Source: a virus
Taxonomy: Duplodnaviria > Heunggongvirae > Uroviricota > Caudoviricetes
DNA length: 64,000 nt
IMG/VR virus record: IMGVR_UViG_3300021319_000003
Reading direction: 5' to 3' (one strand)
Part shown: positions 1 to 64,000 of the stretch, piece by piece
Layout: every line of letters begins with the position of its first letter
How positions within the stretch are numbered: the first letter of the stretch is position 1
Translations under genes and position numbers: made by a program
Notes under the pieces: generated by a model
Told to the model about the DNA's origin: nothing
Seen by the model: only the letters and a program-made list of their open reading frames with translations
The model's database searches: none

Positions 1-36
1 GAGGTACGCATGTTTTGGAAGGGAAGTTGATGCAAG

Positions 37-408
37 ATGAGAAAATATGTAGTAAGAACTTTGGAACGCCCGTACGGCAGTGGTGATTTTAAACTGTACA
101 CACGCCAGATGAGCGAGGAAAAATTTAACGAAATGGTGGATATGAGAGGTTTTCATATCACACCGGAATATTCGGAAACAATTCTGGACGATAAGGGCAA
201 CCCGGTCTTTATGCAGTACGGCATGACATTTAACAGCAGCCTGCGTCATACGGCTTGCCGAGTGATGTCCATTGAACAGGATAATCAGCTGGTCTATCAG
301 TATGGCAACGAAGAAACGAAGTACGCAGATAAGACCTTTGAAGAAATCCTGAGAAGAACTTATGAGCTGAAAAACTGTGCATACGGCAGAGAGGAAGCGG
401 CAGCATGA
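37..408 (+). CDS. hypothetical phage protein
   Basis: Intact 123-aa ORF at the start of a co-directional + strand gene train. Its stop overlaps the next start (ATGA). Confidence 0.5.
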   Translation: MRKYVVRTLERPYGSGDFKLYTRQMSEEKFNEMVDMRGFHITPEYSETILDDKGNPVFMQYGMTFNSSLRHTACRVMSIEQDNQLVYQYGNEETKYADKTFEEILRRTYELKNCAYGREEAAA

Positions 409-758
409 TTGACGTAACCGGCAGAAAAATTGTATCGGGCGATATCGTGGAAATATCCGGCGCATATTTTAAGCGTCATAATGGTTATTGGGTGGTACAA
501 AATTCGCCCGGAGACGAAAATTGGACAGGCAGTGACCACAGTCTTATAAAGGTAAGTAAGCGCGGAAAAATAAGTTATGCAAAAAGCAATTTATGCTTCT
601 GGCCCCTCGTACATTTTGTCAGTAACAGAAAATTGGCAGATGAGGCCAAAGAGCATGACAAAAAATATGCCATTATCCGCGTTATTGGACACGCCGATAT
701 CCAAGGAGCCAATTTTGAAAAAAGTAGTCCTGAGCGGACAGAATATGTGAACTGGTAA
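405..758 (+). CDS. hypothetical phage protein
   Basis: 117-aa ORF, translationally coupled to the upstream ORF. Confidence 0.5.
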   Translation: MIDVTGRKIVSGDIVEISGAYFKRHNGYWVVQNSPGDENWTGSDHSLIKVSKRGKISYAKSNLCFWPLVHFVSNRKLADEAKEHDKKYAIIRVIGHADIQGANFEKSSPERTEYVNW

Positions 759-785
759 CATCCCGGTAAAAGAAAGGAGACGGCA

Positions 786-1667
786 ATGGAAGAGCTGATT
801 AAAAATTGGCTGAAGCTTAAATATCCGCATGGCTACGAATTGTACGCAGACCGTAACGATTGTCTGCAGGATAACACAATTCGTGAAATTCTGGAAGATA
901 AAGACCCGAGAACGGCCTTCAATGAAAAGATGTATTATGCGTACGGCCTCTACGATGGCATTGAGTATAAAGAAATTGCTGAAAATGCCATGGAGGAAAT
1001 TCCTGCATTGGCAGGTGAAGACCTGGACGATGTCGAAGATTGCATTCGGGATAATCTCGATGTTATTTATCCAACCGAGCACTTCCTCCAGCAGAGAGTA
1101 CGCGTGGACATTTATGTGGATACGGGCGACAGCGACTATGATTTTGTCAGCAATGCAATGTATCCCCACTACAACGGCAGAGTGGAATGGATTAACGACC
1201 CGGACGACATACCTGAAGAGACAGAGAAGGCTTCTCTTCTGTGGCTGGCAGAAACTCAGGGATATAGCAAAGAAGACTTTTTGCAGTTCTTGTGTGCAAA
1301 TACGGATAACTCTACTTACAAGAAAAACGGGTTCTTAAATAGCGTATTCCAGGAGCTGGTAAATATGTCGACTCATATGCCGGCACTGGTATTCCTAAAG
1401 ACCTTTACGCTTGGCCAGCTTATCGACATTGTCCAGAATAAAAAGGACATTTACATCCCGACCATGACAATGTGCGGGCTCTATGATAGCTGGAGTGGTG
1501 GTGGCGGCCCGCTCGAAATCGAGCTGGAAAAACCGGTCACACTGCCGTATGACAAGATTTTCCGCATTTATCCGGCAAGGAGTTACAGCTATAACATCGA
1601 CAGATGTTACGGTTTGGTTGACGAAGCCTGGGATTTGACAAACAGAAAACGGAGGTTAGCTGCGTGA
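786..1667 (+). CDS. hypothetical protein (293 aa, acidic)
   Basis: Long ORF preceded by AAAGGAGA ribosome-binding site. No recognisable motif. Confidence 0.55.
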   Translation: MEELIKNWLKLKYPHGYELYADRNDCLQDNTIREILEDKDPRTAFNEKMYYAYGLYDGIEYKEIAENAMEEIPALAGEDLDDVEDCIRDNLDVIYPTEHFLQQRVRVDIYVDTGDSDYDFVSNAMYPHYNGRVEWINDPDDIPEETEKASLLWLAETQGYSKEDFLQFLCANTDNSTYKKNGFLNSVFQELVNMSTHMPALVFLKTFTLGQLIDIVQNKKDIYIPTMTMCGLYDSWSGGGGPLEIELEKPVTLPYDKIFRIYPARSYSYNIDRCYGLVDEAWDLTNRKRRLAA

Positions 1668-1885
1668 TTACAGATAATGTTTTACAGTTCGAAGTAATGC
1701 TCAATGTTTCATTGTTGCTCTTGATAATTTGCCTTTCGACCTACATTGTTGTTCAGGGGACAAAGCTTCGTCGATGCGAAGCAAGGCTGGAAGAAATCCG
1801 GCGGACAGCAAAAATGCAAAGGGAGACGAGGCATTCATCCATTATGAGCTTCGATGACGACTGCAAACACGAAGCCGCAGCTTAG
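1664..1885 (+). CDS. small hypothetical protein with N-terminal hydrophobic segment
   Basis: 73-aa ORF overlapping the upstream stop. Confidence 0.45.
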   Translation: MITDNVLQFEVMLNVSLLLLIICLSTYIVVQGTKLRRCEARLEEIRRTAKMQRETRHSSIMSFDDDCKHEAAA

Positions 1886-1903
1886 TGTGAATAAAGTAGG
1901 AGG

Positions 1904-2107
1904 ATGAGAAGTATGGTTGGAGCTTTTGGAGTGTTAATCGCATTTTTCGTTATTGTAAACGTTCTTGCCCTATTTGGCAATGAGGATGCAAAGCAGTGGG
2001 TAAAAGACGATGCAGCAAAAGGCGGCGACGATGTATGGGGATGCTACATTATAGTTTTCGTGTTTGTCGCCAGCTTTATCGGCTTTTTCTACATGATGAC
2101 ACATTAA
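1904..2107 (+). CDS. small membrane protein
   Basis: 67 aa with two hydrophobic helices. AGGAGGA ribosome-binding site upstream. Confidence 0.5.
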   Translation: MRSMVGAFGVLIAFFVIVNVLALFGNEDAKQWVKDDAAKGGDDVWGCYIIVFVFVASFIGFFYMMTH

Positions 2108-2135
2108 TAAAAAACAAGATAGGAGATAGAAAAAT

Positions 2136-4364
2136 ATGAAAAAGTATGCGCCATTGCTGAAAAAAGAACACCATACTTTTCACAAACAGCCAGCCTTTGT
2201 TTACAACCAGGGCGGCCGCAATAAAGGCAGAGACGGAGAATTTTATTACATTTATTGTGAAAAATGCCATACATGGCACAAATTTTATTATATAAAAGAA
2301 ATAGAAGACATTCGCAGGTTTAAAGGCAGGAAATACTGCAATGACCGCATACAGTGTTGTAGGATTGCATGGGATATCCTTGAACATAGAGAGGATTTCC
2401 CAACAATGCAAGATATCCTCAATAAGTATGGTAAAGTTCTCAAAAAGCTTTTAAATATAAAGGAGCCGGACCTTAAGCCTGGAGAAAGAACAGATACTTG
2501 TTTCCCTCCTTTGACTCTCGAAGAGGTTTTTGATGGTTACCCAAAACAAAATCATTGGATAACCACCTTACTGAATGATTATGTTGCATGCATATCGGTA
2601 TCATCAATGACTGATGCATTCGATCCTTATGCCTATGATTCATTTAGTGAACCGATGGAGTCTGAGGTGCCCAAGAATCATTTTTACAGCCAGGTAGTCC
2701 CGGCATTGCAAAAGATAATTCGCTATTATGCTGACAAAAATGCGGTGAACACCCCAAAGGTCTCAAATCGCTTCTGGTGGAACGGGAACTATTTTAAGTG
2801 TCCTTCCTGTGGAGCACAAGGGCTTGCAAAGCATATGACAGGAAGCAGACCTAATATTTACCCTGTTAACGCAACTGTGTTCAGTATGGAAGATGGCTCG
2901 AAAACGGTTTCTTTTATCATGAGAGAAGAAATACCACTTAAAGTAAAAGTGACAAATAGTAAGGAATTTCAGGAAAAGCCATTGTATCGATATAGAGAAT
3001 TGCAGGGAAGAATCGTATTTAGCGCAGATGGTCACACCTATATCAAGGCTCCCGTAGAGCTTGGTACGAAAAAGGTAGTTGAAAATAATGATGCGCTTTG
3101 GTCATACAAAAGTAATATTGCAGATGTAACATATTCCAGTACTTCTAAGGGGCCATTTTACGAAGTTGCGATTAAAGCAATGGAGGAGGAAGGGGTCCTT
3201 CCGGCAAACTACGCGGCAATAAATCGATTCCGCAATACCAGTAAACAATTTACCGATTGCTTACAACAGCACCTTAGCGAAACTCGTTGTGGACGAAAAA
3301 TGTGTGAAAAGTTTGCACTGAATTTTTTGCGGCAGATTGATAAAAATGATGACGACCTCCAGATATTAAACAATATCTCGAAAAAGTATAAACTTCCCAA
3401 AAGCAAGAAGTTTAAAAAGGCGTTGATGGATGATGTATACATCACAACCAAAGCATTTAAAGCCTGGAAAGGTCTTGGTTTTAAGGACATAAATGCTTTC
3501 TATAAAATTTTGGAAAACGTAAATTTAAGGAATAGCATTTTCCATTATTATTTTTATAGCAGATATGAAATGGATGCCTTCAAAGGTTTTGTTCAGAAAT
3601 ATCTACGGGTTGGTTCCGAAATGTCTTTTGTGAAAGCACTGGGAAATACATTGGTTAATGATGCCATTCGTATACACCACGGTCTTCAGGATTCTGATAT
3701 TACGGAAGAAGACATTAGCCGGTGTTTTAAACCATCTATCAAAAAAACACATGATGCGCTTGTGGCTCTTGCAGATGTACGAAGGGAAATGGAAATTAAA
3801 ATCCAGGCACAGCAAAACATCGATGAGCAGGTACAGCTCTACAAGCAGGCAAAACAAGATGGTAAAAAGACCATGGCCGGTATTGCCATGAGAGAAATTG
3901 TTCAAAACAAACTTGAAAAAGACGGGAAGATTCTTTATACTGAAGAAGAAGTGCGTAAGTATGAAAAGGAGATTAACGGCTTCAAGTTTATTCTACCCAG
4001 AAAAACTGCGGATTTGGTTGCAGCAGGTAAAAAGTTGCACAATTGTGTTGGTCATTGCTATCTTAAACCTGCTTTGTGTAAAACTTCTACAATTGTATTG
4101 ATGGAGAAGGACGAAAACCTTTGTGGTTGTATCGAGATTCACAACAATACAATTCGACAGGCATACGGTCCGTGCAACAACAAGTTAAAGGATGACGTCA
4201 AGGCAGCTTTTGAAACCTGGAGAGTTTCCTGTGGAATAATGGAAAATCTTGTTGGTGCAGTTTTGCCAGCCGACGACGCCACTATCCCCAAAGACCTTGT
4301 AAGAAAGATTTGGGCGGAAATCGTAGAAGAGTATAACCTGCAAGAATACAAAGAGGCGGCATAG
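2136..4364 (+). CDS. large Cys-rich hypothetical protein (742 aa), possibly PcfJ-like
   Basis: Longest ORF in the window. Several CxxC/CxxH clusters and a conserved-looking C-terminal HNCVGHCYLKPALC...GPCNNKL segment. AGGAGA ribosome-binding site. Confidence 0.6.
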   Translation: MKKYAPLLKKEHHTFHKQPAFVYNQGGRNKGRDGEFYYIYCEKCHTWHKFYYIKEIEDIRRFKGRKYCNDRIQCCRIAWDILEHREDFPTMQDILNKYGKVLKKLLNIKEPDLKPGERTDTCFPPLTLEEVFDGYPKQNHWITTLLNDYVACISVSSMTDAFDPYAYDSFSEPMESEVPKNHFYSQVVPALQKIIRYYADKNAVNTPKVSNRFWWNGNYFKCPSCGAQGLAKHMTGSRPNIYPVNATVFSMEDGSKTVSFIMREEIPLKVKVTNSKEFQEKPLYRYRELQGRIVFSADGHTYIKAPVELGTKKVVENNDALWSYKSNIADVTYSSTSKGPFYEVAIKAMEEEGVLPANYAAINRFRNTSKQFTDCLQQHLSETRCGRKMCEKFALNFLRQIDKNDDDLQILNNISKKYKLPKSKKFKKALMDDVYITTKAFKAWKGLGFKDINAFYKILENVNLRNSIFHYYFYSRYEMDAFKGFVQKYLRVGSEMSFVKALGNTLVNDAIRIHHGLQDSDITEEDISRCFKPSIKKTHDALVALADVRREMEIKIQAQQNIDEQVQLYKQAKQDGKKTMAGIAMREIVQNKLEKDGKILYTEEEVRKYEKEINGFKFILPRKTADLVAAGKKLHNCVGHCYLKPALCKTSTIVLMEKDENLCGCIEIHNNTIRQAYGPCNNKLKDDVKAAFETWRVSCGIMENLVGAVLPADDATIPKDLVRKIWAEIVEEYNLQEYKEAA

Positions 4365-4377
4365 GAGAGGATAAAAA

Positions 4378-4953
4378 ATGCAAAAAGAAATTATTTTCCC
4401 GTGTGGGGATAACCTTACGGCAAAAATGGATTATGGCCATGCCTATGGCCGACATGTAAAGCATATCCCCATTGACGGCAAGGGTAAGCCGCAAATTATC
4501 GGACCGTGCGGCGTATGCACAAAGTGTGACAAGATTACTCACATCGGAAGATACATAGATTCGGAAACCGGTGAAGAAAAAAAGTACGAAGACACCTTTT
4601 GTATCGGGTATTCACAGGAATACCTTGACAACAAAGATAAGCCGACGGCCGATTATGTCGACATGGATGGCAGCCCCAGTGACAAATATACCATTGAAGT
4701 AATTCTTCAGTCTGAGGATTATCGCAGAGTTGAATACTTCAAGGGCAATAACGAAAACTGCAGCACGCTGTCGCTGGTAGATGTGGGCATGGATAATTTG
4801 CTGGAAAAGAGTTACAGCGAAGAAGATGAACTTTACCACCTCATTATGTTCAATATGAGAACTGGCCGGGTGCAGGATATTGACTTTGAGAACGAAGATG
4901 AGCTGAAAGACTGTATCGTGTCAGTTCGTTTACTGCAGGAGGAAGAAAAATGA
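4378..4953 (+). CDS. hypothetical protein with Cys cluster
   Basis: 191-aa ORF with GAGGATAAAAAATG ribosome-binding site. Contains CGVCTKC motif. Confidence 0.55.
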   Translation: MQKEIIFPCGDNLTAKMDYGHAYGRHVKHIPIDGKGKPQIIGPCGVCTKCDKITHIGRYIDSETGEEKKYEDTFCIGYSQEYLDNKDKPTADYVDMDGSPSDKYTIEVILQSEDYRRVEYFKGNNENCSTLSLVDVGMDNLLEKSYSEEDELYHLIMFNMRTGRVQDIDFENEDELKDCIVSVRLLQEEEK

Positions 4954-5636
4954 GTGATGAGCTTAGAGTCGGCGACCTGGTCCAGTTTACGCTGGAAGAA
5001 GCCGTGAAAATGGAAATGTATGATACTCTCGATGACTTCGACCCGTTTAACGAAGTGTTTAAGATTACACTTGTTATGAATAGCCACAACGTAAGCATGA
5101 GCGGAGTCTCTCGAAAAACCTGCGTAGTTAACGTAGACCCCAAAACGCTTATCAAAGTGAATGGCACACCGCGCGTTATTGAACGTGCTGTGGAAGAGAG
5201 ACAGTCGAAAGATGAGTATTATCTCGACATTGCCAAGCAGGTTGCCAGCCGCTCGACATGCCTTCGCCGCAAATACGGCGCGCTTATCGTTCGCAATGAT
5301 GTAATTGTCAGTGCAGGATACAACGGTTCTCCTCGTGATGGCCACAACTGCAGCGATAAGGGGATTTGTGTTCGCCAGGTAATGAACATGGCACATAACT
5401 CTGGCAACTATGACCTGTGCAGAAGCGTACATGCAGAGCAGAACGCAATCATCAACGCCGCCCGCCAGGGAACATCACTGCTCGGCGGAACGCTTTATCT
5501 GTATGGATATGACTGCGTGCAGAAAAAGGCTATTGATGCGGAGCCGTGTCCTATTTGCTCTCGCATGATAGAAAATGCAGGGCTTGCTAGAACGGTACGG
5601 TATCGAGTTTTAGAAGATGAGGAGAACACGGTGTGA
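4950..5636 (+). CDS. deoxycytidylate (dCMP) deaminase
   Basis: Zinc-binding deaminase motifs HAEQNAI and PCxxC (EPCPICSRMI). Typical dCMP deaminase length and layout. Confidence 0.85.
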   Translation: MSDELRVGDLVQFTLEEAVKMEMYDTLDDFDPFNEVFKITLVMNSHNVSMSGVSRKTCVVNVDPKTLIKVNGTPRVIERAVEERQSKDEYYLDIAKQVASRSTCLRRKYGALIVRNDVIVSAGYNGSPRDGHNCSDKGICVRQVMNMAHNSGNYDLCRSVHAEQNAIINAARQGTSLLGGTLYLYGYDCVQKKAIDAEPCPICSRMIENAGLARTVRYRVLEDEENTV

Positions 5637-6073
5637 AAAACTGGAAAGATGTTAAAGACGTTGTCACGCCGGGCGGCGACCCGGCGTGGATATGTCCGGT
5701 GTGTGGCGATGAAAGCCGGGAGTCCTACCACGTCTATGGTATTGAGTGCCCGGAGAACAAACTTAATCGCTGCCCACACTGCGGTGAGATGCTGAAATAC
5801 CCCTGGGAGAAAGATAAAACGAATATTGACTATTTTCCCCTGTTGGTAGTAACCAAGGGAAATACGAATGGTTCTCTGGTTGAAGGTGACATTGTTCATT
5901 ACGATGCAAAGGGCAACCTTGTTTTGCATCTGCCGTCCGCATATGGTGGTGGCTGGATGAGCAAAGAAGAACTGACGCCGGAGATAGTCGACTTTGAATA
6001 CGTTGAACATGAAAAATATGCCGTTAAAAGCATCAATGGCAGGGAGTTCATTGTGGGGAAGGACATGATGTAA
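5633..6073 (+). CDS. zinc-ribbon protein
   Basis: CPVCG...CPHCG double CxxC motif. GTG start overlapping the upstream stop. Confidence 0.5.
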   Translation: MKNWKDVKDVVTPGGDPAWICPVCGDESRESYHVYGIECPENKLNRCPHCGEMLKYPWEKDKTNIDYFPLLVVTKGNTNGSLVEGDIVHYDAKGNLVLHLPSAYGGGWMSKEELTPEIVDFEYVEHEKYAVKSINGREFIVGKDMM

Positions 6074-6546
6074 TGGGATATATTTTTAGGCTTCACAATG
6101 CCGACAGAGAAGGCGAAATTGCCATTGAAGCACGAGCTGAAGAGTACCCATCTAACGAATCTATCGAAGATACTCTGCGGCATTTTCAGATTGACGATTA
6201 TAACTCGGATGACTTCACGCAAAACTTATTTGATGTTCGCAGCAGCATTGAAGACTGTGATTATGTTGTTTCTATTTACAAAGAGAATGAGTCAGACCCG
6301 TATGAAGACTTGGCCAAAAAGTGTCAGAAAGCTCGTGAGAGGCTGCAGAAATTCGTCGTAAGACCAGAAGAACATACGCCGCAGAAAAAGACGGAGAAGC
6401 AGAAGGTCTTGGAAGAAGCGGCCACCGAACTGACATCTGAAGGCTGTCTTTCTATCTATCCGAACGATATCGAAGACCTGTATGAAGACGGAATGAACGC
6501 AGAAGATATCGTCAAGCGCTTCAACAAAAGAAGTACATGGCTGTAG
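6073..6546 (+). CDS. hypothetical acidic protein
   Basis: 157-aa ORF, start coupled to the upstream stop. Confidence 0.5.
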   Translation: MGYIFRLHNADREGEIAIEARAEEYPSNESIEDTLRHFQIDDYNSDDFTQNLFDVRSSIEDCDYVVSIYKENESDPYEDLAKKCQKARERLQKFVVRPEEHTPQKKTEKQKVLEEAATELTSEGCLSIYPNDIEDLYEDGMNAEDIVKRFNKRSTWL

Positions 6547-6562
6547 GAAAGGAGGCCAATAT

Positions 6563-6847
6563 ATGTCAGTATATGCTATAAGCGGCTTCAACAACCAGTG
6601 TTACAATGGCATTTTTACGTTGGTCTTTGATAACGAAGAGAAAATGCTTGAAAAAGTAGAAGACCTGATTGCCGGCGATATGGGATTGTCACGAGCAGCC
6701 TTTATCCGGTTACGGCGAGAAAATAAAGCCAAATTTGACAGCTGGTTTAGTGATGGAAGCCGTTCTTACGAGGAGTGCCTTGAAGAGGGTGCTTACTACT
6801 GCAGTAACGGCTATGAACTTTCCTGGGGAGAGTGTGAGGTAAGATAA
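6563..6847 (+). CDS. hypothetical protein
   Basis: 94-aa ORF with AAAGGAGG ribosome-binding site. Confidence 0.5.
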   Translation: MSVYAISGFNNQCYNGIFTLVFDNEEKMLEKVEDLIAGDMGLSRAAFIRLRRENKAKFDSWFSDGSRSYEECLEEGAYYCSNGYELSWGECEVR

Positions 6848-6848
6848 G

Positions 6849-7169
6849 ATGGCAGTATTGTATCGTCCGCATCGCGGAGGACTTACAGAAGCAATGAAAG
6901 AAGTCCGTGCATTCGACACGGCGGAAGAAATCATAAAGTTTGAAGAAGAGCGCTGGAGCAAGATGTCTCCCGGTTGCAGAGCAGAAATCGGAGAAGCAGG
7001 CAGTACGATGGATAAACGCATTGGCTGGCTTACGAGACATGTCCTTATCAGAAATGATGCCAAGAACGAGAAATTTGTCGGCGGCATGTGCGATATCGAC
7101 ACGTACAAAGACTGCTCAAAAGAGGAAGCACTTGCTCAAACCAGAGCCATTTTTGAAAATTGGTTGTAG
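6849..7169 (+). CDS. hypothetical protein
   Basis: 106-aa ORF immediately following the upstream stop. Confidence 0.5.
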   Translation: MAVLYRPHRGGLTEAMKEVRAFDTAEEIIKFEEERWSKMSPGCRAEIGEAGSTMDKRIGWLTRHVLIRNDAKNEKFVGGMCDIDTYKDCSKEEALAQTRAIFENWL

Positions 7170-7475
7170 GTGACTTTAAGGAGTATAACGATGAAAGTAA
7201 CAATTAATGGCCATGAAATGAATTTTTCTGGCTCAGGAAGTATATCCGTTGTCAATGGCAACACTGTGGTAATCAACGGCCAGACCATTAGCGGCGAATT
7301 CATGGAAAGCAAGGTCATTGATATTTATGTCGAAGGTAATGTACAACACATTGAATCGACCGGTTCCGTAGCTGTCAATGGTAACGTAGACCGCGTGGAT
7401 GCCGGCGGCACTGTTAAGGTCAGCGGTGACGCTACAAGTGTTAATGCCGGTGGCAGTGTACTTGTTGAAGGCTAG
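7170..7475 (+). CDS. bactofilin-like beta-helix repeat protein (stop-interrupted?)
   Basis: Repetitive G-N/S-V-x-V-x-G pattern (VNGNTVVINGQTISG...VAVNGNVDRVDAGGTVKVSGDATSVNAGGSVLVEG) typical of bactofilin/DUF583. The same repeat continues in frame after the TAG stop (VRGNINAGGNVRCG). Confidence 0.55.
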   Translation: MTLRSITMKVTINGHEMNFSGSGSISVVNGNTVVINGQTISGEFMESKVIDIYVEGNVQHIESTGSVAVNGNVDRVDAGGTVKVSGDATSVNAGGSVLVEG

Positions 7476-7532
7476 GTGCGTGGCAATATCAATGCTGGCG
7501 GTAACGTACGTTGCGGCTAACGAGGTGTAAAA

Positions 7533-7886
7533 ATGCAAACACGTTTTTCTACTATTCCCAGCATCCCTGAAGATACTATTAAGAGCATTAAGCCGATTAG
7601 GGGCCGCTTCGGCTTGGCCTATTGTGAAGACGGCTCGGTATGGGTAATTCCTTTGAGTTGCAAAGACAATCCCATACACGACACAAATGGAGATGTCCAT
7701 ACGCTTGCAGAATTGGAGAGTGGACAAACAATAAAAGACCGACAGTATTACGAAAAAATCATTAAAGATGCTTATGAAAGCGAAAAAGGCTTAGAAACCG
7801 TAGAAGAAGGTGTGCACTTCACGGATGCACTTCGAGCCTTGTTTGGTATAAAATCGTACAATAAAAAGGGGAGTGGCAGGATATGA
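7533..7886 (+). CDS. hypothetical protein
   Basis: 117-aa ORF with GAGGTGTAAAAATG ribosome-binding site. Confidence 0.5.
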   Translation: MQTRFSTIPSIPEDTIKSIKPIRGRFGLAYCEDGSVWVIPLSCKDNPIHDTNGDVHTLAELESGQTIKDRQYYEKIIKDAYESEKGLETVEEGVHFTDALRALFGIKSYNKKGSGRI

Positions 7887-9796
7887 CCAAAGAAGAGCTT
7901 TTGTCGGCCATCAAACAGGCTGACCATGAATATTATGACCTGGACAATCCGTCCATGTCTGATGCAGAGTACGACCAGTTGCGCCGTAGTTACATTGACC
8001 AGTACGGTGCCGAGGATTTGAACTATGTCCCCGGCAATGCCGTAGATGGTTTTGAAAAATTTCGGCACCCGACGCCGGTCACATCTTTGGGTAAGTGGAC
8101 TAAGGGCGTAGACGATGAGAGCGACCTTAAGGCACAGATTAAGAAGCTGTGGCCGGTAGAGGTTCAGCCGAAATACGATGGACTCACCATAGTAGCATAT
8201 CCGAACAAAAACGGTTCCTGTAAATTCGTGACTCGTGGCCTTGGTGGAGAAGTAGGGGAAATTCTGCCCAACTTCATCCCCGACTATGAAGGCACACATG
8301 TCAACGATAGCGGTTATCCGATTCGTGGCGAAGTATTTATCACGCCAGGGAATTTCGAAATGCTTAACCGGATGCTAGAAGCGGACGGCAAAGAACCGAT
8401 GAAAAATATGAGAAATGCGGCGGCCGGATTATTACGTCGCAAAGAGCGCAGTCCTTACCTGGATTTGCTGACATATATTGTGTATGACATACCTGGTGCA
8501 GATATGACACCGGAGAAAATGCGTACCGAAATTATGCTAAGCACAAGGTTCAGATTCACAGATGGATTTAGCTACGAAACACCTGAAGATACTGTCTCTG
8601 GTATCGAACAGGTGTATGAAGATATAGTTAGCATTGGTGCGTTCCCGATTGACGGTATTGTTATCAAGAGCTGTCAGGAAAATAGCTTGGCAAAGTTCGG
8701 CAATACCGGGCATCATCCCAAGAATGCCGTGGCATGGAAACCGGGCAGAACTGTATTCACAACGGTAGTTCGCGATGTTATCTGGCAGATGGGACGCTCC
8801 AAAGCAACGCCTGTAGCCATCGTAGACCCCGTGGAAATCGACGGCGCTACGGTCACAAAAGCATCCTTGCATAACGCAGAGCAAATTCGCAAGCTGGGAC
8901 TCAAAATCGGAGCTAAAGTCACAATTTTCAAGGCAAATGAGATAATTCCTCAGCTGGGTGAGGTGCTTGAACCGGGCGACAAAGACATCGTTCTTGACGT
9001 TTGCCCCGCATGCGGTGGCCCGCTGAAAACCGTTAATGGCCAGCAGTTCTGCACGAACCCCGACTGTACCGAACGCATCGCACAGAATATCGCATTCCTG
9101 GGGCAGAAAGATGTCTTAGACATCCCCGGCCTGTCTATTCAGACCGCCCGCAAGATTGTCGAAAAGTGGCCGGATACTTCCAAGGAGTATAAGCAGAATA
9201 TCATTTTCGCTATGGACGTTTCCGCTATCAAGGATTTACCGGGCTTTGCAGAAAAATCCGCGCAGAAACTTTGCGACGCCATTCAGAAAGCTCGTAAAGA
9301 TGTTGAATTGCCACGTTTCATTAAAGCTCTTTGCATTCCAGGAATCGGAAACAATATCGGTAAGATTTTGGCTGATAAATATGGCAGCCTTGATGAACTG
9401 TGCACAGCTTGCACAGGCTCCGGTGTCGTTGAAAGACTGCAGCGTATTGATGGCATTGGCCCTGTGGCCGCACAGACCATTGCTTTAGATGAATTCTGGT
9501 CAGCTGTCAGTGACTTGAAAGATTATGTTACTATTGCGTCTTATGAGAAGAAAGACGTTGTGGTGGGCGAATTTGTCGGTAAAGTATTTGTGCTGACCGG
9601 CAAGATGGCTCATCCGCGCAGCTACTATGTCGAGAAAATCGAAGCGGCGGGCGGCAAAGAAGGCAGTGCTGTTAATAGCAAGACAGATTACCTGGTTATC
9701 GCTGATGTTAATAGCCAGAGTTCTAAGGCCAAAAAAGCCAGAGAACTGGGTACAACTCTTATCAGCCCGGAAGAATTGGAGGAAATGCTAAAGTGA
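7883..9796 (+). CDS. ligA: NAD-dependent DNA ligase
   Basis: Adenylation motif KYDGLT, N-terminal Ia domain, Cys4 zinc finger (CPACGGPL...CTNPDC), HhH region and C-terminal BRCT-like segment. 637 aa. Confidence 0.9.
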   Translation: MTKEELLSAIKQADHEYYDLDNPSMSDAEYDQLRRSYIDQYGAEDLNYVPGNAVDGFEKFRHPTPVTSLGKWTKGVDDESDLKAQIKKLWPVEVQPKYDGLTIVAYPNKNGSCKFVTRGLGGEVGEILPNFIPDYEGTHVNDSGYPIRGEVFITPGNFEMLNRMLEADGKEPMKNMRNAAAGLLRRKERSPYLDLLTYIVYDIPGADMTPEKMRTEIMLSTRFRFTDGFSYETPEDTVSGIEQVYEDIVSIGAFPIDGIVIKSCQENSLAKFGNTGHHPKNAVAWKPGRTVFTTVVRDVIWQMGRSKATPVAIVDPVEIDGATVTKASLHNAEQIRKLGLKIGAKVTIFKANEIIPQLGEVLEPGDKDIVLDVCPACGGPLKTVNGQQFCTNPDCTERIAQNIAFLGQKDVLDIPGLSIQTARKIVEKWPDTSKEYKQNIIFAMDVSAIKDLPGFAEKSAQKLCDAIQKARKDVELPRFIKALCIPGIGNNIGKILADKYGSLDELCTACTGSGVVERLQRIDGIGPVAAQTIALDEFWSAVSDLKDYVTIASYEKKDVVVGEFVGKVFVLTGKMAHPRSYYVEKIEAAGGKEGSAVNSKTDYLVIADVNSQSSKAKKARELGTTLISPEELEEMLK

Positions 9797-10185
9797 GCGA
9801 TAAAATAGAAGCGGGACAGGAATTGTACGTTATTCCTACAGGCAGTCTCGCGCGTTATTATGGTTCGGATGTTCGTAAGGGGGTCGTAACAAAGGTTGGC
9901 CGAAAATACCTGTACGTCAAAATTGAGGGCGTATACTTCGGAGGCGAAGAAGGTAGCCGATTTGATAAGAACACCTTACGAGGTGAATCCGAATACAACT
10001 CAAATTGGTTAGCATTTTGTTCGATGCAGGAAATCGAGGACCGAGAAGAAGCAGGCCGACTTCACGAAGAGCTTCAAAAATTCTTTGGTTGGGGCGGAGG
10101 AAGTCATAAGCTCACACTTAAGCAGTTAAAGGCTATCGAGAAGATTATAAAATCCTCCGAAGAACCGGAGGGTAAGCCGAAATGA
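9793..10185 (+). CDS. hypothetical protein
   Basis: 130-aa ORF. GTG start overlaps the ligA stop (GTGA). Confidence 0.5.
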   Translation: MSDKIEAGQELYVIPTGSLARYYGSDVRKGVVTKVGRKYLYVKIEGVYFGGEEGSRFDKNTLRGESEYNSNWLAFCSMQEIEDREEAGRLHEELQKFFGWGGGSHKLTLKQLKAIEKIIKSSEEPEGKPK

Positions 10186-10433
10186 TAAAATCATGGAAAA
10201 CGCGCGCCAGATTGGATATCTTGAAGCTCAAGAGAAAACATTGCTGCTTTGGAAAAATAGCTGTAAATGCTTTAGCAGTAGCCACAAGACGAATGATAGC
10301 ATACAATCGGCCTCCTCTCTATATCCATATGAAGACAAAACGCAGAAGAGCTTATATTGCCGCGCGGATATTGCTAACCGGTCACGCTCATGAGGTCTGG
10401 AGGAAATGCAATGAAAATTGTAAACGTGCCTAA
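10182..10433 (+). CDS. small basic hypothetical protein
   Basis: ATG overlaps the upstream stop. GGAGGG ribosome-binding site. Basic, low-complexity sequence, uncertain. Confidence 0.3.
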   Translation: MIKSWKTRARLDILKLKRKHCCFGKIAVNALAVATRRMIAYNRPPLYIHMKTKRRRAYIAARILLTGHAHEVWRKCNENCKRA

Positions 10434-10755
10434 CGATGTATCTTATAAAGAACTTATTGAGAAAGTTCAGACTGAACTCAATACAACGCGCCCTCATAGC
10501 AGGGCGCTGGTTCTCCTTGAGGGTATTCGCAACAAAATAGATATTTCCACAGAAACGCATACGATTATCTGTATGCCTATTACGCGGACATTGCCTATGG
10601 CTTTATGTGGCCAAAGGGCAGACATCATCGCGGTCGAAAGAGCAGAGAACATCACAATAGAAAGTTTACTGAAGTTGGGTGCTATTTTGTGCGACCATGT
10701 AGAAGATACCGGAGTATTGATTTGTCCTGAAATGATGGGAGCGTTGTTACAATGA
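10411..10755 (+). CDS. hypothetical protein
   Basis: Internal ATG with strong GGAGGA ribosome-binding site preferred over the track start at 10390. Confidence 0.5.
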   Translation: MKIVNVPNDVSYKELIEKVQTELNTTRPHSRALVLLEGIRNKIDISTETHTIICMPITRTLPMALCGQRADIIAVERAENITIESLLKLGAILCDHVEDTGVLICPEMMGALLQ

Positions 10756-11126
10756 CAGAATGGATGCCAGCTTACAAGCTTTTTTGGGACTCAGTTCGCA
10801 GAAAAAATCCTTATGACCCGCAAAGGCCCTTTAGGTGGTTAGACCCGCTCATCTGGAGAATAAATTCTGGAAAGCAAACAACGCTTATGATGCTTCAAGA
10901 GCGGGACAGAATGAACTTTGATGCTCAGCGATTATTAGATAATAAGACTTATCATAAGTCATATGAGTCTATTGAGGCGCATATGCTTATTTTTGGAGCA
11001 GAAAATAAAAATCTTCGGAAGCTGCAGCCGACATTATTTGTGCCGCGTAACTTTTGCGCAACAGACGTAAGGATTTCGCTGGAACGCAGAATTCTAACGG
11101 ATTTGGCTCTGCAGAATTGGTGGTGA
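10752..11126 (+). CDS. hypothetical protein
   Basis: 124-aa ORF overlapping the upstream stop. Confidence 0.5.
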   Translation: MTEWMPAYKLFWDSVRRKNPYDPQRPFRWLDPLIWRINSGKQTTLMMLQERDRMNFDAQRLLDNKTYHKSYESIEAHMLIFGAENKNLRKLQPTLFVPRNFCATDVRISLERRILTDLALQNWW

Positions 11127-11374
11127 TGACATTGATTGAATTTAACGATAAGAAATATCCAACGAGACTGCTGAATATTCCTGGTTTTGGAGCAATGCTT
11201 GTCAGTGTGGAAAGTTTAGAAAAATCTCTTCATAATGCGGAAGGCTTTTATGTATCCGATGAAGCGCGGCTTGTAGATGAAAAGATTTTCTTCTATGTGC
11301 CGGATGACATCATTGATGACGACGATGAAAGTTTGACCGAGTTTGTCGAGGAAATTGTAAATGAACCGGGTTAA
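11126..11374 (+). CDS. small acidic hypothetical protein
   Basis: ATG overlaps the upstream TGA (TGATG). Acidic C-terminus. Sits immediately upstream of the Panacea-domain gene. Confidence 0.45.
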   Translation: MTLIEFNDKKYPTRLLNIPGFGAMLVSVESLEKSLHNAEGFYVSDEARLVDEKIFFYVPDDIIDDDDESLTEFVEEIVNEPG

Positions 11375-11768
11375 GGCGAGTGATTTGGTCGGCACTATTG
11401 TTGCCGCCAGCGAAAAGTATCATACAGCTTTGACCCCGCTAAGGCTGCAGGCAATGCTTTTCTTTATCCAGAAAGAGTCGTTGTGGCGCCGGTTTGTGCC
11501 GGCGTTTGACGACGATATTTGTGCTTGGGACTTTGGGCCGATTGTGCCTGATGTGTACTATGAGTATAGTTGCTATGCCAGTACCCCGATAATCAACGTC
11601 AAAGAAAAAGAAATTGACGAGAAGCTGAAGGATATTGTAAACTGCGTGGTATGCAGATACAGCGGCATTGCGACATGGAGGCTCATAGATGCAATGATAA
11701 GAGATAAAGCATATGTTAGGGCCCGTGAACAAGGAAACAGTATTGTTAGACTGGAGGAGGCATTATGA
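11361..11768 (+). CDS. Panacea (DUF4065, SocA-like) domain protein
   Basis: LRLQAMLFFIQKESL...AWDFGPIVPDVYYEY matches the Panacea consensus (KLQKLLYfaqg...AWxYGPVvPxvY). Confidence 0.65.
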   Translation: MNRVKASDLVGTIVAASEKYHTALTPLRLQAMLFFIQKESLWRRFVPAFDDDICAWDFGPIVPDVYYEYSCYASTPIINVKEKEIDEKLKDIVNCVVCRYSGIATWRLIDAMIRDKAYVRAREQGNSIVRLEEAL

Positions 11769-12100
11769 CTTACGCAAAATGCATAACTATTAGCAAGGAA
11801 AAAGCAAAGTTTATCAATTATGCCTTAACCCATGAGCCGAGATGCAAGGAAGACATGGTTATTGGAGAGGACAGCACAATTGTAAATTACGTGAACTTCC
11901 CCAATGGCTATTCGATGGACATTAAATGCTGCGGCGTCAAGTTTGACTCGAGCACGAGCAATACGGCCTGGGCAGAAGCCGTACTGTTTGATGAGAACGG
12001 AGTTGAGGTTGCGTGCTCGGACGCCGAAGAACAGTATGTAGGCAAATGGGAGCTGAAAGATAACGGCACGACTTACATTGTAGATGTGATGGTTGCTTAA
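11765..12100 (+). CDS. hypothetical protein
   Basis: 111-aa ORF overlapping the stop of the Panacea-domain gene. Confidence 0.5.
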   Translation: MTYAKCITISKEKAKFINYALTHEPRCKEDMVIGEDSTIVNYVNFPNGYSMDIKCCGVKFDSSTSNTAWAEAVLFDENGVEVACSDAEEQYVGKWELKDNGTTYIVDVMVA

Positions 12101-12113
12101 GGAGGAGTAGTAA

Positions 12114-12287
12114 ATGCATAAAGACAAAATGCGAGTAAAGATAACGGGGTATGCTTACTTAGATATCCCAGAAGAGTTGAAAGGCAAAGACTTCGACGAA
12201 ATTGAAGAGGAGCTGCAGGACGATATCTCCGATATTGACTGCGGTGTATTGGAAGGCATCGATTCTGAATGTGAGGAGATTATATGA
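12114..12287 (+). CDS. small acidic hypothetical protein
   Basis: 57-aa ORF with GGAGGAG ribosome-binding site. Below the ORF-track size cutoff. Confidence 0.4.
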   Translation: MHKDKMRVKITGYAYLDIPEELKGKDFDEIEEELQDDISDIDCGVLEGIDSECEEII

Positions 12288-12487
12288 AAATCACAGACCT
12301 TGAAGGGCTTTATGTAGCCACGAGCGCAGACAACTTCAAAATCCTGGTGGCGTCAGACGACAGCTTCGACGCCAAGACCAAGGCCGAAAACTACTTTGGC
12401 GACGCGGGGATTGATTCCGAAAACGTCAAGGTGGAAGCATTTACGGACGTAAATACGCATTTCGATTGTGATTATGTAGTGTATTAA
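12284..12487 (+). CDS. hypothetical protein
   Basis: 67-aa ORF overlapping the upstream stop. Confidence 0.5.
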   Translation: MKITDLEGLYVATSADNFKILVASDDSFDAKTKAENYFGDAGIDSENVKVEAFTDVNTHFDCDYVVY

Positions 12488-12519
12488 GGAAGTGCCATAT
12501 AAACGGAAGGGAATAGGAT

Positions 12520-12738
12520 ATGAGAATTGGTAACATAATCATCAATCCGCGGCATATATGCTACGCAGAGATAATCGAGAACAACGATTGGCTCGGCATT
12601 CAGGATGGCTATCTCATCCAATGTAAACTGGCTGACGGCAGAAAAATCAAGATAAAGGATTCAGACGGCAGAGGCTTTTCTTGTTTTGAAGCCGACGATG
12701 CTCTGGATAAGATTAACGACGCGCTGGAGGAAGAATAG
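12520..12738 (+). CDS. hypothetical protein
   Basis: 72-aa ORF with GAAGGGAATAGGATATG ribosome-binding site. Confidence 0.5.
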   Translation: MRIGNIIINPRHICYAEIIENNDWLGIQDGYLIQCKLADGRKIKIKDSDGRGFSCFEADDALDKINDALEEE

Positions 12739-12739
12739 C

Positions 12740-13180
12740 ATGAAATATCTGTTCCTTGATGTTGACGGTGTGATGAATTCCGCTGCAGACCGGTTCTCTG
12801 TGAAGCTCATAAGCGATAAGCCATTTGAGCTCTTGAAGAAAATCATAGATGAAACCGGCGCAAAAATCATACTGTCATCATCATGGCGCGCTGGTTATGA
12901 GCATGGTACTTGCGACCGGCTCAAACAGCGTTTAGCTGAATACGGCATGGCCATAGAGGATGTAACGCCTATTAACAACAATAGACGCGGAGAACAAATC
13001 CGGGAATGGCTTATAACGCACGACTATGATGAGAATGTCGATACTTTTGCCATATTGGATGACGAGGACTTCGATATTCTGGCCCTCTATCCGGAACAAA
13101 TGGTCAAGACGGATGAAATGGTAGGATTAACGGATTATCAAGTCTGGAAGTGTATCGATAGGTTAAATCGAAAGAAATAA
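12740..13180 (+). CDS. HAD-superfamily hydrolase-like protein
   Basis: Start moved to the internal ATG with GGAGGAAGAATAGCATG ribosome-binding site. N-terminal LFLDVDGVMNS is a HAD motif I (DxDG). Confidence 0.5.
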   Translation: MKYLFLDVDGVMNSAADRFSVKLISDKPFELLKKIIDETGAKIILSSSWRAGYEHGTCDRLKQRLAEYGMAIEDVTPINNNRRGEQIREWLITHDYDENVDTFAILDDEDFDILALYPEQMVKTDEMVGLTDYQVWKCIDRLNRKK

Positions 13181-13204
13181 CAAAGGAGTTTTGGAGGAAG
13201 AATA

Positions 13205-13546
13205 ATGGCAATTAAACAGATTGCAGAACATATTTATGAAGCCGACGAAGATACGACACGAAAAGAGTTAAAGGAAGCCGGCTGGATTTCGTCCGTTAAA
13301 CTCTCCCGTATGGAAGATATGTGGGCTGTCGCGTTGCTGAAGCGGGATATCAACGGACTTGTAGCAGCAGGCTTGGAAATCCTCAGCTTTCATGGTGGCT
13401 GCAGTAAAAAGTATTACTATCGCGAAGAACAGGTGGTGCCGGCTCTTCGAGCGATGCAGAAATATCTGTGTAACAGAAACATTAACCATGTGTATGAATC
13501 GGGGATGGAACGGATAAGAGATTTTTGGAGGCAATACAATGGCTGA
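13205..13546 (+). CDS. hypothetical protein
   Basis: 113-aa ORF with GGAGGAAGAATAATG ribosome-binding site. Confidence 0.5.
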   Translation: MAIKQIAEHIYEADEDTTRKELKEAGWISSVKLSRMEDMWAVALLKRDINGLVAAGLEILSFHGGCSKKYYYREEQVVPALRAMQKYLCNRNINHVYESGMERIRDFWRQYNG

Positions 13547-14036
13547 AATATACAGAGATAAGCGCGGCTGGCTTTATACGATTGATAAAGCATTTGCAAT
13601 ATATACCGCACTTTACCGCAAGCCCGAACAGAATAATTGGTATGTAGCAAGGTCTATATTAACTAGCTCTAACTTCAAAGAAGTAGAAGTGGCACTTATG
13701 CTTAAGCTGGACCTTAGCAGCACTGGTATCGTGGGCTGGTATAATGGCGAAGGGAAGAAAAATCCCATTTTAACCGAGGTGGGACTATATAATGTCGACA
13801 AATACCTCGATGAGTTGTCCAGCCAGCAGGCCGAAATGGTGGCAAGTGGAGAAGATACCGCAGACGATACCGAAATTGCAACCGTAGCCGACATTTTAAG
13901 TGATATGGATGAAGATACCGTCCAGGATGTGGGCGATGGTTTGGAATACCTGAACAGCTGGCCCGTAACGGACAACTACGAAGCAGACTATTCGCTTCGT
14001 CTGGAGTACGGAAAAGACTTTGTATGGTTAAGCTGA
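13539..14036 (+). CDS. hypothetical acidic protein
   Basis: 165-aa ORF overlapping the upstream gene. Confidence 0.5.
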   Translation: MAEIYRDKRGWLYTIDKAFAIYTALYRKPEQNNWYVARSILTSSNFKEVEVALMLKLDLSSTGIVGWYNGEGKKNPILTEVGLYNVDKYLDELSSQQAEMVASGEDTADDTEIATVADILSDMDEDTVQDVGDGLEYLNSWPVTDNYEADYSLRLEYGKDFVWLS

Positions 14037-14082
14037 TATAATATACTGTAAGAGTATATATTGCAGCAAGGAGAAGATTTTT

Positions 14083-14628
14083 ATGGGAAATTACAGTTAT
14101 ATCTGCAAATGTGGCACCCCTATTTGTACAGGAGAAAAAGTCCATCTGATACATGTACGGCATGGTAAAGTGCTGGGGCATGCAGAGGGTAAATTTGATG
14201 GCTATGGTTCGGTCTTTGAAAACGAAGGTTTCAATAACGCCTCCTTTGACAAATGGGATGGCGTTGATAAAGCTGACCCGAATTGCCACGAGGAAGTCAT
14301 AAGCTCTTGTTTTGATTTTGATGACTCGGAGCGTAGAGTTTATGAACGGCGTAAGATTTATCATGGCAAACCGGTTGATATTTACGAATACTGTGAGTTA
14401 AGGAACATTGCCACGAAATGGCCGGAAGCAAACATCGTAGATTTCAACGAAGCTTGCCAGGACTATAAGCAGCTGGAAGATGCGCCTAAAGTCGCTCCTA
14501 AAAGTGGTGTAGTAGCTTACCATAAGGTGTGTTACGACGAAGCCGTGAAGAATAACGGTGTGGATTTAACGCCTTCTGAAAGCGACCCGAACCAGGGCTC
14601 CGGAAGGCCGCAGGAAAAGTTCATGTAG
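14083..14628 (+). CDS. hypothetical Cys/His-rich protein
   Basis: 181-aa ORF with AAGGAGAAG ribosome-binding site. N-terminal CKCGTPIC motif. Confidence 0.5.
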   Translation: MGNYSYICKCGTPICTGEKVHLIHVRHGKVLGHAEGKFDGYGSVFENEGFNNASFDKWDGVDKADPNCHEEVISSCFDFDDSERRVYERRKIYHGKPVDIYEYCELRNIATKWPEANIVDFNEACQDYKQLEDAPKVAPKSGVVAYHKVCYDEAVKNNGVDLTPSESDPNQGSGRPQEKFM

Positions 14629-14688
14629 GAAACCCGCAGGCTTGCCTGCGGGGCTGTCTGGCGACATAAAAGATTGGAGCAAAAAAGA

Positions 14689-14889
14689 ATGAGTAAAATG
14701 ATTGAGATGAGGGCAAATGAGGACAATTTTATCACGGTTGCAGAATTGATGTCTGCGCTCCAAAAAATCAAGGACAAAAATGCCAAAATCGTTCTCTTCG
14801 ATAACGAGTATAGCGGGCGAGCTTTGCAGGAAGATGACCTTTACTATGACGAGGCATCTAACAGCGTATATCTCGGCTGCGACATTTAA
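14689..14889 (+). CDS. hypothetical protein
   Basis: Internal ATG (MSKMIEM) with GGAGCAAAAAAGAATG ribosome-binding site. Confidence 0.45.
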   Translation: MSKMIEMRANEDNFITVAELMSALQKIKDKNAKIVLFDNEYSGRALQEDDLYYDEASNSVYLGCDI

Positions 14890-14904
14890 CGGGAGTTGGT
14901 GAAT

Positions 14905-15159
14905 ATGAGTAAAAATAAATTTGTTTGGCTTGGCTACAATACCTACGTGCCCTATACGGATGTTTTACTGTTGACGGATTACAGCGAGCCGCAGACAAAA
15001 AAGATAGTCAAGAAAGCCAAAGAGGAGAATATGCTGTTTGACTACTCTCGCGGGAACGGCAAAGCAACTGTCTGTATGCTTAAGGACAACACGGTTATCG
15101 TAACCGGAACCAATCTGCAAGAAGTGCTGCGTTCGTTTGAGGAGCCGGAACAGGCTTAA
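14905..15159 (+). CDS. hypothetical protein
   Basis: MSKNKFVWLG start with GGGAGTTGGTGAATATG ribosome-binding site. Confidence 0.5.
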   Translation: MSKNKFVWLGYNTYVPYTDVLLLTDYSEPQTKKIVKKAKEENMLFDYSRGNGKATVCMLKDNTVIVTGTNLQEVLRSFEEPEQA

Positions 15160-15175
15160 AAGGAGGTGTTCCGTA

Positions 15176-15550
15176 ATGACACCACAAGAACAGTTACTCG
15201 ACAGAACGCAAATAGATGTTCAAGCTCTGAACAACGACGATATCTTCTATCTGCTGGATGCCACGGTGGCCGAAATCCTCAAGCGATATGGCAAAGAGGA
15301 AACTGCCAGAGCACTAAAAATGCGAACCGTTGGGATGAATCATCTTACGTCTACAAAGGAGATGAATCTTTCAGCAAGAGCATTCAATGTGCTATGGCAC
15401 AGTGGAATATATACGCTTGAACAGCTACTTGTAACAAGAGCTGTGGATGTATATACAACCAGAAATTGCGGCAAGAAAACTTTTCGGGAAATTGTTGATG
15501 CCGTAAGGCGCTACGGAAACGAAGAGTGGGGTAAGTATTTAGTGAAGTGA
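15176..15550 (+). CDS. helix-hairpin-helix protein (RpoA C-terminal domain-like)
   Basis: LSARAFNVLWHSGIYTLEQLL...NCGKKTFREIV resembles the RNA polymerase alpha-subunit C-terminal HhH motif. AAGGAGGTG ribosome-binding site. Confidence 0.5.
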   Translation: MTPQEQLLDRTQIDVQALNNDDIFYLLDATVAEILKRYGKEETARALKMRTVGMNHLTSTKEMNLSARAFNVLWHSGIYTLEQLLVTRAVDVYTTRNCGKKTFREIVDAVRRYGNEEWGKYLVK

Positions 15551-15565
15551 GGTGGTGAAGATATA

Positions 15566-15778
15566 ATGCTTAAGTATAATGTTCGCGCTTATCCGATGAC
15601 CTTTACCAATGACTTTCCCATTGTAAAAAGGGAAATCGTCGCAAAGAAGATATCGCCGGATAAAATCATCAAGGATTTCTACGGACGAAAGGTAACTCAT
15701 GCCAGTAAAACATCTGATGGTTATATCGTTACAAGTGGTTACGTTGATTTCAGAATTGAAGTGGCCAAGGTGAAATGA
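15566..15778 (+). CDS. hypothetical protein
   Basis: 70-aa ORF with GAGGTGGTGAAGATATAATG ribosome-binding site. Confidence 0.5.
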   Translation: MLKYNVRAYPMTFTNDFPIVKREIVAKKISPDKIIKDFYGRKVTHASKTSDGYIVTSGYVDFRIEVAKVK

Positions 15779-15921
15779 GGCGTATTAAAGTCAAAAACAG
15801 AACAACGCAAAAGACCGCCCGAAGGCGGCCAACTGCGTGTTAGGTAACAAAAAAAGAAAATGTTTCAATCCGCTCTCGGCCTGAAGACCGGGAGACAAGC
15901 CGCCTATTCGGCGGTACACTG

Positions 15922-15950
15922 AAGCCATCGCGGCTTATATATTTATATTA
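15922..15950 (+). terminator. putative intrinsic terminator
   Basis: AAGCC-ATCGC-GGCTT hairpin followed by an AT/U-rich tract. Sits in the 260-nt intergenic region after gene 15566-15778, which also holds two CCGCC...GGCGG hairpins. Confidence 0.4.
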
Positions 15951-16039
15951 TCAGAAAATTTTCGATTTGCCTAGCAGGAATTTCAGTAACTCAAATCGAA
16001 TATAAGTAGATTGAGTAAAAGGAATAACAGGAGGCTAAA

Positions 16040-16336
16040 ATGAAAAAAGAACGGATATTGGGAATCATCGGAGATAAACATGGAGAAGAATACCGTCGGT
16101 TATTTGTGTATAAAAATGTACACGGATATGACGGAGATGTTGAGATTGTCAGCGAAAAAAGTCGCTATTACGGCGACCTTGTAGGTTGTTTTGTCGTAAA
16201 ATACGAAGAACCTAGTATCTTTCCTATGTCCATAGAAGAGGTCCATGGCGAAGAATTTAGTCAGGCTTGGAATATTCTTGAAGAGAATGGGCATATTGAA
16301 CGAAATGACCATGGTGTTCCATTCTGGAAAGACTGA
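16040..16336 (+). CDS. hypothetical protein
   Basis: 98-aa ORF with ACAGGAGG ribosome-binding site. Confidence 0.55.
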   Translation: MKKERILGIIGDKHGEEYRRLFVYKNVHGYDGDVEIVSEKSRYYGDLVGCFVVKYEEPSIFPMSIEEVHGEEFSQAWNILEENGHIERNDHGVPFWKD

Positions 16337-16414
16337 AAGAAGAATAACTCCTTATGCCCCACATTGGTGGGGATGAGCCGCAATTGAGGCGACAGATAAA
16401 AAGGAGTGATTGCT

Positions 16415-16636
16415 ATGAAAAAAGCATGCAATGTAGTCTGGAATGGAAGCCGTTGGATGGATTCCGAAGGTATTCTGGATAGCTATGAACAGGACGGAAA
16501 ATACATCTGGACAGATGGCCATGGTGTTTTTGAAACATCTGAGCTAATCAATCTGGATGAAGTATTCTGGAGTGAGGAAGGAGGCTTTGTATATAAAGGG
16601 AGCCCCTTAGATACTTACATCATAAGCGAAGTGTAA
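16415..16636 (+). CDS. hypothetical protein
   Basis: AAAGGAG ribosome-binding site 9 nt before the ATG. Confidence 0.5.
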   Translation: MKKACNVVWNGSRWMDSEGILDSYEQDGKYIWTDGHGVFETSELINLDEVFWSEEGGFVYKGSPLDTYIISEV

Positions 16637-16731
16637 AAAAGTGTTTCCTCTCTTTGTTTACCACCGAATAGGTGGCTTGCGTCATTTGGCGCATAATTTT
16701 CATTTTCTATTTTTAAAGGGAGGAATAGACT

Positions 16732-17319
16732 ATGGCTATCATGGTTAAAAGGGTTGTTGACTGGGAGGAGCACTGGGATGACTTCAATGAGGAATCTTAC
16801 CTTCTGTCCGGAACGGTCGAACTGACAAACGGGAAAAGACTGAACGCGAATCTGTTTTGTGAATCTGACGACGGCATTGATATGCACAGGGGTTACGGCA
16901 GTGACAACGAGCAGGTCTGGGATGGCGACAGAGAGATAGGTGACCTGGGCGAATTCTTTGATATTGATGACGAAGCCGGTTGCAAGCTTTGGAAAGATAT
17001 CTTTGATGCGCTCTGGCACGAATACGAAAAAAGTCTGGAGCATAAAGACTACTCCGCGTATAGCGATAAGATTTTTCAGTTTGACGATTTGCTGGAAAGG
17101 ACCAATGGCTACATTGCTTCCCGTTGCTATTACCTCACCACAAAAAACGACAAATGTTTTTGTGTGAAGAAGTACTGGGAAAGTGATAGGTTCGAGTTTG
17201 CAGAAATCACCAAAGAACAGTATGACGCTATCGATAACTCTTGGAATCCCAGCAACGATGCTGTATTCCACCTCATAGAAGATATGGGGTTAGAATTCAA
17301 AAAGTGCCGTGTCAACTAA
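16732..17319 (+). CDS. hypothetical acidic protein
   Basis: 195-aa ORF with AAAGGGAGG ribosome-binding site. Confidence 0.55.
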   Translation: MAIMVKRVVDWEEHWDDFNEESYLLSGTVELTNGKRLNANLFCESDDGIDMHRGYGSDNEQVWDGDREIGDLGEFFDIDDEAGCKLWKDIFDALWHEYEKSLEHKDYSAYSDKIFQFDDLLERTNGYIASRCYYLTTKNDKCFCVKKYWESDRFEFAEITKEQYDAIDNSWNPSNDAVFHLIEDMGLEFKKCRVN

Positions 17320-17353
17320 AACGCGGCGAACAGAAAAACGAGGAGGATAAACT

Positions 17354-17857
17354 TTGAATATCAGAATCGCCGGCATTCAGGATGATTCTGTAGTTGATGG
17401 AGAGGGCATCCGCATGACCGTATTCGGTCAGGGGTGCCCTCATCACTGTCACGGATGCCACAATCCTGCTACTTGGAATAGTGAAGGTGGCTATACGACA
17501 ACTACCGAGGAAATTCTGGAGCAATATAAAAATAATCCGCTTCTGGACGGCATGACGTTCAGCGGCGGCGAACCATTCATGCAGCCGATGATGTTTTTTG
17601 AACTGGCTAAAGAAGTACACAGAATGGGCGGAGACATCTGGTGCTATACCGGCTACACATTAGAAGAGCTTCTTGGGTACACTTATGGCCCGCACAGGAT
17701 GTTGTTAGAGCATGTAGATGTGCTGGTAGATGGTGAGTATAAAGAAGAATTAAGGAATCTTACTCTCCAGTTCCGTGGCAGCAGTAATCAGCGTATCTGG
17801 GAACGTCATGGTGATATGTGGCTGCCCTGGAATCGGGATAAAGAAGGCGTAGCGTAA
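17354..17857 (+). CDS. nrdG: anaerobic ribonucleoside-triphosphate reductase activating protein (radical SAM)
   Basis: Cys cluster CPHHCHGCHN, glycine-rich SAM motif GGEPF, about 167 aa. TTG start with AGGAGG ribosome-binding site. Confidence 0.8.
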   Translation: MNIRIAGIQDDSVVDGEGIRMTVFGQGCPHHCHGCHNPATWNSEGGYTTTTEEILEQYKNNPLLDGMTFSGGEPFMQPMMFFELAKEVHRMGGDIWCYTGYTLEELLGYTYGPHRMLLEHVDVLVDGEYKEELRNLTLQFRGSSNQRIWERHGDMWLPWNRDKEGVA

Positions 17858-17874
17858 AAAAGGAGGGACTTCTC

Positions 17875-18336
17875 ATGTTAACCACAGAAGAAATGAAGAA
17901 AATTGCCTTAAAGAATCTCTGTACACTCAATGCATACCCGGAAGTGATTAAGAGATTCAAGGAAGACGAGAATGACGTATGGTGTTCAGAAAGGTGTGCT
18001 CTCGGTGCAGCAAAGGTAGGCATCCTCTACGACACCACGCAGAGCAACTATACCTATAAAAAAGAAGTCGATGCGGCACTGGCTTATGTTCGCAAGCAGG
18101 GAGATTTGCCATATCACGTCATTCAGACAAACATGGAGTTTGGCAATACGTTTGCTGTGCTTTATGTGTCTCACGACGAAGAAGAGGACAGTGTGATTGG
18201 TAAAGACGCATTTATCGGCAGCCGTTCTGGCTATAGAGTGTATGCTTACGTCTACAACGCAGATGAGGAAGATTTCTCCGAATATGGCGGCATTGCTATT
18301 AAAGAATCGGGCGGCGGGCTTATTCGCACGGCGTAA
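17875..18336 (+). CDS. hypothetical protein
   Basis: 153-aa ORF with AAAGGAGGG ribosome-binding site. Confidence 0.5.
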   Translation: MLTTEEMKKIALKNLCTLNAYPEVIKRFKEDENDVWCSERCALGAAKVGILYDTTQSNYTYKKEVDAALAYVRKQGDLPYHVIQTNMEFGNTFAVLYVSHDEEEDSVIGKDAFIGSRSGYRVYAYVYNADEEDFSEYGGIAIKESGGGLIRTA

Positions 18337-18508
18337 TGGAGACACTTCCTATGAATAAAGGCGGATTCTCCTGGAAGACCCTTTTGGGTATCACGAATAT
18401 GAAACGCCAGTTTGCCAGAAAGACCGGTATTCCGACATCAAAAACAGGTTTGGAAGCGAAAGTCGGAAGGCTTGTCTTACAGACAATTTTTGGCGGCAAG
18501 AAAAAATC

Positions 18509-18536
18509 TTGACAAATTGCGAGTAAGTGCTATACT
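18509..18536 (+). promoter_or_regulatory. sigma70-like promoter (TTGACA, 16 nt spacer, TATACT)
   Basis: Consensus -35 and near-consensus -10 upstream of gene 18607. Followed by a GAGGGGCGAATCACCCCTTA hairpin. Confidence 0.55.
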
Positions 18537-18606
18537 GAAAATTGTAAGTAAGAGGGGCGAATCACCCCTTAATACCATAAAATGAATATATTGGAGGAAA
18601 AAATCG

Positions 18607-19413
18607 ATGAAAACCATTTTTGAGGTTAATGACGTAGTTCTGCATCTTCCCGATTCCTTTGTAGGTATGATTAATGCCTGCGACTATGCCGAGAACAAAT
18701 ACAACATTATCGGCAAAGACGGAGAAATCGTGGAAGGCGTCAAAGCAGAAGACATTGTTCTTTGTGCTTCAGGGGCAATGCTGGATAAGATTGTAAACGA
18801 CGCCTGCAAGTTTGACCAGCTGCTGTATTGGGGCAACGGCTTGTGCGGTGCAACGCTGAGTGAACTTGAGGAAAAAGGCTACAAAGCTACAGCAGATGAA
18901 TTCACGGTCCTTTCCAAGAAGGCCTGGAACACCTGTATGAGCGCCGGAATCAAGATTGGCAAAGGTTTCTTTGTCAGGTTCCCGGAAGAAAAAGGTGAGG
19001 ACCCGATTAATGGTCCGTATGTCCTTGATGAAAAAGGTGACTACACTAACCCAATTTCAGGAAAAGGTGGGGACATTACCGATTTGGTTCGCGCGATTAA
19101 CCGAGGAGTGGTTATCTTGGATGCCGCAGAAGAACTTAAGAAAATCGGCTTTGTTCCGGAAAACAGCCAGGCGCAGGTACAGGCAAATGTTGTAAATACG
19201 GACAAAAAGCGTAAGGTAAGCCATCATTCCAGCCAGCCGTCTGCTGCACGCGGAAAAGCTACGGAAATCTTTGCGGATTACAGCTCCAAGCAGTATTCTG
19301 TCAAACAGCTTGCTGATAAATACAACGCTTCCATGTCCACCATTTTTCGCATTTTGCGACAGGAGCGCAACAACCTCCGCAAACGCATGCAGAGTGCCAT
19401 CGATGCCGCGTAA
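18607..19413 (+). CDS. hypothetical protein with C-terminal helix-turn-helix
   Basis: 268 aa. C-terminal YSVKQLADKYNASMSTIFRILRQ looks like an HTH. TTGGAGGAAAAAATCGATG ribosome-binding site. Confidence 0.55.
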   Translation: MKTIFEVNDVVLHLPDSFVGMINACDYAENKYNIIGKDGEIVEGVKAEDIVLCASGAMLDKIVNDACKFDQLLYWGNGLCGATLSELEEKGYKATADEFTVLSKKAWNTCMSAGIKIGKGFFVRFPEEKGEDPINGPYVLDEKGDYTNPISGKGGDITDLVRAINRGVVILDAAEELKKIGFVPENSQAQVQANVVNTDKKRKVSHHSSQPSAARGKATEIFADYSSKQYSVKQLADKYNASMSTIFRILRQERNNLRKRMQSAIDAA

Positions 19414-19454
19414 TCCTTTTCTCTTCATTCCCTTTTCGCCCGCTCCGCGGGCAG

Positions 19455-19841
19455 TTGTCTTGTTTTCTTTGTCTTCTTTTTACGGAGGATATTTTGCGAT
19501 ACTACAATGAAACTCTCATCGCCCGTAGTCGCGACGTTGCAATTAACCGCGTGTGTCGGTTAACGACTCAGCACTTGCAGGCGGGGGACTGCTATAACTT
19601 TTATGGTTTTGGAGCGACTGGCCGCGTGACATTAAAAGTCAATATGCACCCAGGATACGATAAAGCCACAGGAGAAAATGGTTATGTGAATATGTCGGCA
19701 ACGCACGAAGACCTTTTTACGGAAAAGACGTATAAGGTTTATGAAAAAGAGCATGTCGGCATAGCGGACGGAAGTTACTTAAAAGAGCTGAGATACATCT
19801 GGGAAGAGTATTCCAAACCCACCCTTAAAGAAAAAACGTAA
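19455..19841 (+). CDS. hypothetical protein (start uncertain)
   Basis: Open frame with no convincing ATG start (TTG candidates). Low confidence. Confidence 0.35.
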   Translation: MSCFLCLLFTEDILRYYNETLIARSRDVAINRVCRLTTQHLQAGDCYNFYGFGATGRVTLKVNMHPGYDKATGENGYVNMSATHEDLFTEKTYKVYEKEHVGIADGSYLKELRYIWEEYSKPTLKEKT

Positions 19842-19877
19842 TTAAGAAAAATTTTTACTTTTTCTTACGATTTTTTC

Positions 19878-19906
19878 TTGACATTAAGAACAAGATGGTA
19901 TATAAT
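19878..19906 (+). promoter_or_regulatory. consensus sigma70 promoter (TTGACA, 17 nt spacer, TATAAT)
   Basis: Perfect -35/-10 with 17-nt spacer, in an AT-rich intergenic region upstream of a ~580-nt leader and gene 20491. Confidence 0.65.
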
Positions 19907-20490
19907 TAAATCATCGTCAGGGATGACGATAAAACAAATCTCCTATCATAATTCAAACCAATCACAAAGTAGTACAGAAGCAAGCGCCTCTTGCCTTCTA
20001 GTTCTCCCAACAGTTTTAGTAACATCCAATCTCCTATCTTTTTCATTTCAAACCATAGAAAAATCTCCTAACCAGTCCTATCCTCTATAGGCTGGTTGAT
20101 GTAAAGAATATGTTTTGTCACTTTTTCATTGGTGATTTCTCCTTTCTTTCAAAAAAATTAATTTACCGTATTCTTTGCATCAATGAACCTATAGAGAGGC
20201 ATCTTGTCCTAAGCAAGACGTAAAACTACTGACCGGTTTTGAGTCGGCTAACACACAGAAGAACTAAATTCTTTGCTTATCACCGCCTTTCGTTTTTTAG
20301 TTTTTCTGTGGGTTAACGGGCCCAAAACGGGCCGAATCGAGAGTTCTTCTCTTGGTTCCTCCTTTCAATAGAGTGAATAAACGACCCTATTCCTTGGCGC
20401 GGGAAACAAAATAAAGCGCTACCCCTTAAGCGTATATCGGTGAAAACCGATGATTATAAAGCGAAAAGACAGAAAGGAATGGTTATCACA

Positions 20491-21159
20491 ATGGAAATGA
20501 CAATCCACAGAGCACTGCTTGAGCTCAAGACGCTCAAGAAGCGCATTGAAAACGAAATCGACCATGCCAGCTTTGTTACTTACGTAAAAGGCCGGGCAGA
20601 CAAGGTCAACGGTGTTCCCATCAAAGAAGTCGAAGCAGGCTTTCAGGGCGAATATGACAGCATCGTAAGTCTTATCAGCAACTATGAAAAGATTAAAACG
20701 GCTGTTATCCGCTCCAACGCTGGTTTGCAGGGCGAACCGCGTACCGTAAAGGTAAACGATAAGGATTACACGGTAGCAGAACTCATTGAAGAACTCAACA
20801 CGGTTTACGGCCGCAGCTTCAATGGCGGTTTCAAAGGTTCTCTTCTGCAGCGTATGCAGAGCAACCTGGCTTCCGCAAAGAGACGCATCGAGGTTATGGA
20901 AGCTGATGCGGACGCGCGCATCAACACCTACCTTGCCAATGTGGCCGGTAAGGATGCAAAGCTTACGGCGGAAGAAACTGCTCGTCACACGGCTGACTGG
21001 CATAAGTACAATGACCTTAAGCTGGTTGACCCGCTTAACCTTGAAGCAAAAATCAAGGCCCTCAACGAGGAAATCACAAAGTTCCGCGTTGAGGCTGACG
21101 CTAAGCTGTCCGAGGAAAACGCAATCCAGAAGATTGACGTAGACCTTACCAGTCTGTAA
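20491..21159 (+). CDS. hypothetical protein (likely abundantly expressed)
   Basis: Downstream of the consensus promoter and followed by a strong terminator. GAAAGGA ribosome-binding site. The overlapping minus-strand ORF 20419-21003 is judged spurious. Confidence 0.55.
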   Translation: MEMTIHRALLELKTLKKRIENEIDHASFVTYVKGRADKVNGVPIKEVEAGFQGEYDSIVSLISNYEKIKTAVIRSNAGLQGEPRTVKVNDKDYTVAELIEELNTVYGRSFNGGFKGSLLQRMQSNLASAKRRIEVMEADADARINTYLANVAGKDAKLTAEETARHTADWHKYNDLKLVDPLNLEAKIKALNEEITKFRVEADAKLSEENAIQKIDVDLTSL

Positions 21160-21164
21160 GAAAT

Positions 21165-21196
21165 TTTGCGACCGACATTCATGTCAGTCGCAAAAT
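21165..21196. terminator. long hairpin terminator (bidirectional-looking)
   Basis: TTTTGCGACCGACAT...TGTCAGTCGCAAAA stem with T-tract upstream and A-tract downstream. Shares the 17-mer AAATTTTGCGACCGACA with the hairpin at 23942. Confidence 0.55.
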
Positions 21197-21636
21197 ATAA
21201 AGTTTCAAAACTACACACAATTTTATATGGATGAAGCGCTGAAAATCTTGCAAGTAACAACTTCTGACCAAAGTATAAAATGGTTCTAACAGCACATGCA
21301 AGTATGTGGAAAATCAGCCGATATGAACAATTGGCACCGCTTTTTTAAAGCGTATATGAATAAAGAAGATTGCTCCGCACAATGGAGCCCTACCTTGCAA
21401 AGCTCAAAAATCTAAAGCAAAAAGCTGAAAGATTTAACTGTTAAAGATTTTTTCGTTTAACGATAAAAGCGCAAACCTTTAAAGAAGCACCGTCACCATT
21501 TAATTTTCTTTTTTTGAAAAAAGTATATTTAAGGTATGGGGTTGACGGTCGGATAAAAATCCAGGTATTTTACTTTTATTGGTGGTTACAACCAAAGATT
21601 TTTAGTCCTGGCTGGCGTTTTGTCCATATTCATCAT

Positions 21637-21711
21637 GCCGATGTAGCTCAATAGGGAGAGAGCACCGAAACTGTAACCTCGGCGACCCAGGTTCGAGTCC
21701 TGGCATTGGCT
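21637..21711 (+). tRNA. tRNA with atypical (9-10 nt) anticodon loop, isotype unresolved
   Basis: Acceptor GCCGATG/CATTGGC, D arm GCTC...GAGC, T arm CCAGG-TTCGAGT-CCTGG. The anticodon arm has only a 4-bp stem CCGA/TCGG with loop AACTGTAACC. Confidence 0.5.
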
Positions 21712-21829
21712 TAGCTAATATTAGTCCGGTTGGTCCGATCAACCGACTGGGCGCAACACTACGTGTAGTGCCGCGAAAGCGGTATCCTTCGCGGTCGAGG
21801 GATGTAAAAATTGCCGGCCGCCTGATAAT

Positions 21830-21862
21830 GCCCAACACCAGGTTAACGTCTGGTTAGAGGCT
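21830..21862 (+). repeat. bipartite hairpin, GTTAACGT-loop family copy 1
   Basis: Inner stem ACCAG/CTGGT around loop GTTAACGT, outer stem GCC/GGC. Covaries with the other five copies. Confidence 0.6.
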
Positions 21863-22003
21863 AACAATTTCCTGGACGCCCACTGCAGCGTGGTATCATT
21901 ACCCCCCCTGAGCCAAGTACCAAATGCAGTATTCTATGAATAATCCCCTGCAAAGGGATTAGATATATGTTGTTGAGTCCCAGACGGTCTTAATGACAAA
22001 AAA

Positions 22004-22022
22004 TGGCTACTATTCGGCCACG
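22004..22022 (+). repeat. spacer repeat TGGYTACTATTCGGCCAC (copy 1 of 2)
   Basis: Near-identical 19-mer recurs at 22231-22249 in the next inter-tRNA spacer. Confidence 0.4.
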
Positions 22023-22091
22023 AGACTGCCTTAATCCGTCGGTAGAATTGGAAAACAGAGTAGTTCCTGAGCATGAAATAACTGCTCAACC

Positions 22092-22183
22092 GGAGTCGTG
22101 GCCGAGAGGCTTAAGGCGGCACCCTGCTAAGGTGTTATACCCATTATAGGGTATCGTTGGTTCAAATCCAACCGGCTCCGCCA
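22092..22183 (+). tRNA. tRNA-Ser (anticodon GCU)
   Basis: Acceptor GGAGTCG/CGGCTCC, anticodon stem GCACC/GGTGT with loop CTGCTAA, long variable arm, T arm GTTGG-TTCAAAT-CCAAC, encoded CCA. Confidence 0.8.
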
Positions 22184-22186
22184 TCA

Positions 22187-22220
22187 TGTTTCGAACCGGG
22201 TTAACGTCCGGCAAGAAACA
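22187..22220 (+). repeat. bipartite hairpin, GTTAACGT-loop family copy 2
   Basis: Outer stem TGTTTC/GAAACA, inner stem CCGG/CCGG, loop GTTAACGT. Begins 4 nt after the tRNA-Ser CCA. Confidence 0.65.
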
Positions 22221-22230
22221 ACACTAAGGA

Positions 22231-22249
22231 ATGGTTACTATTCGGCCAC
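22231..22249 (+). repeat. spacer repeat TGGYTACTATTCGGCCAC (copy 2 of 2)
   Basis: Matches 22004-22022. Confidence 0.4.
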
Positions 22250-22324
22250 TCATGTCGGCTTACAACGGCCCTGATATGAGGGAAACAGAATAGGTCCTGG
22301 GTATGACCTAACTGCCTACGCCCT

Positions 22325-22400
22325 TCCCCGATAGTTCAGCCGGTAGAACGGTGGACTGTTAATCCATATGTCGCTGGTTCGAGTCCAGCTCGGGGAGCCA
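22325..22400 (+). tRNA. tRNA-Asn (anticodon GUU)
   Basis: Acceptor TCCCCGA/TCGGGGA, anticodon loop CTGTTAA, T arm GCTGG-TTCGAGT-CCAGC, encoded CCA. Confidence 0.8.
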
Positions 22401-22403
22401 TTT

Positions 22404-22479
22404 GCGGAAATAGCTCAGTTGGTAGAGCACCGTCCTTCCAAGTCGGGTGTCGCGAGTTCGAGTCTCGTTTTCCGCTCCA
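22404..22479 (+). tRNA. tRNA-Gly (anticodon UCC)
   Basis: Acceptor GCGGAAA/TTTCCGC, D arm GCTCAGTTGGTAGAGC, anticodon loop CTTCCAA (one stem mismatch), encoded CCA. Starts 4 nt after tRNA-Asn. Confidence 0.7.
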
Positions 22480-22485
22480 TATTAC

Positions 22486-22571
22486 GCCCCTGTCGCATAG
22501 AGGCCGATTGCACCGGTTTTGTAAACCGGTTCCGAAAGGACACGTCAGTTCGAATCTGACCGGGGGCTCCA
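22486..22571 (+). tRNA. type II (long variable arm) tRNA with anticodon UGU by eye
   Basis: Acceptor GCCCCTG/CGGGGGC, anticodon stem CCGGT/ACCGG with loop TTTGTAA, 14-nt variable arm TTCCGAAAGGACAC, T arm GTCAG-TTCGAAT-CTGAC, encoded CCA. Confidence 0.55.
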
Positions 22572-22596
22572 TTTTAAATAACGGAGAAAGATAAAA

Positions 22597-22824
22597 ATGT
22601 TCAACTTGTTTTTCTCGGAAGAAACACTAGATAAAATATGTGAGTATGCAACTTACTTGGTTGCAACTTGTGCAGTGGTTATTGCAACACTTCTTGTTGT
22701 ATTAATAGCTTCAAAACTTTATGAAGGAGCAATTGTGCTTGCAGTGGTTGTGTTTATCGCAGGGCCGGCGCTTGGCTTCCTCATAAAAAACATAATGAAT
22801 TTTTTGATAGAAAGGTTTGGTTAA
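22597..22824 (+). CDS. small membrane protein
   Basis: 75 aa with two hydrophobic helices. GGAGAAAGATAAAAATG ribosome-binding site. Confidence 0.45.
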   Translation: MFNLFFSEETLDKICEYATYLVATCAVVIATLLVVLIASKLYEGAIVLAVVVFIAGPALGFLIKNIMNFLIERFG

Positions 22825-22991
22825 TCTATGGTAAAAACTTATTCTAACAACACAAAAGGAAGCAGAGTTGGTAAGAGCCTGTTTTATCCCAAGGCAAAAT
22901 GCTGCGCTACGGTAAATACGCCGGTTATGAACGGCTGGCTGATGGGCCGCTATGTAGCTACTACTGGTAAGAAACACTGAGGTAGCATATA

Positions 22992-23636
22992 ATGAGCAAT
23001 TGTCTTGAAAAACAAGTTATTTGCAGCTATGGGGCTGGAGATTGGTTTGATAAGATTCCATTGGCGAATCTTATCGACGGCGGCATAACAGCAATCAACG
23101 TAGACCGTCGTTTTGGCAAAACCACTTTTATCGCCAATGCGGTAAAGAAAATCTTATCCCAAGATATGGCTGACCACATTGTCATTAAGTGCGGTTATAT
23201 AGTTCATTCCAAATTTATGGAAAGGACTCTAAAAGAAGTCCTTGGCGATGATTACAAGAAACAGTATCCGCAAATCGACATCGTTCCCAATGAGCACAAT
23301 ATGATTACATTGTGTTCGGATAAACGACGCACAGTAACGTTCATTGACGAATTCGCAAGCGCAGGAACAACACAGGATGTACGTGATATTCTGGAAAGCG
23401 AAATCACTGCCGATGCGCAGACATGGGTTATCCTGGGAACATCTTACGAGGGTTCACTTGATATAAGAGAGAAGAATCCATTCGTAGGTTTATTGGAAAT
23501 GCCTTTCGTGCGAACTTTTGAGGTAGTCGGCCGTATTCCCGAAAACTGTCTTGTTTATTTCGATGAAAAGCGAAAGCAGATAATAAAGATGCGCCAGGAA
23601 GTGTTTCCGACTATTAGTTTTGGCAGCTTTGAATAA
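22992..23636 (+). CDS. P-loop NTPase-like protein (deviant Walker A)
   Basis: VDRRFGKTT (Walker A-like) and VTFIDEF (Walker B-like). 214 aa. Confidence 0.45.
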   Translation: MSNCLEKQVICSYGAGDWFDKIPLANLIDGGITAINVDRRFGKTTFIANAVKKILSQDMADHIVIKCGYIVHSKFMERTLKEVLGDDYKKQYPQIDIVPNEHNMITLCSDKRRTVTFIDEFASAGTTQDVRDILESEITADAQTWVILGTSYEGSLDIREKNPFVGLLEMPFVRTFEVVGRIPENCLVYFDEKRKQIIKMRQEVFPTISFGSFE

Positions 23637-23716
23637 ATCCCCTCCATGTGACTGGCCCGGATGAGGCCATAGAATATCGTCCACCTTATGAGAATCCTGT
23701 TTTAGGAGAGAAGAAT

Positions 23717-23944
23717 ATGACAGTATATATGGTTATTCACCAAACTTTATGCGATGATTATGACCAGGACGTTATGGGTGTTTTTTCAAACGCCGAAGCC
23801 GCCCAGGCATGCTATGACGACTGGGTTAATGAATACGGCCTTGAAGATTGTGACAATGGCGCGTATTACAACGATGGTGAACATCGCTTAGAAATTCACT
23901 CATATAAAATTGAGGAAACTTACGAGCGAGATTCAGATTTTTAA
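23717..23944 (+). CDS. small acidic hypothetical protein
   Basis: Internal ATG with TTAGGAGAGAAGAATATG ribosome-binding site preferred over the track start at 23648. Confidence 0.45.
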   Translation: MTVYMVIHQTLCDDYDQDVMGVFSNAEAAQACYDDWVNEYGLEDCDNGAYYNDGEHRLEIHSYKIEETYERDSDF

Positions 23945-23953
23945 ATTTTGCGA

Positions 23954-23969
23954 CCGACACTAATGTCGG
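23954..23969. terminator. hairpin sharing the AAATTTTGCGACCGACA motif
   Basis: CCGACA-CTAA-TGTCGG hairpin directly after the stop of 23717-23944. Same 17-mer context as the terminator at 21165. Confidence 0.4.
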
Positions 23970-24296
23970 CCATAAAACATGCGTGACCTGACTGCTGGTT
24001 GCCAAGAGAACCATGCAGCGAATAAAGAATGCAGAGAGGCTGTACCGCTTCCTGCAAGCCTCCGGAGCGCCCAGAAAGAAACTTGGCCAGTGGTAGAAAG
24101 TCTCCAATGAGGACACCGTATGAACGCCTAAAGAAATACGGTACATCCGGCCCTAGAGGACAAGCCGGATAGGTGCAAGGCTTTCACGGTTCGACCGTGG
24201 GCAACGGCAAGGAAAAGCCGTTAAAACCCGGCACGAGAGGCTACACCGACGCTGAGTAGCCAAGCTGTTTGAGACGAGCAGCAATCAAAAAATACC

Positions 24297-24323
24297 TGCC
24301 TCCTTGGCAGGTATGATGCAATA
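24297..24323 (-). terminator. intrinsic terminator for a minus-strand transcript
   Basis: Perfect 8-bp stem TACCTGCC/GGCAGGTA followed, on the minus strand, by a T7 tract. Confidence 0.6.
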
Positions 24324-24361
24324 GATATAAAAATAGCCGGGAATATCGTTTTATGCAAGTA

Positions 24362-24451
24362 TTAGGACTTAAACGCTAAAACTACGAGTGCGACGGCATA
24401 CAGCGCATCGCGCAAAGAGTCGAAAAACTCCGGAGTCAAGGATAATTCCAT
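24362..24451 (-). CDS. small minus-strand peptide (29 aa, hydrophobic C-terminus)
   Basis: MELSLTPEFFDSLRDALYAVALVVLAFKS with AGAAAGGAAG ribosome-binding site 8 nt upstream. Intrinsic terminator lies 40 nt downstream. The only credible minus-strand gene in the phage region. Confidence 0.4.
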   Translation of the reverse strand: MELSLTPEFFDSLRDALYAVALVVLAFKS

Positions 24452-24806
24452 GGCTAAATCTTCCTTTCTAAGTTTTTTGGAAAAACTTCAGCGGGGCGGG
24501 CAGGTCGCGAGGTCTTTTGCAAGATTGCGAGCTGTTATCCCATACCTGGCCTACATGTATTGCTACCGTGCTTGCCCAGTAGCAAGGAATGCTCGGTGAG
24601 GAGCATTTGTTATGCATGTTTTGTGAAAGGTAGATAAAGTATTTTTACGATATTCTCAGCCGATGTCTATTGTATCATACGTGTCAAGGAAAAGACGATA
24701 AAACCCGATAAGGAAAAAAATCGTATAAATTCCCCCTGGCGGTAGAGGCAACGGTTGACCGCATATCCGAAGGCGGCAGGATGTAAAACAAGTCGCCCCC
24801 ATAATG

Positions 24807-24887
24807 AGGCAGTAGCTCAAATGGCTAGAGCGGACGAGAAAGCAAATGGGGCTTTCTTATGATGGTGGTTCGATTCCTCCCTGCCCC
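24807..24887 (+). other. degenerate tRNA-like element
   Basis: Acceptor-like GAGGCAG/CTGCCCC, D arm GCTC..GAGC, T-arm-like GGTGG-TTCGATT-CCTCC with a central mismatch, non-canonical anticodon arm. Confidence 0.3.
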
Positions 24888-24898
24888 TATATCATACA

Positions 24899-24969
24899 TC
24901 CCCAAAGCTCCTCCGGCAGAGCTCGTAAGGCTACGGCTTGCGGCGAAGGTTCGAATCCTTCTTGGGGGT
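24899..24969 (+). other. tRNA-like element with non-canonical anticodon region
   Basis: Acceptor TCCCCAA/TTGGGGG, D arm GCTC-CTCCGGCA-GAGC, T arm GAAGG-TTCGAAT-CCTTC. Central arm does not fold canonically. Confidence 0.3.
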
Positions 24970-24974
24970 ATCAT

Positions 24975-25029
24975 GCTCAAAGTCTGGGGGACACCGGCCG
25001 GTAGACAGGTTCGATTCCTGTATTGAGCA
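24975..25029 (+). other. mini tRNA-like minihelix (acceptor + T arm, ~55 nt)
   Basis: GCTCAAA...ATTGAGC acceptor and ACAGG-TTCGATT-CCTGT T arm with a single ~22-nt internal segment. No D or anticodon arm. Confidence 0.35.
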
Positions 25030-25149
25030 ACATTGTTCTGAGGGAAATGATCAATCTTTTCGGAACAAACATTGTGCCACAATGATTTCCAGACGTGGCA
25101 TCCCCCGCCTGAGGGATGGTAAAAGCATATCAGGCGCCTATAATGTTCC

Positions 25150-25221
25150 AACTCTGGGAGCTATGCTTATACTGGATAACCAATCCAGTACATAAGGCAG
25201 GTTCGATTCCTGCAAGGAGCG
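25150..25221 (+). other. tRNA-like 3' half / degenerate tRNA
   Basis: T arm GCAGG-TTCGATT-CCTGC plus acceptor-like 3' strand. 5' partner poorly matched. Confidence 0.25.
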
Positions 25222-26594
25222 CTTATCCAATCTCCACCGTGCGCAATTGGGCGCCGGAAATGTAAAAGGGTCGCTACCTTTACAGGCGATGTTAAATCCA
25301 TGATGCTGCCTTGGGAGCCGGGCATCAAGATGTTTCCCGATATTAAAATCGGGCACCAATTGGCTATCGGGTGTGTATAAGCTTAGGATAGCCCGTGAGG
25401 TCAAGCTTCCGCGACGATGAAGGTGTAAAGCACGTTAAACAGCTCCATGAATATTTCGCGGGTTTTCCGAAGTTCTAAGAATCGGGCGTTCAATGGCTGC
25501 GAGCGCGTAAATAGACAGCCAGCTTGAGTCACCGTGGACCCCGGATGTCCCGAAAGGAGCATGCCGGACAGGCGATAAGGCCGCGTTCCACGACACGAAA
25601 GCTTTCCTTGCCCGGCACGGTAGGTTAAACCGGGATAAGGGCTCCATTACCCTTGGCTGTAACCAGAATAGGCCAACCGCGTTTTTGGGTTCGCACTGCT
25701 GTGTGCAGGCGTCTCGATTACCCGGTGCCAACAGCCGAAGAGATGACCTTTATCGGAGCGTTCGCTATCGGACAATTGCTGAGGAAGTAAGAACTAAAGG
25801 CCACGGTTTTTAGCACTCAGAATAACGACGCGAAGGCATTCCTTTCGGTGGAGGTATACCGAAGAATATAAAACCTGGTCCACCCCGATAACGCCGTAAA
25901 GTACAAACGGTAGCTCGGTTCAGTGGTAGCAAGGTTGCGCCAAGCGTACCTGGATTACTTTTATCTGGATGAGCTAAAGTACACAGCTTATCAACTTAAG
26001 GATAATAACAGGCACGAAGGTGATTTAGCCTCCAAGGCGAAAAACGGCGTAGGGTAAGGGCACTACGTAATAAGCCGCCCGAGTCGGAAGAACCGACATA
26101 AAACCTGCATAAGATAACTGCTTGGCACAGGGTTAAGCAGGGAAACCGGTGGCTACGGCAGTAATCCGGTAAACGCCAAAGACATGTGGGCCTCCCCTGC
26201 GGGGTGAGTAAGTTACTTGGCGGCCGTAAAAGGAATTCATAAAAAAAAGCGAGAACTCGGTCATGGAGACTAACCCATCTCCAAATTCTCCAGATACTGC
26301 TTATCCTTTCGGGTATCATAGCTCATTCGCGACAAATGCGGAAGGAGTACCTTGTTCCGTATAGCGCAATGCGGAGCATGCTATTATTAGACCTCGTAAG
26401 CAAAGACAGGGACAGCAATCTCGTTCAAATCGGTAAAGCTTACCCCCCAGGTATCGGGCAGTTATTTGCCAAAGCTTGGATGGGTCAATCCGACACAGTG
26501 CTGCTGTATCTCGGGCACTAAAAACCTGCACTGGTACTTCATCATCTTTCATACCAGTAAAAGCGTTTAATAGCCTGACCCGAAAGGGTCATAT

Positions 26595-26992
26595 GGGGAC
26601 GAAATTGGTTTCGACAGGGTGTTGAAGCCGTAAGATTCGCAGACCGATGGTTATGACGTCTAACTCATTAACCGCTAAATTTAACTGACGAAGTTGAATA
26701 TCGTCTCGCTGCCTAATCTGCCGTAAGGTAGATTGGTTAGCCCCTATCGTATCACTAGCTGTGAGCAGGGCGGTAGGTTTCAAATAAACACAGCAAACGT
26801 CAGGAGGCCCGCTCGACGTAAACAACACGGGGAGTTTTCCTGCTTTCGAAAAAGCAGGTGGTGGAGGTGTAGACCATTACGCTTTGTTCGGCTGGTTACA
26901 CCCTAGAGAATGGCGCTCTTAAAAATGCCTATTGCGATAATGTCTTACAGGTGGATGCATTTTGGACACGGGTTCGACTCCCGTCGTCTCCA
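26595..26992 (+). ncRNA. ssrA: tmRNA (ssrA), tag reading frame ...DEVEYRLAA*
   Basis: 5' GGGGACGAAATTGGTTTCGACAGGG matches the tmRNA 5' consensus. 3' T arm ACGGG-TTCGACT-CCCGT and acceptor CGTCTCC pair with the 5' GGGGACG. Internal ORF GAC GAA GTT GAA TAT CGT CTC GCT GCC TAA ends in LAA like canonical tags. Confidence 0.75.
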
Positions 26993-26995
26993 CGG

Positions 26996-27023
26996 CCGCG
27001 ACAAGGTTAACGTCTTGAAGCGG
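26996..27023 (+). repeat. bipartite hairpin, GTTAACGT-loop family copy 3a
   Basis: Outer stem CCGC/GCGG, inner stem CAAG/CTTG, loop GTTAACGT. Begins 4 nt after the tmRNA 3' end. Confidence 0.65.
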
Positions 27024-27030
27024 CAGCCAC

Positions 27031-27062
27031 CGTTCCGATGAGGTTAACGTCTCAAAGGAACG
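27031..27062 (+). repeat. bipartite hairpin, GTTAACGT-loop family copy 3b
   Basis: Outer stem CGTTCC/GGAACG, inner stem TGAG/CTCA, loop GTTAACGT. Tandem with copy 3a. Confidence 0.65.
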
Positions 27063-27190
27063 AAAATTACGGAGCTTAAGAAATCAGCCATATCGGCTGA
27101 TTAAGGCAAATCTATTGAAATGTTTTCCGGAAGCTTGCACCGGATTATAGATTTGTCTTAATGAACTGATATGAGAAAGGGGAAAATATT

Positions 27191-27724
27191 TTGTTAGCTT
27201 TTGCGATGGATTACGAAGACGCGCTCCGTAAAACGGACCGTGCAAACTGGATGAACCCAAACACAAAGTGGTATTACGGTGGATGGGAAACAGAGATTGT
27301 TGTTGACAAGAATACCTGGAATAACATCCAGATGGTATCAGTCGATAAAGAAGACAATGTACATGGATATTTTAGCGTAGCTGTCGACGAAACGCTTAAC
27401 AGGCTGGCCAGTATGAGTGTAATCAACTATGGCCCCAAGTGTGACCTTGTTTTTTCAAAAGACTTTTACCAGTTCTTAAAATATCTATTCGTCGATAGAG
27501 GGTTTCACAAGTTGGAATGGACAGTGGTAATTGGGAACCCGATTGAGAAGATGTATGACCGTTTTTGTAAAAAAGCGGGCGGAAATATTATCGGCATTTC
27601 TCACGATTCGGCAATGTTACGTGACAGAAGACCGTATGACCAGAAACACTATGAGGTTTTTGATAGAGGCGTAATCGCCTATCTGGAAAGCAAAGGCATA
27701 AAAGATAAATGGAAAAGAAAGTAA
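27191..27724 (+). CDS. GNAT-like acetyltransferase fold protein (weak)
   Basis: 177 aa. C-terminal FHKLEWTVVIGNPIEKMYDRFCKKAGG resembles GNAT motif A. TTG start with GAAAGGGGA ribosome-binding site. Confidence 0.45.
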   Translation: MLAFAMDYEDALRKTDRANWMNPNTKWYYGGWETEIVVDKNTWNNIQMVSVDKEDNVHGYFSVAVDETLNRLASMSVINYGPKCDLVFSKDFYQFLKYLFVDRGFHKLEWTVVIGNPIEKMYDRFCKKAGGNIIGISHDSAMLRDRRPYDQKHYEVFDRGVIAYLESKGIKDKWKRK

Positions 27725-28266
27725 AGTTATACCTTCTCGGCGGTACTGCTGTCGTAGACTTTGTTTATTCAGCAACATCGCCAATTATCCACATATATTT
27801 TATAAGCCTGATAAGTTCCAGTGTTTTGGCCATGGCCAATATTCTGACCACCGCTTTGGCGGCAGGCGTAAACGCATCTATCCAGTCAGATAAACTCAAA
27901 GACTTTTATCGGCATCACTTCTTATGGATAATCGCAATAGATGTTGTCTGTTTCGCGCTTATCAGTTTTGAAGGCATATCAATCCCGGAAGTCAGATTCT
28001 TAGGCTTAGCTGTTTTAAATGCCGTATCATCAACTCTTTGGTTTACTGTGGTAAATGACGCAATCAATCATAAGATTGAGGGCGATAGATTGACAAAATG
28101 GAACAGCTTGTCTAAAACGGTTAATCTGACGGCGGCACTATTAGGCAGCGTAATCGCGATAATCTTTACGCAGATTAGTGTAGAGTATTGTATCGCGGCA
28201 CAATGCATAGCAAACTTATTCATGGGTGCCACAGACTGGTTAGCTTATAAGAGGATACGATATTAA
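27709..28266 (+). CDS. integral membrane protein (about 5 TM helices)
   Basis: 185-aa hydrophobic ORF overlapping the upstream stop. Confidence 0.5.
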   Translation: MEKKVKLYLLGGTAVVDFVYSATSPIIHIYFISLISSSVLAMANILTTALAAGVNASIQSDKLKDFYRHHFLWIIAIDVVCFALISFEGISIPEVRFLGLAVLNAVSSTLWFTVVNDAINHKIEGDRLTKWNSLSKTVNLTAALLGSVIAIIFTQISVEYCIAAQCIANLFMGATDWLAYKRIRY

Positions 28267-28387
28267 GAGGTGTAAGTATGACGGCAGCAGATAGTGTCTT
28301 TGCAGGCTTTATGTTAATTTTCGCCCTTGTAATGATTGGGGCAATAGCGATTGGAGCTGTATCTATGTTGAACGATGAAGATAGAAC

Positions 28388-28603
28388 ATGAGCAAGGTCA
28401 TTGATTTACAAGAGTACAAAGAAAAGAACAGTCCGCATGAAGTGGCCGAAGTAATCTGCCTGCATTGCATGCACCGTTGGTTGTCCGTGCACAAGCAGGG
28501 GGAATGGCTTGCTAAATGGGATTGTCCTAAATGCGGCAAAGTGGGTGGCATAATATATACCGGCCAGCCGTTGCCAGAGGATGGTGAGAGATATGCAGAC
28601 TAA
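28388..28603 (+). CDS. zinc-ribbon protein
   Basis: CLHCMHRW...CPKCGKVGG motifs. 71 aa. Confidence 0.5.
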   Translation: MSKVIDLQEYKEKNSPHEVAEVICLHCMHRWLSVHKQGEWLAKWDCPKCGKVGGIIYTGQPLPEDGERYAD

Positions 28604-28823
28604 ACTTCCGGAGCAAGTAATCGAAAGTATTAATGCAGGTATAGCTAAAGCGCATGAAGCGATTTCGGCTCACGACCGCATCCTTTCAATGAACAAATCT
28701 CATAAAAGATATTGGCAGATAAATAAAGCTTATCGACTTTTGCAGTCAAAAGCGGAAATTGTGCTGCCACACGAAATTCACCAAATCGTGACAACCATAA
28801 AATTGTCAAGGAAAAGACATTAA
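28581..28823 (+). CDS. hypothetical protein
   Basis: 80-aa ORF overlapping the upstream gene. Confidence 0.45.
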   Translation: MVRDMQTKLPEQVIESINAGIAKAHEAISAHDRILSMNKSHKRYWQINKAYRLLQSKAEIVLPHEIHQIVTTIKLSRKRH

Positions 28824-29267
28824 AACCCATCACAGCAGGAGCGTCTGTGAATATGTCGAGCTCGCACCCAGGAGTCAATAGCCGTGTTAGAGTCCGGCGA
28901 CGTAGAGGTCAAATACTTAGTCATAACAGTAGTGGCACCCCGGTAAGGGGGAGGTGTACGGTGCAAGTCCGTACGGACATTGACAAGAGAGCTTCAGAAC
29001 CTGCAGTAAAGCAGTAAAAATCCTCCGCCCACGTTTGCAACGGGTTTAGGGCGTAAAAGATGTAAGCCAGTCCGGCCGAACGCAATAACCTGCCGATGTG
29101 CACTTCAAGCAGGAAGGGTGCTGCCGCCTTAAGATAAGAAAAGCACCTCACGCGGGAACTTCCGTCGTTCCGCCCGCGTAATTTATTAAAAAGGGGATAA
29201 AAATGAGTTTTCAAGATTGGCTTGATGACGAAGAATTATAAAGTCGGTTATCGCATCTAATATCATG

Positions 29268-29319
29268 TACTCTGGTCTGGTGGCCTTTTGGAAGAAGCAG
29301 GTTCGATTCCTGCAGAGTA
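29268..29319 (+). other. mini tRNA-like minihelix
   Basis: Acceptor TACTCTG/CAGAGTA and T arm CAGG-TTCGATT-CCTG with a ~22-nt internal segment beginning GTCTGG (also found in the 24975 element). Confidence 0.35.
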
Positions 29320-29885
29320 GATACCTCTCTTGGTTGCGACAAGAGCGTAATTGGACAGGCCTGAATTCACCTGTCGGAGCTGAACGAGAAACAGCAAAAA
29401 CACCTGCGCCAACAGGTGATTGGCGTTGCCGCGCCGCGTATTTACTGCTATGCGTAAGAAAGCAGCGTAAACCTGATTGCAGGACTGATCATCCTGAAAA
29501 ATGACTGTACGAAAATCAGTTACCGAAATGACAGGGTTAGATTTCGGCGGATACCATGACAGACCAAGCATCATGGGATGCCGTGACAAGGCAAAGCCGG
29601 TTGTCAAGGACAAGACATAAACCCCAAGACATCACTTAGCTGATGATGCTCTGTCGGGAAGAGTCATATACTAACCAAAAAGCGGGCGGCTATATGCCCC
29701 AGGATACTGCATTAACAGTCGGGTATCAACGCAATTATATAATAAAGGGGCCATCAGTAGTCCACTGCAAAGGACGAGTCTGTAGAATGACGGGTTGGCA
29801 TCCTCCGTTTCGAGCTTCGTAAAAGTATCACGGGAGTTGCGGTAGGATTTGCAGCTACCGCAGCAACATTCCCGTTTATATCATG

Positions 29886-29915
29886 TCCCCAACGAGGTTA
29901 GCGTCTCAGCGGGGA
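29886..29915 (+). repeat. bipartite hairpin, GTTAGCGT-loop variant (family copy 4)
   Basis: Outer stem TCCCC/GGGGA, inner stem GAG/CTC, loop GTTAGCGT. Confidence 0.55.
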
Positions 29916-30177
29916 GGAATCCGTTTTAGTTTACCCTGAGGAATAGGCAATGATGAGTGCGCAATTATCTAACTGAAACAAAGGGTAAATGAGAGCCTGC
30001 AAGGCAACCAGGTGCGGAAATGGTATGCAGAAAACCATAACCTGCCGGAGACTTGACTGGCCGTTATAGATGTCAAGCGCAGAATACCGCGATAGGTGTA
30101 TCGAGGGAGTAGGCGAACTCCCGACGTTAGCAAAAAAACTCACTAGAGACGGCAAAATGCCATGTCGTCTCGATTAA

Positions 30178-30219
30178 GGACCCCTAGCTCAGTTGGTTAG
30201 AAGCCCTGAGGGGTCCACC
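30178..30219 (+). other. tRNA-derived hairpin: acceptor stem GGACCCC/GGGGTCC closed over a D-arm-like loop
   Basis: GGACCCC-TAGCTCAGTTGGTTAGAAGCCCTGA-GGGGTCC-ACC. Its 3' 17 nt, GYCC-GAGGGG-TCCACC, recur at 31048-31064. Confidence 0.4.
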
Positions 30220-30223
30220 TTAC

Positions 30224-30302
30224 CCAGGCGTAGCTAAGTTGGTGGTAGCGGCGGCCTTATAAGCCGTGTCTTACGTGGGTTCAAGTCCCACCGCCTGGAC
30301 CA
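30224..30302 (+). tRNA. tRNA-Ile (anticodon UAU, reads AUA)
   Basis: Acceptor CCAGGCG/CGCCTGG, anticodon stem GCGGC/GCCGT with loop CTTATAA, T arm GTGGG-TTCAAGT-CCCAC, encoded CCA. Confidence 0.75.
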
Positions 30303-30384
30303 TTAATTAATTTGTGAGCACTTTTTGAACTAACATCATGTTTTAAGTTCACACAATAGGTAATGTTGCCTACGGTGATATGAA

Positions 30385-31014
30385 TTGAAATATGTATGTA
30401 AAGTTTGTGGCAATGAATATGAATATGGCCGCAGTAAAGGACACTCAAAAGACATTTGTAACACTTGCAGACAAAACTATAGAAAAAAGCTTTTGAAACA
30501 AAGAGCTGTTAAGTACAAAGGCAGGAAATGTCAGGTATGCGGATACGATAAATGCGAAAATGCATTGGTATTCCATCATCTCGACCCCCAGCAAAAGAAT
30601 TTTGGCATTGGACAAAAATACAATCTCGGCTGGCATCGCTTAAAAAAGGAATTAGACAAATGTGTTCTTCTTTGCGCTAACTGCCATGCCGAAGAACATG
30701 CTAAAGGACAGCACAAACTTAATGAATACGAAAAATGGATTGTTCCACTAAAAGAAAGAGTTCGTATAGCAGAAGAAAAAGTTGCAAAAAAAGCGATGGA
30801 AAAAGAAAAATTCTGTAACCATTATGATGTCGATGAAGCGGTCTTAGGAAATATACGTCCCTGGGCAAGAAAGACGGTGCGTCCAACGAAAGAAGAATTC
30901 TTCAAAGAGTATGAAGAAGTTGGTCGCAACAAATCTGAGATGGGACGGCGCTATGGCGTTTCTGGTAAGGCCATAGCAAAATGGATAAAGTCGTACGAAA
31001 AGTATGGCGCATAA
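30385..31014 (+). CDS. HNH homing-type endonuclease with C-terminal HTH
   Basis: HNH core FHHLDP...NLGW...LLCANCH and N-terminal Cys pairs. C-terminal RRYGVSGKAIAKWI is HTH-like. Confidence 0.75.
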   Translation: MKYVCKVCGNEYEYGRSKGHSKDICNTCRQNYRKKLLKQRAVKYKGRKCQVCGYDKCENALVFHHLDPQQKNFGIGQKYNLGWHRLKKELDKCVLLCANCHAEEHAKGQHKLNEYEKWIVPLKERVRIAEEKVAKKAMEKEKFCNHYDVDEAVLGNIRPWARKTVRPTKEEFFKEYEEVGRNKSEMGRRYGVSGKAIAKWIKSYEKYGA

Positions 31015-31020
31015 ACAAAA

Positions 31021-31064
31021 TCAGTGGACGCGGGTCCTCGGTTCAAGTCCGAGGGGGTCCACCA
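31021..31064 (+). other. tRNA 3' half (variable region + T arm + acceptor 3' strand + CCA)
   Basis: GGGTC-CTCGG-TTCAAGT-CCGAG-GGGGTCC-ACCA. The acceptor 3' strand is complementary to GGACCCC at 30178. Confidence 0.4.
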
Positions 31065-31303
31065 TATGGAATAAGCAAGGCGAAAGCCTTGTAAGTTCCT
31101 CTCCTTTTTCTAAGAAACAAACAAAATAGCGAGCGCTCTGAACTTCGGTTCAGGCGCCCGTAGAGCTCTTAATAAAGATTGAGAGTTGTACGGGCGAAAG
31201 CCTTTTTAGCTATTGTTCAAGAAACAACTGCGCTCAGACAGTATAACATTCTGGGTAGTGCTTCGGTGTGCTGTGCACGAAAGGAATACAGCCTTCCACT
31301 TAT

Positions 31304-31361
31304 GAGGGGTCGTTGAGAGGCGGGCGCAATGCGTCGCAGGTTCGAACCCTGCCGTCCCTCA
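31304..31361 (+). other. mini tRNA-like minihelix
   Basis: Acceptor GAGGGGTC/CGTCCCTC and T arm GCAGG-TTCGAAC-CCTGC with only about 24 nt between them. Confidence 0.35.
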
Positions 31362-31365
31362 TCTT

Positions 31366-31448
31366 AGGGGTATAGCCAAGTTGGTTAAGGCGGGAGCCTT
31401 TGAAGCTCCGATTTACTTACACTGGTTCGAGTCCAGTTACCCCTGCCA
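31366..31448 (+). tRNA. tRNA-Gln-like (anticodon UUG), 11-nt variable region
   Basis: Acceptor AGGGGTA/TACCCCT, anticodon stem GGAGC/GCTCC with loop CTTTGAA, T arm ACTGG-TTCGAGT-CCAGT, encoded CCA. Confidence 0.55.
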
Positions 31449-31482
31449 TCATCTTCAAAATCAGGCTAACGTCTGACGATGA
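31449..31482 (+). repeat. bipartite hairpin, GCTAACGT-loop variant (family copy 5)
   Basis: Outer stem TCATC/GATGA, inner stem TCAG/CTGA, loop GCTAACGT. Begins at the nucleotide after the tRNA-Gln CCA. Confidence 0.6.
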
Positions 31483-31783
31483 AGGAAAAGAACGCTGGTA
31501 TATTGGCGTCGGCTTTTCCCGTATGATAAAGATACGGACAAGTCATATGGCCATATATCGGCACCGGCAAAAGCTCAAAACAAAAGTGAGTAGCCGGGGC
31601 AAGACCGGGACACCTTCCGGACTTTATTATGTACATCGAGTTGAATATTTTTATGCGTATTATCCAAAGAGTTAGGTGTAGCTCCCGACTCGATGCGGCG
31701 AAGAGAGGATAAGATGCATAGTGAAGATATCTACAAAGGGCAACCGCTTAGTCGAGCTCCCTGCGAACCGGATATCTATCATC

Positions 31784-31868
31784 CGCGTGTAGCTCAGTGG
31801 TGGCAGCGCCTGCTTTGGGAGCAGGAGGCCGCAGGTTCGAATTCTGTCATCCCGACCAATATTATCAT
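31784..31868 (+). other. degenerate tRNA-Pro-like element (anticodon UGG)
   Basis: Anticodon arm CCTGC-TTTGGGA-GCAGG and T arm present, but the acceptor stem does not pair. The overlapping ORF 31693-31938 is judged spurious. Confidence 0.3.
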
Positions 31869-32025
31869 GGCAGTGTCGGCTATATTAAGTTTTCTGGTTG
31901 CAAACAGGACTCTTAACGAAATGGTTGCGCCGATATAAAACAGAACATGCCTATAACACTGGTTGCAAACAGTTTATAGGTGATGCTGGTTGCGGGTTCG
32001 ATTCCCGCCACTGCCCCTTATTATG

Positions 32026-32038
32026 GCTTGGTAGTCTA
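32026..32038 (+). other. 5' fragment of split tRNA-Cys (acceptor GGCTTGG + TA + GTCT)
   Basis: GGCTTGG is the exact complement of the CCAAGCC acceptor 3' strand at 33691-33697. GTCT can pair with AGGC at 33647-33650 as the D stem. Confidence 0.5.
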
Positions 32039-32039
32039 G

Positions 32040-32342
32040 TCAATAACCCCCGTCTAGCGCTTTGCGCTTGAAGGCGGGAGCTTGCGAAAGCAAGCTCTTA
32101 CCGACTAGCCTAAGTCCGGTATTAGACAAGTGCTTGAAAAAGCCTCGGACTACGTTGTTTTCGTTATCACACCCGTGGGTGTTTATCCTAGCTCCCCGCT
32201 CTGTGTAGGCTCTGTAAAAGTTCTGAGAGGAGGAACGGTCAACCTAAGGACGGCCCGCCATTGCGGGCAAGCGATTACAACATTGGCGAAGGGTAGATTT
32301 ACTCTAATTTGAAGCTTCAGCTTCGGAAAGGAGGTACACGTT
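32040..32342 (+). ncRNA. putative IscB omega RNA
   Basis: ORF-free, hairpin-rich region (for example GCGCTTTGCGC and GGGAGCTTGCGAAAGCAAGCTCTT) directly 5' of iscB, which is where IscB guide RNAs are encoded. Confidence 0.45.
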
Positions 32343-33611
32343 ATGTTCGTGTACGTTATCAATAAAAACGGACAACCGTTAATGCCTTGTAAACCTCAGA
32401 AAGCTAGAAAGCTGCTGAGGGAAAACAAAGCTATGGTTGTAAAATATGAGCCGTTTACAATTAAGTTGAAATATGGCTCAGCTGGCTATAAACAGCCAAT
32501 AACTCTTGGTATTGATGCTGGCTCTGTACATATCGGAGCCTCAGCATCAACAGAGAAACAAGAATTATATGCTTCAGAAACGATTATGCGCTCTGGTGAT
32601 GGCAAAGCATCTATTGTAAGGCTTTTGGCTAAACGGTTAGAACTTCGTCACAGTCGCCGGAACCGCAAGACACGGTATCGCAAAGTAAGATTTTTGAATC
32701 GGGTTCGCCGTAAACACAAAGGTTGGCTTGCGCCAAGCGTGGAGAACAAAATCAATGTTCATCTAAAGCTTGTGGCGGATATCCATAAGATTCTTCCGGT
32801 AACGAAAGTTATTGTAGAAGTAGCTCAATTCGATATTCAGAAAATCAAGAATCCTGATATTTCTGGGGTCGAATATCAGCAGGGAGAACAGTTTGGATGG
32901 GCGAATGTTCGTGAATACGTATTATTCCGTGATGGTCATCAATGTCAGTGCTGTAAAGGGAGTTCTGGCGACCCAATACTCAATGTACATCATATTGAAA
33001 GTCGTATGACTGGAGGCAATGCGCCGAATAACCTGATAACGCTTTGTGAAACCTGCCATCAGGGATATCATCAAGGCAATATCTCTTTACCGAAGACAAT
33101 ACATCGTGGCATGAGATTCCGAGACGCGACTTTCATGGGAATTATGCGTTGGGCTTTTTACAACAAGCTTAAAGAGCAATATCCTGATGTGCATTTAACA
33201 TACGGCTACATCACGAAAAACACTCGCATCAAAAATGGTATTACAAAAACACATTCGGCAGACGCCTACTGTATTGCGGGCAATATCAATGCAGAACGGC
33301 TCAACTACGAATATCTTCGTAAACAAATTCGTCGGCATAACCGTAAGTTGCATCGCGAAGTGCCAGCAAAAGGCGGCGTTCGTAAGCGAGCACAAGCCGG
33401 ACATATTGTTCGGGGGTTCTGCTTAAATGACACAGTGTTTTATCAAAAGCAATGCTGGTTTGTGAGAGGTATGAGAGTCAAAGGTTCTTTTGTCTTAAAG
33501 CACCTAGACGGAACTAAGGCTGAAGTAGCACCATCAAAAATAACATTTTTGATGCATAATAATTCGTATTTAGTCGAAAGGAGAGAAGCGGCGCTCACCT
33601 CCACTCTGTAG
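32343..33611 (+). CDS. iscB: IscB OMEGA nuclease (RuvC-HNH, Cas9-ancestor family)
   Basis: N-terminal PLMP motif (NGQPLMPCKP), RuvC-I ITLGIDAGSVHIGAS, arginine-rich bridge RRNRKTRYRKVRFLNRVRRK, HNH HHIESRMTGGNAPNNLITLCETCH, and C-terminal RuvC-III (HSADAYCIAG). 422 aa. Confidence 0.8.
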   Translation: MFVYVINKNGQPLMPCKPQKARKLLRENKAMVVKYEPFTIKLKYGSAGYKQPITLGIDAGSVHIGASASTEKQELYASETIMRSGDGKASIVRLLAKRLELRHSRRNRKTRYRKVRFLNRVRRKHKGWLAPSVENKINVHLKLVADIHKILPVTKVIVEVAQFDIQKIKNPDISGVEYQQGEQFGWANVREYVLFRDGHQCQCCKGSSGDPILNVHHIESRMTGGNAPNNLITLCETCHQGYHQGNISLPKTIHRGMRFRDATFMGIMRWAFYNKLKEQYPDVHLTYGYITKNTRIKNGITKTHSADAYCIAGNINAERLNYEYLRKQIRRHNRKLHREVPAKGGVRKRAQAGHIVRGFCLNDTVFYQKQCWFVRGMRVKGSFVLKHLDGTKAEVAPSKITFLMHNNSYLVERREAALTSTL

Positions 33612-33639
33612 AGGGTGGAGTCCCCCGCGCCGCGTTTTA

Positions 33640-33701
33640 AGTGGTTAGGCAACGGTCTGCAAAACCGTTTCACGCCGGTTCGATCCCGGCCCAAGCCTCC
33701 A
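33640..33701 (+). tRNA. tRNA-Cys (anticodon GCA), 3' portion of a gene split by the IscB element
   Basis: Anticodon stem ACGGT/ACCGT with loop CTGCAAA, T arm GCCGG-TTCGATC-CCGGC, acceptor 3' CCAAGCC + T + CCA. The 5' acceptor half lies at 32026. Confidence 0.55.
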
Positions 33702-33707
33702 TATCAT

Positions 33708-33784
33708 GTGGTTGTAGCTCAGTTGGATAGAGCAGCCGCCTCCTAAGCGGCAGGTCGTGCGTTCAAATCGCACCAATCACACCA
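33708..33784 (+). tRNA. tRNA-Arg (anticodon CCU)
   Basis: Acceptor GTGGTTG/CAATCAC, anticodon stem GCCGC/GCGGC with loop CTCCTAA, T arm GTGCG-TTCAAAT-CGCAC, encoded CCA. Confidence 0.8.
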
Positions 33785-33790
33785 TATTAT

Positions 33791-33877
33791 GCGCCTATGA
33801 TGGAATTGGCAGACATGGGAGATTCAAAATCTCCTGGTAGTGATACCGTGCAAGTTCAAGTCTTGCTAGGCGCACCA
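33791..33877 (+). tRNA. tRNA-Leu (anticodon CAA)
   Basis: Acceptor GCGCCTA/TAGGCGC, anticodon stem GGAGA/TCTCC with loop TTCAAAA, long variable arm, encoded CCA. Spacer ATATTATG to neighbouring tRNAs. Confidence 0.8.
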
Positions 33878-33883
33878 TATTAT

Positions 33884-33960
33884 GCCCTTCTAGCCCAATT
33901 GGCAGAGGCAACCGGTTTAAGCCCGGTACAGTCAGAGTTCGAATCTCTGGAGGGGCACCA
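33884..33960 (+). tRNA. tRNA with anticodon UAA (Leu codon UUA) but class I short variable arm
   Basis: Acceptor GCCCTTC/GAGGGGC, anticodon stem ACCGG/CCGGT with loop TTTAAGC, 5-nt variable region, T arm CAGAG-TTCGAAT-CTCTG, encoded CCA. Confidence 0.65.
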
Positions 33961-33966
33961 TATTAT

Positions 33967-34063
33967 GGGAAACGTCAGGTGGCGGAAAAGAGCATTCGGG
34001 TTCGATTCCCGACGCCCTGCGGGGTCCGTGGTGGTCAGCCTGGTTCGAGTCCAGGGTTTCCCT
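33967..34063 (+). tRNA. tRNA-Ser-like (anticodon CGA), 97 nt with long variable arm
   Basis: Acceptor GGGAAAC/GTTTCCC, anticodon arm TCGGG-TTCGATT-CCCGA, long GC-rich variable arm, T arm CCTGG-TTCGAGT-CCAGG. No encoded CCA. Confidence 0.5.
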
Positions 34064-34085
34064 TTATAAGGAGTTCCTACATTGG

Positions 34086-34140
34086 ACAGTAAGAGCGGGT
34101 TTCGATTCCCGACACGCCGACGGGCGTCCTGGTGGTAATA
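34086..34140 (+). other. pseudo-tRNA fragment (partial duplicate of the tRNA-Ser(CGA)-like anticodon/variable region)
   Basis: GAGCGGGTTTCGATTCCCGACACGCCGACGGGCGTCCTGGTGG aligns with GAGCATTCGGGTTCGATTCCCGACGCCCTGCGGGGTCCGTGGTGG at 33990-34034. Confidence 0.3.
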
Positions 34141-34336
34141 AGTGTTGGTGCGTACAGGCTTCAATTCCGGATGCGAAGTCTGTGCAATTCCAACAGCTCC
34201 AAGTGCGCAAACACTATAAATATGCCTGCTACATGCGGCTGCAGGTATCTTCTTCGGGCGGAGACAATAAATAAACGCCCGAAAGGTCCCGTCAGTGTAG
34301 GGGAACCGTCTGAATACTCATTGCCGCATTTATCAT

Positions 34337-34429
34337 GGACAGGTACTCAAGTGGTTGAAGAGGGTGAGCTTGAACCTCACTAGGTCGCAGTGATGCGGCG
34401 CGCGCGTTCGAATCGTGCCCTGTCCGCCA
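34337..34429 (+). tRNA. tRNA-Ser (anticodon UGA)
   Basis: Acceptor GGACAGG/CCTGTCC, anticodon stem GTGAG/CTCAC with loop CTTGAAC, long variable arm, T arm GCGCG-TTCGAAT-CGTGC, encoded CCA. Confidence 0.75.
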
Positions 34430-34456
34430 GTAATTATATAAGGGGGAGTTTTCACA

Positions 34457-34582
34457 ATGATGAGAGCAATGATTCTTTGTCTTACAGTTGCTTTTATTGG
34501 CTTGTTTGTATTCTTCGGAATTCATTATGCCAATGAAGTAGGACGTGAGATTAAGGATACCCTAAAAAAGTTGTTCGGCTAA
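34457..34582 (+). CDS. small membrane peptide (41 aa)
   Basis: MMRAMILCLTVAFIGLFVFFGIHY... with GGGGGAG ribosome-binding site. Below the ORF-track cutoff. Confidence 0.35.
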   Translation: MMRAMILCLTVAFIGLFVFFGIHYANEVGREIKDTLKKLFG

Positions 34583-34610
34583 AAAGCCGGGAAAGAGGAG
34601 GAATTATATT

Positions 34611-35492
34611 TTGGAAAACAAAGGTCTTGGTTTGGTAGGAATCTTAGGCGCCATGGCACTGTTTGCGGTGATTGCGTTTCTTTGCGTAACACGCATCGGT
34701 CCGGGCTATGCAGGAGTCATCTATAACATGGATGGCGGCATTGAAAGCGAAACGCTCGGTCAGGGTTTCCATATGGTAGCACCGTGGAAACACGTGAGCG
34801 AATATCCGATATCCACGGAAACCGTGTACTACACGAAAAATTCTGTAGATGGCGACGATAAGGACAAGAAAACCGATAAGTCCGTCAATGTAAACACACG
34901 GGATGGCAAACAGGTCAACGTTTCGGTAACGTATGCTTACCATATGGATCCGGAGAAGCTTCCGACCGTTTTTGCTAAGTTCCGCGGCCAGGACATTAAA
35001 TCGATTGAATCAGGGTACATGAAGAATGCCATGTACGAAGCGCTCAATAATATCACCTCCCAGTATTCTTTGATGGAACTGGTAGGCGATAAGCGTCCTG
35101 AAATCAACCAGAAGATTTACGAAACGTTCAAGGCTGACCTTGAAGATTGCGGTATTGTAATTGAGACTTTCAATCTGTCTGACGTGGTGCCAGATGAGGC
35201 TACGGCAACGGCAATCCAGAACGTTGTAAATGCCCAGAATGCACTCCAGCAGGCCAAGATTGAAAAACAGCAGGCCGAAGTTGAAGCTGAAAAGGCCCGT
35301 GTGGCAGCAAAGGGTAAAGCTGATGCTGCATTGATTGAAGCGGAAGGCCAGGCACAGGCTAACGCCAAGTTGCAACAGTCTTTGACGCCCGGCGTACTCC
35401 AGCAGAATGCAATCTCTAAGTGGGACGGAAAGCTCCCTCAGATTAGCGGTCAGAACGGCGGTTTCATCCTTGGAGCCGACTTCTTGAAGTAA
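34611..35492 (+). CDS. SPFH / band-7 (prohibitin-stomatin-HflK/C) family membrane protein
   Basis: N-terminal TM helix followed by an SPFH-like core (GYAGVIYNMDGG...) and a C-terminal Ala/Gln-rich coiled coil. AGAGGAGGAATTATATTTTG ribosome-binding site. Confidence 0.8.
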   Translation: MENKGLGLVGILGAMALFAVIAFLCVTRIGPGYAGVIYNMDGGIESETLGQGFHMVAPWKHVSEYPISTETVYYTKNSVDGDDKDKKTDKSVNVNTRDGKQVNVSVTYAYHMDPEKLPTVFAKFRGQDIKSIESGYMKNAMYEALNNITSQYSLMELVGDKRPEINQKIYETFKADLEDCGIVIETFNLSDVVPDEATATAIQNVVNAQNALQQAKIEKQQAEVEAEKARVAAKGKADAALIEAEGQAQANAKLQQSLTPGVLQQNAISKWDGKLPQISGQNGGFILGADFLK

Positions 35493-35973
35493 TATTGAAG
35501 TTATATTGAAGTAGCTTCAAAACCAACTCTTGCGGGTTGGTTGATGTTCAGATAATCTTATCTGGGCATCAACGGGCCCACAAGGTTCGACTAAAACTAC
35601 ACATAGCTATCCGCAGCTAGGAGCCAGTCGCAGGTGGCTGGCTGCCAAAAGTGGAGTCCTCAGCACGACATAACTGCTGATTTGCTTCCAGGGCCGAAAG
35701 CTGATACTTGACCGTTCAGCCTTAGTAAGCGGGCGCATTGATGTCCGCGCCCATGACCTGTAAGTCAACCTGGAAGTATAATGCCTTGGCCGCTTAATAG
35801 AGAGATAGTGGTTATCACGAGCCGGTGCAATTCCGGGGTAAGGCTTTCTTAATAAAAACAAAATAAAGATATAAGGACATCATATAAGAACACAAGCAGA
35901 GGAAAAGGCTGGTTTATTTCGCATGCCCTTATTCTCTGCTTTTTGTTTTGTGTACACACTAATCAAGAGAGGA

Positions 35974-36378
35974 ATGAAAAAGAAAATGGAAGAGTATAAC
36001 GAATTTGGCGTATACAATGATGTTTATGACGAGATAGAACAAGCGATAAAATCATTGGACAAAGTGATATCTATAAGTGGGGAATTATCCAGCCGGCTTT
36101 CTCAGTTGGACAGACAAGTTAACGACATCCTCCATGAAATCGAAATGGATAATCTGGATGCAGTTGGGCTTGTGCACTGGGCCTCCTTACTTCGCAAAGC
36201 TTTGCGCGAAAGAAGAAAAATAAAGAGAACCCACCAGATGGTTCAGAGCTTGCAGAGCTTAAAAATTCAATCTCACCTTGATAGATGTGTGAAAAATGCC
36301 AAAAAGCGCCCAGAGAAAATGGAATATCATTATCGTGAGATTGAAGTCCCCATCGCAGTGGGTAAGAAAGTCGCTTAA
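35974..36378 (+). CDS. coiled-coil hypothetical protein (start uncertain)
   Basis: ORF with alternative ATGs at 35974 and 35986. Charged, coiled-coil-like sequence. Confidence 0.45.
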   Translation: MKKKMEEYNEFGVYNDVYDEIEQAIKSLDKVISISGELSSRLSQLDRQVNDILHEIEMDNLDAVGLVHWASLLRKALRERRKIKRTHQMVQSLQSLKIQSHLDRCVKNAKKRPEKMEYHYREIEVPIAVGKKVA

Positions 36379-36391
36379 TAACCAAAATGGG

Positions 36392-36420
36392 TTGACGAAA
36401 ACGCATTTTACGTGTATACT
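36392..36420 (+). promoter_or_regulatory. sigma70-like promoter (TTGACG, 17 nt spacer, TATACT)
   Basis: Good -35/-10 spacing upstream of a small membrane-peptide ORF and gene 36660. Confidence 0.5.
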
Positions 36421-36485
36421 CTAATAAGAAAACATGTAAGTAAGTTTCCAAACTTTGAAAGTAAGGAAGGTACACAAAAGTAACT

Positions 36486-36659
36486 ATGTTTTATAATAAA
36501 GAAACCTCAAATCAGGTTAATCGCATATTGCGGGATTTGCTTTTCTGGTTTACTGTTTGGGCGGGTATCCTTTCGCCGATTTTTTCTTATGCAGCAGCAG
36601 TGTTCTGGCCGGCATTGTTTTGTGCGTTTTATGTAGCAATCGAAAAGGAAGAGGAATAA
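36486..36659 (+). CDS. small membrane peptide (57 aa)
   Basis: MFYNKETSNQVNRILRDLLFWFTVWAGILSPIFSYAAAVFWPALFCAFYVAIEKEEE. Sits between the promoter and the next gene. Confidence 0.35.
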   Translation: MFYNKETSNQVNRILRDLLFWFTVWAGILSPIFSYAAAVFWPALFCAFYVAIEKEEE

Positions 36660-37484
36660 ATGAACCAGAAATTTAAAGTTGGAGAAAAGATATACCATGA
36701 CGTATATGGTAACGGCGTCATTAAGGAAATCGTTCCGGACTACACTGGTGACACACGTTACGAAGTAGAGTTTTCCCGCTACCCCCATCAGACGTTAAGT
36801 GTTATGGGGGATAGTTCCCTGCGGCGGGATAATAAATTGACAGACAAGAAAAAAGGAGAGAATGCATCTATGTATTTTGGTAACCAGAATAAGGCAGTAC
36901 AGGAATTCGTTGAAAACCTTGCAAAAGCCGGCGCGAATGAAAAGGATTTTGCAAAAATCTTGGCTGACAAGCTGGGTAACGGCGTCTGTGTCATCGGCGG
37001 TGTTATCGGCGATGACGACGATAAGGAAGAAGAAAAGCAGCCGACGAAAAAGGCAAGCGACAATGAAAAGCATGAGCGTAAACTTACGGTAGACGGCGAC
37101 AATAATGTGGTTGGCGGGGCAATTTTCGGTAACCCTGCAGCGCATACCGATAAAGTTGAGCCTATGTTTTGCGCAGCACCTGTAAGCCGCAAGGCCGAGC
37201 CGGACAATGTTGCCCGTCACCGCAAAATCGTAATGGGGCTTAATGAGCTCTATGCAAAGAAGAATGCTGATTATGGCGACAGCTTCCATGATACATACCT
37301 GGAAGAAGGCATGGCCATGGCCAGAATTCGCCTGTCGGATAAGCTCAGCCGTTTCAAATCCCTGACTAAGTCCGGCCAGCAGAATGTAAAGGACGAAAGC
37401 ATTCGCGACACCCTTTTGGATTTGGCCAACTACGCCATCATGACCGTGCTTGAGCTGGACCGCGAAGGAGCTAAAGTAGGATGA
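36660..37484 (+). CDS. hypothetical protein (274 aa)
   Basis: Long ORF with AAGGAAGAGGAATAAATG ribosome-binding site. Confidence 0.55.
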   Translation: MNQKFKVGEKIYHDVYGNGVIKEIVPDYTGDTRYEVEFSRYPHQTLSVMGDSSLRRDNKLTDKKKGENASMYFGNQNKAVQEFVENLAKAGANEKDFAKILADKLGNGVCVIGGVIGDDDDKEEEKQPTKKASDNEKHERKLTVDGDNNVVGGAIFGNPAAHTDKVEPMFCAAPVSRKAEPDNVARHRKIVMGLNELYAKKNADYGDSFHDTYLEEGMAMARIRLSDKLSRFKSLTKSGQQNVKDESIRDTLLDLANYAIMTVLELDREGAKVG

Positions 37485-37717
37485 ACCTCATAAACAAGCA
37501 GCGGCTCCTGGGGCTCTTGCAGGAATACGCAAAAGAAAAATGCAAGAACCAGTCCGGAGAAGGAGACGGTTGCCCCTTCAACGATGGTGATACCGAAGGC
37601 ATGCATTGGTGTGCCTTCGACACCATTTTCGAACAGCTCGGAGAAGAAACGGGGCAGGGCAATAAAGTCTCGGAAGACTTTGATAACTTTAAAACACAGT
37701 TGGAAAGCAGGGGGTAA
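37481..37717 (+). CDS. hypothetical protein
   Basis: 78-aa ORF overlapping the upstream stop. Confidence 0.5.
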   Translation: MNLINKQRLLGLLQEYAKEKCKNQSGEGDGCPFNDGDTEGMHWCAFDTIFEQLGEETGQGNKVSEDFDNFKTQLESRG

Positions 37718-37719
37718 AA

Positions 37720-38058
37720 ATGGAACCAATTATCAACCCGTGGATTATCTACTGTATCGATGTGATACATAGCCTGTGCGTTGTGTCTGTTCTCGCCATC
37801 GCCGTATCCGTCATAGGTATACTCGTAGTTCTTGGAAACAGTTCACCGACTGTAAGTGAAGATGAGAAAAAAATTGTAAAAGCATTTTTCAAGGTTCTCC
37901 TTGCGTCTGTACTGCTTTTGATTATACTGCCCTCCAAGAACACCATGCTTACTATGTTAGCGCTTCAGTACGTAACGCCTGATAATATTCAGATTGTACA
38001 GGGCAATGTAGTGGATTTTGTAGAACAGGTAGCACAAGCTGTTAAAAGTGTAAAATAA
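37720..38058 (+). CDS. membrane protein (2-3 TM helices)
   Basis: Hydrophobic 112-aa ORF with AGCAGGGGGTAAAAATG ribosome-binding site. Confidence 0.5.
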   Translation: MEPIINPWIIYCIDVIHSLCVVSVLAIAVSVIGILVVLGNSSPTVSEDEKKIVKAFFKVLLASVLLLIILPSKNTMLTMLALQYVTPDNIQIVQGNVVDFVEQVAQAVKSVK

Positions 38059-38081
38059 ATTATAAATGGAGGCACGGATAA

Positions 38082-38837
38082 GTGTTTGATGTCGGAGACA
38101 TTGTTGATGGCCACGCCATTTGCCTGAAAGCGTTGGTAGGTAGCCATAATTATAACTTGAACACACCAAAGTCCGATAAAGACTACAAGTATTTCGTGTG
38201 GCCAACGTTTGAGGACCTTTATCGCAATCAGGAATATCATAAAGAAGTTGTCACCAATACGGAAGATTATACCATCCATGATATTCGCAAGCTTCCGAGT
38301 TTACTTTGGAAAGCGAATCTAAACTTTATTGAAATCCTGTATTCCAGAGAATTGAGCGGCAATTCTACCCTGATTGATTATTTAACAGAGAATAGGGAAA
38401 AGCTGGCAACAATGAATCTGCCTCGCTTATATGCAGCATCGATGGGAACGTCTATTCAAAAGGAAAAGCTGATGTTGATGGACTCGCCCGCTAGGCATGA
38501 GGCAATTCAAACGTATGGATACGACCCTAAGAGCGCCCATCACGCTATACGTGTAGTGGACTTTCTTACGAGGTATTATAAAACTCGATATTTTGCAAGC
38601 GCTTTTTGGTACGAACAAGATAGTATGTGCCGAGATGCATTACTTTGGTTCAAAGAAGGGGAATTTTCACTGAAAACGGTAAAGTTTCATTTGGATAATT
38701 ACCGCAATCACGCAAAGGAAGTGGAATCCTTTTTTGTGGACCAAAAACCAAACCCCCAGCCGCTTGAAGATTTAAATAAATTCATAAAAGCGGCAATACA
38801 CGAAAGAATAATAAACACAAAAAGAGGCGATGCGTAG
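38082..38837 (+). CDS. Pol-beta-type nucleotidyltransferase fold protein
   Basis: GSHNYNLNTPKSDKDYKYFV fits the GS-x(9-13)-[DE]x[DE] nucleotidyltransferase signature. 251 aa. GTG start with GGAGG ribosome-binding site. Confidence 0.55.
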   Translation: MFDVGDIVDGHAICLKALVGSHNYNLNTPKSDKDYKYFVWPTFEDLYRNQEYHKEVVTNTEDYTIHDIRKLPSLLWKANLNFIEILYSRELSGNSTLIDYLTENREKLATMNLPRLYAASMGTSIQKEKLMLMDSPARHEAIQTYGYDPKSAHHAIRVVDFLTRYYKTRYFASAFWYEQDSMCRDALLWFKEGEFSLKTVKFHLDNYRNHAKEVESFFVDQKPNPQPLEDLNKFIKAAIHERIINTKRGDA

Positions 38838-39016
38838 TGAAGTTTGTAGCAAAGAACCCCAAAACAGGTTTGACATTCTCAGCTAGTGCTGAAGATAAAC
38901 AGGATTTCATTTTGACTCTGGTAAAAAGAGCGCCGCATATCGCCGGCTGGTATCCTGATGAAATCAGGGCGTGCGTGGAAGAAGATATGATTGAAGAAGC
39001 GCCCGAACACATATAA
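38837..39016 (+). CDS. small hypothetical protein (59 aa)
   Basis: GTG start overlapping the stop of the nucleotidyltransferase gene. Below the ORF-track cutoff. Confidence 0.35.
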   Translation: MKFVAKNPKTGLTFSASAEDKQDFILTLVKRAPHIAGWYPDEIRACVEEDMIEEAPEHI

Positions 39017-39080
39017 GAAAAAGGGCGTAAACTTAGGAAGCCCTGCAACTTGCAGGGCTTTTTGTTGGAGGACGTAACAC

Positions 39081-39485
39081 ATGGAAAAACATAATGGCGT
39101 AGCCTTGCTTTATTACAAAGAAACGAATTTTTGCCGTATTCAGCCCGTAAATGCTGAGCATACACTGGAGGGGCTTTATAAGCTTCTCGATTGTGAAGCG
39201 GTGGAAGCAGTTCACATGAATATCGCAGGAAAGAACTATACCGTGTATCTTGACGAGGAAGGTAAGTTCAAGGAGCCATGGGCACCGACGGGTGTTCTTT
39301 ACGACAACGCCGGAAACATTGCAGATATTCTGGCTGGTTCGCTTCTTGTCGTTTGTCAGGAATACGATAAAGAAACCTTTGAGGAGCTTTCTGAACAGGA
39401 ATGCGATGCGATTGTTAAGCATTTGCGGAACGGTTTCTCTGTTGCGCAAAAAGAAGTGCAGCGTCTGGCGGAGGAAAAGTTATGA
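39081..39485 (+). CDS. hypothetical protein
   Basis: 134-aa ORF with TGGAGGACGTAACACATG ribosome-binding site. Confidence 0.5.
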   Translation: MEKHNGVALLYYKETNFCRIQPVNAEHTLEGLYKLLDCEAVEAVHMNIAGKNYTVYLDEEGKFKEPWAPTGVLYDNAGNIADILAGSLLVVCQEYDKETFEELSEQECDAIVKHLRNGFSVAQKEVQRLAEEKL

Positions 39486-39931
39486 TTGTAGCCGTAGATT
39501 TCGACGAAACCTTAAGCTTTGGCACGTATCCCGAGGTAAAGCTGTTTTTTCCGGCCATCAATGTTTTGCGCCGGGCCAAGAAGAATGGCCACAAGATTAT
39601 CCTGTGGACGTGCCGACATGACGAAGCATTGGAAAAAGCTGTTAAAGCGTGCCGAGAGGCCGGTCTTGAGTTTGATGCGGTAAATAAAAATGACCCGCAG
39701 CATGCAGCTGAATGGATTGCCCGCACAGGGGATAACCGTTTCAGCCCCAAAGTTTACGCCGATTGCTATATCGATGAGAAAGCATATCCGCGTGGCCAGG
39801 TTAACTGGCGCGAGTGGGATGCCAAGCTTAACGGCGTATATCCGAGTACCTGGGAAAAATTCAAGACCGTATTTATCCTGGGCGGCATCGGCTTTGTAAG
39901 TGGGTGGCTTACCGCTATACTTACAAAATGA
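39482..39931 (+). CDS. HAD-like phosphatase fold protein with C-terminal TM segment
   Basis: N-terminal VAVDFDETL matches HAD motif I (DxDxT). Overlaps the upstream stop. Confidence 0.45.
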   Translation: MIVAVDFDETLSFGTYPEVKLFFPAINVLRRAKKNGHKIILWTCRHDEALEKAVKACREAGLEFDAVNKNDPQHAAEWIARTGDNRFSPKVYADCYIDEKAYPRGQVNWREWDAKLNGVYPSTWEKFKTVFILGGIGFVSGWLTAILTK

Positions 39932-39956
39932 TGCGAACAGCAAAGGAGTGACAAGA

Positions 39957-40187
39957 ATGATAACCATAGATAAAAAAAATGGGGAAGACACACGTAAAAT
40001 TACGATTTGTTTTACGAAAGAAGAAGTAAAAGAAGCAATAACATATTATACCGGCACAGAATACGTGGTGCTGGAAGATGATGTAATGAATCTTGGTTGG
40101 CTTGACGATAGCTACATTGCAGGTAGAGCACCGAACCACAAGGGGAACATCATTATTACGCCTAACAAGTCATGGGCAAAGGAGTGA
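39957..40187 (+). CDS. hypothetical protein
   Basis: 76-aa ORF with AAAGGAGTGACAAGAATG ribosome-binding site. Confidence 0.45.
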   Translation: MITIDKKNGEDTRKITICFTKEEVKEAITYYTGTEYVVLEDDVMNLGWLDDSYIAGRAPNHKGNIIITPNKSWAKE

Positions 40188-40193
40188 AAAAGG

Positions 40194-40562
40194 TTGGATA
40201 ACTTAATATGGGCCGAAACAAATTTGGAAGTGTGCCCTTGCTGTGGAAGTAAACACGTAGAAATCAAAAATGTATCCGTTTATGGGCCCAAAAAACTCTA
40301 CTACATCTGTTGTTCCGTTTGTGGTTTGAGGTCGCGTCATGCAGAAAGAGAAACGATTCGCAGACTGGTCAATGACTGGAATGACCGCAAAGGCGAATAT
40401 GTCAGCAGCGATTTTATGTTATGGCGCAAAGCCAAATATATCGCTTTGTGGCCGGTATTCATGATTCCCATATATGCAATGGCGATGGTAGCTACCATAG
40501 GCAAAGTCTGTGATATAGCTTCAGACAATCTGCTTAAAGCATATAGAGATTTTGTTAAATAA
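40194..40562 (+). CDS. Lar-like zinc-ribbon domain fused to a TM region
   Basis: CPCCGSKHVE...YYICCSVCG...ETIRRLVNDWN resembles the Lar restriction-alleviation zinc ribbon. TTG start. Confidence 0.5.
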   Translation: MDNLIWAETNLEVCPCCGSKHVEIKNVSVYGPKKLYYICCSVCGLRSRHAERETIRRLVNDWNDRKGEYVSSDFMLWRKAKYIALWPVFMIPIYAMAMVATIGKVCDIASDNLLKAYRDFVK

Positions 40563-40574
40563 GGGGGCAAAATT

Positions 40575-40808
40575 ATGAAGGTATACGCATTAGTCGAATG
40601 GAACCACGAAGGCGCATATTTGTGCGGTGTATTCGACACATATACGGAAGCAAGGAAGGCTTTCTTTGAACGCTTAAAGGTTAACGAGTATGACATTAGT
40701 AAAGGCGACCTTCAGGACGGCGATACACTATGCTTCTGTGATGATCCGGGCAACGCTGAATACGAACTTGAGCTTGTTGAGAGAGAAGTTAAACGAGCGG
40801 AGTTTTGA
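40575..40808 (+). CDS. small protein, paralog family A (member 1)
   Basis: KVYALVEWNHEG...GVFDTYTEARKAFFE is homologous to 48387-48623 and 52899-53183. Confidence 0.55.
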   Translation: MKVYALVEWNHEGAYLCGVFDTYTEARKAFFERLKVNEYDISKGDLQDGDTLCFCDDPGNAEYELELVEREVKRAEF

Positions 40809-41074
40809 AAAAGGAGCGTGAAAAAAATATGGCAGAAGAAAATAAAGTCATTATGGTCGATGAAGTCGCAATTTCATATCGTAGCGACGGCACAATCGTG
40901 TATGATACGGATGAGCCAACGGACGATTACGTGGAAGTTGCCCGTAAAATGGCGCGGATAATCCGTGGCGCTATAAATATGAAAGAAGCGCATAGTGGGC
41001 CGATACCAGAACCGGGAGCCCTTGAAGGCGAAATAACAAATGCTTTTATGGGTGTTATTCTGACGGAAAGGTAG
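40805..41074 (+). CDS. hypothetical protein
   Basis: 89-aa ORF overlapping the upstream stop. Confidence 0.5.
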   Translation: MKKEREKNMAEENKVIMVDEVAISYRSDGTIVYDTDEPTDDYVEVARKMARIIRGAINMKEAHSGPIPEPGALEGEITNAFMGVILTER

Positions 41075-41082
41075 GAAGAGGC

Positions 41083-41337
41083 ATGCTTATGGATGTTCAG
41101 AGAGTAACTGTATGGGAACGGGCCAAAACAAAATATGGCCACTACGAGCACAACCATATTGAAAATGGTTGGTCGCGACTGGCAGCGCCTGTTCGTGGTT
41201 ATACGGACAAGCAAGTAGCTGACTGGATGAACTATAGCTGGCGAAAAACTTTCGCATTCCTTATCGATGGACATGTATGTGTCAGTGAGGCCCAGGATTA
41301 TATCCTGCGGGCAGCAGAGAATGGAGAGAAGATATGA
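41083..41337 (+). CDS. hypothetical protein
   Basis: 84-aa ORF with GGAAGAGGCATG ribosome-binding site. Confidence 0.5.
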   Translation: MLMDVQRVTVWERAKTKYGHYEHNHIENGWSRLAAPVRGYTDKQVADWMNYSWRKTFAFLIDGHVCVSEAQDYILRAAENGEKI

Positions 41338-41501
41338 GATACGTTGTAACCTATGAATGCAAGGGCGCAAAAGGCGTAGAAGTTGTTGAAGCAGACAGTA
41401 TCGAAGATGCGGCAGATGTTTTCCAGCATGAGAATCCGCAGCTCGAAAATGTTTTTGTAACCTCTGTAACAAGAGGGTATAAGACTGTCCCGGAGGAGTA
41501 A
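41334..41501 (+). CDS. small hypothetical protein (55 aa)
   Basis: ATG overlaps the upstream stop. Below the ORF-track cutoff. Confidence 0.4.
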   Translation: MRYVVTYECKGAKGVEVVEADSIEDAADVFQHENPQLENVFVTSVTRGYKTVPEE

Positions 41502-41507
41502 ACGCGC

Positions 41508-42044
41508 ATGAATAAATATGGCTGTATCGCGTGTGCAGTATTGCTCTTTCTTGGTGCGTATATTCTTTACCCCAAACATGCTACGATAGAAGTAACCGAT
41601 ATTGGTTGGGAATGTGATGTAAACATTCTGGAGCGGAAAACGGTAGAAGAATCCGACTGGAATGCTCCGCCAGGAGCACGTGTGCATGACGAATGTAGCG
41701 AGATTTTTTCGTACACGTATGTAAATGGCATTTCCATACCAATGTATCAGACAAAACACTACTACAGCATTGAACGTTGGGTAGAAAGCCGGGTTGTAAA
41801 AACTACCGGCAATGACAAGTCGCCATACTATGGCGAAGTAGAACTTGCACCACCTTCGGGAGAATACGGGGTCGGTGAAGAAGCGGAAAAGAATAGAAAA
41901 ACCATACGCACCATTACAGGAAATGTAAACGGTGAATCCAGAGTTCTAATTGTCGACGACGAGTCCTGGTGGCAGGAAATTAATATCGGTGACAGAATTA
42001 GTGGAGACATTACGTTTCTCGACCACTTAAAGAGAGAGGGATAA
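41508..42044 (+). CDS. hypothetical protein with N-terminal TM/signal segment
   Basis: 178-aa ORF with a hydrophobic N-terminus. Confidence 0.5.
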   Translation: MNKYGCIACAVLLFLGAYILYPKHATIEVTDIGWECDVNILERKTVEESDWNAPPGARVHDECSEIFSYTYVNGISIPMYQTKHYYSIERWVESRVVKTTGNDKSPYYGEVELAPPSGEYGVGEEAEKNRKTIRTITGNVNGESRVLIVDDESWWQEINIGDRISGDITFLDHLKREG

Positions 42045-42047
42045 GAA

Positions 42048-42287
42048 ATGGTCAACGAATTTTTTCGTTTTTTCAATGAAATGATTGAACGCGGTTATTA
42101 TATGCACCTGGAAATTGGCTACAACAAGGTTGCAGATTATTGCGTTAGAGTTTACCGCAAAGGTCTCGGAGAAGATGGCAAGGATTTGGAGTTATGCTGG
42201 GCACAGGACAGCGACATGGAGCTGGCTTTCGCAAAGGCTTATGTTGAAATGAAGCAATGGCTTCGCGATAACGAAGGTGGTTATTGA
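42048..42287 (+). CDS. hypothetical protein
   Basis: 79-aa ORF with AGAGAGGGATAAGAAATG ribosome-binding site. Confidence 0.5.
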   Translation: MVNEFFRFFNEMIERGYYMHLEIGYNKVADYCVRVYRKGLGEDGKDLELCWAQDSDMELAFAKAYVEMKQWLRDNEGGY

Positions 42288-42444
42288 TGATAAGGGAAAA
42301 AGAGTTTTGGGAAAAGCTTGGAAATATCCTAGAACGTGACCTTGTATGCAATCTTTGTCCAGCAAACACCATCTGCCTGCAATCTTGTCCGTGCAGCGTA
42401 ACTCTGGAAGAAATGTATGAACGAATCATCAGGGCAGAGGGGGG

Positions 42445-43182
42445 GTGCCGATGTTAACAAAAGATGATGTTACAATGCTGGTTTTCGCTTACCGCTATGC
42501 GATAGGACGCAAAACATATGCGCCGGGATTGGTCTGCGATTATATCACAAGTAAAATCCCTGAAATGAGCGAGCAGCAGATAAAAGAGGTGATTAACGAA
42601 GTCACGAAGACACTGGAGCATGGCGATTATGCTGACAGCATCGCTCTTGATGAGGTCAACAAACTCTTTTGTCGGTTACGCCGTGGCAATATCATGGTCA
42701 GGGATTGGTTTACAGACGTAGATGGCGAGCATGCATGGGCATTGGTAGTCCACAATAACCGTTACTGCTACTGGGGATGCAAAATAAAAGACGTATTCCC
42801 TGATAGTCAGGATTTTTACGATGGCTGTGACCAGGGAAGCAAATTGTTGTTGAACAAAATCCTTCGTGACGGTTTTGACCCGGCTAAGCTCCCGCATATT
42901 GAAGATGCTGACCCGGTTATGCAGCAGTTGTGGAGAAACATCACTGAAAGCGATAACAATATGTGGTTCATTGACGAACCGGCATATAGCAGTGACACAG
43001 AAGAAGATATGGTGTGGGCATATGATTTTGGAATAACCAGAGATGAATATGAACGCCGAATGGATGCTGCTATCAAAAAGTACCATTTGGAAGATGTTAT
43101 CACAAAGTGCGAAGATGAATCCACAATGTATACGTGTTATGGCGACTTGCAAAGTATGTTTTCGGGGCCATTGCACGAATAA
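42445..43182 (+). CDS. hypothetical protein (245 aa)
   Basis: ORF with GAGGGGGGGTGCCGATG ribosome-binding site. Confidence 0.55.
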   Translation: MPMLTKDDVTMLVFAYRYAIGRKTYAPGLVCDYITSKIPEMSEQQIKEVINEVTKTLEHGDYADSIALDEVNKLFCRLRRGNIMVRDWFTDVDGEHAWALVVHNNRYCYWGCKIKDVFPDSQDFYDGCDQGSKLLLNKILRDGFDPAKLPHIEDADPVMQQLWRNITESDNNMWFIDEPAYSSDTEEDMVWAYDFGITRDEYERRMDAAIKKYHLEDVITKCEDESTMYTCYGDLQSMFSGPLHE

Positions 43183-43283
43183 AAAATTAAGTGCAACTAA
43201 GAGTGCTCAAGTGTAATGTTTGAGCACTGCTATGTTTCACTTAAGGTAATTAGATTAGACGAATAGAAGGAGTGACGAATAAT

Positions 43284-43580
43284 ATGCGATGGGTTACATA
43301 TTTTGATGATTTGATGATTGAAGGTGGAGTAGCTGATGTTGTCCTTCATAAAGACAAAGAATCGGCAACAGAATATTTTAAGGCGCATTATAAGGATTAT
43401 TTCCGGTTAAACAATAAGTTGGAAGTTAAACTTCCGATGCGTTACGGGTTTCCGTTTCGCGCATTTTACGGCGTGTCTTTATTGAAATTCAAACGCAGAA
43501 TGATGCAGAGATTCAATATGGACGAGAAAGAATTCAATAAAGAATTAAAAGAGTTGGAGCGGAAGAGCGATGAAGACTGA
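43284..43580 (+). CDS. hypothetical protein
   Basis: Internal ATG with GAAGGAG ribosome-binding site 11 nt upstream. Confidence 0.5.
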   Translation: MRWVTYFDDLMIEGGVADVVLHKDKESATEYFKAHYKDYFRLNNKLEVKLPMRYGFPFRAFYGVSLLKFKRRMMQRFNMDEKEFNKELKELERKSDED

Positions 43581-43811
43581 GGAATGGTTAAATTATTTAG
43601 ATAATTATTTCAAAAATGCACGAGAGATAGAAGCGTGGGAAGAACGGAAAAAGAAAAAAGAAAAAGAGCGTGAGGATAATGACGATTGATTACTGGATTG
43701 AGCTTTTAGCAGACAGGTCTAAAGCTGGGGATATTGGTGAGTATTTTCATCGAGAACAATGCGCAGAACTTTTGGAATTGCTGAATGAATTGAAGCGCAG
43801 GAGGTTGGAAG

Positions 43812-44033
43812 ATGGCATTCAAGAAGGGCGATAGAGTTAAATTTAAGATTGGCGGCGACCAATGGGCTTATATGCAGGAGATGAAAGTTCAGAAGGTCAA
43901 CAACGACGGCACTTATGATGTTGTCGGAAAAAATCCGCATTTGAAGCGACAGTATAAAACAGAATATTGCTGTGCCGTACGTGTAAAAGAATATAATTTG
44001 GAGCGTGTATTAGATGGCGGAAAACAGAATTAA
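43812..44033 (+). CDS. hypothetical protein
   Basis: 73-aa ORF with AGGAGGTTGGAAGATG ribosome-binding site. Confidence 0.5.
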   Translation: MAFKKGDRVKFKIGGDQWAYMQEMKVQKVNNDGTYDVVGKNPHLKRQYKTEYCCAVRVKEYNLERVLDGGKQN

Positions 44034-44292
44034 ATTTAACAATCAAGAAACAAGTATGCTTCTATGTGCAATTCAAGAATATATCGACATTATGTTGGAA
44101 GGTGAGGAAACTCACGATTACACGCTATATATGCTGGATAACGGTCTTGGCTCAGCCATGAGAAAACTTACGAAAGGGCGTAACGGTAATCGCTTATTTA
44201 AAAAGTATCCTTTTCATCGAGAATCGTATCGCTATCCATCGTTTGAGGATTGGAAATTGGCAGGTGGTTCAGATGACAGAGAAAATGACTGA
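44014..44292 (+). CDS. hypothetical protein
   Basis: 92-aa ORF overlapping the upstream gene. Confidence 0.5.
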   Translation: MAENRIKFNNQETSMLLCAIQEYIDIMLEGEETHDYTLYMLDNGLGSAMRKLTKGRNGNRLFKKYPFHRESYRYPSFEDWKLAGGSDDREND

Positions 44293-44473
44293 ACGCGAGC
44301 AGCTTTGTTACGACAAAGGCCGTGCTGACGGCAGGAAAGAATTGGTGCAAAGCATTTGCGATAGTTTAGAAGAAGAATTGTATGACTATGATTCTAAAAA
44401 CGATTATTGTGCAGGTTTTGATGCCGGCCTAGAAAGAGCGTGGAGGCTCATAAGAGCGGAGGTGCGCGAGTAA
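44243..44473 (+). CDS. hypothetical protein
   Basis: 76-aa ORF overlapping the upstream gene. Confidence 0.45.
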   Translation: MRIGNWQVVQMTEKMTEREQLCYDKGRADGRKELVQSICDSLEEELYDYDSKNDYCAGFDAGLERAWRLIRAEVRE

Positions 44474-44654
44474 GATGGCGGAGAACACATGTGGTGACTG
44501 CTTTTGGTTTACCAGGGTAGTCAACATCTATAAATTCAACGAGCATTACTGTAAGCTGCATTACATGCAGGAGGCTCGCCATAAAAAAGAAAAAGCTTGT
44601 GTGGATTTTCAGGAGCGTGTTTTGAATGGCGGAAAGTAAATCGGAGGGTTAACA

Positions 44655-45023
44655 ATGGGAAAGTGTGTGAACTGTGAGCATGCGCTGATTGCAAGGAGCA
44701 GGGTCGTAGAATCGATAAGCGGAACAGAAAGAGTGGTTTCGGATTGGACTATTGATGGCATAGATTGCACGTGTAATCGAAAGACCAGCATCCATGGCGA
44801 AGTAAATTGCTCAGACTACAAGATGACCGAGAAGAATAAAATGGGCGACAAGAAAGCGCCGCATTGGATTAGAAGAGGTTACATTGGAAACGAGCGCACT
44901 ATCGAGATGTTGGTGTGTTCGGCATGCAGAGCCGAGTTTAGCTTTGACTACGAAACAGGCGTTGGTGCGGAAGATTGGAATTTCTGCCCGAACTGCGGTG
45001 CTAAAATGAAACGGGAGGGCTAA
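44655..45023 (+). CDS. zinc-finger protein
   Basis: CVNCEH...CSACRAEF...CPNCGAKM Cys motifs. 122 aa. Confidence 0.5.
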   Translation: MGKCVNCEHALIARSRVVESISGTERVVSDWTIDGIDCTCNRKTSIHGEVNCSDYKMTEKNKMGDKKAPHWIRRGYIGNERTIEMLVCSACRAEFSFDYETGVGAEDWNFCPNCGAKMKREG

Positions 45024-45025
45024 AG

Positions 45026-45232
45026 TTGACAGAGAATAAAATGATTTATTTTTTGGCAGGATACATCTATGCACAAGCCGAACAGCTTGTAAAAGAATTA
45101 TACCCGACACTATCTGACAAAAAACAATTTCGTGCAGAAGTTGATTGTATGCAAAGGCGACTAATCCGCAGTTTGATTAATGAGAAAAAAGAGGTGATTG
45201 CAGAAAATGATTTATATGAGTTATTTTGCTAA
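45026..45232 (+). CDS. hypothetical protein
   Basis: TTG start with GGGAGGG ribosome-binding site. Confidence 0.45.
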   Translation: MTENKMIYFLAGYIYAQAEQLVKELYPTLSDKKQFRAEVDCMQRRLIRSLINEKKEVIAENDLYELFC

Positions 45233-45554
45233 GATGCGCAAGATGACGCCGGAACAGCAGGCACGGTGTATGAGCATCGCGCGCTTTACACCTAAAGGTG
45301 TCAACATTCCTATCAACACTATGCTGGCACCTGGATGGGAAATCCTTAAGGCTTATAAGGAGGACGGCGACGAAGAAAAGTACACGAAGGCTTACCGGGA
45401 ATACCTTAAGACCCTCAATGTACATAAAGTCGGCGCCAATATGCAGGGCAAAATTCTCCTGTGCTACGAAAAGCCAGAGACTTTTTGCCATCGTCATATT
45501 CTGGCCGAATGGTTAAATGACCACGGATACGAATGTGAAGAGTTAAAATTGTGA
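45198..45554 (+). CDS. hypothetical protein
   Basis: 118-aa ORF overlapping the upstream gene. Confidence 0.5.
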   Translation: MQKMIYMSYFAKMRKMTPEQQARCMSIARFTPKGVNIPINTMLAPGWEILKAYKEDGDEEKYTKAYREYLKTLNVHKVGANMQGKILLCYEKPETFCHRHILAEWLNDHGYECEELKL

Positions 45555-45591
45555 AATACACCGGCGAAAGATTTGGAAGGGAAGATTCAAG

Positions 45592-45861
45592 ATGACCGAA
45601 GAGAAAGATTTCACAAAAGAAGCGCTGAAAAACATGGGCGCAACGGCTACAGTAGCTTTAATTGTTTTTGCGATATCGGCCTTAATCATCGGGACGCCTG
45701 TAGCGGTGGCTGCCGTACTAGGTTTAGACTGTCAGGAAGCTTTTTGCGTAGGTTACCTCCTGTTCATTTTTATCGTGGTCATGTTGCTCTGGTTTATGGC
45801 TGAATACGGTGCCGTCGAAAGAAAACATTGCGACCAAGGCGCTTATTGGGAGGAGATTTGA
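45592..45861 (+). CDS. membrane protein
   Basis: 89 aa with two hydrophobic helices. GGAAGGGAAGATTCAAGATG ribosome-binding site. Confidence 0.5.
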   Translation: MTEEKDFTKEALKNMGATATVALIVFAISALIIGTPVAVAAVLGLDCQEAFCVGYLLFIFIVVMLLWFMAEYGAVERKHCDQGAYWEEI

Positions 45862-46163
45862 TGCAGCTATCTGATACACAAATGATGGCCACTATGGATG
45901 TAATCAAAGCATATTATCGGAACATCACGGAAAATCCGAGCGAAAATGCTACGATTTCCACGATGGTTGCTACTACGCTGGCTGTGATTGAATGGAAACG
46001 ACATATGCCCAAAGAAACTGTGTACTGTTCAGAGTCTCGGAGTATCACATTGGATGATGCCCTTGATAAACTATTGGCAGACATTAAAGAAGCCACCACC
46101 AGCCAAGATAAAGTCATAGCGGACGTAGCCCGCAAATGTTTTCGGGGGTTAATGGTTTTATGA
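45861..46163 (+). CDS. hypothetical protein
   Basis: ATG with GGGAGGAG ribosome-binding site, overlapping the upstream stop. Confidence 0.5.
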   Translation: MQLSDTQMMATMDVIKAYYRNITENPSENATISTMVATTLAVIEWKRHMPKETVYCSESRSITLDDALDKLLADIKEATTSQDKVIADVARKCFRGLMVL

Positions 46164-46369
46164 GTGCCTTTGGTAGTTACGAAGCTTGTTTGACGGTATG
46201 CCAATGTCATGATTGCAGGTTGCGTAATATACTTTGTAATCCGTGCATCTGTTGCGAGGGAATACACGAAAGCGAATTGACCGACGATGACATTGAATGG
46301 GGCAGCTGCGGTTATATGATGCGCGGCGAATATTGCGAAATAAGAGAAAAAATGGGAAAGAAAATATAA
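46136..46369 (+). CDS. small Cys-rich protein
   Basis: CQCHDCRLRNILCNPCICCEG Cys cluster. Possibly related to paralog family B. Confidence 0.4.
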   Translation: MFSGVNGFMSAFGSYEACLTVCQCHDCRLRNILCNPCICCEGIHESELTDDDIEWGSCGYMMRGEYCEIREKMGKKI

Positions 46370-46388
46370 AAATGTGGAGGTTTTTTGA

Positions 46389-47246
46389 ATGAAGACAGCA
46401 GAGCAAATCTTGATGGGGTATTACGAACAGCTCAAAAAGACTAATCCCAATTTTGAGGTAAAAGGGTATTCCCCTTACTACTTTGTTTTTAACCAGGATG
46501 TGTTGCATTTTTATTCCACAAAACTTAATAGCGACAAAAAACATGGCTGGACGTTTGGTATCTGGGCTCGCTACGACAAGAGCGGAAACATCACCGGCTG
46601 CACGTATTTTGGTGAAGCAAACGAGTTTATGGATAAGTTTAAGCCGAGCCGTACAAATATCTCCACAGACAGCGCGGAGGTATTTCTGAGAAAGGTCGCG
46701 GAGCTGGAAAAAGACCCCAAGCAAGGGTTTATTGATGAGTATTTTGCCGATGATGATACAGACGGCGTAGAAGAATACAATGAGTATTTCGCCGAAAAAG
46801 AGCAAAAGGAAAAAATAAAGGAAGAAAGCCTTGAGCTCTTAAAAACAGAACTTCCCCGCCTTGCAAAAGAAGCCGGATTGGGACTTCGCGGTATTGCTAT
46901 CGAGGATAGAAATTGGAGCACCGGATGGTTGGTAAGTCCCCGTTACCGAATCCATGGCTGGGAAAGCAATAAAACGGCCAGGACAGCTACCAGTAGATAC
47001 TGGCAAGATTTTGAAGATAGAATTCTTACGCCGTACAACAAAAAGCTGGAAAGTTTGGCGGGAGATTTCGTATGGCTTGTTCGTACTGATTTTGAGATTG
47101 ATACGTACGAGGTCAAGCTTTGGACAAAACAGGAGGATATCTGCCGTCGCGGACGATACATTACGTTCTTCGAACCTCCGATTAAAAAACAAAAACATCC
47201 GAGAAAAATCATGATTGCAAAAGCAAAGAAGGGAATGCGGCAATAA
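46389..47246 (+). CDS. hypothetical protein (285 aa)
   Basis: ORF with GGAGGTTTTTTGAATG ribosome-binding site. Confidence 0.55.
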   Translation: MKTAEQILMGYYEQLKKTNPNFEVKGYSPYYFVFNQDVLHFYSTKLNSDKKHGWTFGIWARYDKSGNITGCTYFGEANEFMDKFKPSRTNISTDSAEVFLRKVAELEKDPKQGFIDEYFADDDTDGVEEYNEYFAEKEQKEKIKEESLELLKTELPRLAKEAGLGLRGIAIEDRNWSTGWLVSPRYRIHGWESNKTARTATSRYWQDFEDRILTPYNKKLESLAGDFVWLVRTDFEIDTYEVKLWTKQEDICRRGRYITFFEPPIKKQKHPRKIMIAKAKKGMRQ

Positions 47247-47248
47247 AA

Positions 47249-47431
47249 GTGAGCAATTTAGATACTTCTAGAAGAGAGTTTTGGGACTTTATAGGTGATG
47301 CTGTTAAAAAGAATAATAACATTTATTGTAAGAATTGCCCTGCTTATAGTGCATGTAATGCTAGGTGTCATCTTTCGTGTGCAGAAGCTCTTAGGTACTA
47401 TTACGAACATTTGGGTACTGAGGAAATGTGA
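47249..47431 (+). CDS. small Cys-rich protein, paralog family B
   Basis: CKNCPAYSACNARCHLSC motif shared with 51861-52055, 52067-52297 and 57711-58148. Confidence 0.5.
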   Translation: MSNLDTSRREFWDFIGDAVKKNNNIYCKNCPAYSACNARCHLSCAEALRYYYEHLGTEEM

Positions 47432-47443
47432 GGAGCTGATTTT

Positions 47444-47692
47444 ATGAAATGCATAATTAAAAGCATGCAGTATCAAAAGATAGGAAACCTTATCGATGAA
47501 TACGCAAAGCCCATTCTTGAAGCTGGCTTCACGTTGGAACGACTTGACGAAGGCGAAAATGCCAAGCTCTTGATTGAACTTGACTCTATGGAAGATTTAA
47601 AGAGATTAGCTGATGCTGTAGAACGCAATATCGTCTTTGAGTCACAGCGTTCTTGCAACGGCATCTACCCAATCCTTACTATTTATCTGTAA
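47444..47692 (+). CDS. hypothetical protein
   Basis: 82-aa ORF with GAGGAGCTGATTTTATG ribosome-binding site. Confidence 0.5.
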   Translation: MKCIIKSMQYQKIGNLIDEYAKPILEAGFTLERLDEGENAKLLIELDSMEDLKRLADAVERNIVFESQRSCNGIYPILTIYL

Positions 47693-47706
47693 AGGAGGTG
47701 CAACCT

Positions 47707-48075
47707 ATGGCTATTGTGGTCAAAAACAGTGTCGCCTATGCTAATTGGAGACGGATTCTTGCCCGTTATCCGCGACTGATTGCTTGCATGATTGAAGAGT
47801 CGCTGGGGTATTTCACACCGCACGCTGCAGCCGAAGCTATCCGGGCGCATAAAACCAACGGCTATTGGGGCTGTGAATGGTACACTCATATAGATTCTTG
47901 CAGAAATCCGGGTAAGACATGGGATGATGGCTACAACGACCGAATCAAGCAGATTAACCATGATGTTATTAGCGATGCATTTTCGCGCCGTAAATATTAT
48001 CGCTCAGAACAGGCACGCCACGTCGTACAACTGAATCTGAACGGAAAAGAATCTGTTGGTGCTGCTTGGTTTTAA
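47707..48075 (+). CDS. hypothetical protein
   Basis: Internal ATG with AAAGGAGGTG ribosome-binding site preferred over the track start. Confidence 0.5.
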   Translation: MAIVVKNSVAYANWRRILARYPRLIACMIEESLGYFTPHAAAEAIRAHKTNGYWGCEWYTHIDSCRNPGKTWDDGYNDRIKQINHDVISDAFSRRKYYRSEQARHVVQLNLNGKESVGAAWF

Positions 48076-48088
48076 TGAAGGAGAAAAA

Positions 48089-48370
48089 ATGAAAAAGTTT
48101 TTTGCCGCAGTATTGTTAACAACTGCTATTCTTTGCGCCGGATGCGGTGGAGATAAAAAACTGGTTGACGATGGGGATACAACTTTTGTTGACTTGCCTG
48201 TAGGAGAAAAATTTGTGAATTTTGCCCACAGTAATGTCAATGGCTATGTTGCTCATCGAAAAAGACGGGCAGGCGAAGAACCTGAGGAGTATGTAATTGA
48301 TTTGGTTCATCAGGACGGTTTTGGACATAGTGAGCAAATAAGTAAAGTCTTTGTTATTCGCGAGCATTAA
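48089..48370 (+). CDS. putative lipoprotein
   Basis: MKKFFAAVLLTTAILCAGCGG signal peptide with lipobox. GAAGGAGAAAAAATG ribosome-binding site. Confidence 0.5.
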   Translation: MKKFFAAVLLTTAILCAGCGGDKKLVDDGDTTFVDLPVGEKFVNFAHSNVNGYVAHRKRRAGEEPEEYVIDLVHQDGFGHSEQISKVFVIREH

Positions 48371-48386
48371 GGAAGGAGAATCGAAT

Positions 48387-48623
48387 GTGAAAGTATATGC
48401 ATTAGTAAGCTGGACACACGATGGCGCATCTCTGCGTGATGTTTTTGATTCAAGAGAAAAGGCTCACAAGGCTTTTTATGAAACCCTCGATAATATGTTC
48501 TATTCCGATGAAATAGCAGACGGCGACTTAGTGAATAATATTGCCGAACTTCATTTTTGGGACAATAAAGAACACTGCGAAGCTGAATACGAATTGAAAC
48601 TTGTCGAAAAAGAACTTAAGTGA
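48387..48623 (+). CDS. small protein, paralog family A (member 2)
   Basis: GTG start with AAGGAAGGAGAA ribosome-binding site. KVYALVSWTHDG...VFDSREKAHKAFYE is homologous to 40575-40808. Confidence 0.55.
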   Translation: MKVYALVSWTHDGASLRDVFDSREKAHKAFYETLDNMFYSDEIADGDLVNNIAELHFWDNKEHCEAEYELKLVEKELK

Positions 48624-48633
48624 GGTTGTTGAC

Positions 48634-48819
48634 ATGTCTTTGGATAAAGCCATTGCCCATGGCAAGGAACACCGCAAGCCATATCGCGGCGCCAAAGCCG
48701 TAGACCATACTTGCCGCAATCACGGCTCTTGCGAATACTGTAAGAGCAATAGGCTGCACAAATTTAAAAAAGACGAACCGATAGAGGAAGAAAGGTTGAT
48801 TTCCTTTGAAGACGATTGA
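48634..48819 (+). CDS. small Cys/His-containing protein
   Basis: Internal ATG preferred over the track start. HTCRNHGSCEYCKSN motif. Confidence 0.45.
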   Translation: MSLDKAIAHGKEHRKPYRGAKAVDHTCRNHGSCEYCKSNRLHKFKKDEPIEEERLISFEDD

Positions 48820-49735
48820 GCATATTCAGAACATGGCTCAGCGTATTGCTGCATTAATGGGGGATAAAGAAACATTTACCCTCAAAGAGCTTAACGAGGC
48901 AATACAAGACAAGCCTGCAACAACACTACGTGCCAGGGTATATGATAACCTTGGCACTATGTTTCAACGAGTAGGACGTGGTGTGTATACGGTTATCCGT
49001 GATAATGGAGCGAATATTATGGCCATTAATGGTGATGGTCGGGATTTGTCTATGATTAAGGATGCGAAAATTGATGCCATTATTACTGACCATCCGTATG
49101 AGGATAAGAAAAGTCTTAAGGGAGGCAATCGTAATTTTGCTAATTACGATGTCTTCAAATACACACAGGACGATTTCAACGAAAAGGCTCGCGTGCTAAA
49201 AGATGGCGCTTTTCTTGTCGAATTCTTTGCGGAGGAAAACGCCAATAACTATGACTACATTTACCAATGCAAGAAGATGGCGGAGAAAGCCGGCTTCAAA
49301 TATTATGCTACTGTGCCATGGACGAAAGGAACATTCGTGGCCAACACAGGACGGAAAGCAAAGAATATGGAGCAGGTGGTTATCTTCACGAAAGGCGAAC
49401 CACGCAGGCTTCGACCTGATAAACAGCGCGGAGGAATTATGCGCGGTGCTGCAGGGATGCTACCAATAGCTTTTGATTATCAGCCCAAGTCTGTCAGAGA
49501 AAAGATTCATAAAGCAGAAAAGCCGGTTGAACTCTTAAAGCAAATTATAAGTTATGTCACAAAGCCGGGCGAATATATTTTAGACCAGTTCGCCGGCTCG
49601 GGCAATCTTGGTATTGCCGCAAAACAGACTGGACGATCTGCAATGCTCATAGAAAAGAGCAAGGAAATCTATGCGAAGATGCTTGCCAACTTATCATGTG
49701 AAATTACAGATAAGGGCGTACAGGCTGTTGCTTAA
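48806..49735 (+). CDS. DNA methyltransferase (beta-class N6-adenine/N4-cytosine type)
   Basis: DPPY-like motif IV (IITDHPYE) precedes the SAM-binding motif I (LDQFAGSGNLGIAA). This ordering is typical of beta-class amino-MTases. No adjacent restriction endonuclease. Confidence 0.7.
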   Translation: MKTIEHIQNMAQRIAALMGDKETFTLKELNEAIQDKPATTLRARVYDNLGTMFQRVGRGVYTVIRDNGANIMAINGDGRDLSMIKDAKIDAIITDHPYEDKKSLKGGNRNFANYDVFKYTQDDFNEKARVLKDGAFLVEFFAEENANNYDYIYQCKKMAEKAGFKYYATVPWTKGTFVANTGRKAKNMEQVVIFTKGEPRRLRPDKQRGGIMRGAAGMLPIAFDYQPKSVREKIHKAEKPVELLKQIISYVTKPGEYILDQFAGSGNLGIAAKQTGRSAMLIEKSKEIYAKMLANLSCEITDKGVQAVA

Positions 49736-49804
49736 AAGCTAGTACAGTTGGGGGCAGCCAAATGCTCTGCTCTCAATCATAGTGGTTTTTAGAGAAGAGA
49801 AAGG

Positions 49805-50137
49805 ATGAAAAAGATGTATACATACTATCAAAAGGTTGAATCCAACGAGCATTATTTGTATGCTAGTGAAGTAGCAGAATATCTTCAAACAAAGTATGGA
49901 ATAGTAACGTTATCAGGCCGTCCGGCCATTAAAATGGTTGAAGCAGTTTTGGCCGACAAGGAAGCCGACCAGGAACGGCTGTTCTATATGACGCGAAAAG
50001 GCCTCAGGCTTGTTCATCCTGCCGGCAGGCAGTTAATGGAGCTTCCTATAGAAGCATGGACCAGCGGAAAAAAAGAAGACGATTATTATATCGCCTCGGC
50101 TAATGGCCGGAACTGGAAATATCGAGTATTGAAGTAA
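49805..50137 (+). CDS. hypothetical protein
   Basis: 110-aa ORF with GAGAAAGGATGAAAAAGATG ribosome-binding site. Confidence 0.5.
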   Translation: MKKMYTYYQKVESNEHYLYASEVAEYLQTKYGIVTLSGRPAIKMVEAVLADKEADQERLFYMTRKGLRLVHPAGRQLMELPIEAWTSGKKEDDYYIASANGRNWKYRVLK

Positions 50138-50151
50138 GGTTGCAACAGCAA

Positions 50152-50553
50152 ATGAGTAAGAAAAAACCGATTGACAGTTTCTGGATGAAGCATTATAGTA
50201 AGAAAGAGGGCGTAGTATTTAGCAGTAAGCGCCTAAAGTCGTTATTAAGAAGCGGATATTGTGTTGAAACTGTGTCAGAACTCTGGTTCGATAGCGAAGA
50301 AGGCCTGGGCTACAACAATTGGGTAGATGAGTACGCCGAAGGCGTTTGGGACATGTCCCAGAAAGAGGTTAATGACATGGCATATTATGTCGTGAGGAAA
50401 TTCTCCCACCTGTCCAGACGATGCGCCCAGAAAGCTATTCCGCGAGCTTATAAGAAGGAAGAATCCGCCGACACAATTAGCTTTTATCTCTATATGCGAG
50501 ATAGAGGATATTGTGATTACATGATTTTCCTTACCAAGAAAAGAGGGAATTAA
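50152..50553 (+). CDS. hypothetical protein
   Basis: Internal ATG preferred over the TTG track start. Confidence 0.5.
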   Translation: MSKKKPIDSFWMKHYSKKEGVVFSSKRLKSLLRSGYCVETVSELWFDSEEGLGYNNWVDEYAEGVWDMSQKEVNDMAYYVVRKFSHLSRRCAQKAIPRAYKKEESADTISFYLYMRDRGYCDYMIFLTKKRGN

Positions 50554-50554
50554 C

Positions 50555-50896
50555 ATGCTTTATAAAGTAAGAATCAGCGAGGAACTGGCCCGCACTATCG
50601 AAGTTGAGGCTGAAGACGAAAACGAAGCTTACGACAAGGCTTATGATATGTACCGTGATTGTGAAGTCGTCCTGACTTCGGACGATTATGTTGGGGAACC
50701 GGATATCCGTGTCGGCAACCCGATGACGTTGGGAGATGCAATATGCGCACTTAACAAGCTTAATTATTCAGTCACTTTCGTGCGCGAAGATGATATTGAG
50801 GACAATAATGAGTCCATTCTTGTTGAGTCGCCAGAAGGTTGTGTTAAATTTTTGCCAACGTATGAGTCGCTTATTGCATTTGCAGAAGAGGTGTGA
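50555..50896 (+). CDS. hypothetical acidic protein
   Basis: 113-aa ORF with AGAGGGAATTAACATG ribosome-binding site. Confidence 0.5.
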   Translation: MLYKVRISEELARTIEVEAEDENEAYDKAYDMYRDCEVVLTSDDYVGEPDIRVGNPMTLGDAICALNKLNYSVTFVREDDIEDNNESILVESPEGCVKFLPTYESLIAFAEEV

Positions 50897-50902
50897 GTAA
50901 AA

Positions 50903-51175
50903 ATGCAGATTTACGGAGTAGTGGCAGCAAGGCATGAAGGCCAGGCGAAAGCTATCCTTATGGATTTGGTAAGCGAAGGCATCCTTGACTACTACGAACT
51001 GGATGGTAGAGAAGATCTGGACTATGACGAAATTAACAGCAGGTGTGACGCTGTAGTTGACAATGAAGGCTATCTCACTACTGGCGAAGAATACACAGGA
51101 GACTTGGCTGACCTGCTGTATAACATGCACGGGCTGCACACTTACAGTTTTGAGGCAGAATGTCTGGGGGTGTAA
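50903..51175 (+). CDS. hypothetical protein
   Basis: 90-aa ORF with GAGGTGTGAGTAAAAATG ribosome-binding site. Confidence 0.5.
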   Translation: MQIYGVVAARHEGQAKAILMDLVSEGILDYYELDGREDLDYDEINSRCDAVVDNEGYLTTGEEYTGDLADLLYNMHGLHTYSFEAECLGV

Positions 51176-51177
51176 GT

Positions 51178-51621
51178 ATGTTCGATTGGTTTAAGAAGCG
51201 AAATAAAGAAAACCACGAGAAAACGGTTAGTAACCTTATCAAACGAGTAGAAGCGATGGAAACGAAGCATAAGGTGCAGAACGCGCCAGGGATGTTCTTT
51301 ATCAAGACTCCAGCCGGTACTTTCGCCAATACGCAATTTAAGAGTATTAATAGGAATGGTCAGTATATTGAGCTGAGATTCTATAATATTATGGATTATA
51401 CATTCAAATCCCAGAAGCCTAAAGAAGTATACAACGCCATCATTAAGGCTTTGGCAGATGCAGCGGCAAAACTTGTACCGTGTACGATTAACGAGGCGCC
51501 GACACCCTACGGAATGTTTTCTTATCACGAGAACCCATATCCGGGGCCAACGGGCGAAGACCTTATCGTAGATATCGATGCTATTGTAAAAGAAGTGAGG
51601 AGGGAAAAGTGTGTTGGATAG
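51178..51621 (+). CDS. hypothetical protein
   Basis: Internal ATG (MFDWFKK) used instead of the track start. Confidence 0.5.
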   Translation: MFDWFKKRNKENHEKTVSNLIKRVEAMETKHKVQNAPGMFFIKTPAGTFANTQFKSINRNGQYIELRFYNIMDYTFKSQKPKEVYNAIIKALADAAAKLVPCTINEAPTPYGMFSYHENPYPGPTGEDLIVDIDAIVKEVRREKCVG

Positions 51622-51859
51622 GGCAGAAGCAATTAAAAGGATTCATGAATTTGCCGACTATAATCATTGGGAGATGGTTGATTACCGGCTTTTAGATATC
51701 CGGAATGGCGAAGTAAGCTTTGCCACCATCTACACGGATGAGAATGGCTCTCTATGGGGCGCAATCATCATTGACGATAAAGTCGTGGTAAACGGAGGCA
51801 CCGGTTGTACATCCGCATCGGAATACATCGTCGAATATTTCCGTGAAGAGGTTATGTAA
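51611..51859 (+). CDS. hypothetical protein
   Basis: 82-aa ORF overlapping the upstream gene. Confidence 0.5.
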   Translation: MLDRAEAIKRIHEFADYNHWEMVDYRLLDIRNGEVSFATIYTDENGSLWGAIIIDDKVVVNGGTGCTSASEYIVEYFREEVM

Positions 51860-51860
51860 G

Positions 51861-52055
51861 ATGCAAAACGCGGATTATGTCAGAAGTTTGTCCAACGAAG
51901 AATTGGCACAATTCGTCAGGAACATAAACCTACTCGGTTGCGGTGCCACATGCGCCTACGCAGAATACTGCAAGCACGATGGCGTAGAAGAAGATTTTTG
52001 CCAATTAGGCACTCGGCTATGGGTTGAGCAAAAGTTTGAAGAAGACGTAAAGTGA
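51861..52055 (+). CDS. small Cys-rich protein, paralog family B
   Basis: YVRSLSNEELAQF...CGATCAYAEYCKH is similar to 52067-52297 (YLRSLSNKELAEN...CSHCPAWKYCC). Confidence 0.5.
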   Translation: MQNADYVRSLSNEELAQFVRNINLLGCGATCAYAEYCKHDGVEEDFCQLGTRLWVEQKFEEDVK

Positions 52056-52066
52056 GGTGAGCCATA

Positions 52067-52297
52067 ATGAAAAGAGCCCGCGACGAGCTGATTGATTACC
52101 TGCGTTCATTGTCGAATAAAGAATTGGCAGAAAATGTAAGCATCAAATGTTCGCATTGCCCAGCATGGAAGTATTGTTGCACTCATCCCACGCTGAAAAC
52201 CTGCGAAACAACGTTGGCAAAATGGATGGATAAATCAGACGAAGACCTTAAAAAGGCTTTAGTATACGACCCGCAGCAAGAATGTGTATCTGGGTAG
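52067..52297 (+). CDS. small Cys-rich protein, paralog family B
   Basis: Shares the RSLSNxELA + CxxCPA motif with neighbouring paralogs. Confidence 0.5.
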   Translation: MKRARDELIDYLRSLSNKELAENVSIKCSHCPAWKYCCTHPTLKTCETTLAKWMDKSDEDLKKALVYDPQQECVSG

Positions 52298-52331
52298 GAA
52301 AGCCTTTAAAAATATTCAAGGAGGTACTACT

Positions 52332-52529
52332 ATGGGTTGGGGCATTTCCGAAAAGGCAAGCGAGAAAGAAAAGCTCAAAGCTGAAATCAACGACTTTTTT
52401 AGCGGGCTAAATTCGACTTGCGAAATCGATTACGAAGCATACAGCCAGATTTATGACGCTGTTATGCCAATTATTGATGATATGTATGAACGTAAGCGTC
52501 AGGAGGATGAAAATGAGTCAGTTGAATGA
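52332..52529 (+). CDS. hypothetical protein
   Basis: Internal ATG with CAAGGAGG ribosome-binding site preferred over the track start. Confidence 0.45.
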   Translation: MGWGISEKASEKEKLKAEINDFFSGLNSTCEIDYEAYSQIYDAVMPIIDDMYERKRQEDENESVE

Positions 52530-52902
52530 AAATACCCTGGCTGAGTTCAAAGGCCAGCTTATCGATACTTTGGAAGATTATCTTACAGAAGAGGGGGTAG
52601 CACCTAGCATGCTGCCCAACGAAGACCGTGATGACGAAGATGAGTGCAGCGCCATTATTTACGGTGAACATTACGGTATGTTAGAAGACAGTATCCAGCA
52701 TGAACTGGATATTTACAATCTGGTCGGCCGCGAAAACCCCATCAGCAACCCCCAGATTATCGCAATGACTGTTAGTCATATTTTTGAAGGCTATCAGGAG
52801 CTGATGGATATGATTGACACTTTTAAGTTTAATGACGACGATGAACGCCGGCTGAAACAGGAAATTCGCCAGACATTCGTGAACTGGGAGGTGTTCGCTT
52901 GA
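52513..52902 (+). CDS. hypothetical acidic protein
   Basis: ATG 7 nt after AGGAGGA. Overlaps the upstream gene. Confidence 0.5.
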   Translation: MSQLNENTLAEFKGQLIDTLEDYLTEEGVAPSMLPNEDRDDEDECSAIIYGEHYGMLEDSIQHELDIYNLVGRENPISNPQIIAMTVSHIFEGYQELMDMIDTFKFNDDDERRLKQEIRQTFVNWEVFA

Positions 52903-53183
52903 AGAAAGCGTGGATTATTTTGTTTTACAATTTCCCGGAAACTGGAGAACCTATCCAGATTAGGGGTGTATACGATTCCAAAGAAAAGGCTCGCAAAGGT
53001 TTTGAAAAATGCCTTCGCGAAAACTGGAAGCAGCTCACAGAAGACGAAGACGAATGTGATTGGGATTGCCATGGGAACTTTGACGAGTGCGTTAAAAACA
53101 TGGACTTCGAAAATCACAGTTATCGTTTGAGTGTTGAAGCTTGGAATGTCAACGAAGATTGGAAAGGCTCCATCTTTTGGTGA
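52899..53183 (+). CDS. small protein, paralog family A (member 3)
   Basis: GVYDSKEKARKGFEKCL aligns with family A members at 40575 and 48387. Confidence 0.5.
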   Translation: MKKAWIILFYNFPETGEPIQIRGVYDSKEKARKGFEKCLRENWKQLTEDEDECDWDCHGNFDECVKNMDFENHSYRLSVEAWNVNEDWKGSIFW

Positions 53184-53215
53184 TTATTGAGTTGGGAGGT
53201 ATTCGTTTGAAGAAC

Positions 53216-53578
53216 ATGAAAGTATTTGTCGCATTAATCTTGGTAGCCTTTGCGCTCATGCTCTGCGGTTGTCAACAGGATGCCCGCCGTACGGGCGGCA
53301 CGTCTACCATCGATGTAGACCCGGGCAAACGCATTATCCCGTACACCGTACAGTGGGATAAAAATGCCAACATCTGGTATCTCACCGAAGATGCTCCGGC
53401 CGACTATCAGCCCAAAACCTATGTATTCAAAGAATCATCTAACCTGGGCATGATGGAGGGCGAAGTTATTATTGTTGAGCATAAGGCTGGTGACACGGTA
53501 AAGGTCGGTAAACGCGACGTAAATGAAACCGCCGCACAGGCTAAAAAAATTCTGGAGCAGGGGCAGCAGGGTAAGTAA
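53216..53578 (+). CDS. putative lipoprotein
   Basis: MKVFVALILVAFALMLCGCQQ signal peptide with lipobox. Internal ATG chosen. Confidence 0.5.
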   Translation: MKVFVALILVAFALMLCGCQQDARRTGGTSTIDVDPGKRIIPYTVQWDKNANIWYLTEDAPADYQPKTYVFKESSNLGMMEGEVIIVEHKAGDTVKVGKRDVNETAAQAKKILEQGQQGK

Positions 53579-53592
53579 TCGGAGGTGCTTGT

Positions 53593-53775
53593 ATGAAAAG
53601 GGTAAGAGTTAATTTTAATGTCGTAAAAGAAGGCAGCGTAACCATCGAAGTTGATGACGATTACGATGTATCTGAACTCCGGCGGCAAGCAGAAGATGAG
53701 TACAGCGACGGAGATTTGTTCTGCGGCGGCGACATTTTTGAGATTACGGATTACGAAGAAGTAGGTGAATGTTAA
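53593..53775 (+). CDS. hypothetical acidic protein
   Basis: 60-aa ORF with GGAGGTGCTTGTATG ribosome-binding site. Confidence 0.45.
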   Translation: MKRVRVNFNVVKEGSVTIEVDDDYDVSELRRQAEDEYSDGDLFCGGDIFEITDYEEVGEC

Positions 53776-53777
53776 AA

Positions 53778-54035
53778 ATGCCAAACGAATCTGTATACAA
53801 AAATTACGACGCAGGAAGAACAGAAATTAAACAGATTACACTTGCGTTGCTTCGAGGAGTCACCGGCAGCGATTATGCGGGCGATATTACAGATAGAATT
53901 TCCGAAGATGTTATCGAAAATGTATTTACAACTTCAGCAGTAGACGAAAGCCATGATTGTCAGGACTTCAATACAGACGATGTGAGACTTGCAATCGGCC
54001 GCGTCCTGCTCGAACGTTTGGAGGTTTTGTCATGA
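53778..54035 (+). CDS. hypothetical protein
   Basis: Internal ATG (MPNESV) 9 nt after AGGTGA. Confidence 0.45.
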   Translation: MPNESVYKNYDAGRTEIKQITLALLRGVTGSDYAGDITDRISEDVIENVFTTSAVDESHDCQDFNTDDVRLAIGRVLLERLEVLS

Positions 54036-54214
54036 ATGTAAAAGAACTGATTGATATTCTAAAGGAATATCCGGACGATATGGAAGTTGTTGCGCGCGTC
54101 GCCGTCAAGACCAGCCCTTATCAATATGTAGAAGAACAAGAAGAGACCGGATTTGATGTATGGGAACGAGATGGCAAAATTGCTATTGATGTGGATGGGG
54201 TGTATTTTCGTTGA
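54032..54214 (+). CDS. hypothetical protein
   Basis: ATG (MNVKELI) preceded by GGAGG. Overlaps the upstream stop. Confidence 0.45.
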   Translation: MNVKELIDILKEYPDDMEVVARVAVKTSPYQYVEEQEETGFDVWERDGKIAIDVDGVYFR

Positions 54215-54567
54215 TGTTCATTACAACCAGAGACGGTAAGAAAATCCGTCTGAATGAAGAAGATGTAAAGGCGGCCGAAGACAAAAACGGCGGCATCAAT
54301 TTTATCGGAAAGCCTGTGGCAGTATGCAATGAAGGTGACCGGATGAGAAAAATCTGGATTGTCACCGTGGAACAGGATAAAAAGGCACATAATTACCGCA
54401 GCTTCAAAGGCGAAATGGACTTAGAGTTTTTGGCCGAGATAAAATTCGACCATGAGCCGACTCAGGAAGAGCTCTTGTATGTATGCTCGGCTCACGGCGC
54501 AGGGCTTTATGAAACCATCGTGCGTGTAGATACCGCTTATGAATGGACAACGGAGTATGACGACTAA
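54211..54567 (+). CDS. hypothetical protein
   Basis: 118-aa ORF with start overlapping the upstream stop. Confidence 0.5.
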   Translation: MMFITTRDGKKIRLNEEDVKAAEDKNGGINFIGKPVAVCNEGDRMRKIWIVTVEQDKKAHNYRSFKGEMDLEFLAEIKFDHEPTQEELLYVCSAHGAGLYETIVRVDTAYEWTTEYDD

Positions 54568-55034
54568 TGAATAAGTACATTAAGTTAAAGAAAAGATACC
54601 CGGCAGAAAAATACACCACCATTGCTGATATTAAATTCTTTATCCGCAAAGCCCCTGAAGAAGCTCATAAGACTCTGTACTGGAAAGATGGAAAGGTAAA
54701 CCTTATAAACGCTCTTCGTGCCCATAGGCTTGTTGACCGGGGAGATTATTTCCATCGGTCCATTAACAATAAAAGGCTTGAAAAAGGGAAAGACAGACGT
54801 CGGAAAGCTTTAAAAGATATCATGCTTGACAAGTGGTGTCTTAGGCCGAATATCCTAAAGGGAGCTCGCTTTAAGAATGGAAAGATTGCCTGTAATAAAT
54901 GCGGTTCAACGGAATTGAAATATACCATGTATGGTGATGGTTGCGGTTTCGTTGAATATGAATACGAATGTCAGGGATGCGGCAGTACAATTTATCACCT
55001 GAAGCGAAGCGGAACGGAGTATAGATTCCTTTAA
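54567..55034 (+). CDS. hypothetical basic protein with C-terminal Cys cluster
   Basis: 155 aa. CNKCGS...CQGCGS motifs. Confidence 0.5.
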   Translation: MNKYIKLKKRYPAEKYTTIADIKFFIRKAPEEAHKTLYWKDGKVNLINALRAHRLVDRGDYFHRSINNKRLEKGKDRRRKALKDIMLDKWCLRPNILKGARFKNGKIACNKCGSTELKYTMYGDGCGFVEYEYECQGCGSTIYHLKRSGTEYRFL

Positions 55035-55053
55035 GTTTAGGATGGAGGGTAGT

Positions 55054-55476
55054 ATGGCAGAAAAAGTTTTAAAATCAATCACGCTTAACTTTGAAAACGT
55101 ATCCAGTATTAAAATTCCGGCTCGTTACATTGAGGCGTTTAGAGTTGGCGGAATTACGTCAACTATGTTTAAATACCGGAAATGTGACAATGCGCTGCAA
55201 GAGCACGAAGTATGTAGCTACTTCTTCGTCGAGATTAATCCAGGGGCTAACAAAAAAGAGTTTTGGCAGCAGGATTATTTCCAAGAAGAAGGTGAACTTC
55301 CTTTTGAACGCATCCAAAAACATAAAGATATCTGCAGTGTCACACTCGAACACGAAGGCGGGTTTTACGAAGAAATCTATATGGAATGGGACGGCACGCC
55401 GGAAGAGAATAACCGTCAGACAAGTGGCTTTGAAAAAGACGGCCCGTTCTTCATCAAAATTGGCGAGTTTGAATGA
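55054..55476 (+). CDS. hypothetical protein
   Basis: Internal ATG (MAEKVLK) with GGATGGAGGG ribosome-binding site. Confidence 0.5.
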   Translation: MAEKVLKSITLNFENVSSIKIPARYIEAFRVGGITSTMFKYRKCDNALQEHEVCSYFFVEINPGANKKEFWQQDYFQEEGELPFERIQKHKDICSVTLEHEGGFYEEIYMEWDGTPEENNRQTSGFEKDGPFFIKIGEFE

Positions 55477-55491
55477 GAGTAGGTATGAACG

Positions 55492-55830
55492 ATGACTTTG
55501 ATTTCGCCCTGGACAGGGTATTTAGTACATGCGACATATTTCATACGTGAAATTATGTTTATGCTTGGTTTTGCCAGCGTTGTTATCCTAGCAAGTACCA
55601 TTCCATTTTATTGTGCTTGCGAAGAAGAAAATTGGCTTAAACGCAACTTCAAATCGTATGCCATGTGTATGGTTTTTGTTGTGGCGGCGGCGATAGGGAC
55701 ACACTTAGTCATTCCGCCCGCAGAAGTAATGGCCCGCATAGCTATTGTGCACCAATTGCCGGAAGATGCAGATGCAGAGGTGGTGGATGAATTGGTAAGA
55801 CTGGTTTGCAAGGAATCAGTCAGGTTGTAG
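55492..55830 (+). CDS. membrane protein
   Basis: Hydrophobic 112-aa ORF. Confidence 0.45.
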   Translation: MTLISPWTGYLVHATYFIREIMFMLGFASVVILASTIPFYCACEEENWLKRNFKSYAMCMVFVVAAAIGTHLVIPPAEVMARIAIVHQLPEDADAEVVDELVRLVCKESVRL

Positions 55831-55841
55831 GAGAAGTTGTT

Positions 55842-56150
55842 ATGGCGAAAAGTCAACGAGAATTATGGTTGCTTAATTTAGGTGGCGTTTATATTTTTAC
55901 AAAAGGCACAGAAGAAGAAGTCAGGCAATACCTGGAAAAAATGGTCGAGGATGCAATGGCGGACTATGAAGACTGCTATTGCGATGGTGTCAAAAAATGG
56001 GAAGATAAATATCTGTACGCAACGGTGACTTATGAAACCGGCGCCGAAGAGGAACCAACAGCTGAATTTAAGGCTATTCCACTTAGGAAGGTTGCTGCAA
56101 AACCTATAGGGGAATTGCTGAAGGCGTGTGAAGAAGAGAAAAAGGAGTGA
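55842..56150 (+). CDS. hypothetical protein
   Basis: Internal ATG (MAKSQRE) with AGGAGAAG ribosome-binding site. Confidence 0.5.
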   Translation: MAKSQRELWLLNLGGVYIFTKGTEEEVRQYLEKMVEDAMADYEDCYCDGVKKWEDKYLYATVTYETGAEEEPTAEFKAIPLRKVAAKPIGELLKACEEEKKE

Positions 56151-56154
56151 GTTT

Positions 56155-56649
56155 ATGACACAAGAATCTTTAGCACAGATGTGTGATGTCTATAAGGCAT
56201 TCTCTAAAGAGTTTTTTAACACTGAGGATATCAGCTTTGTTAAAGGCAATCCCATTATCCACATGGAGGCTGATGTTGACTCCGTCTTGGTAGGAGCTGA
56301 GGATACTGAAGCAACGGGCGCCCGAATATACTCAACTGCTGTTAAGACTGGCGCAAACGCAGAAGTCCTTTCAGAAGTCGAAAAGATGATTGATAAAGGG
56401 AAGAAATCGGCGGCAATTCGCCACGATTGGCCGGCAGCCTTTCGCAAAGTGAGAAATGGGCGTGACCTTAGTCACGCAATCGGTTGGGGTTTTTATAAAG
56501 ACGATTTGCGTACATTTATTGAACTCCATAAAGCAAACAAGTTCCGTAAAAAGATTGAAGACGTGCTCGAAGATTGCAACTATCATACTTTCTGCGGATA
56601 TTTGTCTGAAAAGGATTATGATGGAGCACAAAAGGCGGAAGAGCTATGA
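56155..56649 (+). CDS. hypothetical protein
   Basis: ATG with AAAAGGAG ribosome-binding site (MTQESLAQM). Confidence 0.5.
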   Translation: MTQESLAQMCDVYKAFSKEFFNTEDISFVKGNPIIHMEADVDSVLVGAEDTEATGARIYSTAVKTGANAEVLSEVEKMIDKGKKSAAIRHDWPAAFRKVRNGRDLSHAIGWGFYKDDLRTFIELHKANKFRKKIEDVLEDCNYHTFCGYLSEKDYDGAQKAEEL

Positions 56650-56897
56650 TGAGATTTGAGGTCGAGTGGCACAAAACATCAAAAGAATTGCCATCACCAT
56701 GGGTAGATTGTTATCTTGCCGTCCTTGATGACCACAGCGACGACGAATTAATGGTTGTCTTCGGTCACTATGTTCCTCAAAATGATAATTTTGTCAGTGA
56801 TATGTTTAACATTACATGGAAAAGAGAGCAGGTTAAGTACTGGACGGCGCAGCTCCTTCCATGGGCGGATGAATTGAGGGAAAGCGATGAAATATGA
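56646..56897 (+). CDS. hypothetical protein
   Basis: 83-aa ORF overlapping the upstream stop. Confidence 0.5.
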   Translation: MMRFEVEWHKTSKELPSPWVDCYLAVLDDHSDDELMVVFGHYVPQNDNFVSDMFNITWKREQVKYWTAQLLPWADELRESDEI

Positions 56898-57138
56898 AGT
56901 GCATTGGGTAAAGGCGTTTGGAATGTGCATAGGTGAGCCTCATAAGGACGAATATCATGGCACATTCAACAGCCTTGAAGAAGCTCAACAGTCTGTAAGA
57001 GACTGGTGGCAGAAAAACGAATATCAGCCGCGATATGTTCGTCAGATGGCCGACGACAAGGGCCGTATCTGGTGGGACTACGGACTTCACTCATCATTCT
57101 ATGTGTTTAAGGAAGTGGCCAATGAAAAAATCGGATAA
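56887..57138 (+). CDS. hypothetical protein
   Basis: 83-aa ORF overlapping the upstream gene. Confidence 0.5.
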   Translation: MKYEVHWVKAFGMCIGEPHKDEYHGTFNSLEEAQQSVRDWWQKNEYQPRYVRQMADDKGRIWWDYGLHSSFYVFKEVANEKIG

Positions 57139-57290
57139 GGTGCGGCGCCACCAAGAACGTCATTGGTGGTATCGCCGCTTGAAACAGAGACAAGTACGGT
57201 ATCAGCAATGATGTATTTGAAGAACGCAACGGCAGATATCTTTATAGTGTAACCTGGTGGCTGTGTGAGTATTTTACGGGGCTGTGAACG

Positions 57291-57482
57291 ATGGCTAAAA
57301 TTTGCATGACGGAGAGAACTCCGGAAAAGAATTGCAATAAGTGCGAACACTATAAATACGACGTCACTTACGGCGAGAAGTGCTGCTATGCCGAGCCTAA
57401 CGAATATGGCGAAGTATATTGGGCGCCGGTAAAAGAAAAGCCGAAAAAGAGCTACATCTCTTTTAGTTCGGCTTGTGGCTGA
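57291..57482 (+). CDS. small Cys-containing protein
   Basis: 63-aa ORF with CNKCEHYKY...CCYAEP motif. Confidence 0.45.
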   Translation: MAKICMTERTPEKNCNKCEHYKYDVTYGEKCCYAEPNEYGEVYWAPVKEKPKKSYISFSSACG

Positions 57483-57502
57483 CAAAGAAAGGTGAGAATA
57501 GA

Positions 57503-57706
57503 ATGATTCTGTACACGGCTGATATGCTCAACAAGGTAGCTGAAGCGATGCCAGAAAATGTAGCTATTCTTGGAGACGAAAAACTGATAAAATTTCTTGA
57601 ACCATTCGGCGATGTCTATTATGTCACGGACGGTGAGTGGAAACTGCATAAAAAAGGCATCGAACCCACCAAAGAGAATGTGGCAGAAAGGATAAAGCAG
57701 AGGTAA
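57503..57706 (+). CDS. hypothetical protein
   Basis: Internal ATG with AAAGGTGAGAATAGAATG ribosome-binding site. Confidence 0.45.
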   Translation: MILYTADMLNKVAEAMPENVAILGDEKLIKFLEPFGDVYYVTDGEWKLHKKGIEPTKENVAERIKQR

Positions 57707-57710
57707 AGAC

Positions 57711-58148
57711 ATGGCAAACAAAGAGAAATTGATTGAATGCCTGGCAACGCTAACGGAGGAAGAACTCGCTCTGACTATGGCCACAGGCTTAGACTGTAAG
57801 CATTGCCCCGTAGCGCAGGAAAATGGGAAAAAGTGCTATGACAAGGTTGTCTGCTTCAAAAACATGATGACCTGGTTTGAGGAGGAAAAAATGGAAGAAA
57901 CAAAGTACCCGGAACAGATTGAAATTATCTGGACCGTAGATGATGTTCTCGATATGCTGGTAGCCTTTGATAAAAGCAACACAGAAGTACTTTATCGGGA
58001 TTTAGGCATGACCAGACAGGAAGCCGCCCATGTGTTGCATGAAGTAAAAGCACATCACGATGCCAACCTGGGTGTAGCCTGGGATACACTGCGTTACTGG
58101 ATAAAAGAGCTGTATGGCGATAAATACAGATATAACGGAGAGGCTTAA
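57711..58148 (+). CDS. hypothetical protein with N-terminal family B-like Cys motif
   Basis: LTEEELALTMATGLDCKHCPVAQ resembles the EELA + CxxCPA motif of family B. Confidence 0.5.
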   Translation: MANKEKLIECLATLTEEELALTMATGLDCKHCPVAQENGKKCYDKVVCFKNMMTWFEEEKMEETKYPEQIEIIWTVDDVLDMLVAFDKSNTEVLYRDLGMTRQEAAHVLHEVKAHHDANLGVAWDTLRYWIKELYGDKYRYNGEA

Positions 58149-58151
58149 ATC

Positions 58152-58691
58152 ATGGAGCTAAAGAAGCTAAGCAAATTCTTATCTCTGATTTTGCGCCATA
58201 AGCCAGAGACAATAGGCATCACGCTTGACGAGCATGGCTGGGCTAATGTGGAAGAACTGCTGCAAAAAATAAATAAGACAGGCCACAGTATAGACCTTCC
58301 CCTGCTGGAGAGAATTGTCGCAGAGAACGACAAACAAAGGTTTTCGTTCAGCGCAGACAGAAAAAAGATAAGAGCCAACCAGGGACATTCGATACATGTG
58401 GATGTGGAGCTGAAGCCGGTGAAACCGCCCGCCGTACTATATCACGGTACTGTAGAAAAGAACAGCGCTTCCATTGAGGCAAAAGGACTGATAAAAGGAA
58501 ATAGGCTGCATGTACATTTATCGGAGAACGTAGAAACCGCGACAAAGGTAGCGGCCAGACGCAAAGGCAAGAATATTATTTACAGGGTGTTTGCTGGTGA
58601 GATGTACAGGGATGGTTTCCTGTTCTACCAGTCCGTCAATGGCGTATGGTTAACGGACAGAGTGCCGGCAAAATATTTGTCAAGGTTATGA
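58152..58691 (+). CDS. kptA: RNA 2'-phosphotransferase (Tpt1/KptA family)
   Basis: LSKFLSLILRHKPETIGITLDEHGWANVEELL, HGT, and R-x-HVHL motifs across 179 aa match the KptA/Tpt1 consensus. Confidence 0.8.
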   Translation: MELKKLSKFLSLILRHKPETIGITLDEHGWANVEELLQKINKTGHSIDLPLLERIVAENDKQRFSFSADRKKIRANQGHSIHVDVELKPVKPPAVLYHGTVEKNSASIEAKGLIKGNRLHVHLSENVETATKVAARRKGKNIIYRVFAGEMYRDGFLFYQSVNGVWLTDRVPAKYLSRL

Positions 58692-58710
58692 AAAAGGAGC
58701 GTGAATAACT

Positions 58711-59013
58711 GTGGCGGTTAATGATAAAATCAGAGAAATGGCCCACGAAGAGGCTTTTAAGCATTATTTCTGCAACGTCGGTGAAAGTGATTGGCCGGAT
58801 GACCCGGACGCATTCATGGATAAAGTTGATCGGGATGAAGAATATGAATGTGGGGCCGATGAACTATCGTACGAAGATGAAAACGGAAAGTGCATGGATA
58901 TCTGGGCGCCATTTGAGACATACAGTATTAGCGATATGCGAGAGTTAATGGCGGATTTTGAAATAGCCCTGATTAATTTTTACAATGAAGCAAAGAAACA
59001 TGATAAGGAGTGA
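58711..59013 (+). CDS. hypothetical acidic protein (duplicated; paralog of 63519-63828)
   Basis: About 80% identical at the protein level to 63519-63828 (VNDKIREMA..EAFKHYFCNVG.SDWPDDPDAFMDKV...). GTG start. Confidence 0.55.
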   Translation: MAVNDKIREMAHEEAFKHYFCNVGESDWPDDPDAFMDKVDRDEEYECGADELSYEDENGKCMDIWAPFETYSISDMRELMADFEIALINFYNEAKKHDKE

Positions 59014-59286
59014 TTGGTTATGGCACTGAAATGGATTCCTAACGAATTGGTATTAAAGCATAAGGGGGTGTTTATCTATCACATTTACAGACATGACGAC
59101 CATGAAGGCGGGGTTCGTGAATACTGTTTTGGCCTGGACGAATTCGGCAGCGACGACGGCACGGATGAGGATAGCGGCACATTGTGTTCGATGTGCGGGA
59201 TTTGCCGTCCTATGATTCCAATTTGGATGTCGAAGATAATCTGCGCAAGGCCATTGATAACGGCGAAATCACGCAGGATTATGTGA
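59014..59286 (+). CDS. hypothetical protein
   Basis: 90-aa ORF found only in the first copy of the duplicated segment. Confidence 0.45.
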   Translation: MVMALKWIPNELVLKHKGVFIYHIYRHDDHEGGVREYCFGLDEFGSDDGTDEDSGTLCSMCGICRPMIPIWMSKIICARPLITAKSRRIM

Positions 59287-59303
59287 AGACGGAGGAATGA
59301 GCC

Positions 59304-59606
59304 ATGAAATACGACATCGTTCTCTGCGAATGCATTGGCAATAAAGGTCTTAACAAAGCAATCGTAGCTGAAATGGCTGATATGCTTAATGACGGCGAGT
59401 TCTATCCCGTAGAATTTTACGCTGACCATGCTGAAGCGTCAGCTATCGGCTTCATTTCTCGTACAATCGCTGAGAAGCTGCAGTTTGACTACGACGAGCT
59501 AAAGGCGCATATCGGCGGCATCCTTGACGAAGACCATGAAATGGTTTACGAAATTGACGGGGTAAAGATTTTTATCGGAGATAATGGAGAAGACGAGGAG
59601 GACTAA
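59304..59606 (+). CDS. hypothetical protein (duplicated; paralog of 63830-end)
   Basis: Nucleotide sequence from about 59345 to 59470 is essentially identical to 63880-64000. Confidence 0.55.
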   Translation: MKYDIVLCECIGNKGLNKAIVAEMADMLNDGEFYPVEFYADHAEASAIGFISRTIAEKLQFDYDELKAHIGGILDEDHEMVYEIDGVKIFIGDNGEDEED

Positions 59607-59608
59607 AA

Positions 59609-59884
59609 ATGGCAACAGATAAACATATGTGGGCCGGTTGCGAATGTCTCGCCCATTTGGATAATGTCAAATGCTGGCAGGAACGATGCGGAGACACCAT
59701 CGAAAATACGCTCATGGACGCCGTTAAACTCATCTACTCAATGACTTATGGAGTTTCCACTCTTCAGGCAGATGAAGATGAGTTACGGCCCATCGTAAAA
59801 GAGGTAATGCCGGTGCTCATCAAGACGATGCGGGATAATGGTGTCCCTGTATGGAATCCGGAGGCAGATAGCTATGAGTTCTAA
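59609..59884 (+). CDS. hypothetical protein
   Basis: 91-aa ORF with GGAGGACTAAAAATG ribosome-binding site. Confidence 0.5.
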   Translation: MATDKHMWAGCECLAHLDNVKCWQERCGDTIENTLMDAVKLIYSMTYGVSTLQADEDELRPIVKEVMPVLIKTMRDNGVPVWNPEADSYEF

Positions 59885-60119
59885 TGTGCCTTTACTGATT
59901 GAGCTGCACGAAACAGTCTATGTAAGAGACAAGGAAGATGTCTTAAAAGGCGCATTCATGGCTGACATTTGCCATATCGAGCATATCGAATCGGCGCAGC
60001 CAGAATCTTATGTGGGCGATAAGCAGGCATGGATTGACAGGCGTAAAAAGCATGATATCGAGAAATGCTGGGGAGAATACTCGGCTCCTCGCTATTTAGT
60101 ATGGGTTAACAGTATATAA
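59874..60119 (+). CDS. hypothetical protein
   Basis: ATG with GGAGG ribosome-binding site. Overlaps the upstream stop. Confidence 0.5.
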   Translation: MSSNVPLLIELHETVYVRDKEDVLKGAFMADICHIEHIESAQPESYVGDKQAWIDRRKKHDIEKCWGEYSAPRYLVWVNSI

Positions 60120-60134
60120 GTATTAAGAGAAAGG

Positions 60135-60395
60135 ATGGATATCTTGGACATAACAACAGCATCAGAAGAAGTAACTATTTCTCGCAAAAAATTATATTGC
60201 TTCGCGAGAATGTATCAAGCTTTGGAGACTACAGGTTCCCCATTTTCTGGCTGTGCATATTGTAAGGTGCACTGCAATGATGGCGACAGTTATAGAAAAA
60301 TCAAAGATTATTTCAGGAGACTTACGGGCGTTAATCTTAGCATAATATTGCCTCAAGAGGTTAACCTAGACACAGAACAAGACATACTCATTTGA
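60135..60395 (+). CDS. hypothetical protein
   Basis: 86-aa ORF with AGAGAAAGGATG ribosome-binding site. Confidence 0.45.
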   Translation: MDILDITTASEEVTISRKKLYCFARMYQALETTGSPFSGCAYCKVHCNDGDSYRKIKDYFRRLTGVNLSIILPQEVNLDTEQDILI

Positions 60396-60639
60396 AAGCT
60401 TTATGCGATATGGCTAGGAAAAGAATTGTAGATTGGGCATTTTGCTAGACATTCACTAGAAGGATCACATGTAAAGTCCACTATGTTCGAAACTTTCCAG
60501 CGGTCGTGGCGAATTTTTTCTTCGCCTTTAATTTCCATGAAAGAGTCAGACACATACATACGAGATATACGATGTCGTTGGTTTGTTATAGGACAGATTC
60601 CCTCACGTGCTTTGATATTATTCATTACAAGTCTCTCCC

Positions 60640-61866
60640 TTATATATCTAAATTCAATTTTCCGCAGCCCAGATAAATCATAGTCTTGAAATACTCATCG
60701 TTACGGAATCCGCGGGCACGGCGCTTTATATTCTGGATAATGCTATTCATGCCTTCCAAAATAGCGTTGGTGTAGCGATAGTCAAAGTAATTGAGTATTT
60801 CCTGTCAGTGATTTTTTAGCAGTTTAGCAAAGTTTTTCATGGGGGTAAGTCGCGAACGTGTGAGCCAATTGTACAGCTGGTTAAGACGCTCTTCAGCGGT
60901 GGTGCGGTTAAAAGATGTCTCGTAAATATCCTGCAGGGTAACGCGCATAGCGTAGGCTCTAGCCGTTTTCAGGCGCTTGTGCATTAGCGACTCCTTGCGC
61001 TCAAGCTGTTTATCGGTGAGATTCGCATCATTCTTGAGCCAGAGCCATTTGCTCTTGTTAAGCAGGTGCTTATACCAAGGACCTTGCCTGACTTCATCGC
61101 GGCGAACCTCGTCCAGAGCTTCATTGATATGCTTGATGACATGGAATTTATCGATGACAGTGCTGCTGTTGACGAAGTGCTCGTTAATGCCTTTCTTGAA
61201 GCCCAAGGACATATCGCAGGTGACGATTTTGATATTGCCCGGAATGCCTTTATGTTCCTTGAAGTCTTTTACGAACCGATCTACGGTGGCAGAATCTTTG
61301 CCGTTAGTAACAAAGATAACCTTGCGTTGGGCCAAGTCAACAACTACGGTGACATACTTGTGACCTTTCTTGCTGGTCTCGTCGATGCCGATAGCATTGA
61401 CTTCGGAGTAATCTTCACGGGCGCGGGCCTCATCGACATAATGCTTGATGAACCGCCAGAGGCGGGTGTCATGCTCATCTACCATATTGGCAATAGTGGC
61501 GACAGGCAGGTGCTTAGCCAGCTCCACAACCCAGCCTTCGAAGAGTAGGGTAAAACCAGAACCTTCTCTAGCCCAAGGGACGCTGACGGTTTTTACACCA
61601 TGTTCGCCGCACTTAATCCGTGGTAGGTCAGCATGGATATAGGTCTTGTATTGAAAGAAATTAAGGTGGCGCCAGGTTCTAGGCGTCGTGTCGTAGGCAG
61701 TAGTTTCAGCTTCGCATTCGGGGCAAGCAAACTTACTGCCTCTGGGAAAGGAGAGCTCTATATGAAGTTCCATAGTTCCGGATGAGTCCGGCTTGAACTC
61801 CACCTTGGATATAGACCAAGGTTCCGGCAGGTTCAAAGCTGCCGCAAATAAGTCAGTTGTATTCAT
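60640..61866 (-). pseudogene. ISL3-family transposase with an in-frame TGA (codons 60805-60807)
   Basis: The N-terminal zinc-finger and DDE ISL3 regions are intact for 353 aa. A TGA then sits where ISL3 transposases usually have Trp (KNH*QEILNYF). The conserved C-terminus YRYTNAILEGMNSIIQNIKRRARGFRNDEYFKTMIYLGCGKL continues in the same frame. Confidence 0.7.
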
Positions 61867-61945
61867 GATAAGTAAGATAACGCCTTTCTGTCTTATAATC
61901 TCATGGATATAATTCTATAAGATTTTTGGGTGGGCTTCAAGCCCT
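60640..61945 (-). mobile_element. ISL3-family insertion sequence (approximate ends)
   Basis: Encodes an ISL3-type transposase. Terminal imperfect inverted repeats GCAGCCCAGATAAATC / GAAGCCCACCCAAAAATC lie near 60662 and 61945. Inserted immediately upstream of a truncated tnpB. Confidence 0.6.
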
Positions 61946-62417
61946 TACCCACAGTAAACAGCGAAAGGCCAAGTTAGGTTCTGGTCAATGGAAAAAACAA
62001 CGTGTACGAGTTGCTCGTGTTCACGAAAAAATTACAAACACGAGGAATGATTTTCAGCACAAATTATCTTATCACTTGGTTAATGAAAATTCCCTCGTTG
62101 CCGTTGAAAAATTAAACGTCAAGGGCATGGTAAAGAATAAAAAATTAGCTAAGGCAATAAGTGACGTTGCATGGGGAATGTTCTTCGAAAAACTGGACTA
62201 TAAAACCAAAGAGCGTGGCGGGAAATTGGTAAAAATTCCAACGTTCTATCCGTCCAGCCAAACATGCCATGTCTGCGGATTTCAGAATCCAATCGTCAAA
62301 GATTTAAGCGTTCGAGACTGGGTTTGCCCGCACTGCGGAGAATCCCTCGACCGTGACCGAAACGCGGCAATCAACATCTTAAAAAAGGCGCTTTCGATGA
62401 AAACGAAAGTTGCCTAA
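61926..62417 (+). pseudogene. TnpB (IS605/IS1341-type OrfB) C-terminal fragment
   Basis: RuvC-II/III and zinc-finger region (KLAKAISDVAWGMF...CHVCG...CPHCG...DRDRNAAINI). The N-terminal ~240 aa are missing. The open frame starts exactly at the ISL3 boundary. Confidence 0.65.
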
Positions 62418-62600
62418 ATCACATAAAATCAGTACCGTGGGTCACACGGGAACTGGCCCTCAACGGGGCGAACGCCTTTGGAGAGCGCGTAAGACGGGCC
62501 TGACTAAGGTCAGGGCGCTGCGCTCGATGAATCAGGAATCCGCCACCTCTTTAAGTGGCGGAGTGTTCAAGAAATCAGCAATTTCTGACCCAACGTATCC
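62418..62600 (+). ncRNA. putative TnpB omega RNA (reRNA) scaffold / IS605-type right end
   Basis: Hairpin-dense region directly 3' of tnpB (CGTGGGTCACACGGGAAC, GGGCCTGACTAAGGTCAGGGCGC, CCGCCACCTCTTTAAGTGGCGG). The track ORF 62410-62712 overlapping it is judged largely spurious. Confidence 0.4.
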
Positions 62601-62708
62601 ACATACACTCGATGAGCACATCGAAGCAGCTCGTAAATGGTTGGCTGCGCCGATAAAACATGACGGAAAAATGATAAAAGAAATTTGTGCAAGAATGGAG
62701 GAGCATAA

Positions 62709-63074
62709 ATGACCGAAGAACAGATGAAGAAGCGGCTTTATGAGCTTTATCAGCTTGACTGGATGATGTCTCATGGATACAGCCTGAGAGACGTCATTAA
62801 GGGCATGGACAACCATGAGGCTGTAGACCACGACAGCCATATCCTTGATAGCGAAGTTGGCATGCGCGCAGACATTGAAGGCATCTTTGCAGAGTGGGAA
62901 GGCGACGTAGGGGTCCCCGGCGGCTGCATTTATGTTTGTTTTGATGAGTTCTGCGGCGCGGAGCTTACCATGCCGGATTACATCCAGGGACTTCTGGATG
63001 TAGCTGATGATGATGAGCTGACAGAAGCCTACAAGAAATGGCTCAAAGAAAACGGAAGCGAGGTACAGGTATGA
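62709..63074 (+). CDS. hypothetical acidic protein
   Basis: 121-aa ORF with GGAGGAGCATAAATG ribosome-binding site. Confidence 0.5.
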   Translation: MTEEQMKKRLYELYQLDWMMSHGYSLRDVIKGMDNHEAVDHDSHILDSEVGMRADIEGIFAEWEGDVGVPGGCIYVCFDEFCGAELTMPDYIQGLLDVADDDELTEAYKKWLKENGSEVQV

Positions 63075-63095
63075 GAAAAGTGGACGAATATCTGC

Positions 63096-63500
63096 TTGAA
63101 GCAGATTACTTGGAAACACCACGCAATGTGGAAATTTGCGACATTTAAGTGGAAACGTACATCGGAAGCATTGCCTGGGCTGTATCCCGACAAAAATGTT
63201 TTGTTCTATGGCCCGAAGTTTGGGGTAGCGCACGGGAGATATGAGCAGGGCGCATTTTATGTAAACGGTTCATCAATACATATCTCATTGGAGTTTGTAA
63301 CTTGGTGGGCATATGAGCCGGAACATCCGAGAGAAACAGTGGATGCCTGGGAAGTCCTGATTGATTACGGCCGAGGCTGGGAAGTAGAATGCATAAAAGA
63401 GGATGAAGCGGAGGCTAAACGTTTCCTGAAATTTTCTGAGAAAGATGCGCCGCAATGGCCGCATAAACTTCGCCATTGTTGTATCTTCCGAGATGAGTAA
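63096..63500 (+). CDS. hypothetical protein
   Basis: 134-aa ORF. Confidence 0.5.
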   Translation: MKQITWKHHAMWKFATFKWKRTSEALPGLYPDKNVLFYGPKFGVAHGRYEQGAFYVNGSSIHISLEFVTWWAYEPEHPRETVDAWEVLIDYGRGWEVECIKEDEAEAKRFLKFSEKDAPQWPHKLRHCCIFRDE

Positions 63501-63518
63501 AAAAGGAGCGATGATAAC

Positions 63519-63828
63519 CATGGAAGTTAATGATAAAATCAGAGAAATGGCCTGTAAAGAGGCATTTAAGCATTATTTCTGCAATGTTGGCGACAGTGAT
63601 TGGCCGGATGACCCTGACGCATTCATGGACAAAGTTGAATCCCAGAGTGAAGAGGATGAATGTGAGGCCGCCGAACTGTCGTACGAAGACGAAAACGGAA
63701 AGTGTATGGATATCTGGGCGCCATTTGCGCAGTATAGCATTGTCGATGTGCAAGGGTTAATGGCGGATTTTGAAACAGCTCTGATTAATTTCTACGAAGA
63801 AGCAAAGAAACTCGATACGGAGGAATAA
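63519..63828 (+). CDS. hypothetical acidic protein (duplicate of 58711-59013)
   Basis: ATG with AAAAGGAGCGATGATAACCATG ribosome-binding site. Paralogous to 58711-59013. Confidence 0.55.
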
Positions 63829-63829
63829 A

Positions 63830-64000
63830 CATGAAATACGATATTGTTCTCTGCGAGTGTGTTGGCAATAAAAGTCTTAACAAAGCAATCGTAGCTGAAA
63901 TGGCTGATATGCTTAATGACGGCGAGTTCTATCCCGTAGAATTTTACGCTGACCATGCTGAAGCGTCAGCTATCGGCTTCATTTCTCGTACAATCGCTGA
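63830..64000 (+). CDS. hypothetical protein, partial at window edge (duplicate of 59304-59606)
   Basis: MKYDIVLCECVGNK... is near-identical to the 59304 gene. Runs off the window. Confidence 0.5.

Follow-up and report, generated by a model that had tools for sequence, protein, structure and literature searches.

Anticodon-arm-less tRNA mimics in the RNA island of a jumbo phage and their possible role in RNA processing

Three miniature tRNA-like elements of 52-58 nt (E1, E2 and E3), located in a 64,000-nt stretch of phage DNA (the window), retain the top half of a tRNA, lack an anticodon arm and are conserved in related phages. With a probability of roughly one half, we consider them functional non-decoding tRNA mimics that are excised by RNase P and RNase Z and function within a polycistronic RNA island, either punctuating its processing or serving as scaffolds. 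Indirect grounds favour a role as processing substrate: the elements encode no CCA, share their leader with true tRNAs and border on other RNAs. This phage lineage has at least ten non-decoding tRNA-like families, among whose members the three minis are the smallest. All tRNA-like elements and tRNA fragments of the window described below lie on the + strand.

Anatomy of the three smallest elements

Direct reading of the sequence bore out the first-pass annotation in that E1, E2 and E3 each combine an acceptor-type stem of 6-7 bp with a canonical T arm, while the single segment in place of D and anticodon arms, estimated at about 22 nt, was found to span 22-25 nt (23 nt in E1 and E2, 25 nt in E3). 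This segment keeps a GG-containing, D-loop-like piece, so the label "armless" is apt for the missing anticodon arm only. In all three the acceptor/T-arm stack has 12 layers. E1 (24975-25029, 55 nt) reads GCTCAAA / 23 nt / ACAGG-TTCGATT-CCTGT / ATTGAGC-A, with an acceptor stem of 6 bp plus an A.A mismatch, discriminator A, a D-like CTGG/CCGG arm in the interior and a 5-bp T arm with the loop TTCGATT. E2 (29267-29320, 52-54 nt) reads (G)TACTCT / 23 nt / GCAGG-TTCGATT-CCTGC / AGAGTA(G), with the acceptor stem TACTCT/AGAGTA and the interior GGTCTGGTGGCCTTTTGGAAGAA. E3 (31304-31361, 58 nt) is a miniature cloverleaf, GAGGGGT / 25 nt / GCAGG-TTCGAAC-CCTGC / C / GTCCCTC-A, consisting of a 7-bp acceptor stem, two 4-bp hairpins, the first capped by GAGA and the second by a loop of 5-6 nt, and a T arm whose loop is TTCGAAC. 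The GTCTGG noted previously in two elements is indeed present (24982-24987 in E1, 29275-29280 in E2); as it fits the D-loop consensus YYGG, it is more plausibly what remains of a D loop, or a mimic of one, than a motif peculiar to the two elements. The earlier statement that stems covary between copies did not hold, since E1, E2 and E3 are not mutual copies and their stems and interiors are unrelated; genuine compensatory changes occur among the orthologs of the individual elements in other genomes.

ARAGORN made no tRNA call on E1, E2, E3, 24899-24969 or 25150-25221, and an Rfam search left E1, E2 and E3 uncalled, the sole element of the first-pass annotation called tRNA being 24806-24888; the minis are thus not ordinary tRNAs mis-folded by eye. 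At E<=10, Rfam gave no match to mascRNA-menRNA or another tRNA-like family, and the best tmRNA-type match to E2 reached 16.9 bits (threshold 84). We counted 17 occurrences of the T-loop motif GGTTCRANYCC in the window, always on the + strand and between 21.6 and 34.1 kb, compared with 0.38 in shuffles. That the elements are unusual but genuine decoding tRNAs is effectively excluded by their anatomy: although they keep an intact acceptor stem and T arm, and tta and cta suppressor tRNAs in the relatives hint at recoding, E1, E2 and E3 have neither a 7-nt anticodon loop nor an anticodon stem, and a longer element, B, carries a tetraloop at the anticodon place. Armless mitochondrial tRNAs, to which such tRNAs would be analogous, show the reverse: the D and/or T arm has been lost and the anticodon arm kept.

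Conservation, selection and the mosaic island

The island carrying E1, E2 and E3 stems from an uncultivated jumbo phage. The relatives compared were phages of 196-334 kb from a gut and rumen jumbo phage lineage, in which we found orthologs of the three minis and of three longer elements. The minis are about 84-95% identical to their orthologs, whereas identity at four-fold synonymous sites of neighbouring genes is 38-62% (51-62% for ORF 27709-28266 and 38-58% for the SPFH gene; binomial P 1e-6 to 1e-11), a benchmark that assumes a common history of RNA genes and neighbouring ORFs in an island that is mosaic; L105 and L106, for example, share the same SPFH protein and differ in their E1 alleles. 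Conservation extends over the entire non-coding island, at about 80-90%, so that the high identity of the minis indicates constraint without telling which function is constrained.

The 55-nt E1 allele is present in L105, L054, L052, L050, L107 and L116, while L101, L103, L106 and L109 carry a 72-nt allele whose sole difference is a small extra hairpin (4 bp, 5-nt loop). E1 orthologs are 84-95% identical, compared with 51-62% at neutral sites, and changes on both sides occurred at two pairs, although with few sequences the covariation score was equalled in 18 of 500 shuffles. Pair 7:66 is unpaired in every sequence compared, and the T stem of the L107 copy has two mismatches. Downstream of E1 we found five different neighbours, each of which begins right after the E1 discriminator base. 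E3 has orthologs in L101, L103, L105, L106 and L054 (86-93% identity); in an alignment of five sequences, 100% of cells are paired, one T-stem pair is compensatory (C-G/U-A) and all other changes fall in loops or turn G-C into G-U. It lies directly 3' of a conserved ncRNA (31065-31303), with a tRNA-Gln 4 nt further downstream. In six genomes this ncRNA is followed by E3, in L109 by tRNA-Gln and in L107 by H2, a different CCA-less tRNA-like element that is a paralog of the longer element H. E2 is carried by a 488-nt segment (29251-29738) that is missing from L054, L101, L103, L105 and L106. Its orthologs (L109 7124-7174 and L110 4869-4919; 94-96% identity) represent just one distinct sequence, which differs at three places (5'-terminal G to A; interior GGA to GC-A with a 1-nt deletion), none of them in stems. 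A conserved micro-ORF lies 24 nt upstream of E2, the gap being 6-24 nt across genomes. We rejected E2 as coding sequence, the overlapping ORF 29265-29504 having ATA for ATG in L109.

To judge from these comparisons, E1, E2 and E3 are under purifying selection. Selection on the elements of the island acts at the RNA level: compensatory pairs occur in E3 and E1, all five variable positions of B preserve pairing, and six pairs covary between H and H2. The covariation statistics for these elements rest on few sequences.

The island itself is a patchwork in which modules have been gained, lost and re-joined, with rearrangement breakpoints that coincide with element ends. It contains real tRNA wrecks. 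A tRNA-Met(CAT) has been split by insertion of an HNH-ORF/tRNA-Ile unit into a 5' fragment (30179-30222), which over its first 20 nt shows no difference from the intact tRNA-Met of L105 (7890-7966), and a 3' fragment (31021-31064) comprising the T arm, the acceptor 3' strand and ACCA, which is identical to L105 and L106 at 35 of 35 nt, retains its CCA and has a fold z of -2.8; a tRNA-Cys is interrupted by an IscB element. It is conceivable, if unlikely, that the minis are non-functional relics as well, i.e. tRNA genes hit by internal deletion or T-arm recombination in a crowded array and not yet eroded, a reading with which the mosaic structure, the identical T arms of E2 and the longer element D, the resemblance of the E1 mini to a deletion derivative of its 72-nt allele and the weakened T stem in L107 would all agree. 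However, the split tRNA-Met is a contrast case of real decay: it has a CCA and matches an intact ortholog, while the nine mimics of the window have no CCA and a GTDB search gave no matches, hence no identifiable canonical parent for any of them. The earlier suggestion of more than decay is further sustained by identities of 84-95% against 38-62% at synonymous sites, by substitutions that avoid stems or compensate within them, and by the retention of the same minis in six or seven diverged genomes next to different neighbours.

The coincidence of breakpoints with element ends could also indicate that the elements act as DNA, as recombination or integration sites or cassette joints with an incidental RNA fold; tRNA 3' halves are classical attachment sites. 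We regard this as very improbable, as RNA helices are preserved by compensatory changes, G.U pairs are tolerated in the + strand sense only, the elements all lie on the transcribed strand along with the tRNAs, and no integrase was present among the window ORFs examined.

Larger elements built on the same scaffold

The three full-length, non-canonical elements reported previously are all present, one of them with a revised boundary. Element A (24806-24888, 82 nt) has normal acceptor, D and T arms and an 8-bp "anticodon" stem under an invariant AAAUGG(G) loop. Rfam scores it as tRNA (33.9 bits, threshold 29) with a 22-nt stretch in the anticodon region where the model expects 13, and ARAGORN makes no call on it. 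Orthologs occur in nine further loci (L101, L103, L105, L054, L053, L106, L107, L109 and L116); the L107 copy has two compensatory pairs in the long stem and the T-stem U.U mismatch is C-G in L106, L109 and L116, while the covariation score was no higher than in shuffles (few sequences). Element B (24899-24969, 71 nt), uncalled by ARAGORN and Rfam, is a cloverleaf with a C(UACG)G tetraloop replacing the anticodon loop; it is 94-97% identical to its orthologs, and the consensus fold with six orthologs keeps pairing at 5/5 variable positions. Element D, previously placed at 25150-25221, is better bounded at 25145-25221 (77 nt) and has a weak 5-bp acceptor stem and an inner 8-bp hairpin (fold z = -2.6). 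In its L053 ortholog, another inner arm stands between a conserved 5' end and 27 conserved nucleotides at the 3' end.

Three more elements lie outside the region annotated in the first pass. K (21637-21710; ortholog in L054, 4306-4379) is an ARAGORN "tRNA-???" with a 2-base anticodon. G (31869-32016; orthologs in L105, 8273-8394, and L106) has the acceptor stem GGCAGTG/CACTGCC and a T arm that enclose an insert of about 110 nt with two GUUGCAAA-loop hairpins (fold z = -3.2). H (33967-34063, 96 nt), mislabelled by ARAGORN as tRNA-Ser(cga), combines an acceptor stem and a terminal T arm with a further hairpin inside the element that resembles a T arm; aligned with H2, it shows covariation at 6 of 23 pairs. 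The anticodon domain of the non-canonical elements thus appears dispensable or deliberately capped, because E1 has 55- and 72-nt alleles, B carries UACG, element J, seen in relatives, has a GCAA cap and D has exchanged its inner arm in L053. The larger elements are best explained as the same scaffold with "cargo" in place of the anticodon arm.

Processing model and comparison with known systems

CCA is encoded by all 11 canonical tRNAs of the window and by none of the nine non-canonical elements, and the same split was seen in L101, L105, L106, L107, L054, L109 and L116. Canonical and non-canonical units have a common leader, TAT(C/T/A)AT|G with T at -1 (TATCAT|G in the window). In Bacillus subtilis, RNase Z cuts CCA-less tRNA precursors and is inhibited by the CCA sequence. 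We infer that the island would be transcribed into long polycistronic RNAs, in which RNase P would cut 5' of each element, at the conserved U(-1)|G(+1) junction, and RNase Z directly 3' of the discriminator base, the latter because CCA is not encoded. Each element would thereby set the 3' end of the upstream RNA and the 5' end of the downstream RNA, and might itself be set free as a stable 52-58-nt RNA. The architecture of the minis is best explained by retention of the features that tRNA end-processing enzymes recognise (acceptor/T-arm stack, T loop and D-loop-like GG segment). When the island was scanned with consensus motifs, internal transcription units were not clearly indicated: sigma-70-like sites were not enriched (19 versus 21.5 expected), and although terminator-like hairpins were about twice as frequent as in shuffles (30 versus 13.6), some two thirds of them belong to the opposite strand and several of those on the + strand are arms of tRNAs.

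A, B and E1 follow one another in tandem, separated by just 5-12 nt; three consecutive elements exceed the needs of punctuation alone, which suggests that each RNA has its own role. Excised minis, possibly with CCA added, might act in trans as decoys or sponges for a factor of host or phage origin that recognises the upper half of tRNAs, such as a defence toxin modifying or cutting acceptor ends, the CCA-adding enzyme, EF-Tu or a tRNA-modifying enzyme, and thereby protect real tRNAs or retune translation. We hold this as a tentative second reading, to which the retention of exactly the top half and elbow, the invariant A loop and the A-B-E1 tandem in at least six genomes lend weight. Among genes for tRNA/RNA repair, the phage also encodes Tpt1/KptA (58152-58691) and a weak RlaP match (38082-38837), and its relatives encode many tRNAs including the suppressors, which would fit a conflict over tRNAs as described for phage tRNAs (PMC10264068). 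However, the anti-phage tRNA nucleases known best act on the anticodon loop, a part missing from these RNAs, and the partner protein is hypothetical; computationally, this reading is indistinguishable from the processing model and compatible with it.

The top-half design of the minis is that of synthetic acceptor/T-arm minihelices (substrates of RNase P, the CCA-adding enzyme and AlaRS), which are laboratory constructs, not conserved genes. Such minihelices suffice as substrates for end-processing enzymes. The tRNA cluster of phage T4 contains two stable, small, tRNA-associated non-tRNA RNAs, of a kind that standard finders do not reliably call. Plant mitochondrial t-elements are likewise non-decoding, CCA-less tRNA-like folds in longer transcripts beside non-tRNA genes; they set mRNA 5' and 3' ends and are presumed substrates of RNase P and RNase Z (PMC1920247). 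They are, however, organellar, eukaryotic and usually degenerate cloverleafs, whereas the phage elements form arrays with true tRNAs, have the anticodon arm deleted or capped and are putative processing substrates. The position of E3 directly after the ncRNA matches the layout of mascRNA and menRNA, tRNA-like RNAs of about 60 nt with a reduced anticodon arm directly after the large structured ncRNAs MALAT1 and NEAT1; there RNase P forms the ncRNA 3' end, and RNase Z and the CCA-adding enzyme finish the small RNA (PMC8457004, PMC9777231). This system is vertebrate and nuclear and shares no sequence relation with the phage minis. The TMERs of murine gammaherpesvirus 68 are tRNA-like modules of viral origin that are not aminoacylated and engage the tRNA-processing enzymes of the host to free adjacent RNAs (PMC4337559), but unlike the minis they form complete cloverleafs, are made by RNA polymerase III in a eukaryotic host and have miRNA hairpins downstream. 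YrlA, a Y-RNA-like ncRNA that is bacterial or associated with phages, also mimics the acceptor/T/D elbow (PMC4201824); its termini form a Ro60-binding helix in the place of the anticodon stem, whereas those of the minis form the acceptor stem, with no Ro-binding helix, and Rfam gave no YrlA match. "tRNA or tRNA-like" candidates from viral metagenomes are phage-encoded, tRNA-associated and not reliably called by standard finders (PMC10690425), but they overlap ARAGORN tRNA calls and are not described there as anticodon-less minis. Finally, like the minis, the tRNA-like domain of tmRNA (RF00023) has an acceptor stem, a T arm and a D loop of reduced size but is devoid of an anticodon arm; the minis are without the mRNA-like domain, pseudoknots and tag ORF of tmRNA, and the window's own tmRNA (26595-26995) shows this anticodon-arm-less design.

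Architecture of the minis and of the wider CCA-less class

The three anticodon-arm-less minis, all on the + strand, could be read directly in the sequence as an acceptor-type stem and a canonical T arm around a short interior, as the first-pass annotation had proposed: E1 (24975-25029; GCTCAAA / 23 nt / ACAGG-TTCGATT-CCTGT / ATTGAGC-A), E2 (29267-29320; (G)TACTCT / 23 nt / GCAGG-TTCGATT-CCTGC / AGAGTA(G)) and E3 (31304-31361; GAGGGGT / 25 nt / GCAGG-TTCGAAC-CCTGC / C-GTCCCTC-A). The elements follow the plan of a 7-bp acceptor stem, a 5-bp T stem, a UUCRANY T loop and a G53-C61 pair, with deviations at the mismatched pair 7:66 of E1 and at one additional C at the junction of E3. The canonical anticodon arm (5-bp stem, 7-nt loop, U33, purine 37) was absent from E1 and E2, and the anticodon-position hairpin of E3 has a 4-bp stem and a 5-6-nt loop. 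The earlier claim that the stems covary between copies had to be dropped, as E1, E2 and E3 are not copies of one another. The GTCTGG string said to be common to two of the minis is present in E1 and E2 and fits the ordinary D-loop consensus (pyrimidines, then G18 G19); we take the interior for what is left of a D loop, or for a mimic of one.

Searching IMG/VR with the pattern GTCTGG-N14-22-CAGGTTCGATTCCTG gave 25 matches. Nearly all were to ordinary tRNAs, whose anticodon stem has GTCTGG on its 5' side (GUCUGG opposite CCAGA), and a similar mini was met on one unrelated contig (L017, described below); the pattern GTTTCCCGATATYAAA gave 45 matches, all by chance and with zero relatives among them. 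The hairpins GUCU/GGAC and ACC/GGU of the E1 minimum free energy fold (RNAfold) were unsupported across orthologs, and a D-like CTGG/CCGG stem fits the E1 interior better, but without covariation. An ATG lies at -2 to +1 of each mini; we rejected coding, with E1 and E3 frames of just 4-17 codons and a 79-codon frame across E2 that has lost its start codon in L109 (L-numbers denote other viral loci or contigs fetched for comparison).

The GGTTCRANYCC T-loop motif occurs 17 times in the window, every time on the + strand and within the RNA island, compared to 0.38 in shuffles, and 9 of the 17 T loops lie outside plain canonical tRNAs. A scan for T arms with a flanking acceptor helix defined a class of nine CCA-less tRNA-like elements in the window, all of those with coordinates given here on the + strand. 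Besides the minis it holds K (21637-21710), A (24806-24888), B (24899-24969), D (25145-25221), G (31869-32016) and H (33967-34063). An encoded N73-CCA was found in 11/11 canonical tRNAs of the window and in 0/9 of the non-canonical elements, a split with a probability of ~6e-6 under random assignment (Fisher's exact test), and the same dichotomy was repeated in seven relatives (L101, L105, L106, L107, L054, L109 and L116). ARAGORN called none of the six elements named in the first-pass annotation. Rfam too left E1, E2, E3, B and D uncalled; A alone it scores as a tRNA (33.9 bits; threshold 29), with an abnormal anticodon region of 22 nt vs 13 expected.

The class as a whole retains an acceptor stem, a T arm and a D region with GG, and the anticodon domain is free to vary. 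It is absent from E2 and the E1 mini, a short hairpin in E3 and the long form of E1, an 8-bp stem with loop AAAUGGG in A (position 33 is A), and capped by a C(UACG)G tetraloop in B. In G it is replaced by ~110 nt with two GUUGCAAA-loop hairpins, and the inner hairpin of D differs from that of its ortholog in L053. In H (96 nt), the acceptor stem and a terminal T arm are accompanied by an inner helix around a second T-arm-like hairpin (loop UUCGAUU, pyrimidine at 'position 37'), an architecture that rules out the ARAGORN call of tRNA-Ser(cga). A 104-nt paralog, H2, shares this architecture, and 6 of 23 pairs covary in H and H2; loci of this type lie in L101 (8546-8649), L054 (11880-11984) and L107 (8962-9066). 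H2 and a further family, J, with an anticodon domain capped by GCAA, were found in relatives without a counterpart in the window. Standard annotation thus misses or mislabels such elements (H as 'tRNA-Ser(cga)', K as 'tRNA-???'), which can distort phage tRNA counts and inferences on recoding.

Members of the class cannot decode, and it is hardly credible that the minis, for all their canonical T arms, are true decoding tRNAs. What selection has retained is the part of the tRNA known to be read by RNase P, by RNase Z, by the CCA-adding enzyme and by others that recognise the top half.

Conservation in relatives and contrast with decayed tRNAs

The window belongs to a 69-kb gut-metagenome contig (ENA ERZ27247041, k141_133600) and carries phage functions including a NAD-dependent ligase, PcfJ, a DNA methylase, a dCMP deaminase, Lar and IscB with a HEARO RNA. 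A second ENA assembly, ERZ27248373, belongs to the source cohorts, and L054, L101 and L105 stem from rumen/gut samples. Close relatives were reached via the SPFH/prohibitin gene at 34611-35492, for whose protein the search listed 326 homologs; their contigs measure 196-334 kb, and they are therefore jumbo phages. Homologs of the ORF at 27191-27724 (58-60% identity) lie in ordinary coding surroundings with the RNA island missing, L050 alone being useful. Megablast and blastn searches of 50,697 deposited phage genomes with the region gave zero matches, and pattern searches with the 3' half of E1 and that of E3 found nothing in 185,579 GTDB species genomes, leaving E1 and E3 with no identifiable bacterial parent tRNA.

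The minis were present in related phages. E1 occurs as a 54-55-nt mini in L105, L054, L052, L050, L107/L108 and L116, and as a 72-nt allele in L101, L103, L106 and L109, which is longer by 17 nt that fold into a hairpin (4 bp, loop of 5 nt) at the position of the anticodon arm. In the more distant L032 (= L111), the leader hairpin is the same and is followed by a 79-nt element that likewise bears a small hairpin; the mini therefore probably arose by deletion from an ancestral long form. E2 has orthologs in L109 and L110 and is carried on a 488-nt segment missing from five other relatives; E3 has orthologs in L101, L103, L105, L106 and L054. Of the other loci fetched, nine carry A, seven carry B and one, L053, carries D. 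The island is mosaic, as L105 and L106 have identical SPFH proteins and different E1 alleles.

Four-fold degenerate sites, compared between relatives and window, served as the neutral benchmark. Identity at these sites was 51-62% in the ORF at 27709-28266, within the island, and 38-58% in the SPFH gene of element-carrying relatives (29% in L111, the most distant). Identity to the window was 84-95% for E1, 94% for E2 and 86-93% for E3, with binomial P values of 1e-6 to 1e-11 against local neutral identity; these figures and those on covariation rest on few sequences per element. In E3, 100 of 100 cells were paired (20 pairs, five sequences): T-stem pair 35:49 changes from C-G to U-A, one G-C becomes G-U and the remaining changes fall in loops. 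The three differences in E2 are all off-stem, a G->A at the unpaired 5' end and a GGA->GC-A change, including a 1-nt deletion, in the interior. In E1, orthologs have either A-U or U-A at acceptor pair 6:67 and either A-U or G-C at T-stem pair 51:63, and 89.6% of cells were paired compared to 35-44% with slid partners; its covariation score was equalled in 18 of 500 shuffles. Pair 7:66 of E1 is unpaired throughout, and the L107 copy has two T-stem mismatches. Among the longer elements, A shows two compensatory pairs in its 8-bp stem around an invariant AAAUGG loop, and 5/5 variable positions of B preserve pairing. Next to these paired substitutions, it is very improbable, and disfavoured, that the elements are DNA-level sites.

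True decay does occur in the island. A tRNA-Met(CAT) that is intact in L105 (7890-7966) and L106 is broken in the window (30179-31064, + strand) into a 5' remnant (30179-30222) and a 3' remnant (31021-31064) by an insertion of ~800 nt in place of positions ~21-43. The first 20 nt of the 5' remnant and the last 35 nt of the 3' remnant equal the intact gene, ACCA is kept, and each half forms a small helix alone; ARAGORN called no other tRNA-Met in the window. The insertion carries a tRNA-Ile(tat) (30224-30302) and an ORF of 209 aa (30385-31014), cysteine-rich and HNH-like towards its N-terminus, for which Pfam gave only a weak sub-threshold HTH_28 match near the C-terminus (residues 174-208). 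The minis look different from this wreck. A neutral tRNA pseudogene was rejected for them, since the minis are 84-95% identical vs 38-62% at four-fold sites and their substitutions respect the fold, which bears out the earlier suggestion of more than decay. Even with decay at work in the same island, neutral relics are an improbable and disfavoured account of the minis. Overall, the elements are real, conserved and unexplained by decay, and we place them among tRNA-like processing or mimic elements.

A second tRNA gene, tRNA-Cys(GCA) (32026-33700), has an IscB element of ~1.6 kb inserted in it. Positions 32026-32041 hold the first 16 nt of the tRNA (GGCTTGGTAGTCTAGT); next come the HEARO RNA (32039-32302; 83.7 bits) and the ORF for IscB (32343-33611; RRXRR + HNH), and the tRNA picks up at ~33641 (GTGGTTAGGCAACGG...CCAAGCC-TCCA). 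The gene is unbroken in L101, L105, L106 and L109, and an IscB gene lies ~1.7 kb 3' of the SPFH gene in L101, L103 and the shorter contigs L102 and L104. The intact tRNA-Cys of relatives and the different IscB site suggest recent IscB transposition inside the phage.

Border positions and a proposed processing model

The elements occupy the borders of other RNAs. The 3' end of the ncRNA at 31065-31303 always reads ...CCACTTAT up to the border, with G beyond it. What comes next is E3 in six genomes, but in L107 it is H2, CCA-less and unrelated, and in L109 a tRNA-Gln. The downstream neighbours of E1 are of five kinds among genomes, all beginning exactly past the discriminator base; in L054, L050, L052 and L116, E1 lies immediately 5' of a long ncRNA (25320-26590 in the window, where the tmRNA comes next). 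E2 begins 6-24 nt past the stop codon of a conserved micro-ORF (M-S-x-x-D-W-L-D-D-E-E...; window 29205-29243, L054 ~10662-10718, L109 ~7060-7116) with a good ribosome-binding site, whose peptides are MSFQDWLDDEEL, MSYPDWLDDEEDKIDFFV and MSPLDWLDDEEDKIGYHI, respectively, each ending at a stop codon. The micro-ORF is flanked by an ochre-suppressor-like tRNA, in relatives, and by E2 or the next ncRNA. Canonical and non-canonical units have in common a leader, TAT(C/T/A)AT, directly before G(+1), with T always at -1.

We give a probability of about 0.5 to a processing or scaffold model in which long precursors would be transcribed across the island, RNase P would cut each tRNA-shaped unit between U(-1) and G(+1), and RNase Z would cut directly past the discriminator base of the mimics, because these have no CCA. 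The mimics would then act as two-sided punctuation or scaffolds, releasing and capping the adjacent structured RNAs, and the minis would themselves be freed as stable 52-58-nt RNAs. Fold, conservation, CCA absence, common leader and border positions are observed; transcription and both cleavages we infer. Sigma-70-like sites were not enriched in the island (19 found vs 21.5 expected), and of 30 terminator-like hairpins (13.6 by shuffle) the majority lie on the opposite strand or are tRNA arms, giving no clear split of the island into short transcription units. If the two enzymes do cut the elements, the island would use a mitochondrion-like 'tRNA punctuation' to make many structured RNAs, and the engineered tRNA scaffold would have a counterpart in nature in these elements.

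With A, B and E1 arrayed in tandem, we argue that the freed RNAs would have additional functions themselves. A function as decoy or sponge, though unlikely, could coexist with processing; some colour is given to it by the phage RNA-repair gene Tpt1/KptA (58152-58691; 163 bits), an RNA 2'-phosphotransferase of tRNA splicing and repair, and by a weak match to RlaP. These two, the latter sub-threshold, were the only RNA-related Pfam matches in 30 window ORFs, with no CCA-adding enzyme, RNase Z or RNase P protein among them. Decoys would add an RNA component to the tRNA arms race. More speculatively, and doubtful on present evidence, at least ten families of CCA-less non-decoding mimics on one top-half scaffold, from 'empty' 52-58-nt minis to scaffolds with cargo hairpins, might act in trans after maturation by host enzymes and titrate readers of the acceptor and elbow. 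Host factors such as acceptor-end-modifying defence toxins or the CCA-adding and quality-control machinery would be affected, which, if true, would be a new RNA-based layer of phage-host tRNA conflict.

Laboratory minihelices, tmRNA, mascRNA and plant t-elements are well-known cases of top-half tRNA mimicry. In line with t-elements and mascRNA, the elements combine a non-decoding fold, a place in a putative longer transcript beside non-tRNA RNA, and the lack of CCA. The closest parallels in function are plant mitochondrial t-elements (PMC1920247), mascRNA behind MALAT1 (PMC8457004) and the tRNA-like modules of MHV68 TMERs (PMC4337559); the tRNA-like domain of tmRNA and synthetic minihelices are structurally closest. 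YrlA also imitates the tRNA elbow, but its termini form a Ro60-binding helix (PMC4201824). YrlA or another bacterial Y RNA was rejected, as Rfam gave no match to it at E<=10 and the mini termini make an acceptor stem, and so was tmRNA, as E2 scores 16.9 bits for beta_tmRNA vs a threshold of 84 and the minis are too short for a tag ORF. Without an Rfam match or a sequence relation, the minis cannot be filed under any of these systems. Candidates labelled 'tRNA or tRNA-like' appear in one survey of structured RNAs in viruses, which does not describe an anticodon-less design (PMC10690425), and we found no description in the literature of phage genes for conserved tRNA-like RNAs that stand alone and lack an anticodon. 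An unrelated small viral contig, L017 (IMGVR_UViG_3300006810_010474), holds two tRNA-like elements, neither called by ARAGORN: a scaffold (3029-3160; GAACGAG...CTCGTTC with a ~80-nt insert) and an anticodon-arm-less mini of ~58 nt (3250-3307) with the D-loop-like string GTCTGGTGGC as in E2. The design may thus be more widespread.

Further features of the RNA island

The island (~21.6-34.4 kb, + strand) holds 13 ARAGORN tRNAs, a tmRNA, the HEARO RNA, several long conserved ORF-free stretches and a few small ORFs. The tmRNA (26595-26995, + strand; 90.7 bits) is the sole true one; its tag is DEVEYRLAA and its 3' end (...CGTCTCC-ACGG) does not encode CCA, compared to ACCA at the tmRNA 3' end in L101, L105, L106, L107 and L032. 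An ISL3-family transposase (60805-61866, minus strand) lies near Tpt1/KptA.

Six ORF-free stretches (23945-24805, 25222-26594, 28824-29204, 29320-30178, 31065-31303 and 34063-34336) are 75-90% conserved among relatives, contain many GNRA- and UUCG-capped hairpins and had no Rfam match at E<=10; they may be new large structured RNAs. The largest, of ~1.37 kb just 5' of the tmRNA, includes a T-loop-like hairpin (26396-26443) kept in L101, L105 and L106. Hairpins with the loop GUUAACGU (or GUUAGCGU) lie on the + strand of the island at 21842, 22200, 27006, 27043 and 29897, with a variant at ~31465 (five exact matches vs 1.1 expected). Their 4-5-bp stems covary (ccagG..Cctgg, ccggG..Cccgg, caagG..Ccttg, tgagG..Cctca), and they could be a candidate site for a phage RNA-binding protein. 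A ~25-nt motif, (T)GTCAAGGAAAAGAC(G/A)NTAAAACC, was found only in the island, on the + strand, at 24208, 24685, 28807 and 29605. It precedes the A-B-E1 array and the long ncRNAs, also occurs in L052, L054, L107 and L032, and may serve as a promoter specific to the phage or mark where a repeated RNA begins.

Relatives carry tRNAs with the anticodons tta (ochre suppressor) or cta (amber suppressor; 'Pyl' in ARAGORN), neither of which occurs in the window (L101 6994-7086; L105 7206-7298 and 7515-7591; L054 11796-11872; L116 9049-9125). Their presence suggests stop-codon recoding in part of the lineage.

Follow-up and report, generated by a model that had tools for sequence, protein, structure and literature searches.

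The window, by which we mean the whole 64,000-nucleotide stretch of DNA that was analysed, carries at 26595–26992 on the plus strand a complete one-piece tmRNA gene, 398 nt long when counted up to the discriminator A (window coordinate = 26594 + tmRNA position throughout). ARAGORN calls a tmRNA at 26595–26993 with the tag DEVEYRLAA*, and the Rfam model RF00023, which has a gathering score of 47 bits, matches with 90.7 bits (E=6.1e-34, much more than chance would give) and is covered over model positions 1–374 of 374; the homologous gene of a related lineage, L043, scores 84.1 bits against the same model. A preliminary description of this DNA had claimed tmRNA architecture at 26595–26992 and had proposed both of these searches: both are positive, the 5' and 3' ends pair into a tRNA-like domain, and every element that had been described is present with coordinates accurate to the base. 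None of the permuted or clade-specific tmRNA models of Rfam gave a match above threshold in the window, and the two matches below it, tmRNA_permuted at 26933–27104 (30.6 bits) and beta_tmRNA at 29267–29360 (16.9 bits), were taken as echoes of T-arm-like sequence. An antisense ORF of 79 aa at 26589–26828, which is a gene in the public annotation, was rejected as such because a 1-nt deletion breaks it in L043, where the frame comprises 48 aa and differs at the C-terminus. A search for sigma-70-type promoters within 800 nt upstream of the tmRNA returned none. The features of the locus are, in order along the strand:

26576–26594 (+): 5' leader hairpin TGACCC-GAAA-GGGTCA, then TAT directly before G1; from the sequence
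From 26595 (+): 5' end of the tmRNA, GGGGACGAAATTGGTTTCGACAGGG; from the sequence
26595–26601 (+): 5' strand of the acceptor stem, GGGGACG (positions 1–7), pairing with 26985–26991
26615–26640 (+): 5' strand of helix H2 (positions 21–46), pairing with positions 340–370 (26934–26964)
26641–26674 (+): pseudoknot PK1, stems 47–50/64–67 and 54–59/75–80; from complementarity, 10/10 pairs standard
26682–26689 (+): frame-setting UAACU and resume codon GAC; from the sequence, the ARAGORN resume consensus and the Rfam alignment
26687–26716 (+): tag frame GAC GAA GTT GAA TAT CGT CTC GCT GCC TAA (positions 93–122); from ARAGORN
26715–26734 (+): helix H5 (121–128/133–140), 8 bp with a GUAA tetraloop; also in the MFE fold
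26743–26794 (+): pseudoknot PK2, stems 149–155/177–183 and 164–169/195–200; from complementarity
26798–26831 (+): pseudoknot PK3, stems 204–207/221–224 and 214–217/234–237; from complementarity
26839–26929 (+): PK4 region (positions 245–335); from complementarity, topology uncertain
26968–26984 (+): T arm ACGGG/UUCGACU/CCCGU (positions 374–390); from the sequence and ARAGORN
26985–26991 (+): 3' strand of the acceptor stem, CGUCUCC (positions 391–397), pairing with bases 1–7
26993–27026 and 27030–27063 (+): two tandem trailer hairpins with the loop GTTAACGT, the first base lying directly after the discriminator

The tRNA-like domain is closed by an acceptor stem of 7 bp (GC, GC, GU, GC, AU, CG, GC) that is unchanged across the three lineages compared below and includes the wobble pair G3:U395, equivalent to G3:U70; a G3:U pair is an identity element for AlaRS. 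The discriminator A occupies 26992 (position 398), exactly where the end of the gene had previously been placed. All of these elements of the tRNA-like domain (acceptor stem, G3:U pair, discriminator A and T arm) are invariant in the relatives. No 3' CCA is encoded: the gene, like its counterpart in L043, ends ...UCUCC-A-CGG. Among the phage tRNA genes of the window 13 were checked and 11 have CCA encoded, and the route of 3' maturation of the tmRNA is therefore an assumption. An encoded CCA is not needed for membership of the tmRNA family, several bacterial ssrA genes also being without it.

The linker that precedes the resume codon is A/U-rich and ends in UAACU at position 92, with GAC at 93–95 sitting on the consensus resume codon of the Rfam alignment and with a UA dinucleotide (U88-A89) 4–5 nt upstream of it. 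When aligned with the E. coli tmRNA, the phage sequence UAACU|GAC matches UAGUC|GCA, so that U88-A89 correspond to U85-A86 of E. coli, in which A86 is the main determinant of frame choice and an essential nucleotide (PMC2481249). The position of A89 in place of A86 and the Rfam placement of GAC together indicate that the preceding ACU is upstream sequence: of the frame (T)DEVEYRLAA-TAA read in the preliminary description, DEVEYRLAA and its stop codon hold, whilst the bracketed T codon is untranslated. The UAA stop codon is at positions 120–122, its last two bases lying inside helix H5, and the peptide appended would be A-DEVEYRLAA, with the first alanine coming from the charged tmRNA. The tag had also been called E. 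coli-like and parallel to ANDENYALAA. The Y-x-L-A-A end is indeed shared, but this is a generic feature common to most bacterial tags, whereas the tRNA-like domain resembles that of Bacillota and DEVEYRLAA is absent from the built-in ARAGORN table of about 1270 tags ("Tag not identified"). The nearest entry in that table is DENYLLAA, at an edit distance of 3; RLAA closes 28 of its tags, and YRLAA is found in none. With the exact tag unlisted and its nearest neighbour at this distance, the tag is E. coli-like solely in the generic Y-x-L-A-A sense.

All 98 of the 98 base pairs proposed for the window tmRNA are standard pairs, including the 22 pairs of the long, interrupted helix H2, and complementarity is full in PK1, PK2 and PK3. 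The PK4 region is atypical and comprises an extra hairpin (245–264), a long hairpin (272–308) and a small hairpin (311–325); the candidate PK4 knot, 296–298/333–335, consists of 3 bp only and is invariant across the aligned lineages.

On either side of the gene lie elements that are shared with its neighbours in the RNA-gene cluster. An AT-rich flank of the ATNAT type before the mature 5' end is common to the tmRNA and the phage tRNA genes, and the hairpin with the loop GTTAACGT is also found 3' of tRNA-Ser and tRNA-Gln. This trailer hairpin belongs to a two-tier family with 6 copies in the cluster, in which 8 of 11 pairs show both-sided changes; GGTTAACGTC was found 4 times compared with 0.06 expected. 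Both trailer hairpin copies are present in L043, and the leader hairpin is kept in L043 and not in L045. A scan of IMG/VR with the pattern CCATCAT-N11-GGYTAACGTC returned four chance matches, which had neither a tRNA nor the stems.

Genome context and carrier

The window holds about 120 tightly packed small ORFs, nearly all on the plus strand, and its PHROG and Pfam matches (NAD-dependent DNA ligase, DNA methylase, dCMP deaminase, PcfJ, a radical-SAM protein and a Mor-like activator) are typical of large phages. The window also encodes RNA-repair-type genes, namely Tpt1 at 58152–58691, HAD_SAK_2 at 12686–13180 and a weak RlaP-like match, as well as IscB with its HEARO RNA and fragments of an ISL3 transposase and of TnpB. 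The Pfam search of the window ORFs gave no bacterial housekeeping families among the matches listed; in the same search (122 ORFs) neither SmpB nor a tyrosine integrase was present among the best 25 of 37 families, the other families having E > 9.5e-8. The tmRNA region recurs at ≥99.9% identity in six samples (L004–L007, L044) on contigs of up to 69 kb. These observations, the co-directional phage-type ORFs, the tRNA genes on both sides, the recurrence on phage contigs and the lack of housekeeping families among the listed matches, bear out the earlier statement that the gene is phage-encoded, and the large tRNA set that it was said to adjoin is likewise there, with 14–15 tRNA genes flanking the tmRNA. 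The identity, the architecture and the phage context of the tmRNA are thereby established at the level of sequence.

The truncated ISL3 transposase and its neighbours occur in the same order on a 226-kb JGI metagenome contig, and the protein cluster of this transposase lists a contig of 339,914 bp (~340 kb); for a relative at 60% protein identity the contig measures 213 kb, with a 260-kb contig listed in the corresponding cluster. Because genes of the window lie on a 226-kb contig and the clusters list contigs of up to 340 kb, the carrier of the tmRNA is a huge phage. The transposase itself, for which the best match in the plasmid database was only 63%, in Bifidobacterium, was considered as a recent host insertion and hence as a clue to the host; this was rejected, the truncated copy being fixed in the phage lineage. 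With regard to habitat, the project PRJEB26961, which holds a related lineage without the tmRNA, is from pig faeces, and the sample labels of the relative at 60% ORF177 identity look like those of a ruminant-gut study.

No close relative was found among GenBank phages, nor in IMG/VR by tmRNA pattern scans and the ORF177 search. A blastn search with the tmRNA against 50,697 GenBank phage records gave no match, and megablast with the 25 kb around it against GenBank phages matched a 58-nt tRNA-Asn segment alone. In IMG/VR there was no match to the tag-coding 30-mer, to the 5' 25-mer or to the back-translated tag pattern, and the scan with the 3' 29-mer found two bacterial-type tmRNAs with other tags.

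Related lineages and conservation

Relatives were gathered by searching with the adjacent ORF177 and with the back-translated tag. The tag DEVEYRLAA was found in three lineages: that of the window (L004–L006, L044), L043, an NCBI metagenome contig on which the protein next to the tmRNA is 82% identical to that of the window, and L045, in which the tmRNA is represented by its first ~260 nt and comes directly after four tRNA genes, in a different gene order. The tmRNA is 94.0% identical to its counterpart in L043, as compared with 83–87% for the upstream DNA, 82.8% for the downstream spacer and 83.5% for ORF177 at the nucleotide level, and nowhere is the gene more conserved than in the block from the resume codon through the tag to H5, with 60/60 positions identical. 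The tag frame is identical in L043 and L044; in L045 it shows only two changes, GAA>GAG and GCC>GCT, both of which are synonymous.

The covariation alignment comprised four distinct sequences from the three lineages. Standard pairs fill 99.1% of its pair cells, compared with 38–43% when the 3' partners are slid by 1–3 columns. In four pairs both bases are replaced and pairing is retained: G27-C364 in H2 becomes A-U in L043, U151-A181 in PK2 becomes C-G in L043 and L045, C154-G178 in PK2 becomes U-G in L043 and U-A in L045, and C214-G237 in PK3 becomes U-A in L045, giving compensatory double changes in both PK2 and PK3. A fifth both-sided change, C249-G260 to U-A in L045, appears in the hairpin 245–264 after hand realignment of this sequence, in which the loop length differs; changes in the loop of this hairpin are tolerated. 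Changes on one side are A38-U352 to G-U in H2 of L043, U54-G80 to U-A in PK1 of L043 and L045, and C215-G236 to U-G in PK3 of L045. In the shuffle test, 4–19 of 500 shuffles reach the observed values, which, for three lineages, is a modest statistic. Every substitution in a stem preserves pairing, and the remaining substitutions lie in loops and linkers. The aligned sequences thus show purifying selection at two levels, on the structure of the RNA and on the tag that it encodes.

The distribution of the gene in the wider group is patchy. Among the ORF177 relatives whose surroundings were scanned for RNA genes (all but L046 and L047), no tmRNA was found within 10 kb in the IMG/VR relatives at 40–43% identity (L001–L003), in the 3.5–5.8 kb contigs around the ORF177 homologue of the 81% relatives (L040–L042), or in up to 10 kb on each side of the homologue in the 60% relatives (L034–L038). 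Because it is absent from the fetched contigs of the 81% and 60% relatives, the tmRNA is an accessory gene that is dispensable for the wider phage group.

Proposed role and alternative readings

Taken together, we consider it very probable that the locus is a functional one-piece tmRNA (ssrA), an accessory gene of a huge animal-gut phage whose host probably belongs to the Bacillota (Clostridia). As to its role, the evidence best supports a supplement to host ribosome rescue, which is also the most likely function. Based on the conserved identity elements and on what is known of tmRNAs, a route can be proposed that covers its processing, its charging, its SmpB partner, what would become of tagged proteins and how the phage would benefit. 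The tmRNA would be transcribed within the phage tRNA-gene cluster and its 5' end cut by host RNase P; the 3' trailer would be removed after the discriminator, CCA would be added by the host CCA-adding enzyme, and host AlaRS would charge the molecule with alanine via G3:U70 and A73. Ribosomes that have stalled on mRNAs which are broken or lack a stop codon would receive it from host SmpB and EF-Tu, and translation would then resume at GAC, positioned by the UA 4–5 nt upstream; A-DEVEYRLAA would be added, the ribosome would be released at the UAA codon, and the LAA end would direct the tagged product to ClpXP-type proteases. The benefit probably lies in a greater capacity for ribosome recycling in the infected cell, where decaying mRNAs and damaged RNA would give rise to many non-stop complexes. 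As the Pfam matches of the window included no SmpB in the families considered above, function would depend on compatibility with the SmpB of the host. The tRNA set and the RNA-repair genes fit an investment in keeping the RNAs of translation available during infection.

A different function would follow if the tRNA-like domain served as a decoy that titrates host SmpB and so inhibits host trans-translation, the tag frame then being irrelevant. This domain is the part of the molecule nearest to bacterial tmRNAs, its 3' 29-mer being identical in 24 species, the missing CCA could mean that the tmRNA is never charged, and there is a precedent in the TLD-only ssrA of mycobacteriophage DS6A, for which titration of SmpB has been suggested (PMC4131195). 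However, it is the resume-tag-H5 block that is most conserved (60/60 with L043), and the tag has changed only synonymously, which makes a decoy very improbable; furthermore, PK1–PK3 and H5 are maintained by compensatory changes, G3:U70 and the discriminator A are intact, and genes for ssrA without CCA are normal in related bacteria. It is scarcely credible that the gene is not phage-encoded or not functional, being either a host ssrA at a chromosome/prophage junction or a decaying fragment left by imprecise excision: prophages commonly integrate at ssrA and some phages carry pieces of it (PMC9004378), and the ISL3 transposase and TnpB fragments do indicate mobile-element traffic in the window, but the gene is of full length and is surrounded by 64 kb of co-directional phage-type ORFs with tRNAs on both sides and no housekeeping genes among the matches listed. 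Nor do the best 25 of 37 Pfam families include a tyrosine integrase or SmpB; contigs of 69 kb and 226 kb that derive from different samples show the same arrangement, the 5'-flank and 3'-hairpin features are those common to the phage tRNAs, and the tmRNA is more conserved than its flanks and shows compensatory changes.

Retargeting of host ribosome rescue is speculation. The distinct tag, with R at −4 and an acidic DEVE core, might give tagged proteins a fate unlike that of host-tagged ones, or the RNA might be nuclease-resistant and stand in for a host tmRNA destroyed during infection; for this speak the absence of the tag from the ARAGORN table, with the nearest entry three edits away, its dissimilarity to the tags of all 24 bacteria that share the tRNA-like domain, the identity of only 46–53% between the interior of the phage tmRNA and those of these bacteria, and the RNA-repair genes that the window holds alongside its tRNA set, a combination which suggests conflict over host RNAs. 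We nevertheless rate retargeting as quite improbable: no phage protease or adaptor was identified, and since the canonical Y-x-L-A-A end is kept and RLAA closes 28 known tags, ordinary ClpXP targeting is the simpler expectation. A wider proposal is that the tmRNA does more than boost rescue and forms, with the tRNA set, Tpt1, HAD_SAK_2 and the phage-specific trailer hairpin with the loop GTTAACGT, a phage RNA-maintenance module replacing host RNAs of translation that anti-phage nucleases have destroyed, which we regard as unlikely; if it were true, the unlisted tag would let the phage control what becomes of the rescued products, and a processing or termination factor encoded by the phage would recognise the trailer hairpin. 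Supplementation of host ribosome rescue thus remains the reading that we prefer.

In terms of significance, a well-supported and evolutionarily maintained tmRNA joins the translation toolkit of huge gut phages. No new mechanism is opened by it; the most useful addition is the selection seen at two levels, in compensatory changes of the stems and in synonymous-only changes of the tag. Surveys of huge phages mostly take it for granted that phage tmRNAs really tag proteins, and selection at both of these levels argues that such RNAs are used for tagging and are not merely sponges for SmpB. The Bacillota-type tRNA-like domain provides a lead to the host, and the tag is a concrete peptide to seek in metaproteomes.

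Comparison with bacterial and phage tmRNAs

When 185,579 species genomes were scanned for the 3' half of the tRNA-like domain (29 nt), an identical sequence was present in 24 species, 23 of them Bacillota and one a Dojkabacteria MAG. The Bacillota are Trichococcus and gut or rumen Clostridia MAGs, including Oscillospiraceae, Lachnospiraceae and Kineothrix. The tags of these 24 species (DKTQNNTLAFAA, DNDTVA[LM]AA, AEDNLAFAA and others) do not include DEVEYRLAA. An encoded CCA is likewise missing from several of the genes that share this tRNA-like domain (Trichococcus, Kineothrix, Lachnospiraceae UBA6452 and Firmicutes CAG:194), which indicates that CCA-less ssrA is normal in Bacillota. Outside of the tRNA-like domain blastn found no similarity between the phage tmRNA and these bacterial tmRNAs, and in a multiple alignment they are only 46–53% identical; with RF00023 the bacterial tmRNAs score 150–155 bits as compared with 90.7 for the phage. 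The shared tRNA-like domain, this level of identity and the lower Rfam score together mark the phage gene as a strongly diverged tmRNA of the Bacillota type. In common with the tmRNAs of Clostridia and Trichococcus it has the acceptor stem GGGGACG, G3:U70, the T arm, H2, PK1–PK3, H5, the resume codon, a tag with LAA at its end and the identical 29-nt 3' sequence, and some of these Clostridia also match it in having a tag of 9 residues beginning with D (e.g. DNDTVALAA) and a tmRNA of ~400 nt; it differs from them in that the D-loop region is longer by one nucleotide and the PK4 region has extra hairpins.

With E. coli SsrA the phage tmRNA shares an acidic or polar tag core followed by Y-x-L-A-A, a UA 4–5 nt before the resume codon, a stop codon within H5 and four pseudoknot regions, the fourth with no more than a candidate knot in the phage. 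The E. coli molecule has the acceptor stem GGGGCUG, the resume codon GCA (Ala), an encoded CCA and A at tag position −4, whereas the phage has GGGGACG, GAC (Asp), no encoded CCA and R at −4. For an SspB-type adaptor motif in the phage tag no claim is possible.

Phage tmRNAs as such are already known, and what is new here is the tag DEVEYRLAA and an uncharacterised lineage of huge gut phages. They have been described in mycobacteriophages of the Bxz1 group (cluster C1) and Bacillus phage G (PMC4131195) and in metagenomic genomes of huge phages (PMC7162821), and one survey counted a tmRNA in 402 of 18,146 phage genomes, or 2.3% (PMC9004378). Large phages that carry a tmRNA together with many tRNA genes and translation genes have been reported, with the proposed role of maintaining the hijacked translation (PMC4131195, PMC7162821, PMC9004378). 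Compared with the reported phage tmRNAs, including those of Melnitz and the pelagimyophages, the tmRNA of the window has a different tag and is not accompanied by a riboswitch; furthermore, the tmRNAs of marine phages are two-piece, whereas that of the window is one-piece.

Occurrence of the tmRNA in related phages

Judged on the relatives of ORF177, the ORF adjacent to the tmRNA (27191-27724; relatives L034-L042), the tmRNA is an accessory gene. In phages carrying an 81% or a 60% identical homologue of this ORF, the corresponding position holds other genes, such as DUF6927; the tmRNA was not found in the 81% relatives, where contigs of 3.5-5.8 kb were covered, nor in the 60% relatives, where up to 10 kb on each side was covered. 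Gene order also differs in L045, a related lineage carrying a tmRNA with the same tag: here, a tRNA-Pro is followed directly by the tmRNA.

On the opposite strand, the public-assembly annotation places a protein gene over the tmRNA:

26589-26828, minus strand, 79-aa ORF antisense to the tmRNA

We rejected this ORF as a gene, since a 1-nt deletion in the relative L043 both truncates and reframes it, which indicates that the call is spurious.

Hairpins and tRNA genes of the RNA-gene cluster

Six two-tier hairpins of ~34 nt each share a common loop, G(T/C)TA(A/G)CGT, which is conserved across all copies in the window:

21829-21862, plus strand, two-tier hairpin
22187-22220, plus strand, two-tier hairpin
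26993-27026, plus strand, two-tier hairpin
27030-27063, plus strand, two-tier hairpin
29884-29917, plus strand, two-tier hairpin
31452-31485, plus strand, two-tier hairpin

Comparison of the six copies reveals covariation, with both sides altered in 8 of the 11 pairs. The hairpins lie immediately 3' of tRNA-Ser, the tmRNA (two copies) and tRNA-Gln, with the others 3' of unannotated stretches. They match no Rfam family, and scanning the pattern across IMG/VR returned chance matches only. These elements may serve in processing, termination or protein binding within the phage RNA-gene cluster.

Two tRNA genes of the cluster have similar leaders, and two others are odd tRNA calls:

22003-22091, plus strand, ~90-nt leader (aatggYtactattcggccac...) upstream of tRNA-Ser(gct)
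22233-22324, plus strand, similar ~90-nt leader upstream of tRNA-Asn
21637-21711, plus strand, 'tRNA-???' (ARAGORN), anticodon of 2 bases, CCA not encoded
33967-34063, plus strand, tRNA-Ser(cga), called without CCA

The 'tRNA-???' reaches 51 bits in Rfam; unlike this gene and tRNA-Ser(cga), the other 11 tRNAs encode CCA. A HEARO RNA/IscB pair is inserted midway through the tRNA cluster:

32039-32302, plus strand, HEARO RNA (IscB omega-RNA family), 83.7 bits against a gathering score of 83, a slim margin
32343-33611, plus strand, IscB-type protein (422 aa, RRXRR and HNH), immediately 3' of the HEARO RNA

ORF-poor stretches and T-arm-like boxes

Two stretches of the window are poor in ORFs, and T-arm-like boxes occur both inside them and beyond:

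24000-26590, ORF-poor stretch, GC raised to 0.50 in 24001-26000
28900-30200, ORF-poor stretch
~24947, 25007, 25199 and 29299, T-arm-like boxes (GGTTCGATTCC) inside the ORF-poor stretches
~31040, 31322, 31992 and 34098, further T-arm-like boxes
24204-24234, 24681-24711, 28803-28833 and 29601-29621, plus strand, repeated motif (T)GTCAAGGAAAAGAC(A/G)TTAAAACCC

Neither ARAGORN nor Rfam called the boxes as tRNA, with two exceptions: a weak tRNA match at 24806-24888 and an 'intron-containing tRNA-Arg' reported by ARAGORN at 24573-24969. Models for GOLLD, ROOL and group I/II introns gave no match to the ORF-poor stretches, and these regions with their boxes may represent tRNA-like RNAs that are unusual or degenerate, or else large ncRNAs of an unknown kind. 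The repeated motif is placed upstream of the ORF-poor, RNA-like stretches, possibly as a promoter or regulatory box of the phage.

Transposase remnants and RNA-repair-type genes

Towards the end of the window, a truncated transposase adjoins a TnpB fragment:

60805-61866, minus strand, truncated ISL3 transposase (353 aa; relatives ~410 aa)
61926-62417, plus strand, TnpB fragment (163 aa; OrfB_IS605/Cas12f1-like TNB)

This arrangement is fixed in every phage copy (ten sequence records from several samples) and is therefore an old insertion rather than a recent host-derived one.

Genes of RNA-repair type are also encoded:

58152-58691, plus strand, Tpt1/KptA RNA 2'-phosphotransferase (E=9e-48)
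12686-13180, plus strand, HAD_SAK_2 'Swiss Army Knife RNA repair' domain (E=4e-25)
38082-38837, plus strand, RlaP-like nucleotidyltransferase, a weak match (E=1e-4, under cutoff)

Combined with the genes for tRNAs and the tmRNA, this set suggests that translation RNAs are being defended from nucleases of the host.

Follow-up and report, generated by a model that had tools for sequence, protein, structure and literature searches.

A tRNA gene of the tRNA-Ile2(CAU) type has probably been split in its anticodon loop, within the viral DNA analysed here (the window, 64,000 nucleotides at full length), by a mobile, ribozyme-less cassette composed of an intact AUA-decoding tRNA, a leader and the gene of an HNH endonuclease of the homing type. 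The segments at 30178..30209 and 31015..31064, both on the plus strand, prove on comparison among lineages to be the halves of a single tRNA gene, separated by an insert of 805 bp that splits it in the anticodon loop. These half-tRNAs are best read as scars of the broken gene, non-functional in themselves, and not as a split tRNA.

The 5′ piece (30178..30209, plus strand) covers nucleotides 1-31 of the tRNA and consists of the acceptor 5′ strand GGACCCC, a TA, the D arm GCTC-AGTTGGTTA-GA(A)GC, a C and the anticodon-stem 5′ strand CTGA. It is followed by a tail, GGGGTCCACC (30210..30219, plus strand), which repeats the acceptor 3′ strand together with ACC, constitutes the opening 10 nt of the insert and closes a mini-helix. 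The whole of 30178-30219 reads GGACCCC-TAGCTCAGTTGGTTAGAAGCCCTGA-GGGGTCC-ACC and folds on a 7-bp stem without mismatch (MFE -19.7 kcal/mol, z = -2.0), in agreement with the perfect acceptor stem recognized here in a preliminary description of this DNA. That description also saw a D-arm-like loop devoid of any anticodon part; the D arm stands, but the 25 nt enclosed by the stem include CCTGA, i.e., the anticodon-stem 5′ strand, complementary to the TCAG at 31021-31024. Selection on the mini-helix finds no support, the changes between the window and its nearest relative (L137) not being compensatory.

The 3′ piece (31015..31064, plus strand) corresponds approximately to nucleotides 33-76 plus CCA. 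It begins with a degenerate anticodon loop, ACAAAA, the anticodon-stem 3′ strand TCAGT and an extra GGACGC, and continues with the variable loop GGGTC, the T arm CTCGG-TTCAAGT-CCGAG, the acceptor 3′ strand GGGGTCC, an A and CCA; the variable region, T arm and acceptor strand first noticed at 31021-31064 are all present, in a piece that extends from 31015. A 17-nt 3′ end had been proposed to be shared by both elements. In an ungapped alignment 15 of these 17 positions match. The exact copies of the 10-mer GGGGTCCACC, on both strands of the 64 kb, are those at 30210-30219 and 31054-31063 only. ARAGORN makes no call on either tRNA piece by itself; when 30178-30209 is fused in silico to 31014-31064, it calls an 83-nt cloverleaf at its default threshold, which speaks for the two pieces being halves of one gene.

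Regarding the identity of the broken gene, the first 24 nt of the 5′ piece are also those with which intact tRNA-CAU and tRNA-Lys genes of IMG/VR begin, and the 3′ 24-mer of the 3′ piece is that in which intact CAU tRNAs end at 11 IMG/VR loci. tRNA-Lys(UUU) was considered because of the first of these matches and was dropped, given that the 3′ 24-mer matched CAU tRNAs only and that the 3′ piece of a related locus, L139, retains CAU: it keeps UCAUAA (TCATAA in DNA; U33-CAU-AA), where the loop of the window has drifted to ACAAAA. The pairs A3-T70, C4-G69 and C5-G68 discriminate Ile(CAT) tRNAs from those of Met and fMet according to Silva et al. 2006 (PMC1635315). The window pieces carry A3-T70 (and not C3-G70), C4-G69 and C5-G68; the same signals are present in L037, in L038/L039 and in the genes called CAU#2, and the acceptor 3′ strand of L139 is consistent with them. 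By these acceptor signals, the broken gene is of the tRNA-Ile2(CAU), or lysidine, type. Intact homologues of it exist in L037, L015, L002/L005 and L023-L033. Furthermore, the acceptor strands change in concert between the two pieces from one lineage to the next, being GGACCCC/GGGGTCC in the window, GGACCCA/TGGGTC(G) in L137, GGGCCTC/GGGGCCC in L038 and GGGCCTC/GAGGCCC in L039.

After the 10-nt tail, the insert comprises a 4-nt spacer, an intact tRNA-Ile(UAU), an 82-nt leader and the HNH reading frame, the stop codon of which lies directly against what is left of the anticodon loop. The spacer, TTAC (30220..30223, plus strand), was read from the sequence between the tail and the tRNA, and resembles the gaps between neighbouring tRNAs of the same array. 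The tRNA-Ile(UAU) (30224..30302, plus strand), reported from the outset between the two elements, reads AUA and is detected by both ARAGORN and Rfam (tRNA, 61.9 bits). Since the broken tRNA is of the Ile2(CAU) type, the inserted one decodes the same codon, AUA, and the best reading is that it represents a "replacement" tRNA borne by the cassette. The conserved 5′ leader of the HNH gene (30303..30384, plus strand), defined by the alignment of nine leaders, contains a T-loop-like AAGTTCA (30345-30351), a TAGG/CCTA hairpin (30357-30372) with an invariant GTAAT (30360-30364), and a GGTGAT that resembles a Shine-Dalgarno site (30374-30379). GTAAT is unchanged throughout the nine leaders, and the hairpin arms vary among homologues yet remain complementary. 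The GC content of the cassette is 37.9%, vs. 44.4% for the window.

The reading frame (30385..31014, plus strand; TTG start, TAA stop at 31012-31014) encodes a 209-aa protein that matches the HNH family phrog_2255 of PHROG (E = 7e-29). The CxxC...HH...CxxCH signature is invariant across 57 homologues, HH, N, H and the two CxxC pairs being kept. The AF2 model has a pLDDT of 94.9; its best PDB matches are weak but correspond to HNH nucleases, the best fold match being Cap5 (an HNH nuclease). Other HNH nucleases occur lower in the fold-match lists, all of them weak, and further PDB matches are HTH proteins; neither sequence nor fold searches of the PDB gave a close solved relative. The preliminary description of the protein as an HNH endonuclease with a C-terminal helix-turn-helix is thus upheld for the HNH part, while the HTH is weak (Pfam HTH_28, E = 0.0012, below the cut-off). 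With its catalytic and zinc residues kept and a confident model, the predicted enzyme looks intact. HNH relatives were not returned by a single-protein scan of IMG/VR or by a profile scan of GTDB genomes, profile scans of IMG/VR and JGI metagenomes gave distant HNH relatives only, and megablast against INPHARED phages matched no close relative.

All of the eight close homologues of this reading frame (52-82% identity) are located between AUA-type tRNA-Ile genes or pieces of them, and their comparison establishes a constant architecture: the 3′ junction always falls in the anticodon loop of an AUA-type tRNA-Ile gene, the 5′ junction is variable and an intact AUA-type tRNA is always carried. The split arrangement recurs in seven lineages, including that of the window, with the 3′ junction past the stop codon and the 5′ junction, according to the lineage, at nt 14, at about nt 21-26, at nt 31, or absent. 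The intact tRNA, UAU or Ile2-type CAU, stands upstream of the HNH leader in 9/9 lineages. L038 and L039 are devoid of nt 26-34 and of the anticodon-stem 5′ strand, the 5′ piece of L140 is nt 1-14 only, and a 5′ piece is altogether lacking in L034 and L139. In L037 and L041 the HNH gene lies between two intact tRNAs, and therefore the neighbouring gene is not always disrupted by the enzyme.

The tails upstream of the cassette tRNA are also diverse, GAGGCCCACCA in L039, CCCACCA in L038 and ACACCA in L141, and their junctions differ. A natural adjacency of CAU and UAU tRNAs as their source is not supported: a CAU tRNA was found within 60 nt of tRNA-Ile(UAU) in none of 64 HNH-less phage loci. We also observe that the full 7-nt acceptor 3′ strand is retained in the tail of both the window and L039, which would be a coincidence under random deletion. 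At the other end, the T stems of the 3′ pieces stay paired through many changes, which could mean selection and not the fresh sampling of intact alleles. A further pair, P0009 and P0011 (79% identity), shares the upstream tRNA-CAU#2 and differs in the broken tRNAs, one of the two interrupting a tRNA-Ile(UAU) nested within an L038-like arrangement; the two broken targets are more alike in nt 32-48 than either is to the linked tRNA-CAU#2.

As regards mobility, the otherwise unrelated contigs L038 and L039 have in common only a block of 895 bp, whose last letters are the ACCA closing the 3′ piece. Its central ~800 nt, inside which the cassette tRNA lies, carry one substitution; there are three differences in the 33-nt 5′ piece and another three in the final 25 nt of the 3′ piece, and of these last three, two form a compensatory T-stem pair. 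On these alignments, a near-identical core with diverged tRNA flanks is a signature of homing or gene conversion. In turn, the window and L137 (83% identity) are homologous precisely over 30178-31065, from nt 1 of the tRNA to its CCA and no further. Both alignments demonstrate that the block bounded by the tRNA pieces is a discrete module found in unrelated genomic contexts. The comparative data support the proposal, made from the window by itself, of a tRNA gene hit by a homing or integration event, with its 3′ end duplicated in the process and the original partly deleted. The habits of the wider HNH family, which occupies tRNA arrays and group I introns of tRNA genes, speak for the cassette reading as well: of 83 distant relatives, 31 abut or overlap a tRNA downstream, and the six that were tested lie in group I introns.

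An uninterrupted tRNA, for which a comparison with related phages was suggested there, is present in a related phage, L015, and in the cassette relative L037. An empty site lacking the HNH gene at this position was not seen in the same phage species, the scope of the search, which consisted of exact-protein look-ups of the HNH protein and of its upstream 76-aa neighbour: 14 of 14 contigs with that neighbour also carry the cassette. The Band_7 and 177-aa neighbours led to related phages (L012-L022) in which tRNA arrays are absent or rearranged; as a result of these rearrangements, the only comparable intact CAU tRNA among them, that of L015, occupies another position.

We propose that the HNH enzyme, for which we infer from the sequences a cleavage specificity for the broken gene, would cut or nick the DNA of an intact AUA-type tRNA-Ile gene in the region of the anticodon loop, the stem strand 3′ of it and the variable loop. 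The break would be repaired from a cassette-bearing copy, with the tRNA 3′ half serving as homology, in a reaction that amounts to a single crossover, of the Campbell type, of the cassette together with its own copy of nt 33-76. In this way the cassette would end up after nt 32, and two copies of the tRNA 3′ end would remain. The 5′ side might then be joined by microhomology (CTGA|GGGG against CCGA|GGGGG in the window, GAG|GCCC in L039), or a regenerated left copy could later be deleted internally; the leftover of this joining would be the mini-helix formed by the 5′ piece and the tail. The interruption of the target would render the carrier immune to its own enzyme, and the linked tRNA-Ile(UAU) would restore AUA decoding.

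A broader proposal, which we advance tentatively and hold to be possible rather than probable, is that of a natural "cleave-and-rescue" element. The HNH enzyme would be specific for AUA tRNA-Ile DNA, would destroy it in competing or recipient phages and would spread with a linked resistant isoacceptor, either tRNA-Ile(UAU) or a divergent Ile2-type CAU tRNA; the isoacceptor being resistant to cleavage, converted genomes would keep reading AUA. Each HNH sub-clade would have its own isotype (Asn-GUU, Ile-GAU, Ile-UAU/CAU or Thr-UGU), and the family as a whole would be a main source of turnover, of fragments and of tRNA-like debris in the tRNA arrays of phages.

Among the other explanations of the window, the one with most in its favour, though still unlikely, is that the 3′ piece serves the HNH mRNA as a functional tRNA-like 3′ element, a signal for processing or stability acted on by RNase P/Z or the CCA-adding enzyme and kept by selection. 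It would also account for the intact tRNA located directly after the reading frame in relatives, and it is compatible with a history of insertion. A tRNA or a 3′ piece is indeed found 0-7 nt past the stop codon in 9/9 lineages, pairing is preserved by about 14 of 15 substitutions that distinguish the T stems of different lineages, and the extra GGAC of the window and L034 gives a GUGGAC/GUCCAC stem that closes a T-arm mini-helix (MFE -20.9 kcal/mol, z = -2.95). Moreover, the reading frame often terminates inside the next tRNA in the wider family. However, changes in the T stem or acceptor of L137 and L139 do break pairs, and the compensatory change between L038 and L039, set against a single substitution in the core, fits the sampling of intact alleles by recombination better than evolution in place. 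The co-variation of the acceptor with a distant 5′ piece would likewise be unexpected for a stand-alone element.

Another alternative, which we judge improbable, is a decayed group I intron of the anticodon loop of tRNA-Ile(CAU) that lost its ribozyme, killing the tRNA, with tRNA-Ile(UAU) acquired secondarily. Bona fide group I introns harbour HNH relatives that are about 55-60% identical over the HNH core, six having been tested (L058, L082, L093, L099, L110 and L119, with Rfam scores of 73-103 bits), and the tRNA 3′ exon after those introns begins at the anticodon loop. The insertion point of the cassette is the classical one, and the group I intron of the Azoarcus pre-tRNA-Ile is well known (PMC13168695). 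Against this, the same search gave no match to RF00028 at E <= 5 in window positions 27000-34500, and none at the gathering score in L034, L037, L038, L041, L137, L139, L140 and L141. These negative scans led us to reject a group I intron at the window locus. Furthermore, the 0-7 nt between stop codon and exon remnant leave no room for a 3′ ribozyme core, the cassette tRNA belongs to the recently transferred core, and close relatives are free-standing between intact tRNAs (L037 and L041).

It is very doubtful that the pieces are transcribed and then joined, by splicing, by an RNA ligase or in trans via the acceptor stem, into a working tRNA, as the preliminary description had offered as a second possibility. 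In its favour are the cloverleaf that ARAGORN calls on the in-silico fusion and the co-variation of the acceptor strands; yet the product would have A33, a CAA anticodon, a mismatch of C27 with U43, a D stem with a bulge and a variable region of 11 nt (6 nt extra). There is no ribozyme, exon nucleotides are missing in L038, L039 and L140, the 5′ piece is lacking in L034 and L139, and L137 has a broken T-stem pair together with a 1-72 mismatch. The duplex of the insert ends (-13.1 kcal/mol) does not depart from that of shuffled sequences (-12.6 +/- 3.2; 196/500 as good), i.e., there is no complementarity of the bulge-helix-bulge type, and such assembly was rejected on this shuffle-level complementarity and on the relatives without exon parts. 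As for an integrase-type element with HNH as mere cargo and the duplicated tRNA 3′ end as attL/attR, it is just as hard to sustain: integration into tRNA genes is common and copies of the tRNA 3′ end do flank the insert as a direct repeat, but the repeat is only 10-12 nt long, the 0.8-kb module has HNH as its sole open reading frame and no integrase or recombinase, neither junction regenerates an intact tRNA, and the left junction varies among lineages with the same cassette.

Phage tRNA clusters are already known to harbour homing endonucleases, and tRNA anticodon loops to harbour group I introns. What is new in the proposed cassette is an endonuclease element without ribozyme at the intron position of a tRNA gene, whose damage would be offset by a full second tRNA that reads the codon of the broken one. 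Provided that the specificity set out above is true, the cassette would constitute a natural selfish element of nuclease plus rescue, and the speed with which phage arrays gain, lose and fragment their tRNA genes would be given a concrete mechanism; this would also explain why tRNA-Ile(UAU), independent of the host TilS, replaces tRNA-Ile(CAU) in some phages. The small HNH+HTH enzymes would then form a family with predictable tRNA-gene targets. For annotation, a T arm or a mini-helix that stands alone in the tRNA region of a phage can be a scar of this kind and not a novel RNA.

Several known systems bear comparison with the cassette. The HNH nickases of the tRNA region of phage T5 are similar to the SegB system. 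SegB, of T4/T6, is a free-standing GIY-YIG homing endonuclease encoded in a phage tRNA gene cluster, which cuts inside tRNA genes, favours the inheritance of itself and of the adjoining tRNA genes and provokes rearrangements (PMC13096335; PMC8421152). The likeness is that a putative nuclease gene resides in the tRNA array of a phage. Unlike SegB, a GIY-YIG enzyme encoded between genes that prefers the T-loop motif RAWTSGAAC and has no isotype preference, the cassette enzyme is HNH+HTH, is encoded inside a tRNA gene at the anticodon loop, and belongs to a close family tied to AUA tRNA-Ile that carries an isoacceptor.

tRNA group I introns with homing reading frames share with the cassette the branch of the HNH superfamily, the anticodon-loop site and a tRNA 3′ exon directly downstream, the Azoarcus pre-tRNA-Ile intron being the classic without a reading frame (PMC13168695). 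In contrast to them, the cassette has no ribozyme and therefore does not restore its host tRNA at the RNA level, and a whole second tRNA gene travels with the reading frame. With integrative elements that target tRNAs it has in common the tRNA target and the direct repeat of the tRNA 3′ end around the insert; it differs in the absence of an integrase, in a regenerated copy that is not intact and in the size of the insert (0.8 kb), and its junctions point to homologous or microhomology repair and not to site-specific recombination.

Finally, synthetic "cleave-and-rescue" gene drives link a nuclease to a resistant copy of what the nuclease destroys, the logic proposed for the cassette. In Mycoplasma mobile, tRNA-Ile(UAU) replaces tRNA-Ile(CAU) and TilS, the two AUA decoders being functionally equivalent (PMC1635315). 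With respect to both cases, the difference is that the cassette's replacement tRNA would sit physically inside the gene that it replaces, linked to the putative nuclease.

The preliminary description placed two tRNA-derived elements on either side of a tRNA gene and an HNH gene, and all of its elements were found in the window. The upstream element (30178-30219) has the sequence GGACCCC-TAGCTCAGTTGGTTAGAAGCCCTGA-GGGGTCC-ACC; when folded, it forms a 7-bp stem free of mismatches, enclosing 25 nt, which comprise a D arm followed by CCTGA. The downstream one (31015-31064, the 3′ piece) contains, in this order, a degenerate anticodon loop (ACAAAA), the 3′ strand of the anticodon stem (TCAGT), six extra bases (GGACGC), the variable loop (GGGTC), a T arm (CTCGG-TTCAAGT-CCGAG) and the acceptor 3′ strand (GGGGTCC), followed by A and CCA. 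Between them lie a tRNA-Ile(UAU) (30224-30302) and a 209-aa HNH ORF (30385-31014). The 17-mer said to be shared by both elements matches at 15 of its 17 positions; the 10-mer GGGGTCCACC, identical in both, is present nowhere in the window but at these two sites.

The 5′ piece (30178-30209, which precedes a ten-base tail copying a tRNA 3′ end, 30210-30219) and the 3′ piece are halves of a single tRNA gene. Neither piece alone is called as a tRNA by ARAGORN, and in-silico removal of 30210-31013 leaves an 83-nt cloverleaf recognized at the default threshold. The 5′ 24-mer starts intact tRNAs in six IMG/VR loci, one of them a CAU tRNA whose anticodon stem is likewise CTGA/TCAG, and the 3′ 24-mer ends intact CAU tRNAs in 11 loci. 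Moreover, the comparison with related phages suggested earlier revealed an intact homologue (GGTCCCC...CTCATAA...GGGGACCACCA) in L015, a phage whose Band_7 protein is 82% identical. The broken gene carries A3-T70 instead of C3-G70, as well as C4-G69 and C5-G68. Judged by the criteria that discriminate tRNA-Ile(CAT) from Met and fMet tRNAs (Silva et al., 2006; PMC1635315), such a sequence is of the tRNA-Ile(CAT) type, neither Met nor fMet, and the inserted tRNA-Ile(UAU) therefore reads the same codon, AUA, as the gene that it interrupts. ATA represents 18% of the Ile codons in 30 ORFs of the window.

Full-length homologues of the HNH protein are rare (eight proteins, 52-82% identity, all from metagenome assemblies), and the genomic context of all eight was examined. 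Four (P0001, P0003, P0006 and P0007) repeat the layout of the window, i.e., tRNA-Ile(UAU), a leader of ~75 nt, the HNH ORF with its stop, and a CAU tRNA remnant that runs from the anticodon loop, still TCATAA in contig L139, to the 3′ end. The 5′ piece and tail precede tRNA-Ile(UAU) in contigs L137, L038 and L039 and are absent from L034 and L139. P0009 and P0011 (79% identical to each other) display the split form with a different intact Ile2-type tRNA upstream, tRNA-CAU#2. The former is located in the same broken CAU tRNA as L038, and the latter in a broken tRNA-Ile(UAU) itself preceded by an L038-type 5′ piece and tail, so that the insertion is nested. P0004 and P0005 correspond to an unsplit form, with an intact tRNA-Ile(UAU) 0-6 nt past the stop and an intact CAU tRNA upstream, directly before the leader in L037 and with another ORF intervening in L041. 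The L041 tRNA-Ile(UAU) right after the HNH stop (5625-5716) measures 92 nt, of which ~20 belong to the variable region. In all nine lineages, the window included, the HNH gene is flanked by AUA-type tRNA-Ile genes (UAU, or CAU of Ile2 type) or their remnants, an intact one lying upstream of the ORF; as a control, none of 64 phage tRNA-Ile(UAU) loci devoid of HNH has a CAU tRNA within 60 nt. In the split forms the 3′ junction is always within the anticodon loop; the 5′ junction varies (nt 14, ~21-26 or 31) among the lineages that have a 5′ piece, which others lack.

Further evidence comes from the mobility of the block. L038 and L039 encode an identical HNH protein and are alike only in an 895-bp block that begins ~35 nt before the 5′ piece and closes with the ACCA ending the 3′ piece. 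One synonymous substitution is the only difference over its central ~800 nt, from the tail through tRNA-Ile(UAU), the leader and the ORF to nt 13 of the 3′ piece. The 5′ piece shows three differences, including the deletion junction (GAGC/TCCCACCA vs GAG/GCCCACCA), and the last 25 nt of the 3′ piece another three, two of which form a compensatory T-stem pair while the third replaces a G-U pair made with the 5′ piece by A-U. Likewise, homology between the window and L137 runs exactly from 30178 to 31065, at 83% identity, with none beyond. Homing, or gene conversion, into distinct alleles of a single target gene produces just such a pattern, in which the core is nearly identical, the tRNA flanks diverge and the boundaries fall sharply at the tRNA ends. 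The flank differences would have been sampled from intact tRNA alleles, which would explain the compensated T-stem changes in the 3′ pieces as well as the acceptor-strand co-variation of the two pieces. The conserved split arrangement and the mobile block thus support the earlier proposal of homing or integration into a tRNA gene, with duplication of its 3′ end and partial deletion of the original. A cassette-less allele was not found in this phage species.

The HNH domain of the 209-aa ORF was not called by Pfam; PHROGs assigns the ORF to HNH (E = 7e-29), and both CxxC pairs, the HH and the C-terminal H are invariant across 57 homologues. The AlphaFold model is confident (pLDDT 94.9) and has no significant match in the PDB, the best ones, all weak, being HNH nucleases (Cap5, T4 endonuclease VII, Gme, GVE2, McrA and the Cas9 HNH) as well as HTH domains. 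The leader (30303-30384) is kept in L034, L037, L038, L041, L137, L139, L140 and L141, with an invariant GTAAT and a T-loop-like (A/T)AG(G)TTCRA motif. It contains a hairpin whose arms vary among homologues yet remain complementary, and which adjoins or covers the ribosome-binding site (GGTGAT/GAGGTG), suggesting translational control as in other phage homing endonuclease genes.

Intact AUA-type tRNA-Ile genes are the probable DNA target of the enzyme, which would cut or nick them near the anticodon loop. Repair would then proceed off a cassette-bearing copy, the 3′ half of the tRNA providing homology; alternatively, a single crossover of a cassette bearing its own copy of nt 33-76 would yield the same product. 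Such an event would draw the proximal 3′ piece from the cassette and the distal part from the recipient, leave the tail, a second tRNA 3′ end, directly ahead of the cassette tRNA, and create the left junction anew each time, as is observed. Left junctions lie at short repeats (CTGA/GGGG vs CCGA/GGGGG in the window, GAG in L039); either these may have annealed as microhomologies while the break was being repaired, or an intact copy, which would itself be a target of the enzyme, may have been regenerated and subsequently deleted internally. The interrupted gene would be immune, and the linked tRNA would restore AUA reading.

In each of the nine lineages, the stop codon is followed by a whole tRNA or a piece of one, and an extra GGAC in the window and L034 closes the 3′ piece into a mini-helix upon folding; a second role of this piece, as a tRNA-like element at the 3′ end of the HNH mRNA, is given a low probability and is compatible with the insertion history. 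Splicing or assembly of the halves, also raised in the preliminary description, is countered by a defective joined product, by relatives without exon parts and by insert ends with no more than chance complementarity. In the window, the product would carry A33, CAA as its anticodon, a D stem with a bulge and a variable region of 11 nt, and L137 has further broken pairs; nt 26-34 are missing from L038 and L039, the 5′ piece from L034 and L139, and complementarity of the insert ends is no better than in shuffles. A group I intron is rejected for this locus: Rfam gives no match at E ≤ 5 in positions 27000-34500 of the window and none reaching the gathering score in any of the close relatives (distant ones score 73-103 bits when searched likewise), and just 0-7 nt separate the ORF end from the exon remnant. 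An integrative element is dismissed, as the module has no recombinase and does not regenerate an intact tRNA.

The cassette and the broken tRNA lie inside a large tRNA array (~21.6-34.4 kb) of a phage-like window with 44.4% GC. The array holds 13 tRNAs and a tmRNA (ARAGORN), one additional tRNA (Rfam), and an IscB gene with a HEARO/omega RNA. The latter (32039-32302; Rfam 83.7 bits, barely over the gathering score) is followed by the 422-aa IscB-like ORF (RRXRR + HNH, 32343-33611), and contigs L013 and L016 carry a copy at 68% nucleotide identity. The tmRNA (26595-26993) encodes the tag DEVEYRLAA, that of L015 (5700-6041) DEYEYRLAA, and the array of the unrelated, HNH-bearing L037 also includes one (8680-8996). 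The tRNA at 21637-21711 (Rfam, 51 bits), to which ARAGORN gives a two-base 'anticodon' (gt), may have an odd anticodon loop. The ~1.35 kb before the 5′ piece (28824-30177) are without a convincing ORF; an orphan T arm (29297) and 48 nt matching L015 are present there. Eight such hairpins, with a 5-bp stem and a TTCRANN loop, fall outside the ARAGORN and Rfam tRNA calls, all on the + strand of the tRNA region: that of the 3′ piece (31037) and those at 24898-24968, 24974-25029, 25132-25224, 29297, 31302-31362, 31992 and 33629-33700. Several fold as small cloverleaf-like look-alikes (z = -3.3 for 25132-25224), and 33629-33690 has a weak, sub-threshold Rfam tRNA match; they may be more tRNA scars or unusual tRNA-like RNAs.

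Among distant metagenomic relatives of the HNH protein, 31 of 83 distinct ones have a same-strand tRNA overlapping the stop or starting within 30 nt of it, with clustered isotypes (Asn-GUU 11, Ile-GAU 7). The stop codon is often U8-A9-G10 of the adjoining tRNA, and RNase P processing would strip it from the mRNA; in L043, L044, L047, L056, L063, L064, L077 and others, the ORF ends in this way within the next tRNA (TAG, or TAA in L043). Other relatives reside in genuine, Rfam-positive group I introns (L058, L082, L093, L099, L110 and L119) followed by a tRNA-Thr(UGU) 3′ exon with the anticodon loop CTTGTAA. There, the open frame reaches beyond the HNH match on its upstream side by as much as ~150 nt, and by far more in L110, and part of it is taken as the putative tRNA 5′ exon. 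In L054 (2921-3375), just a ~25-nt leader and a short HNH ORF interrupt a tRNA-Asn(GUU) gene, with neither a group I intron match nor an accompanying tRNA; the geometry is that of the split gene described above, in a different isotype. From these settings, the niche of the family is tRNA genes, with and without a ribozyme.

SegB of T4/T6 is encoded in a tRNA array, cuts within tRNA genes and drives the inheritance and amplification of the region, with no isotype preference (PMC13096335), and HNH genes are known beside bacterial tRNA arrays too (PMC8421152). In a limited search of the open-access literature, no published cassette was found that sits inside a tRNA gene without a ribozyme and carries an isoacceptor. 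The block described here is best read as a homing-endonuclease cassette in a phage tRNA array, a known kind of element, with a putative cleavage specificity; it departs from the known cassettes in its insertion at an intron position without an intron, and in its linked replacement tRNA for the same codon.
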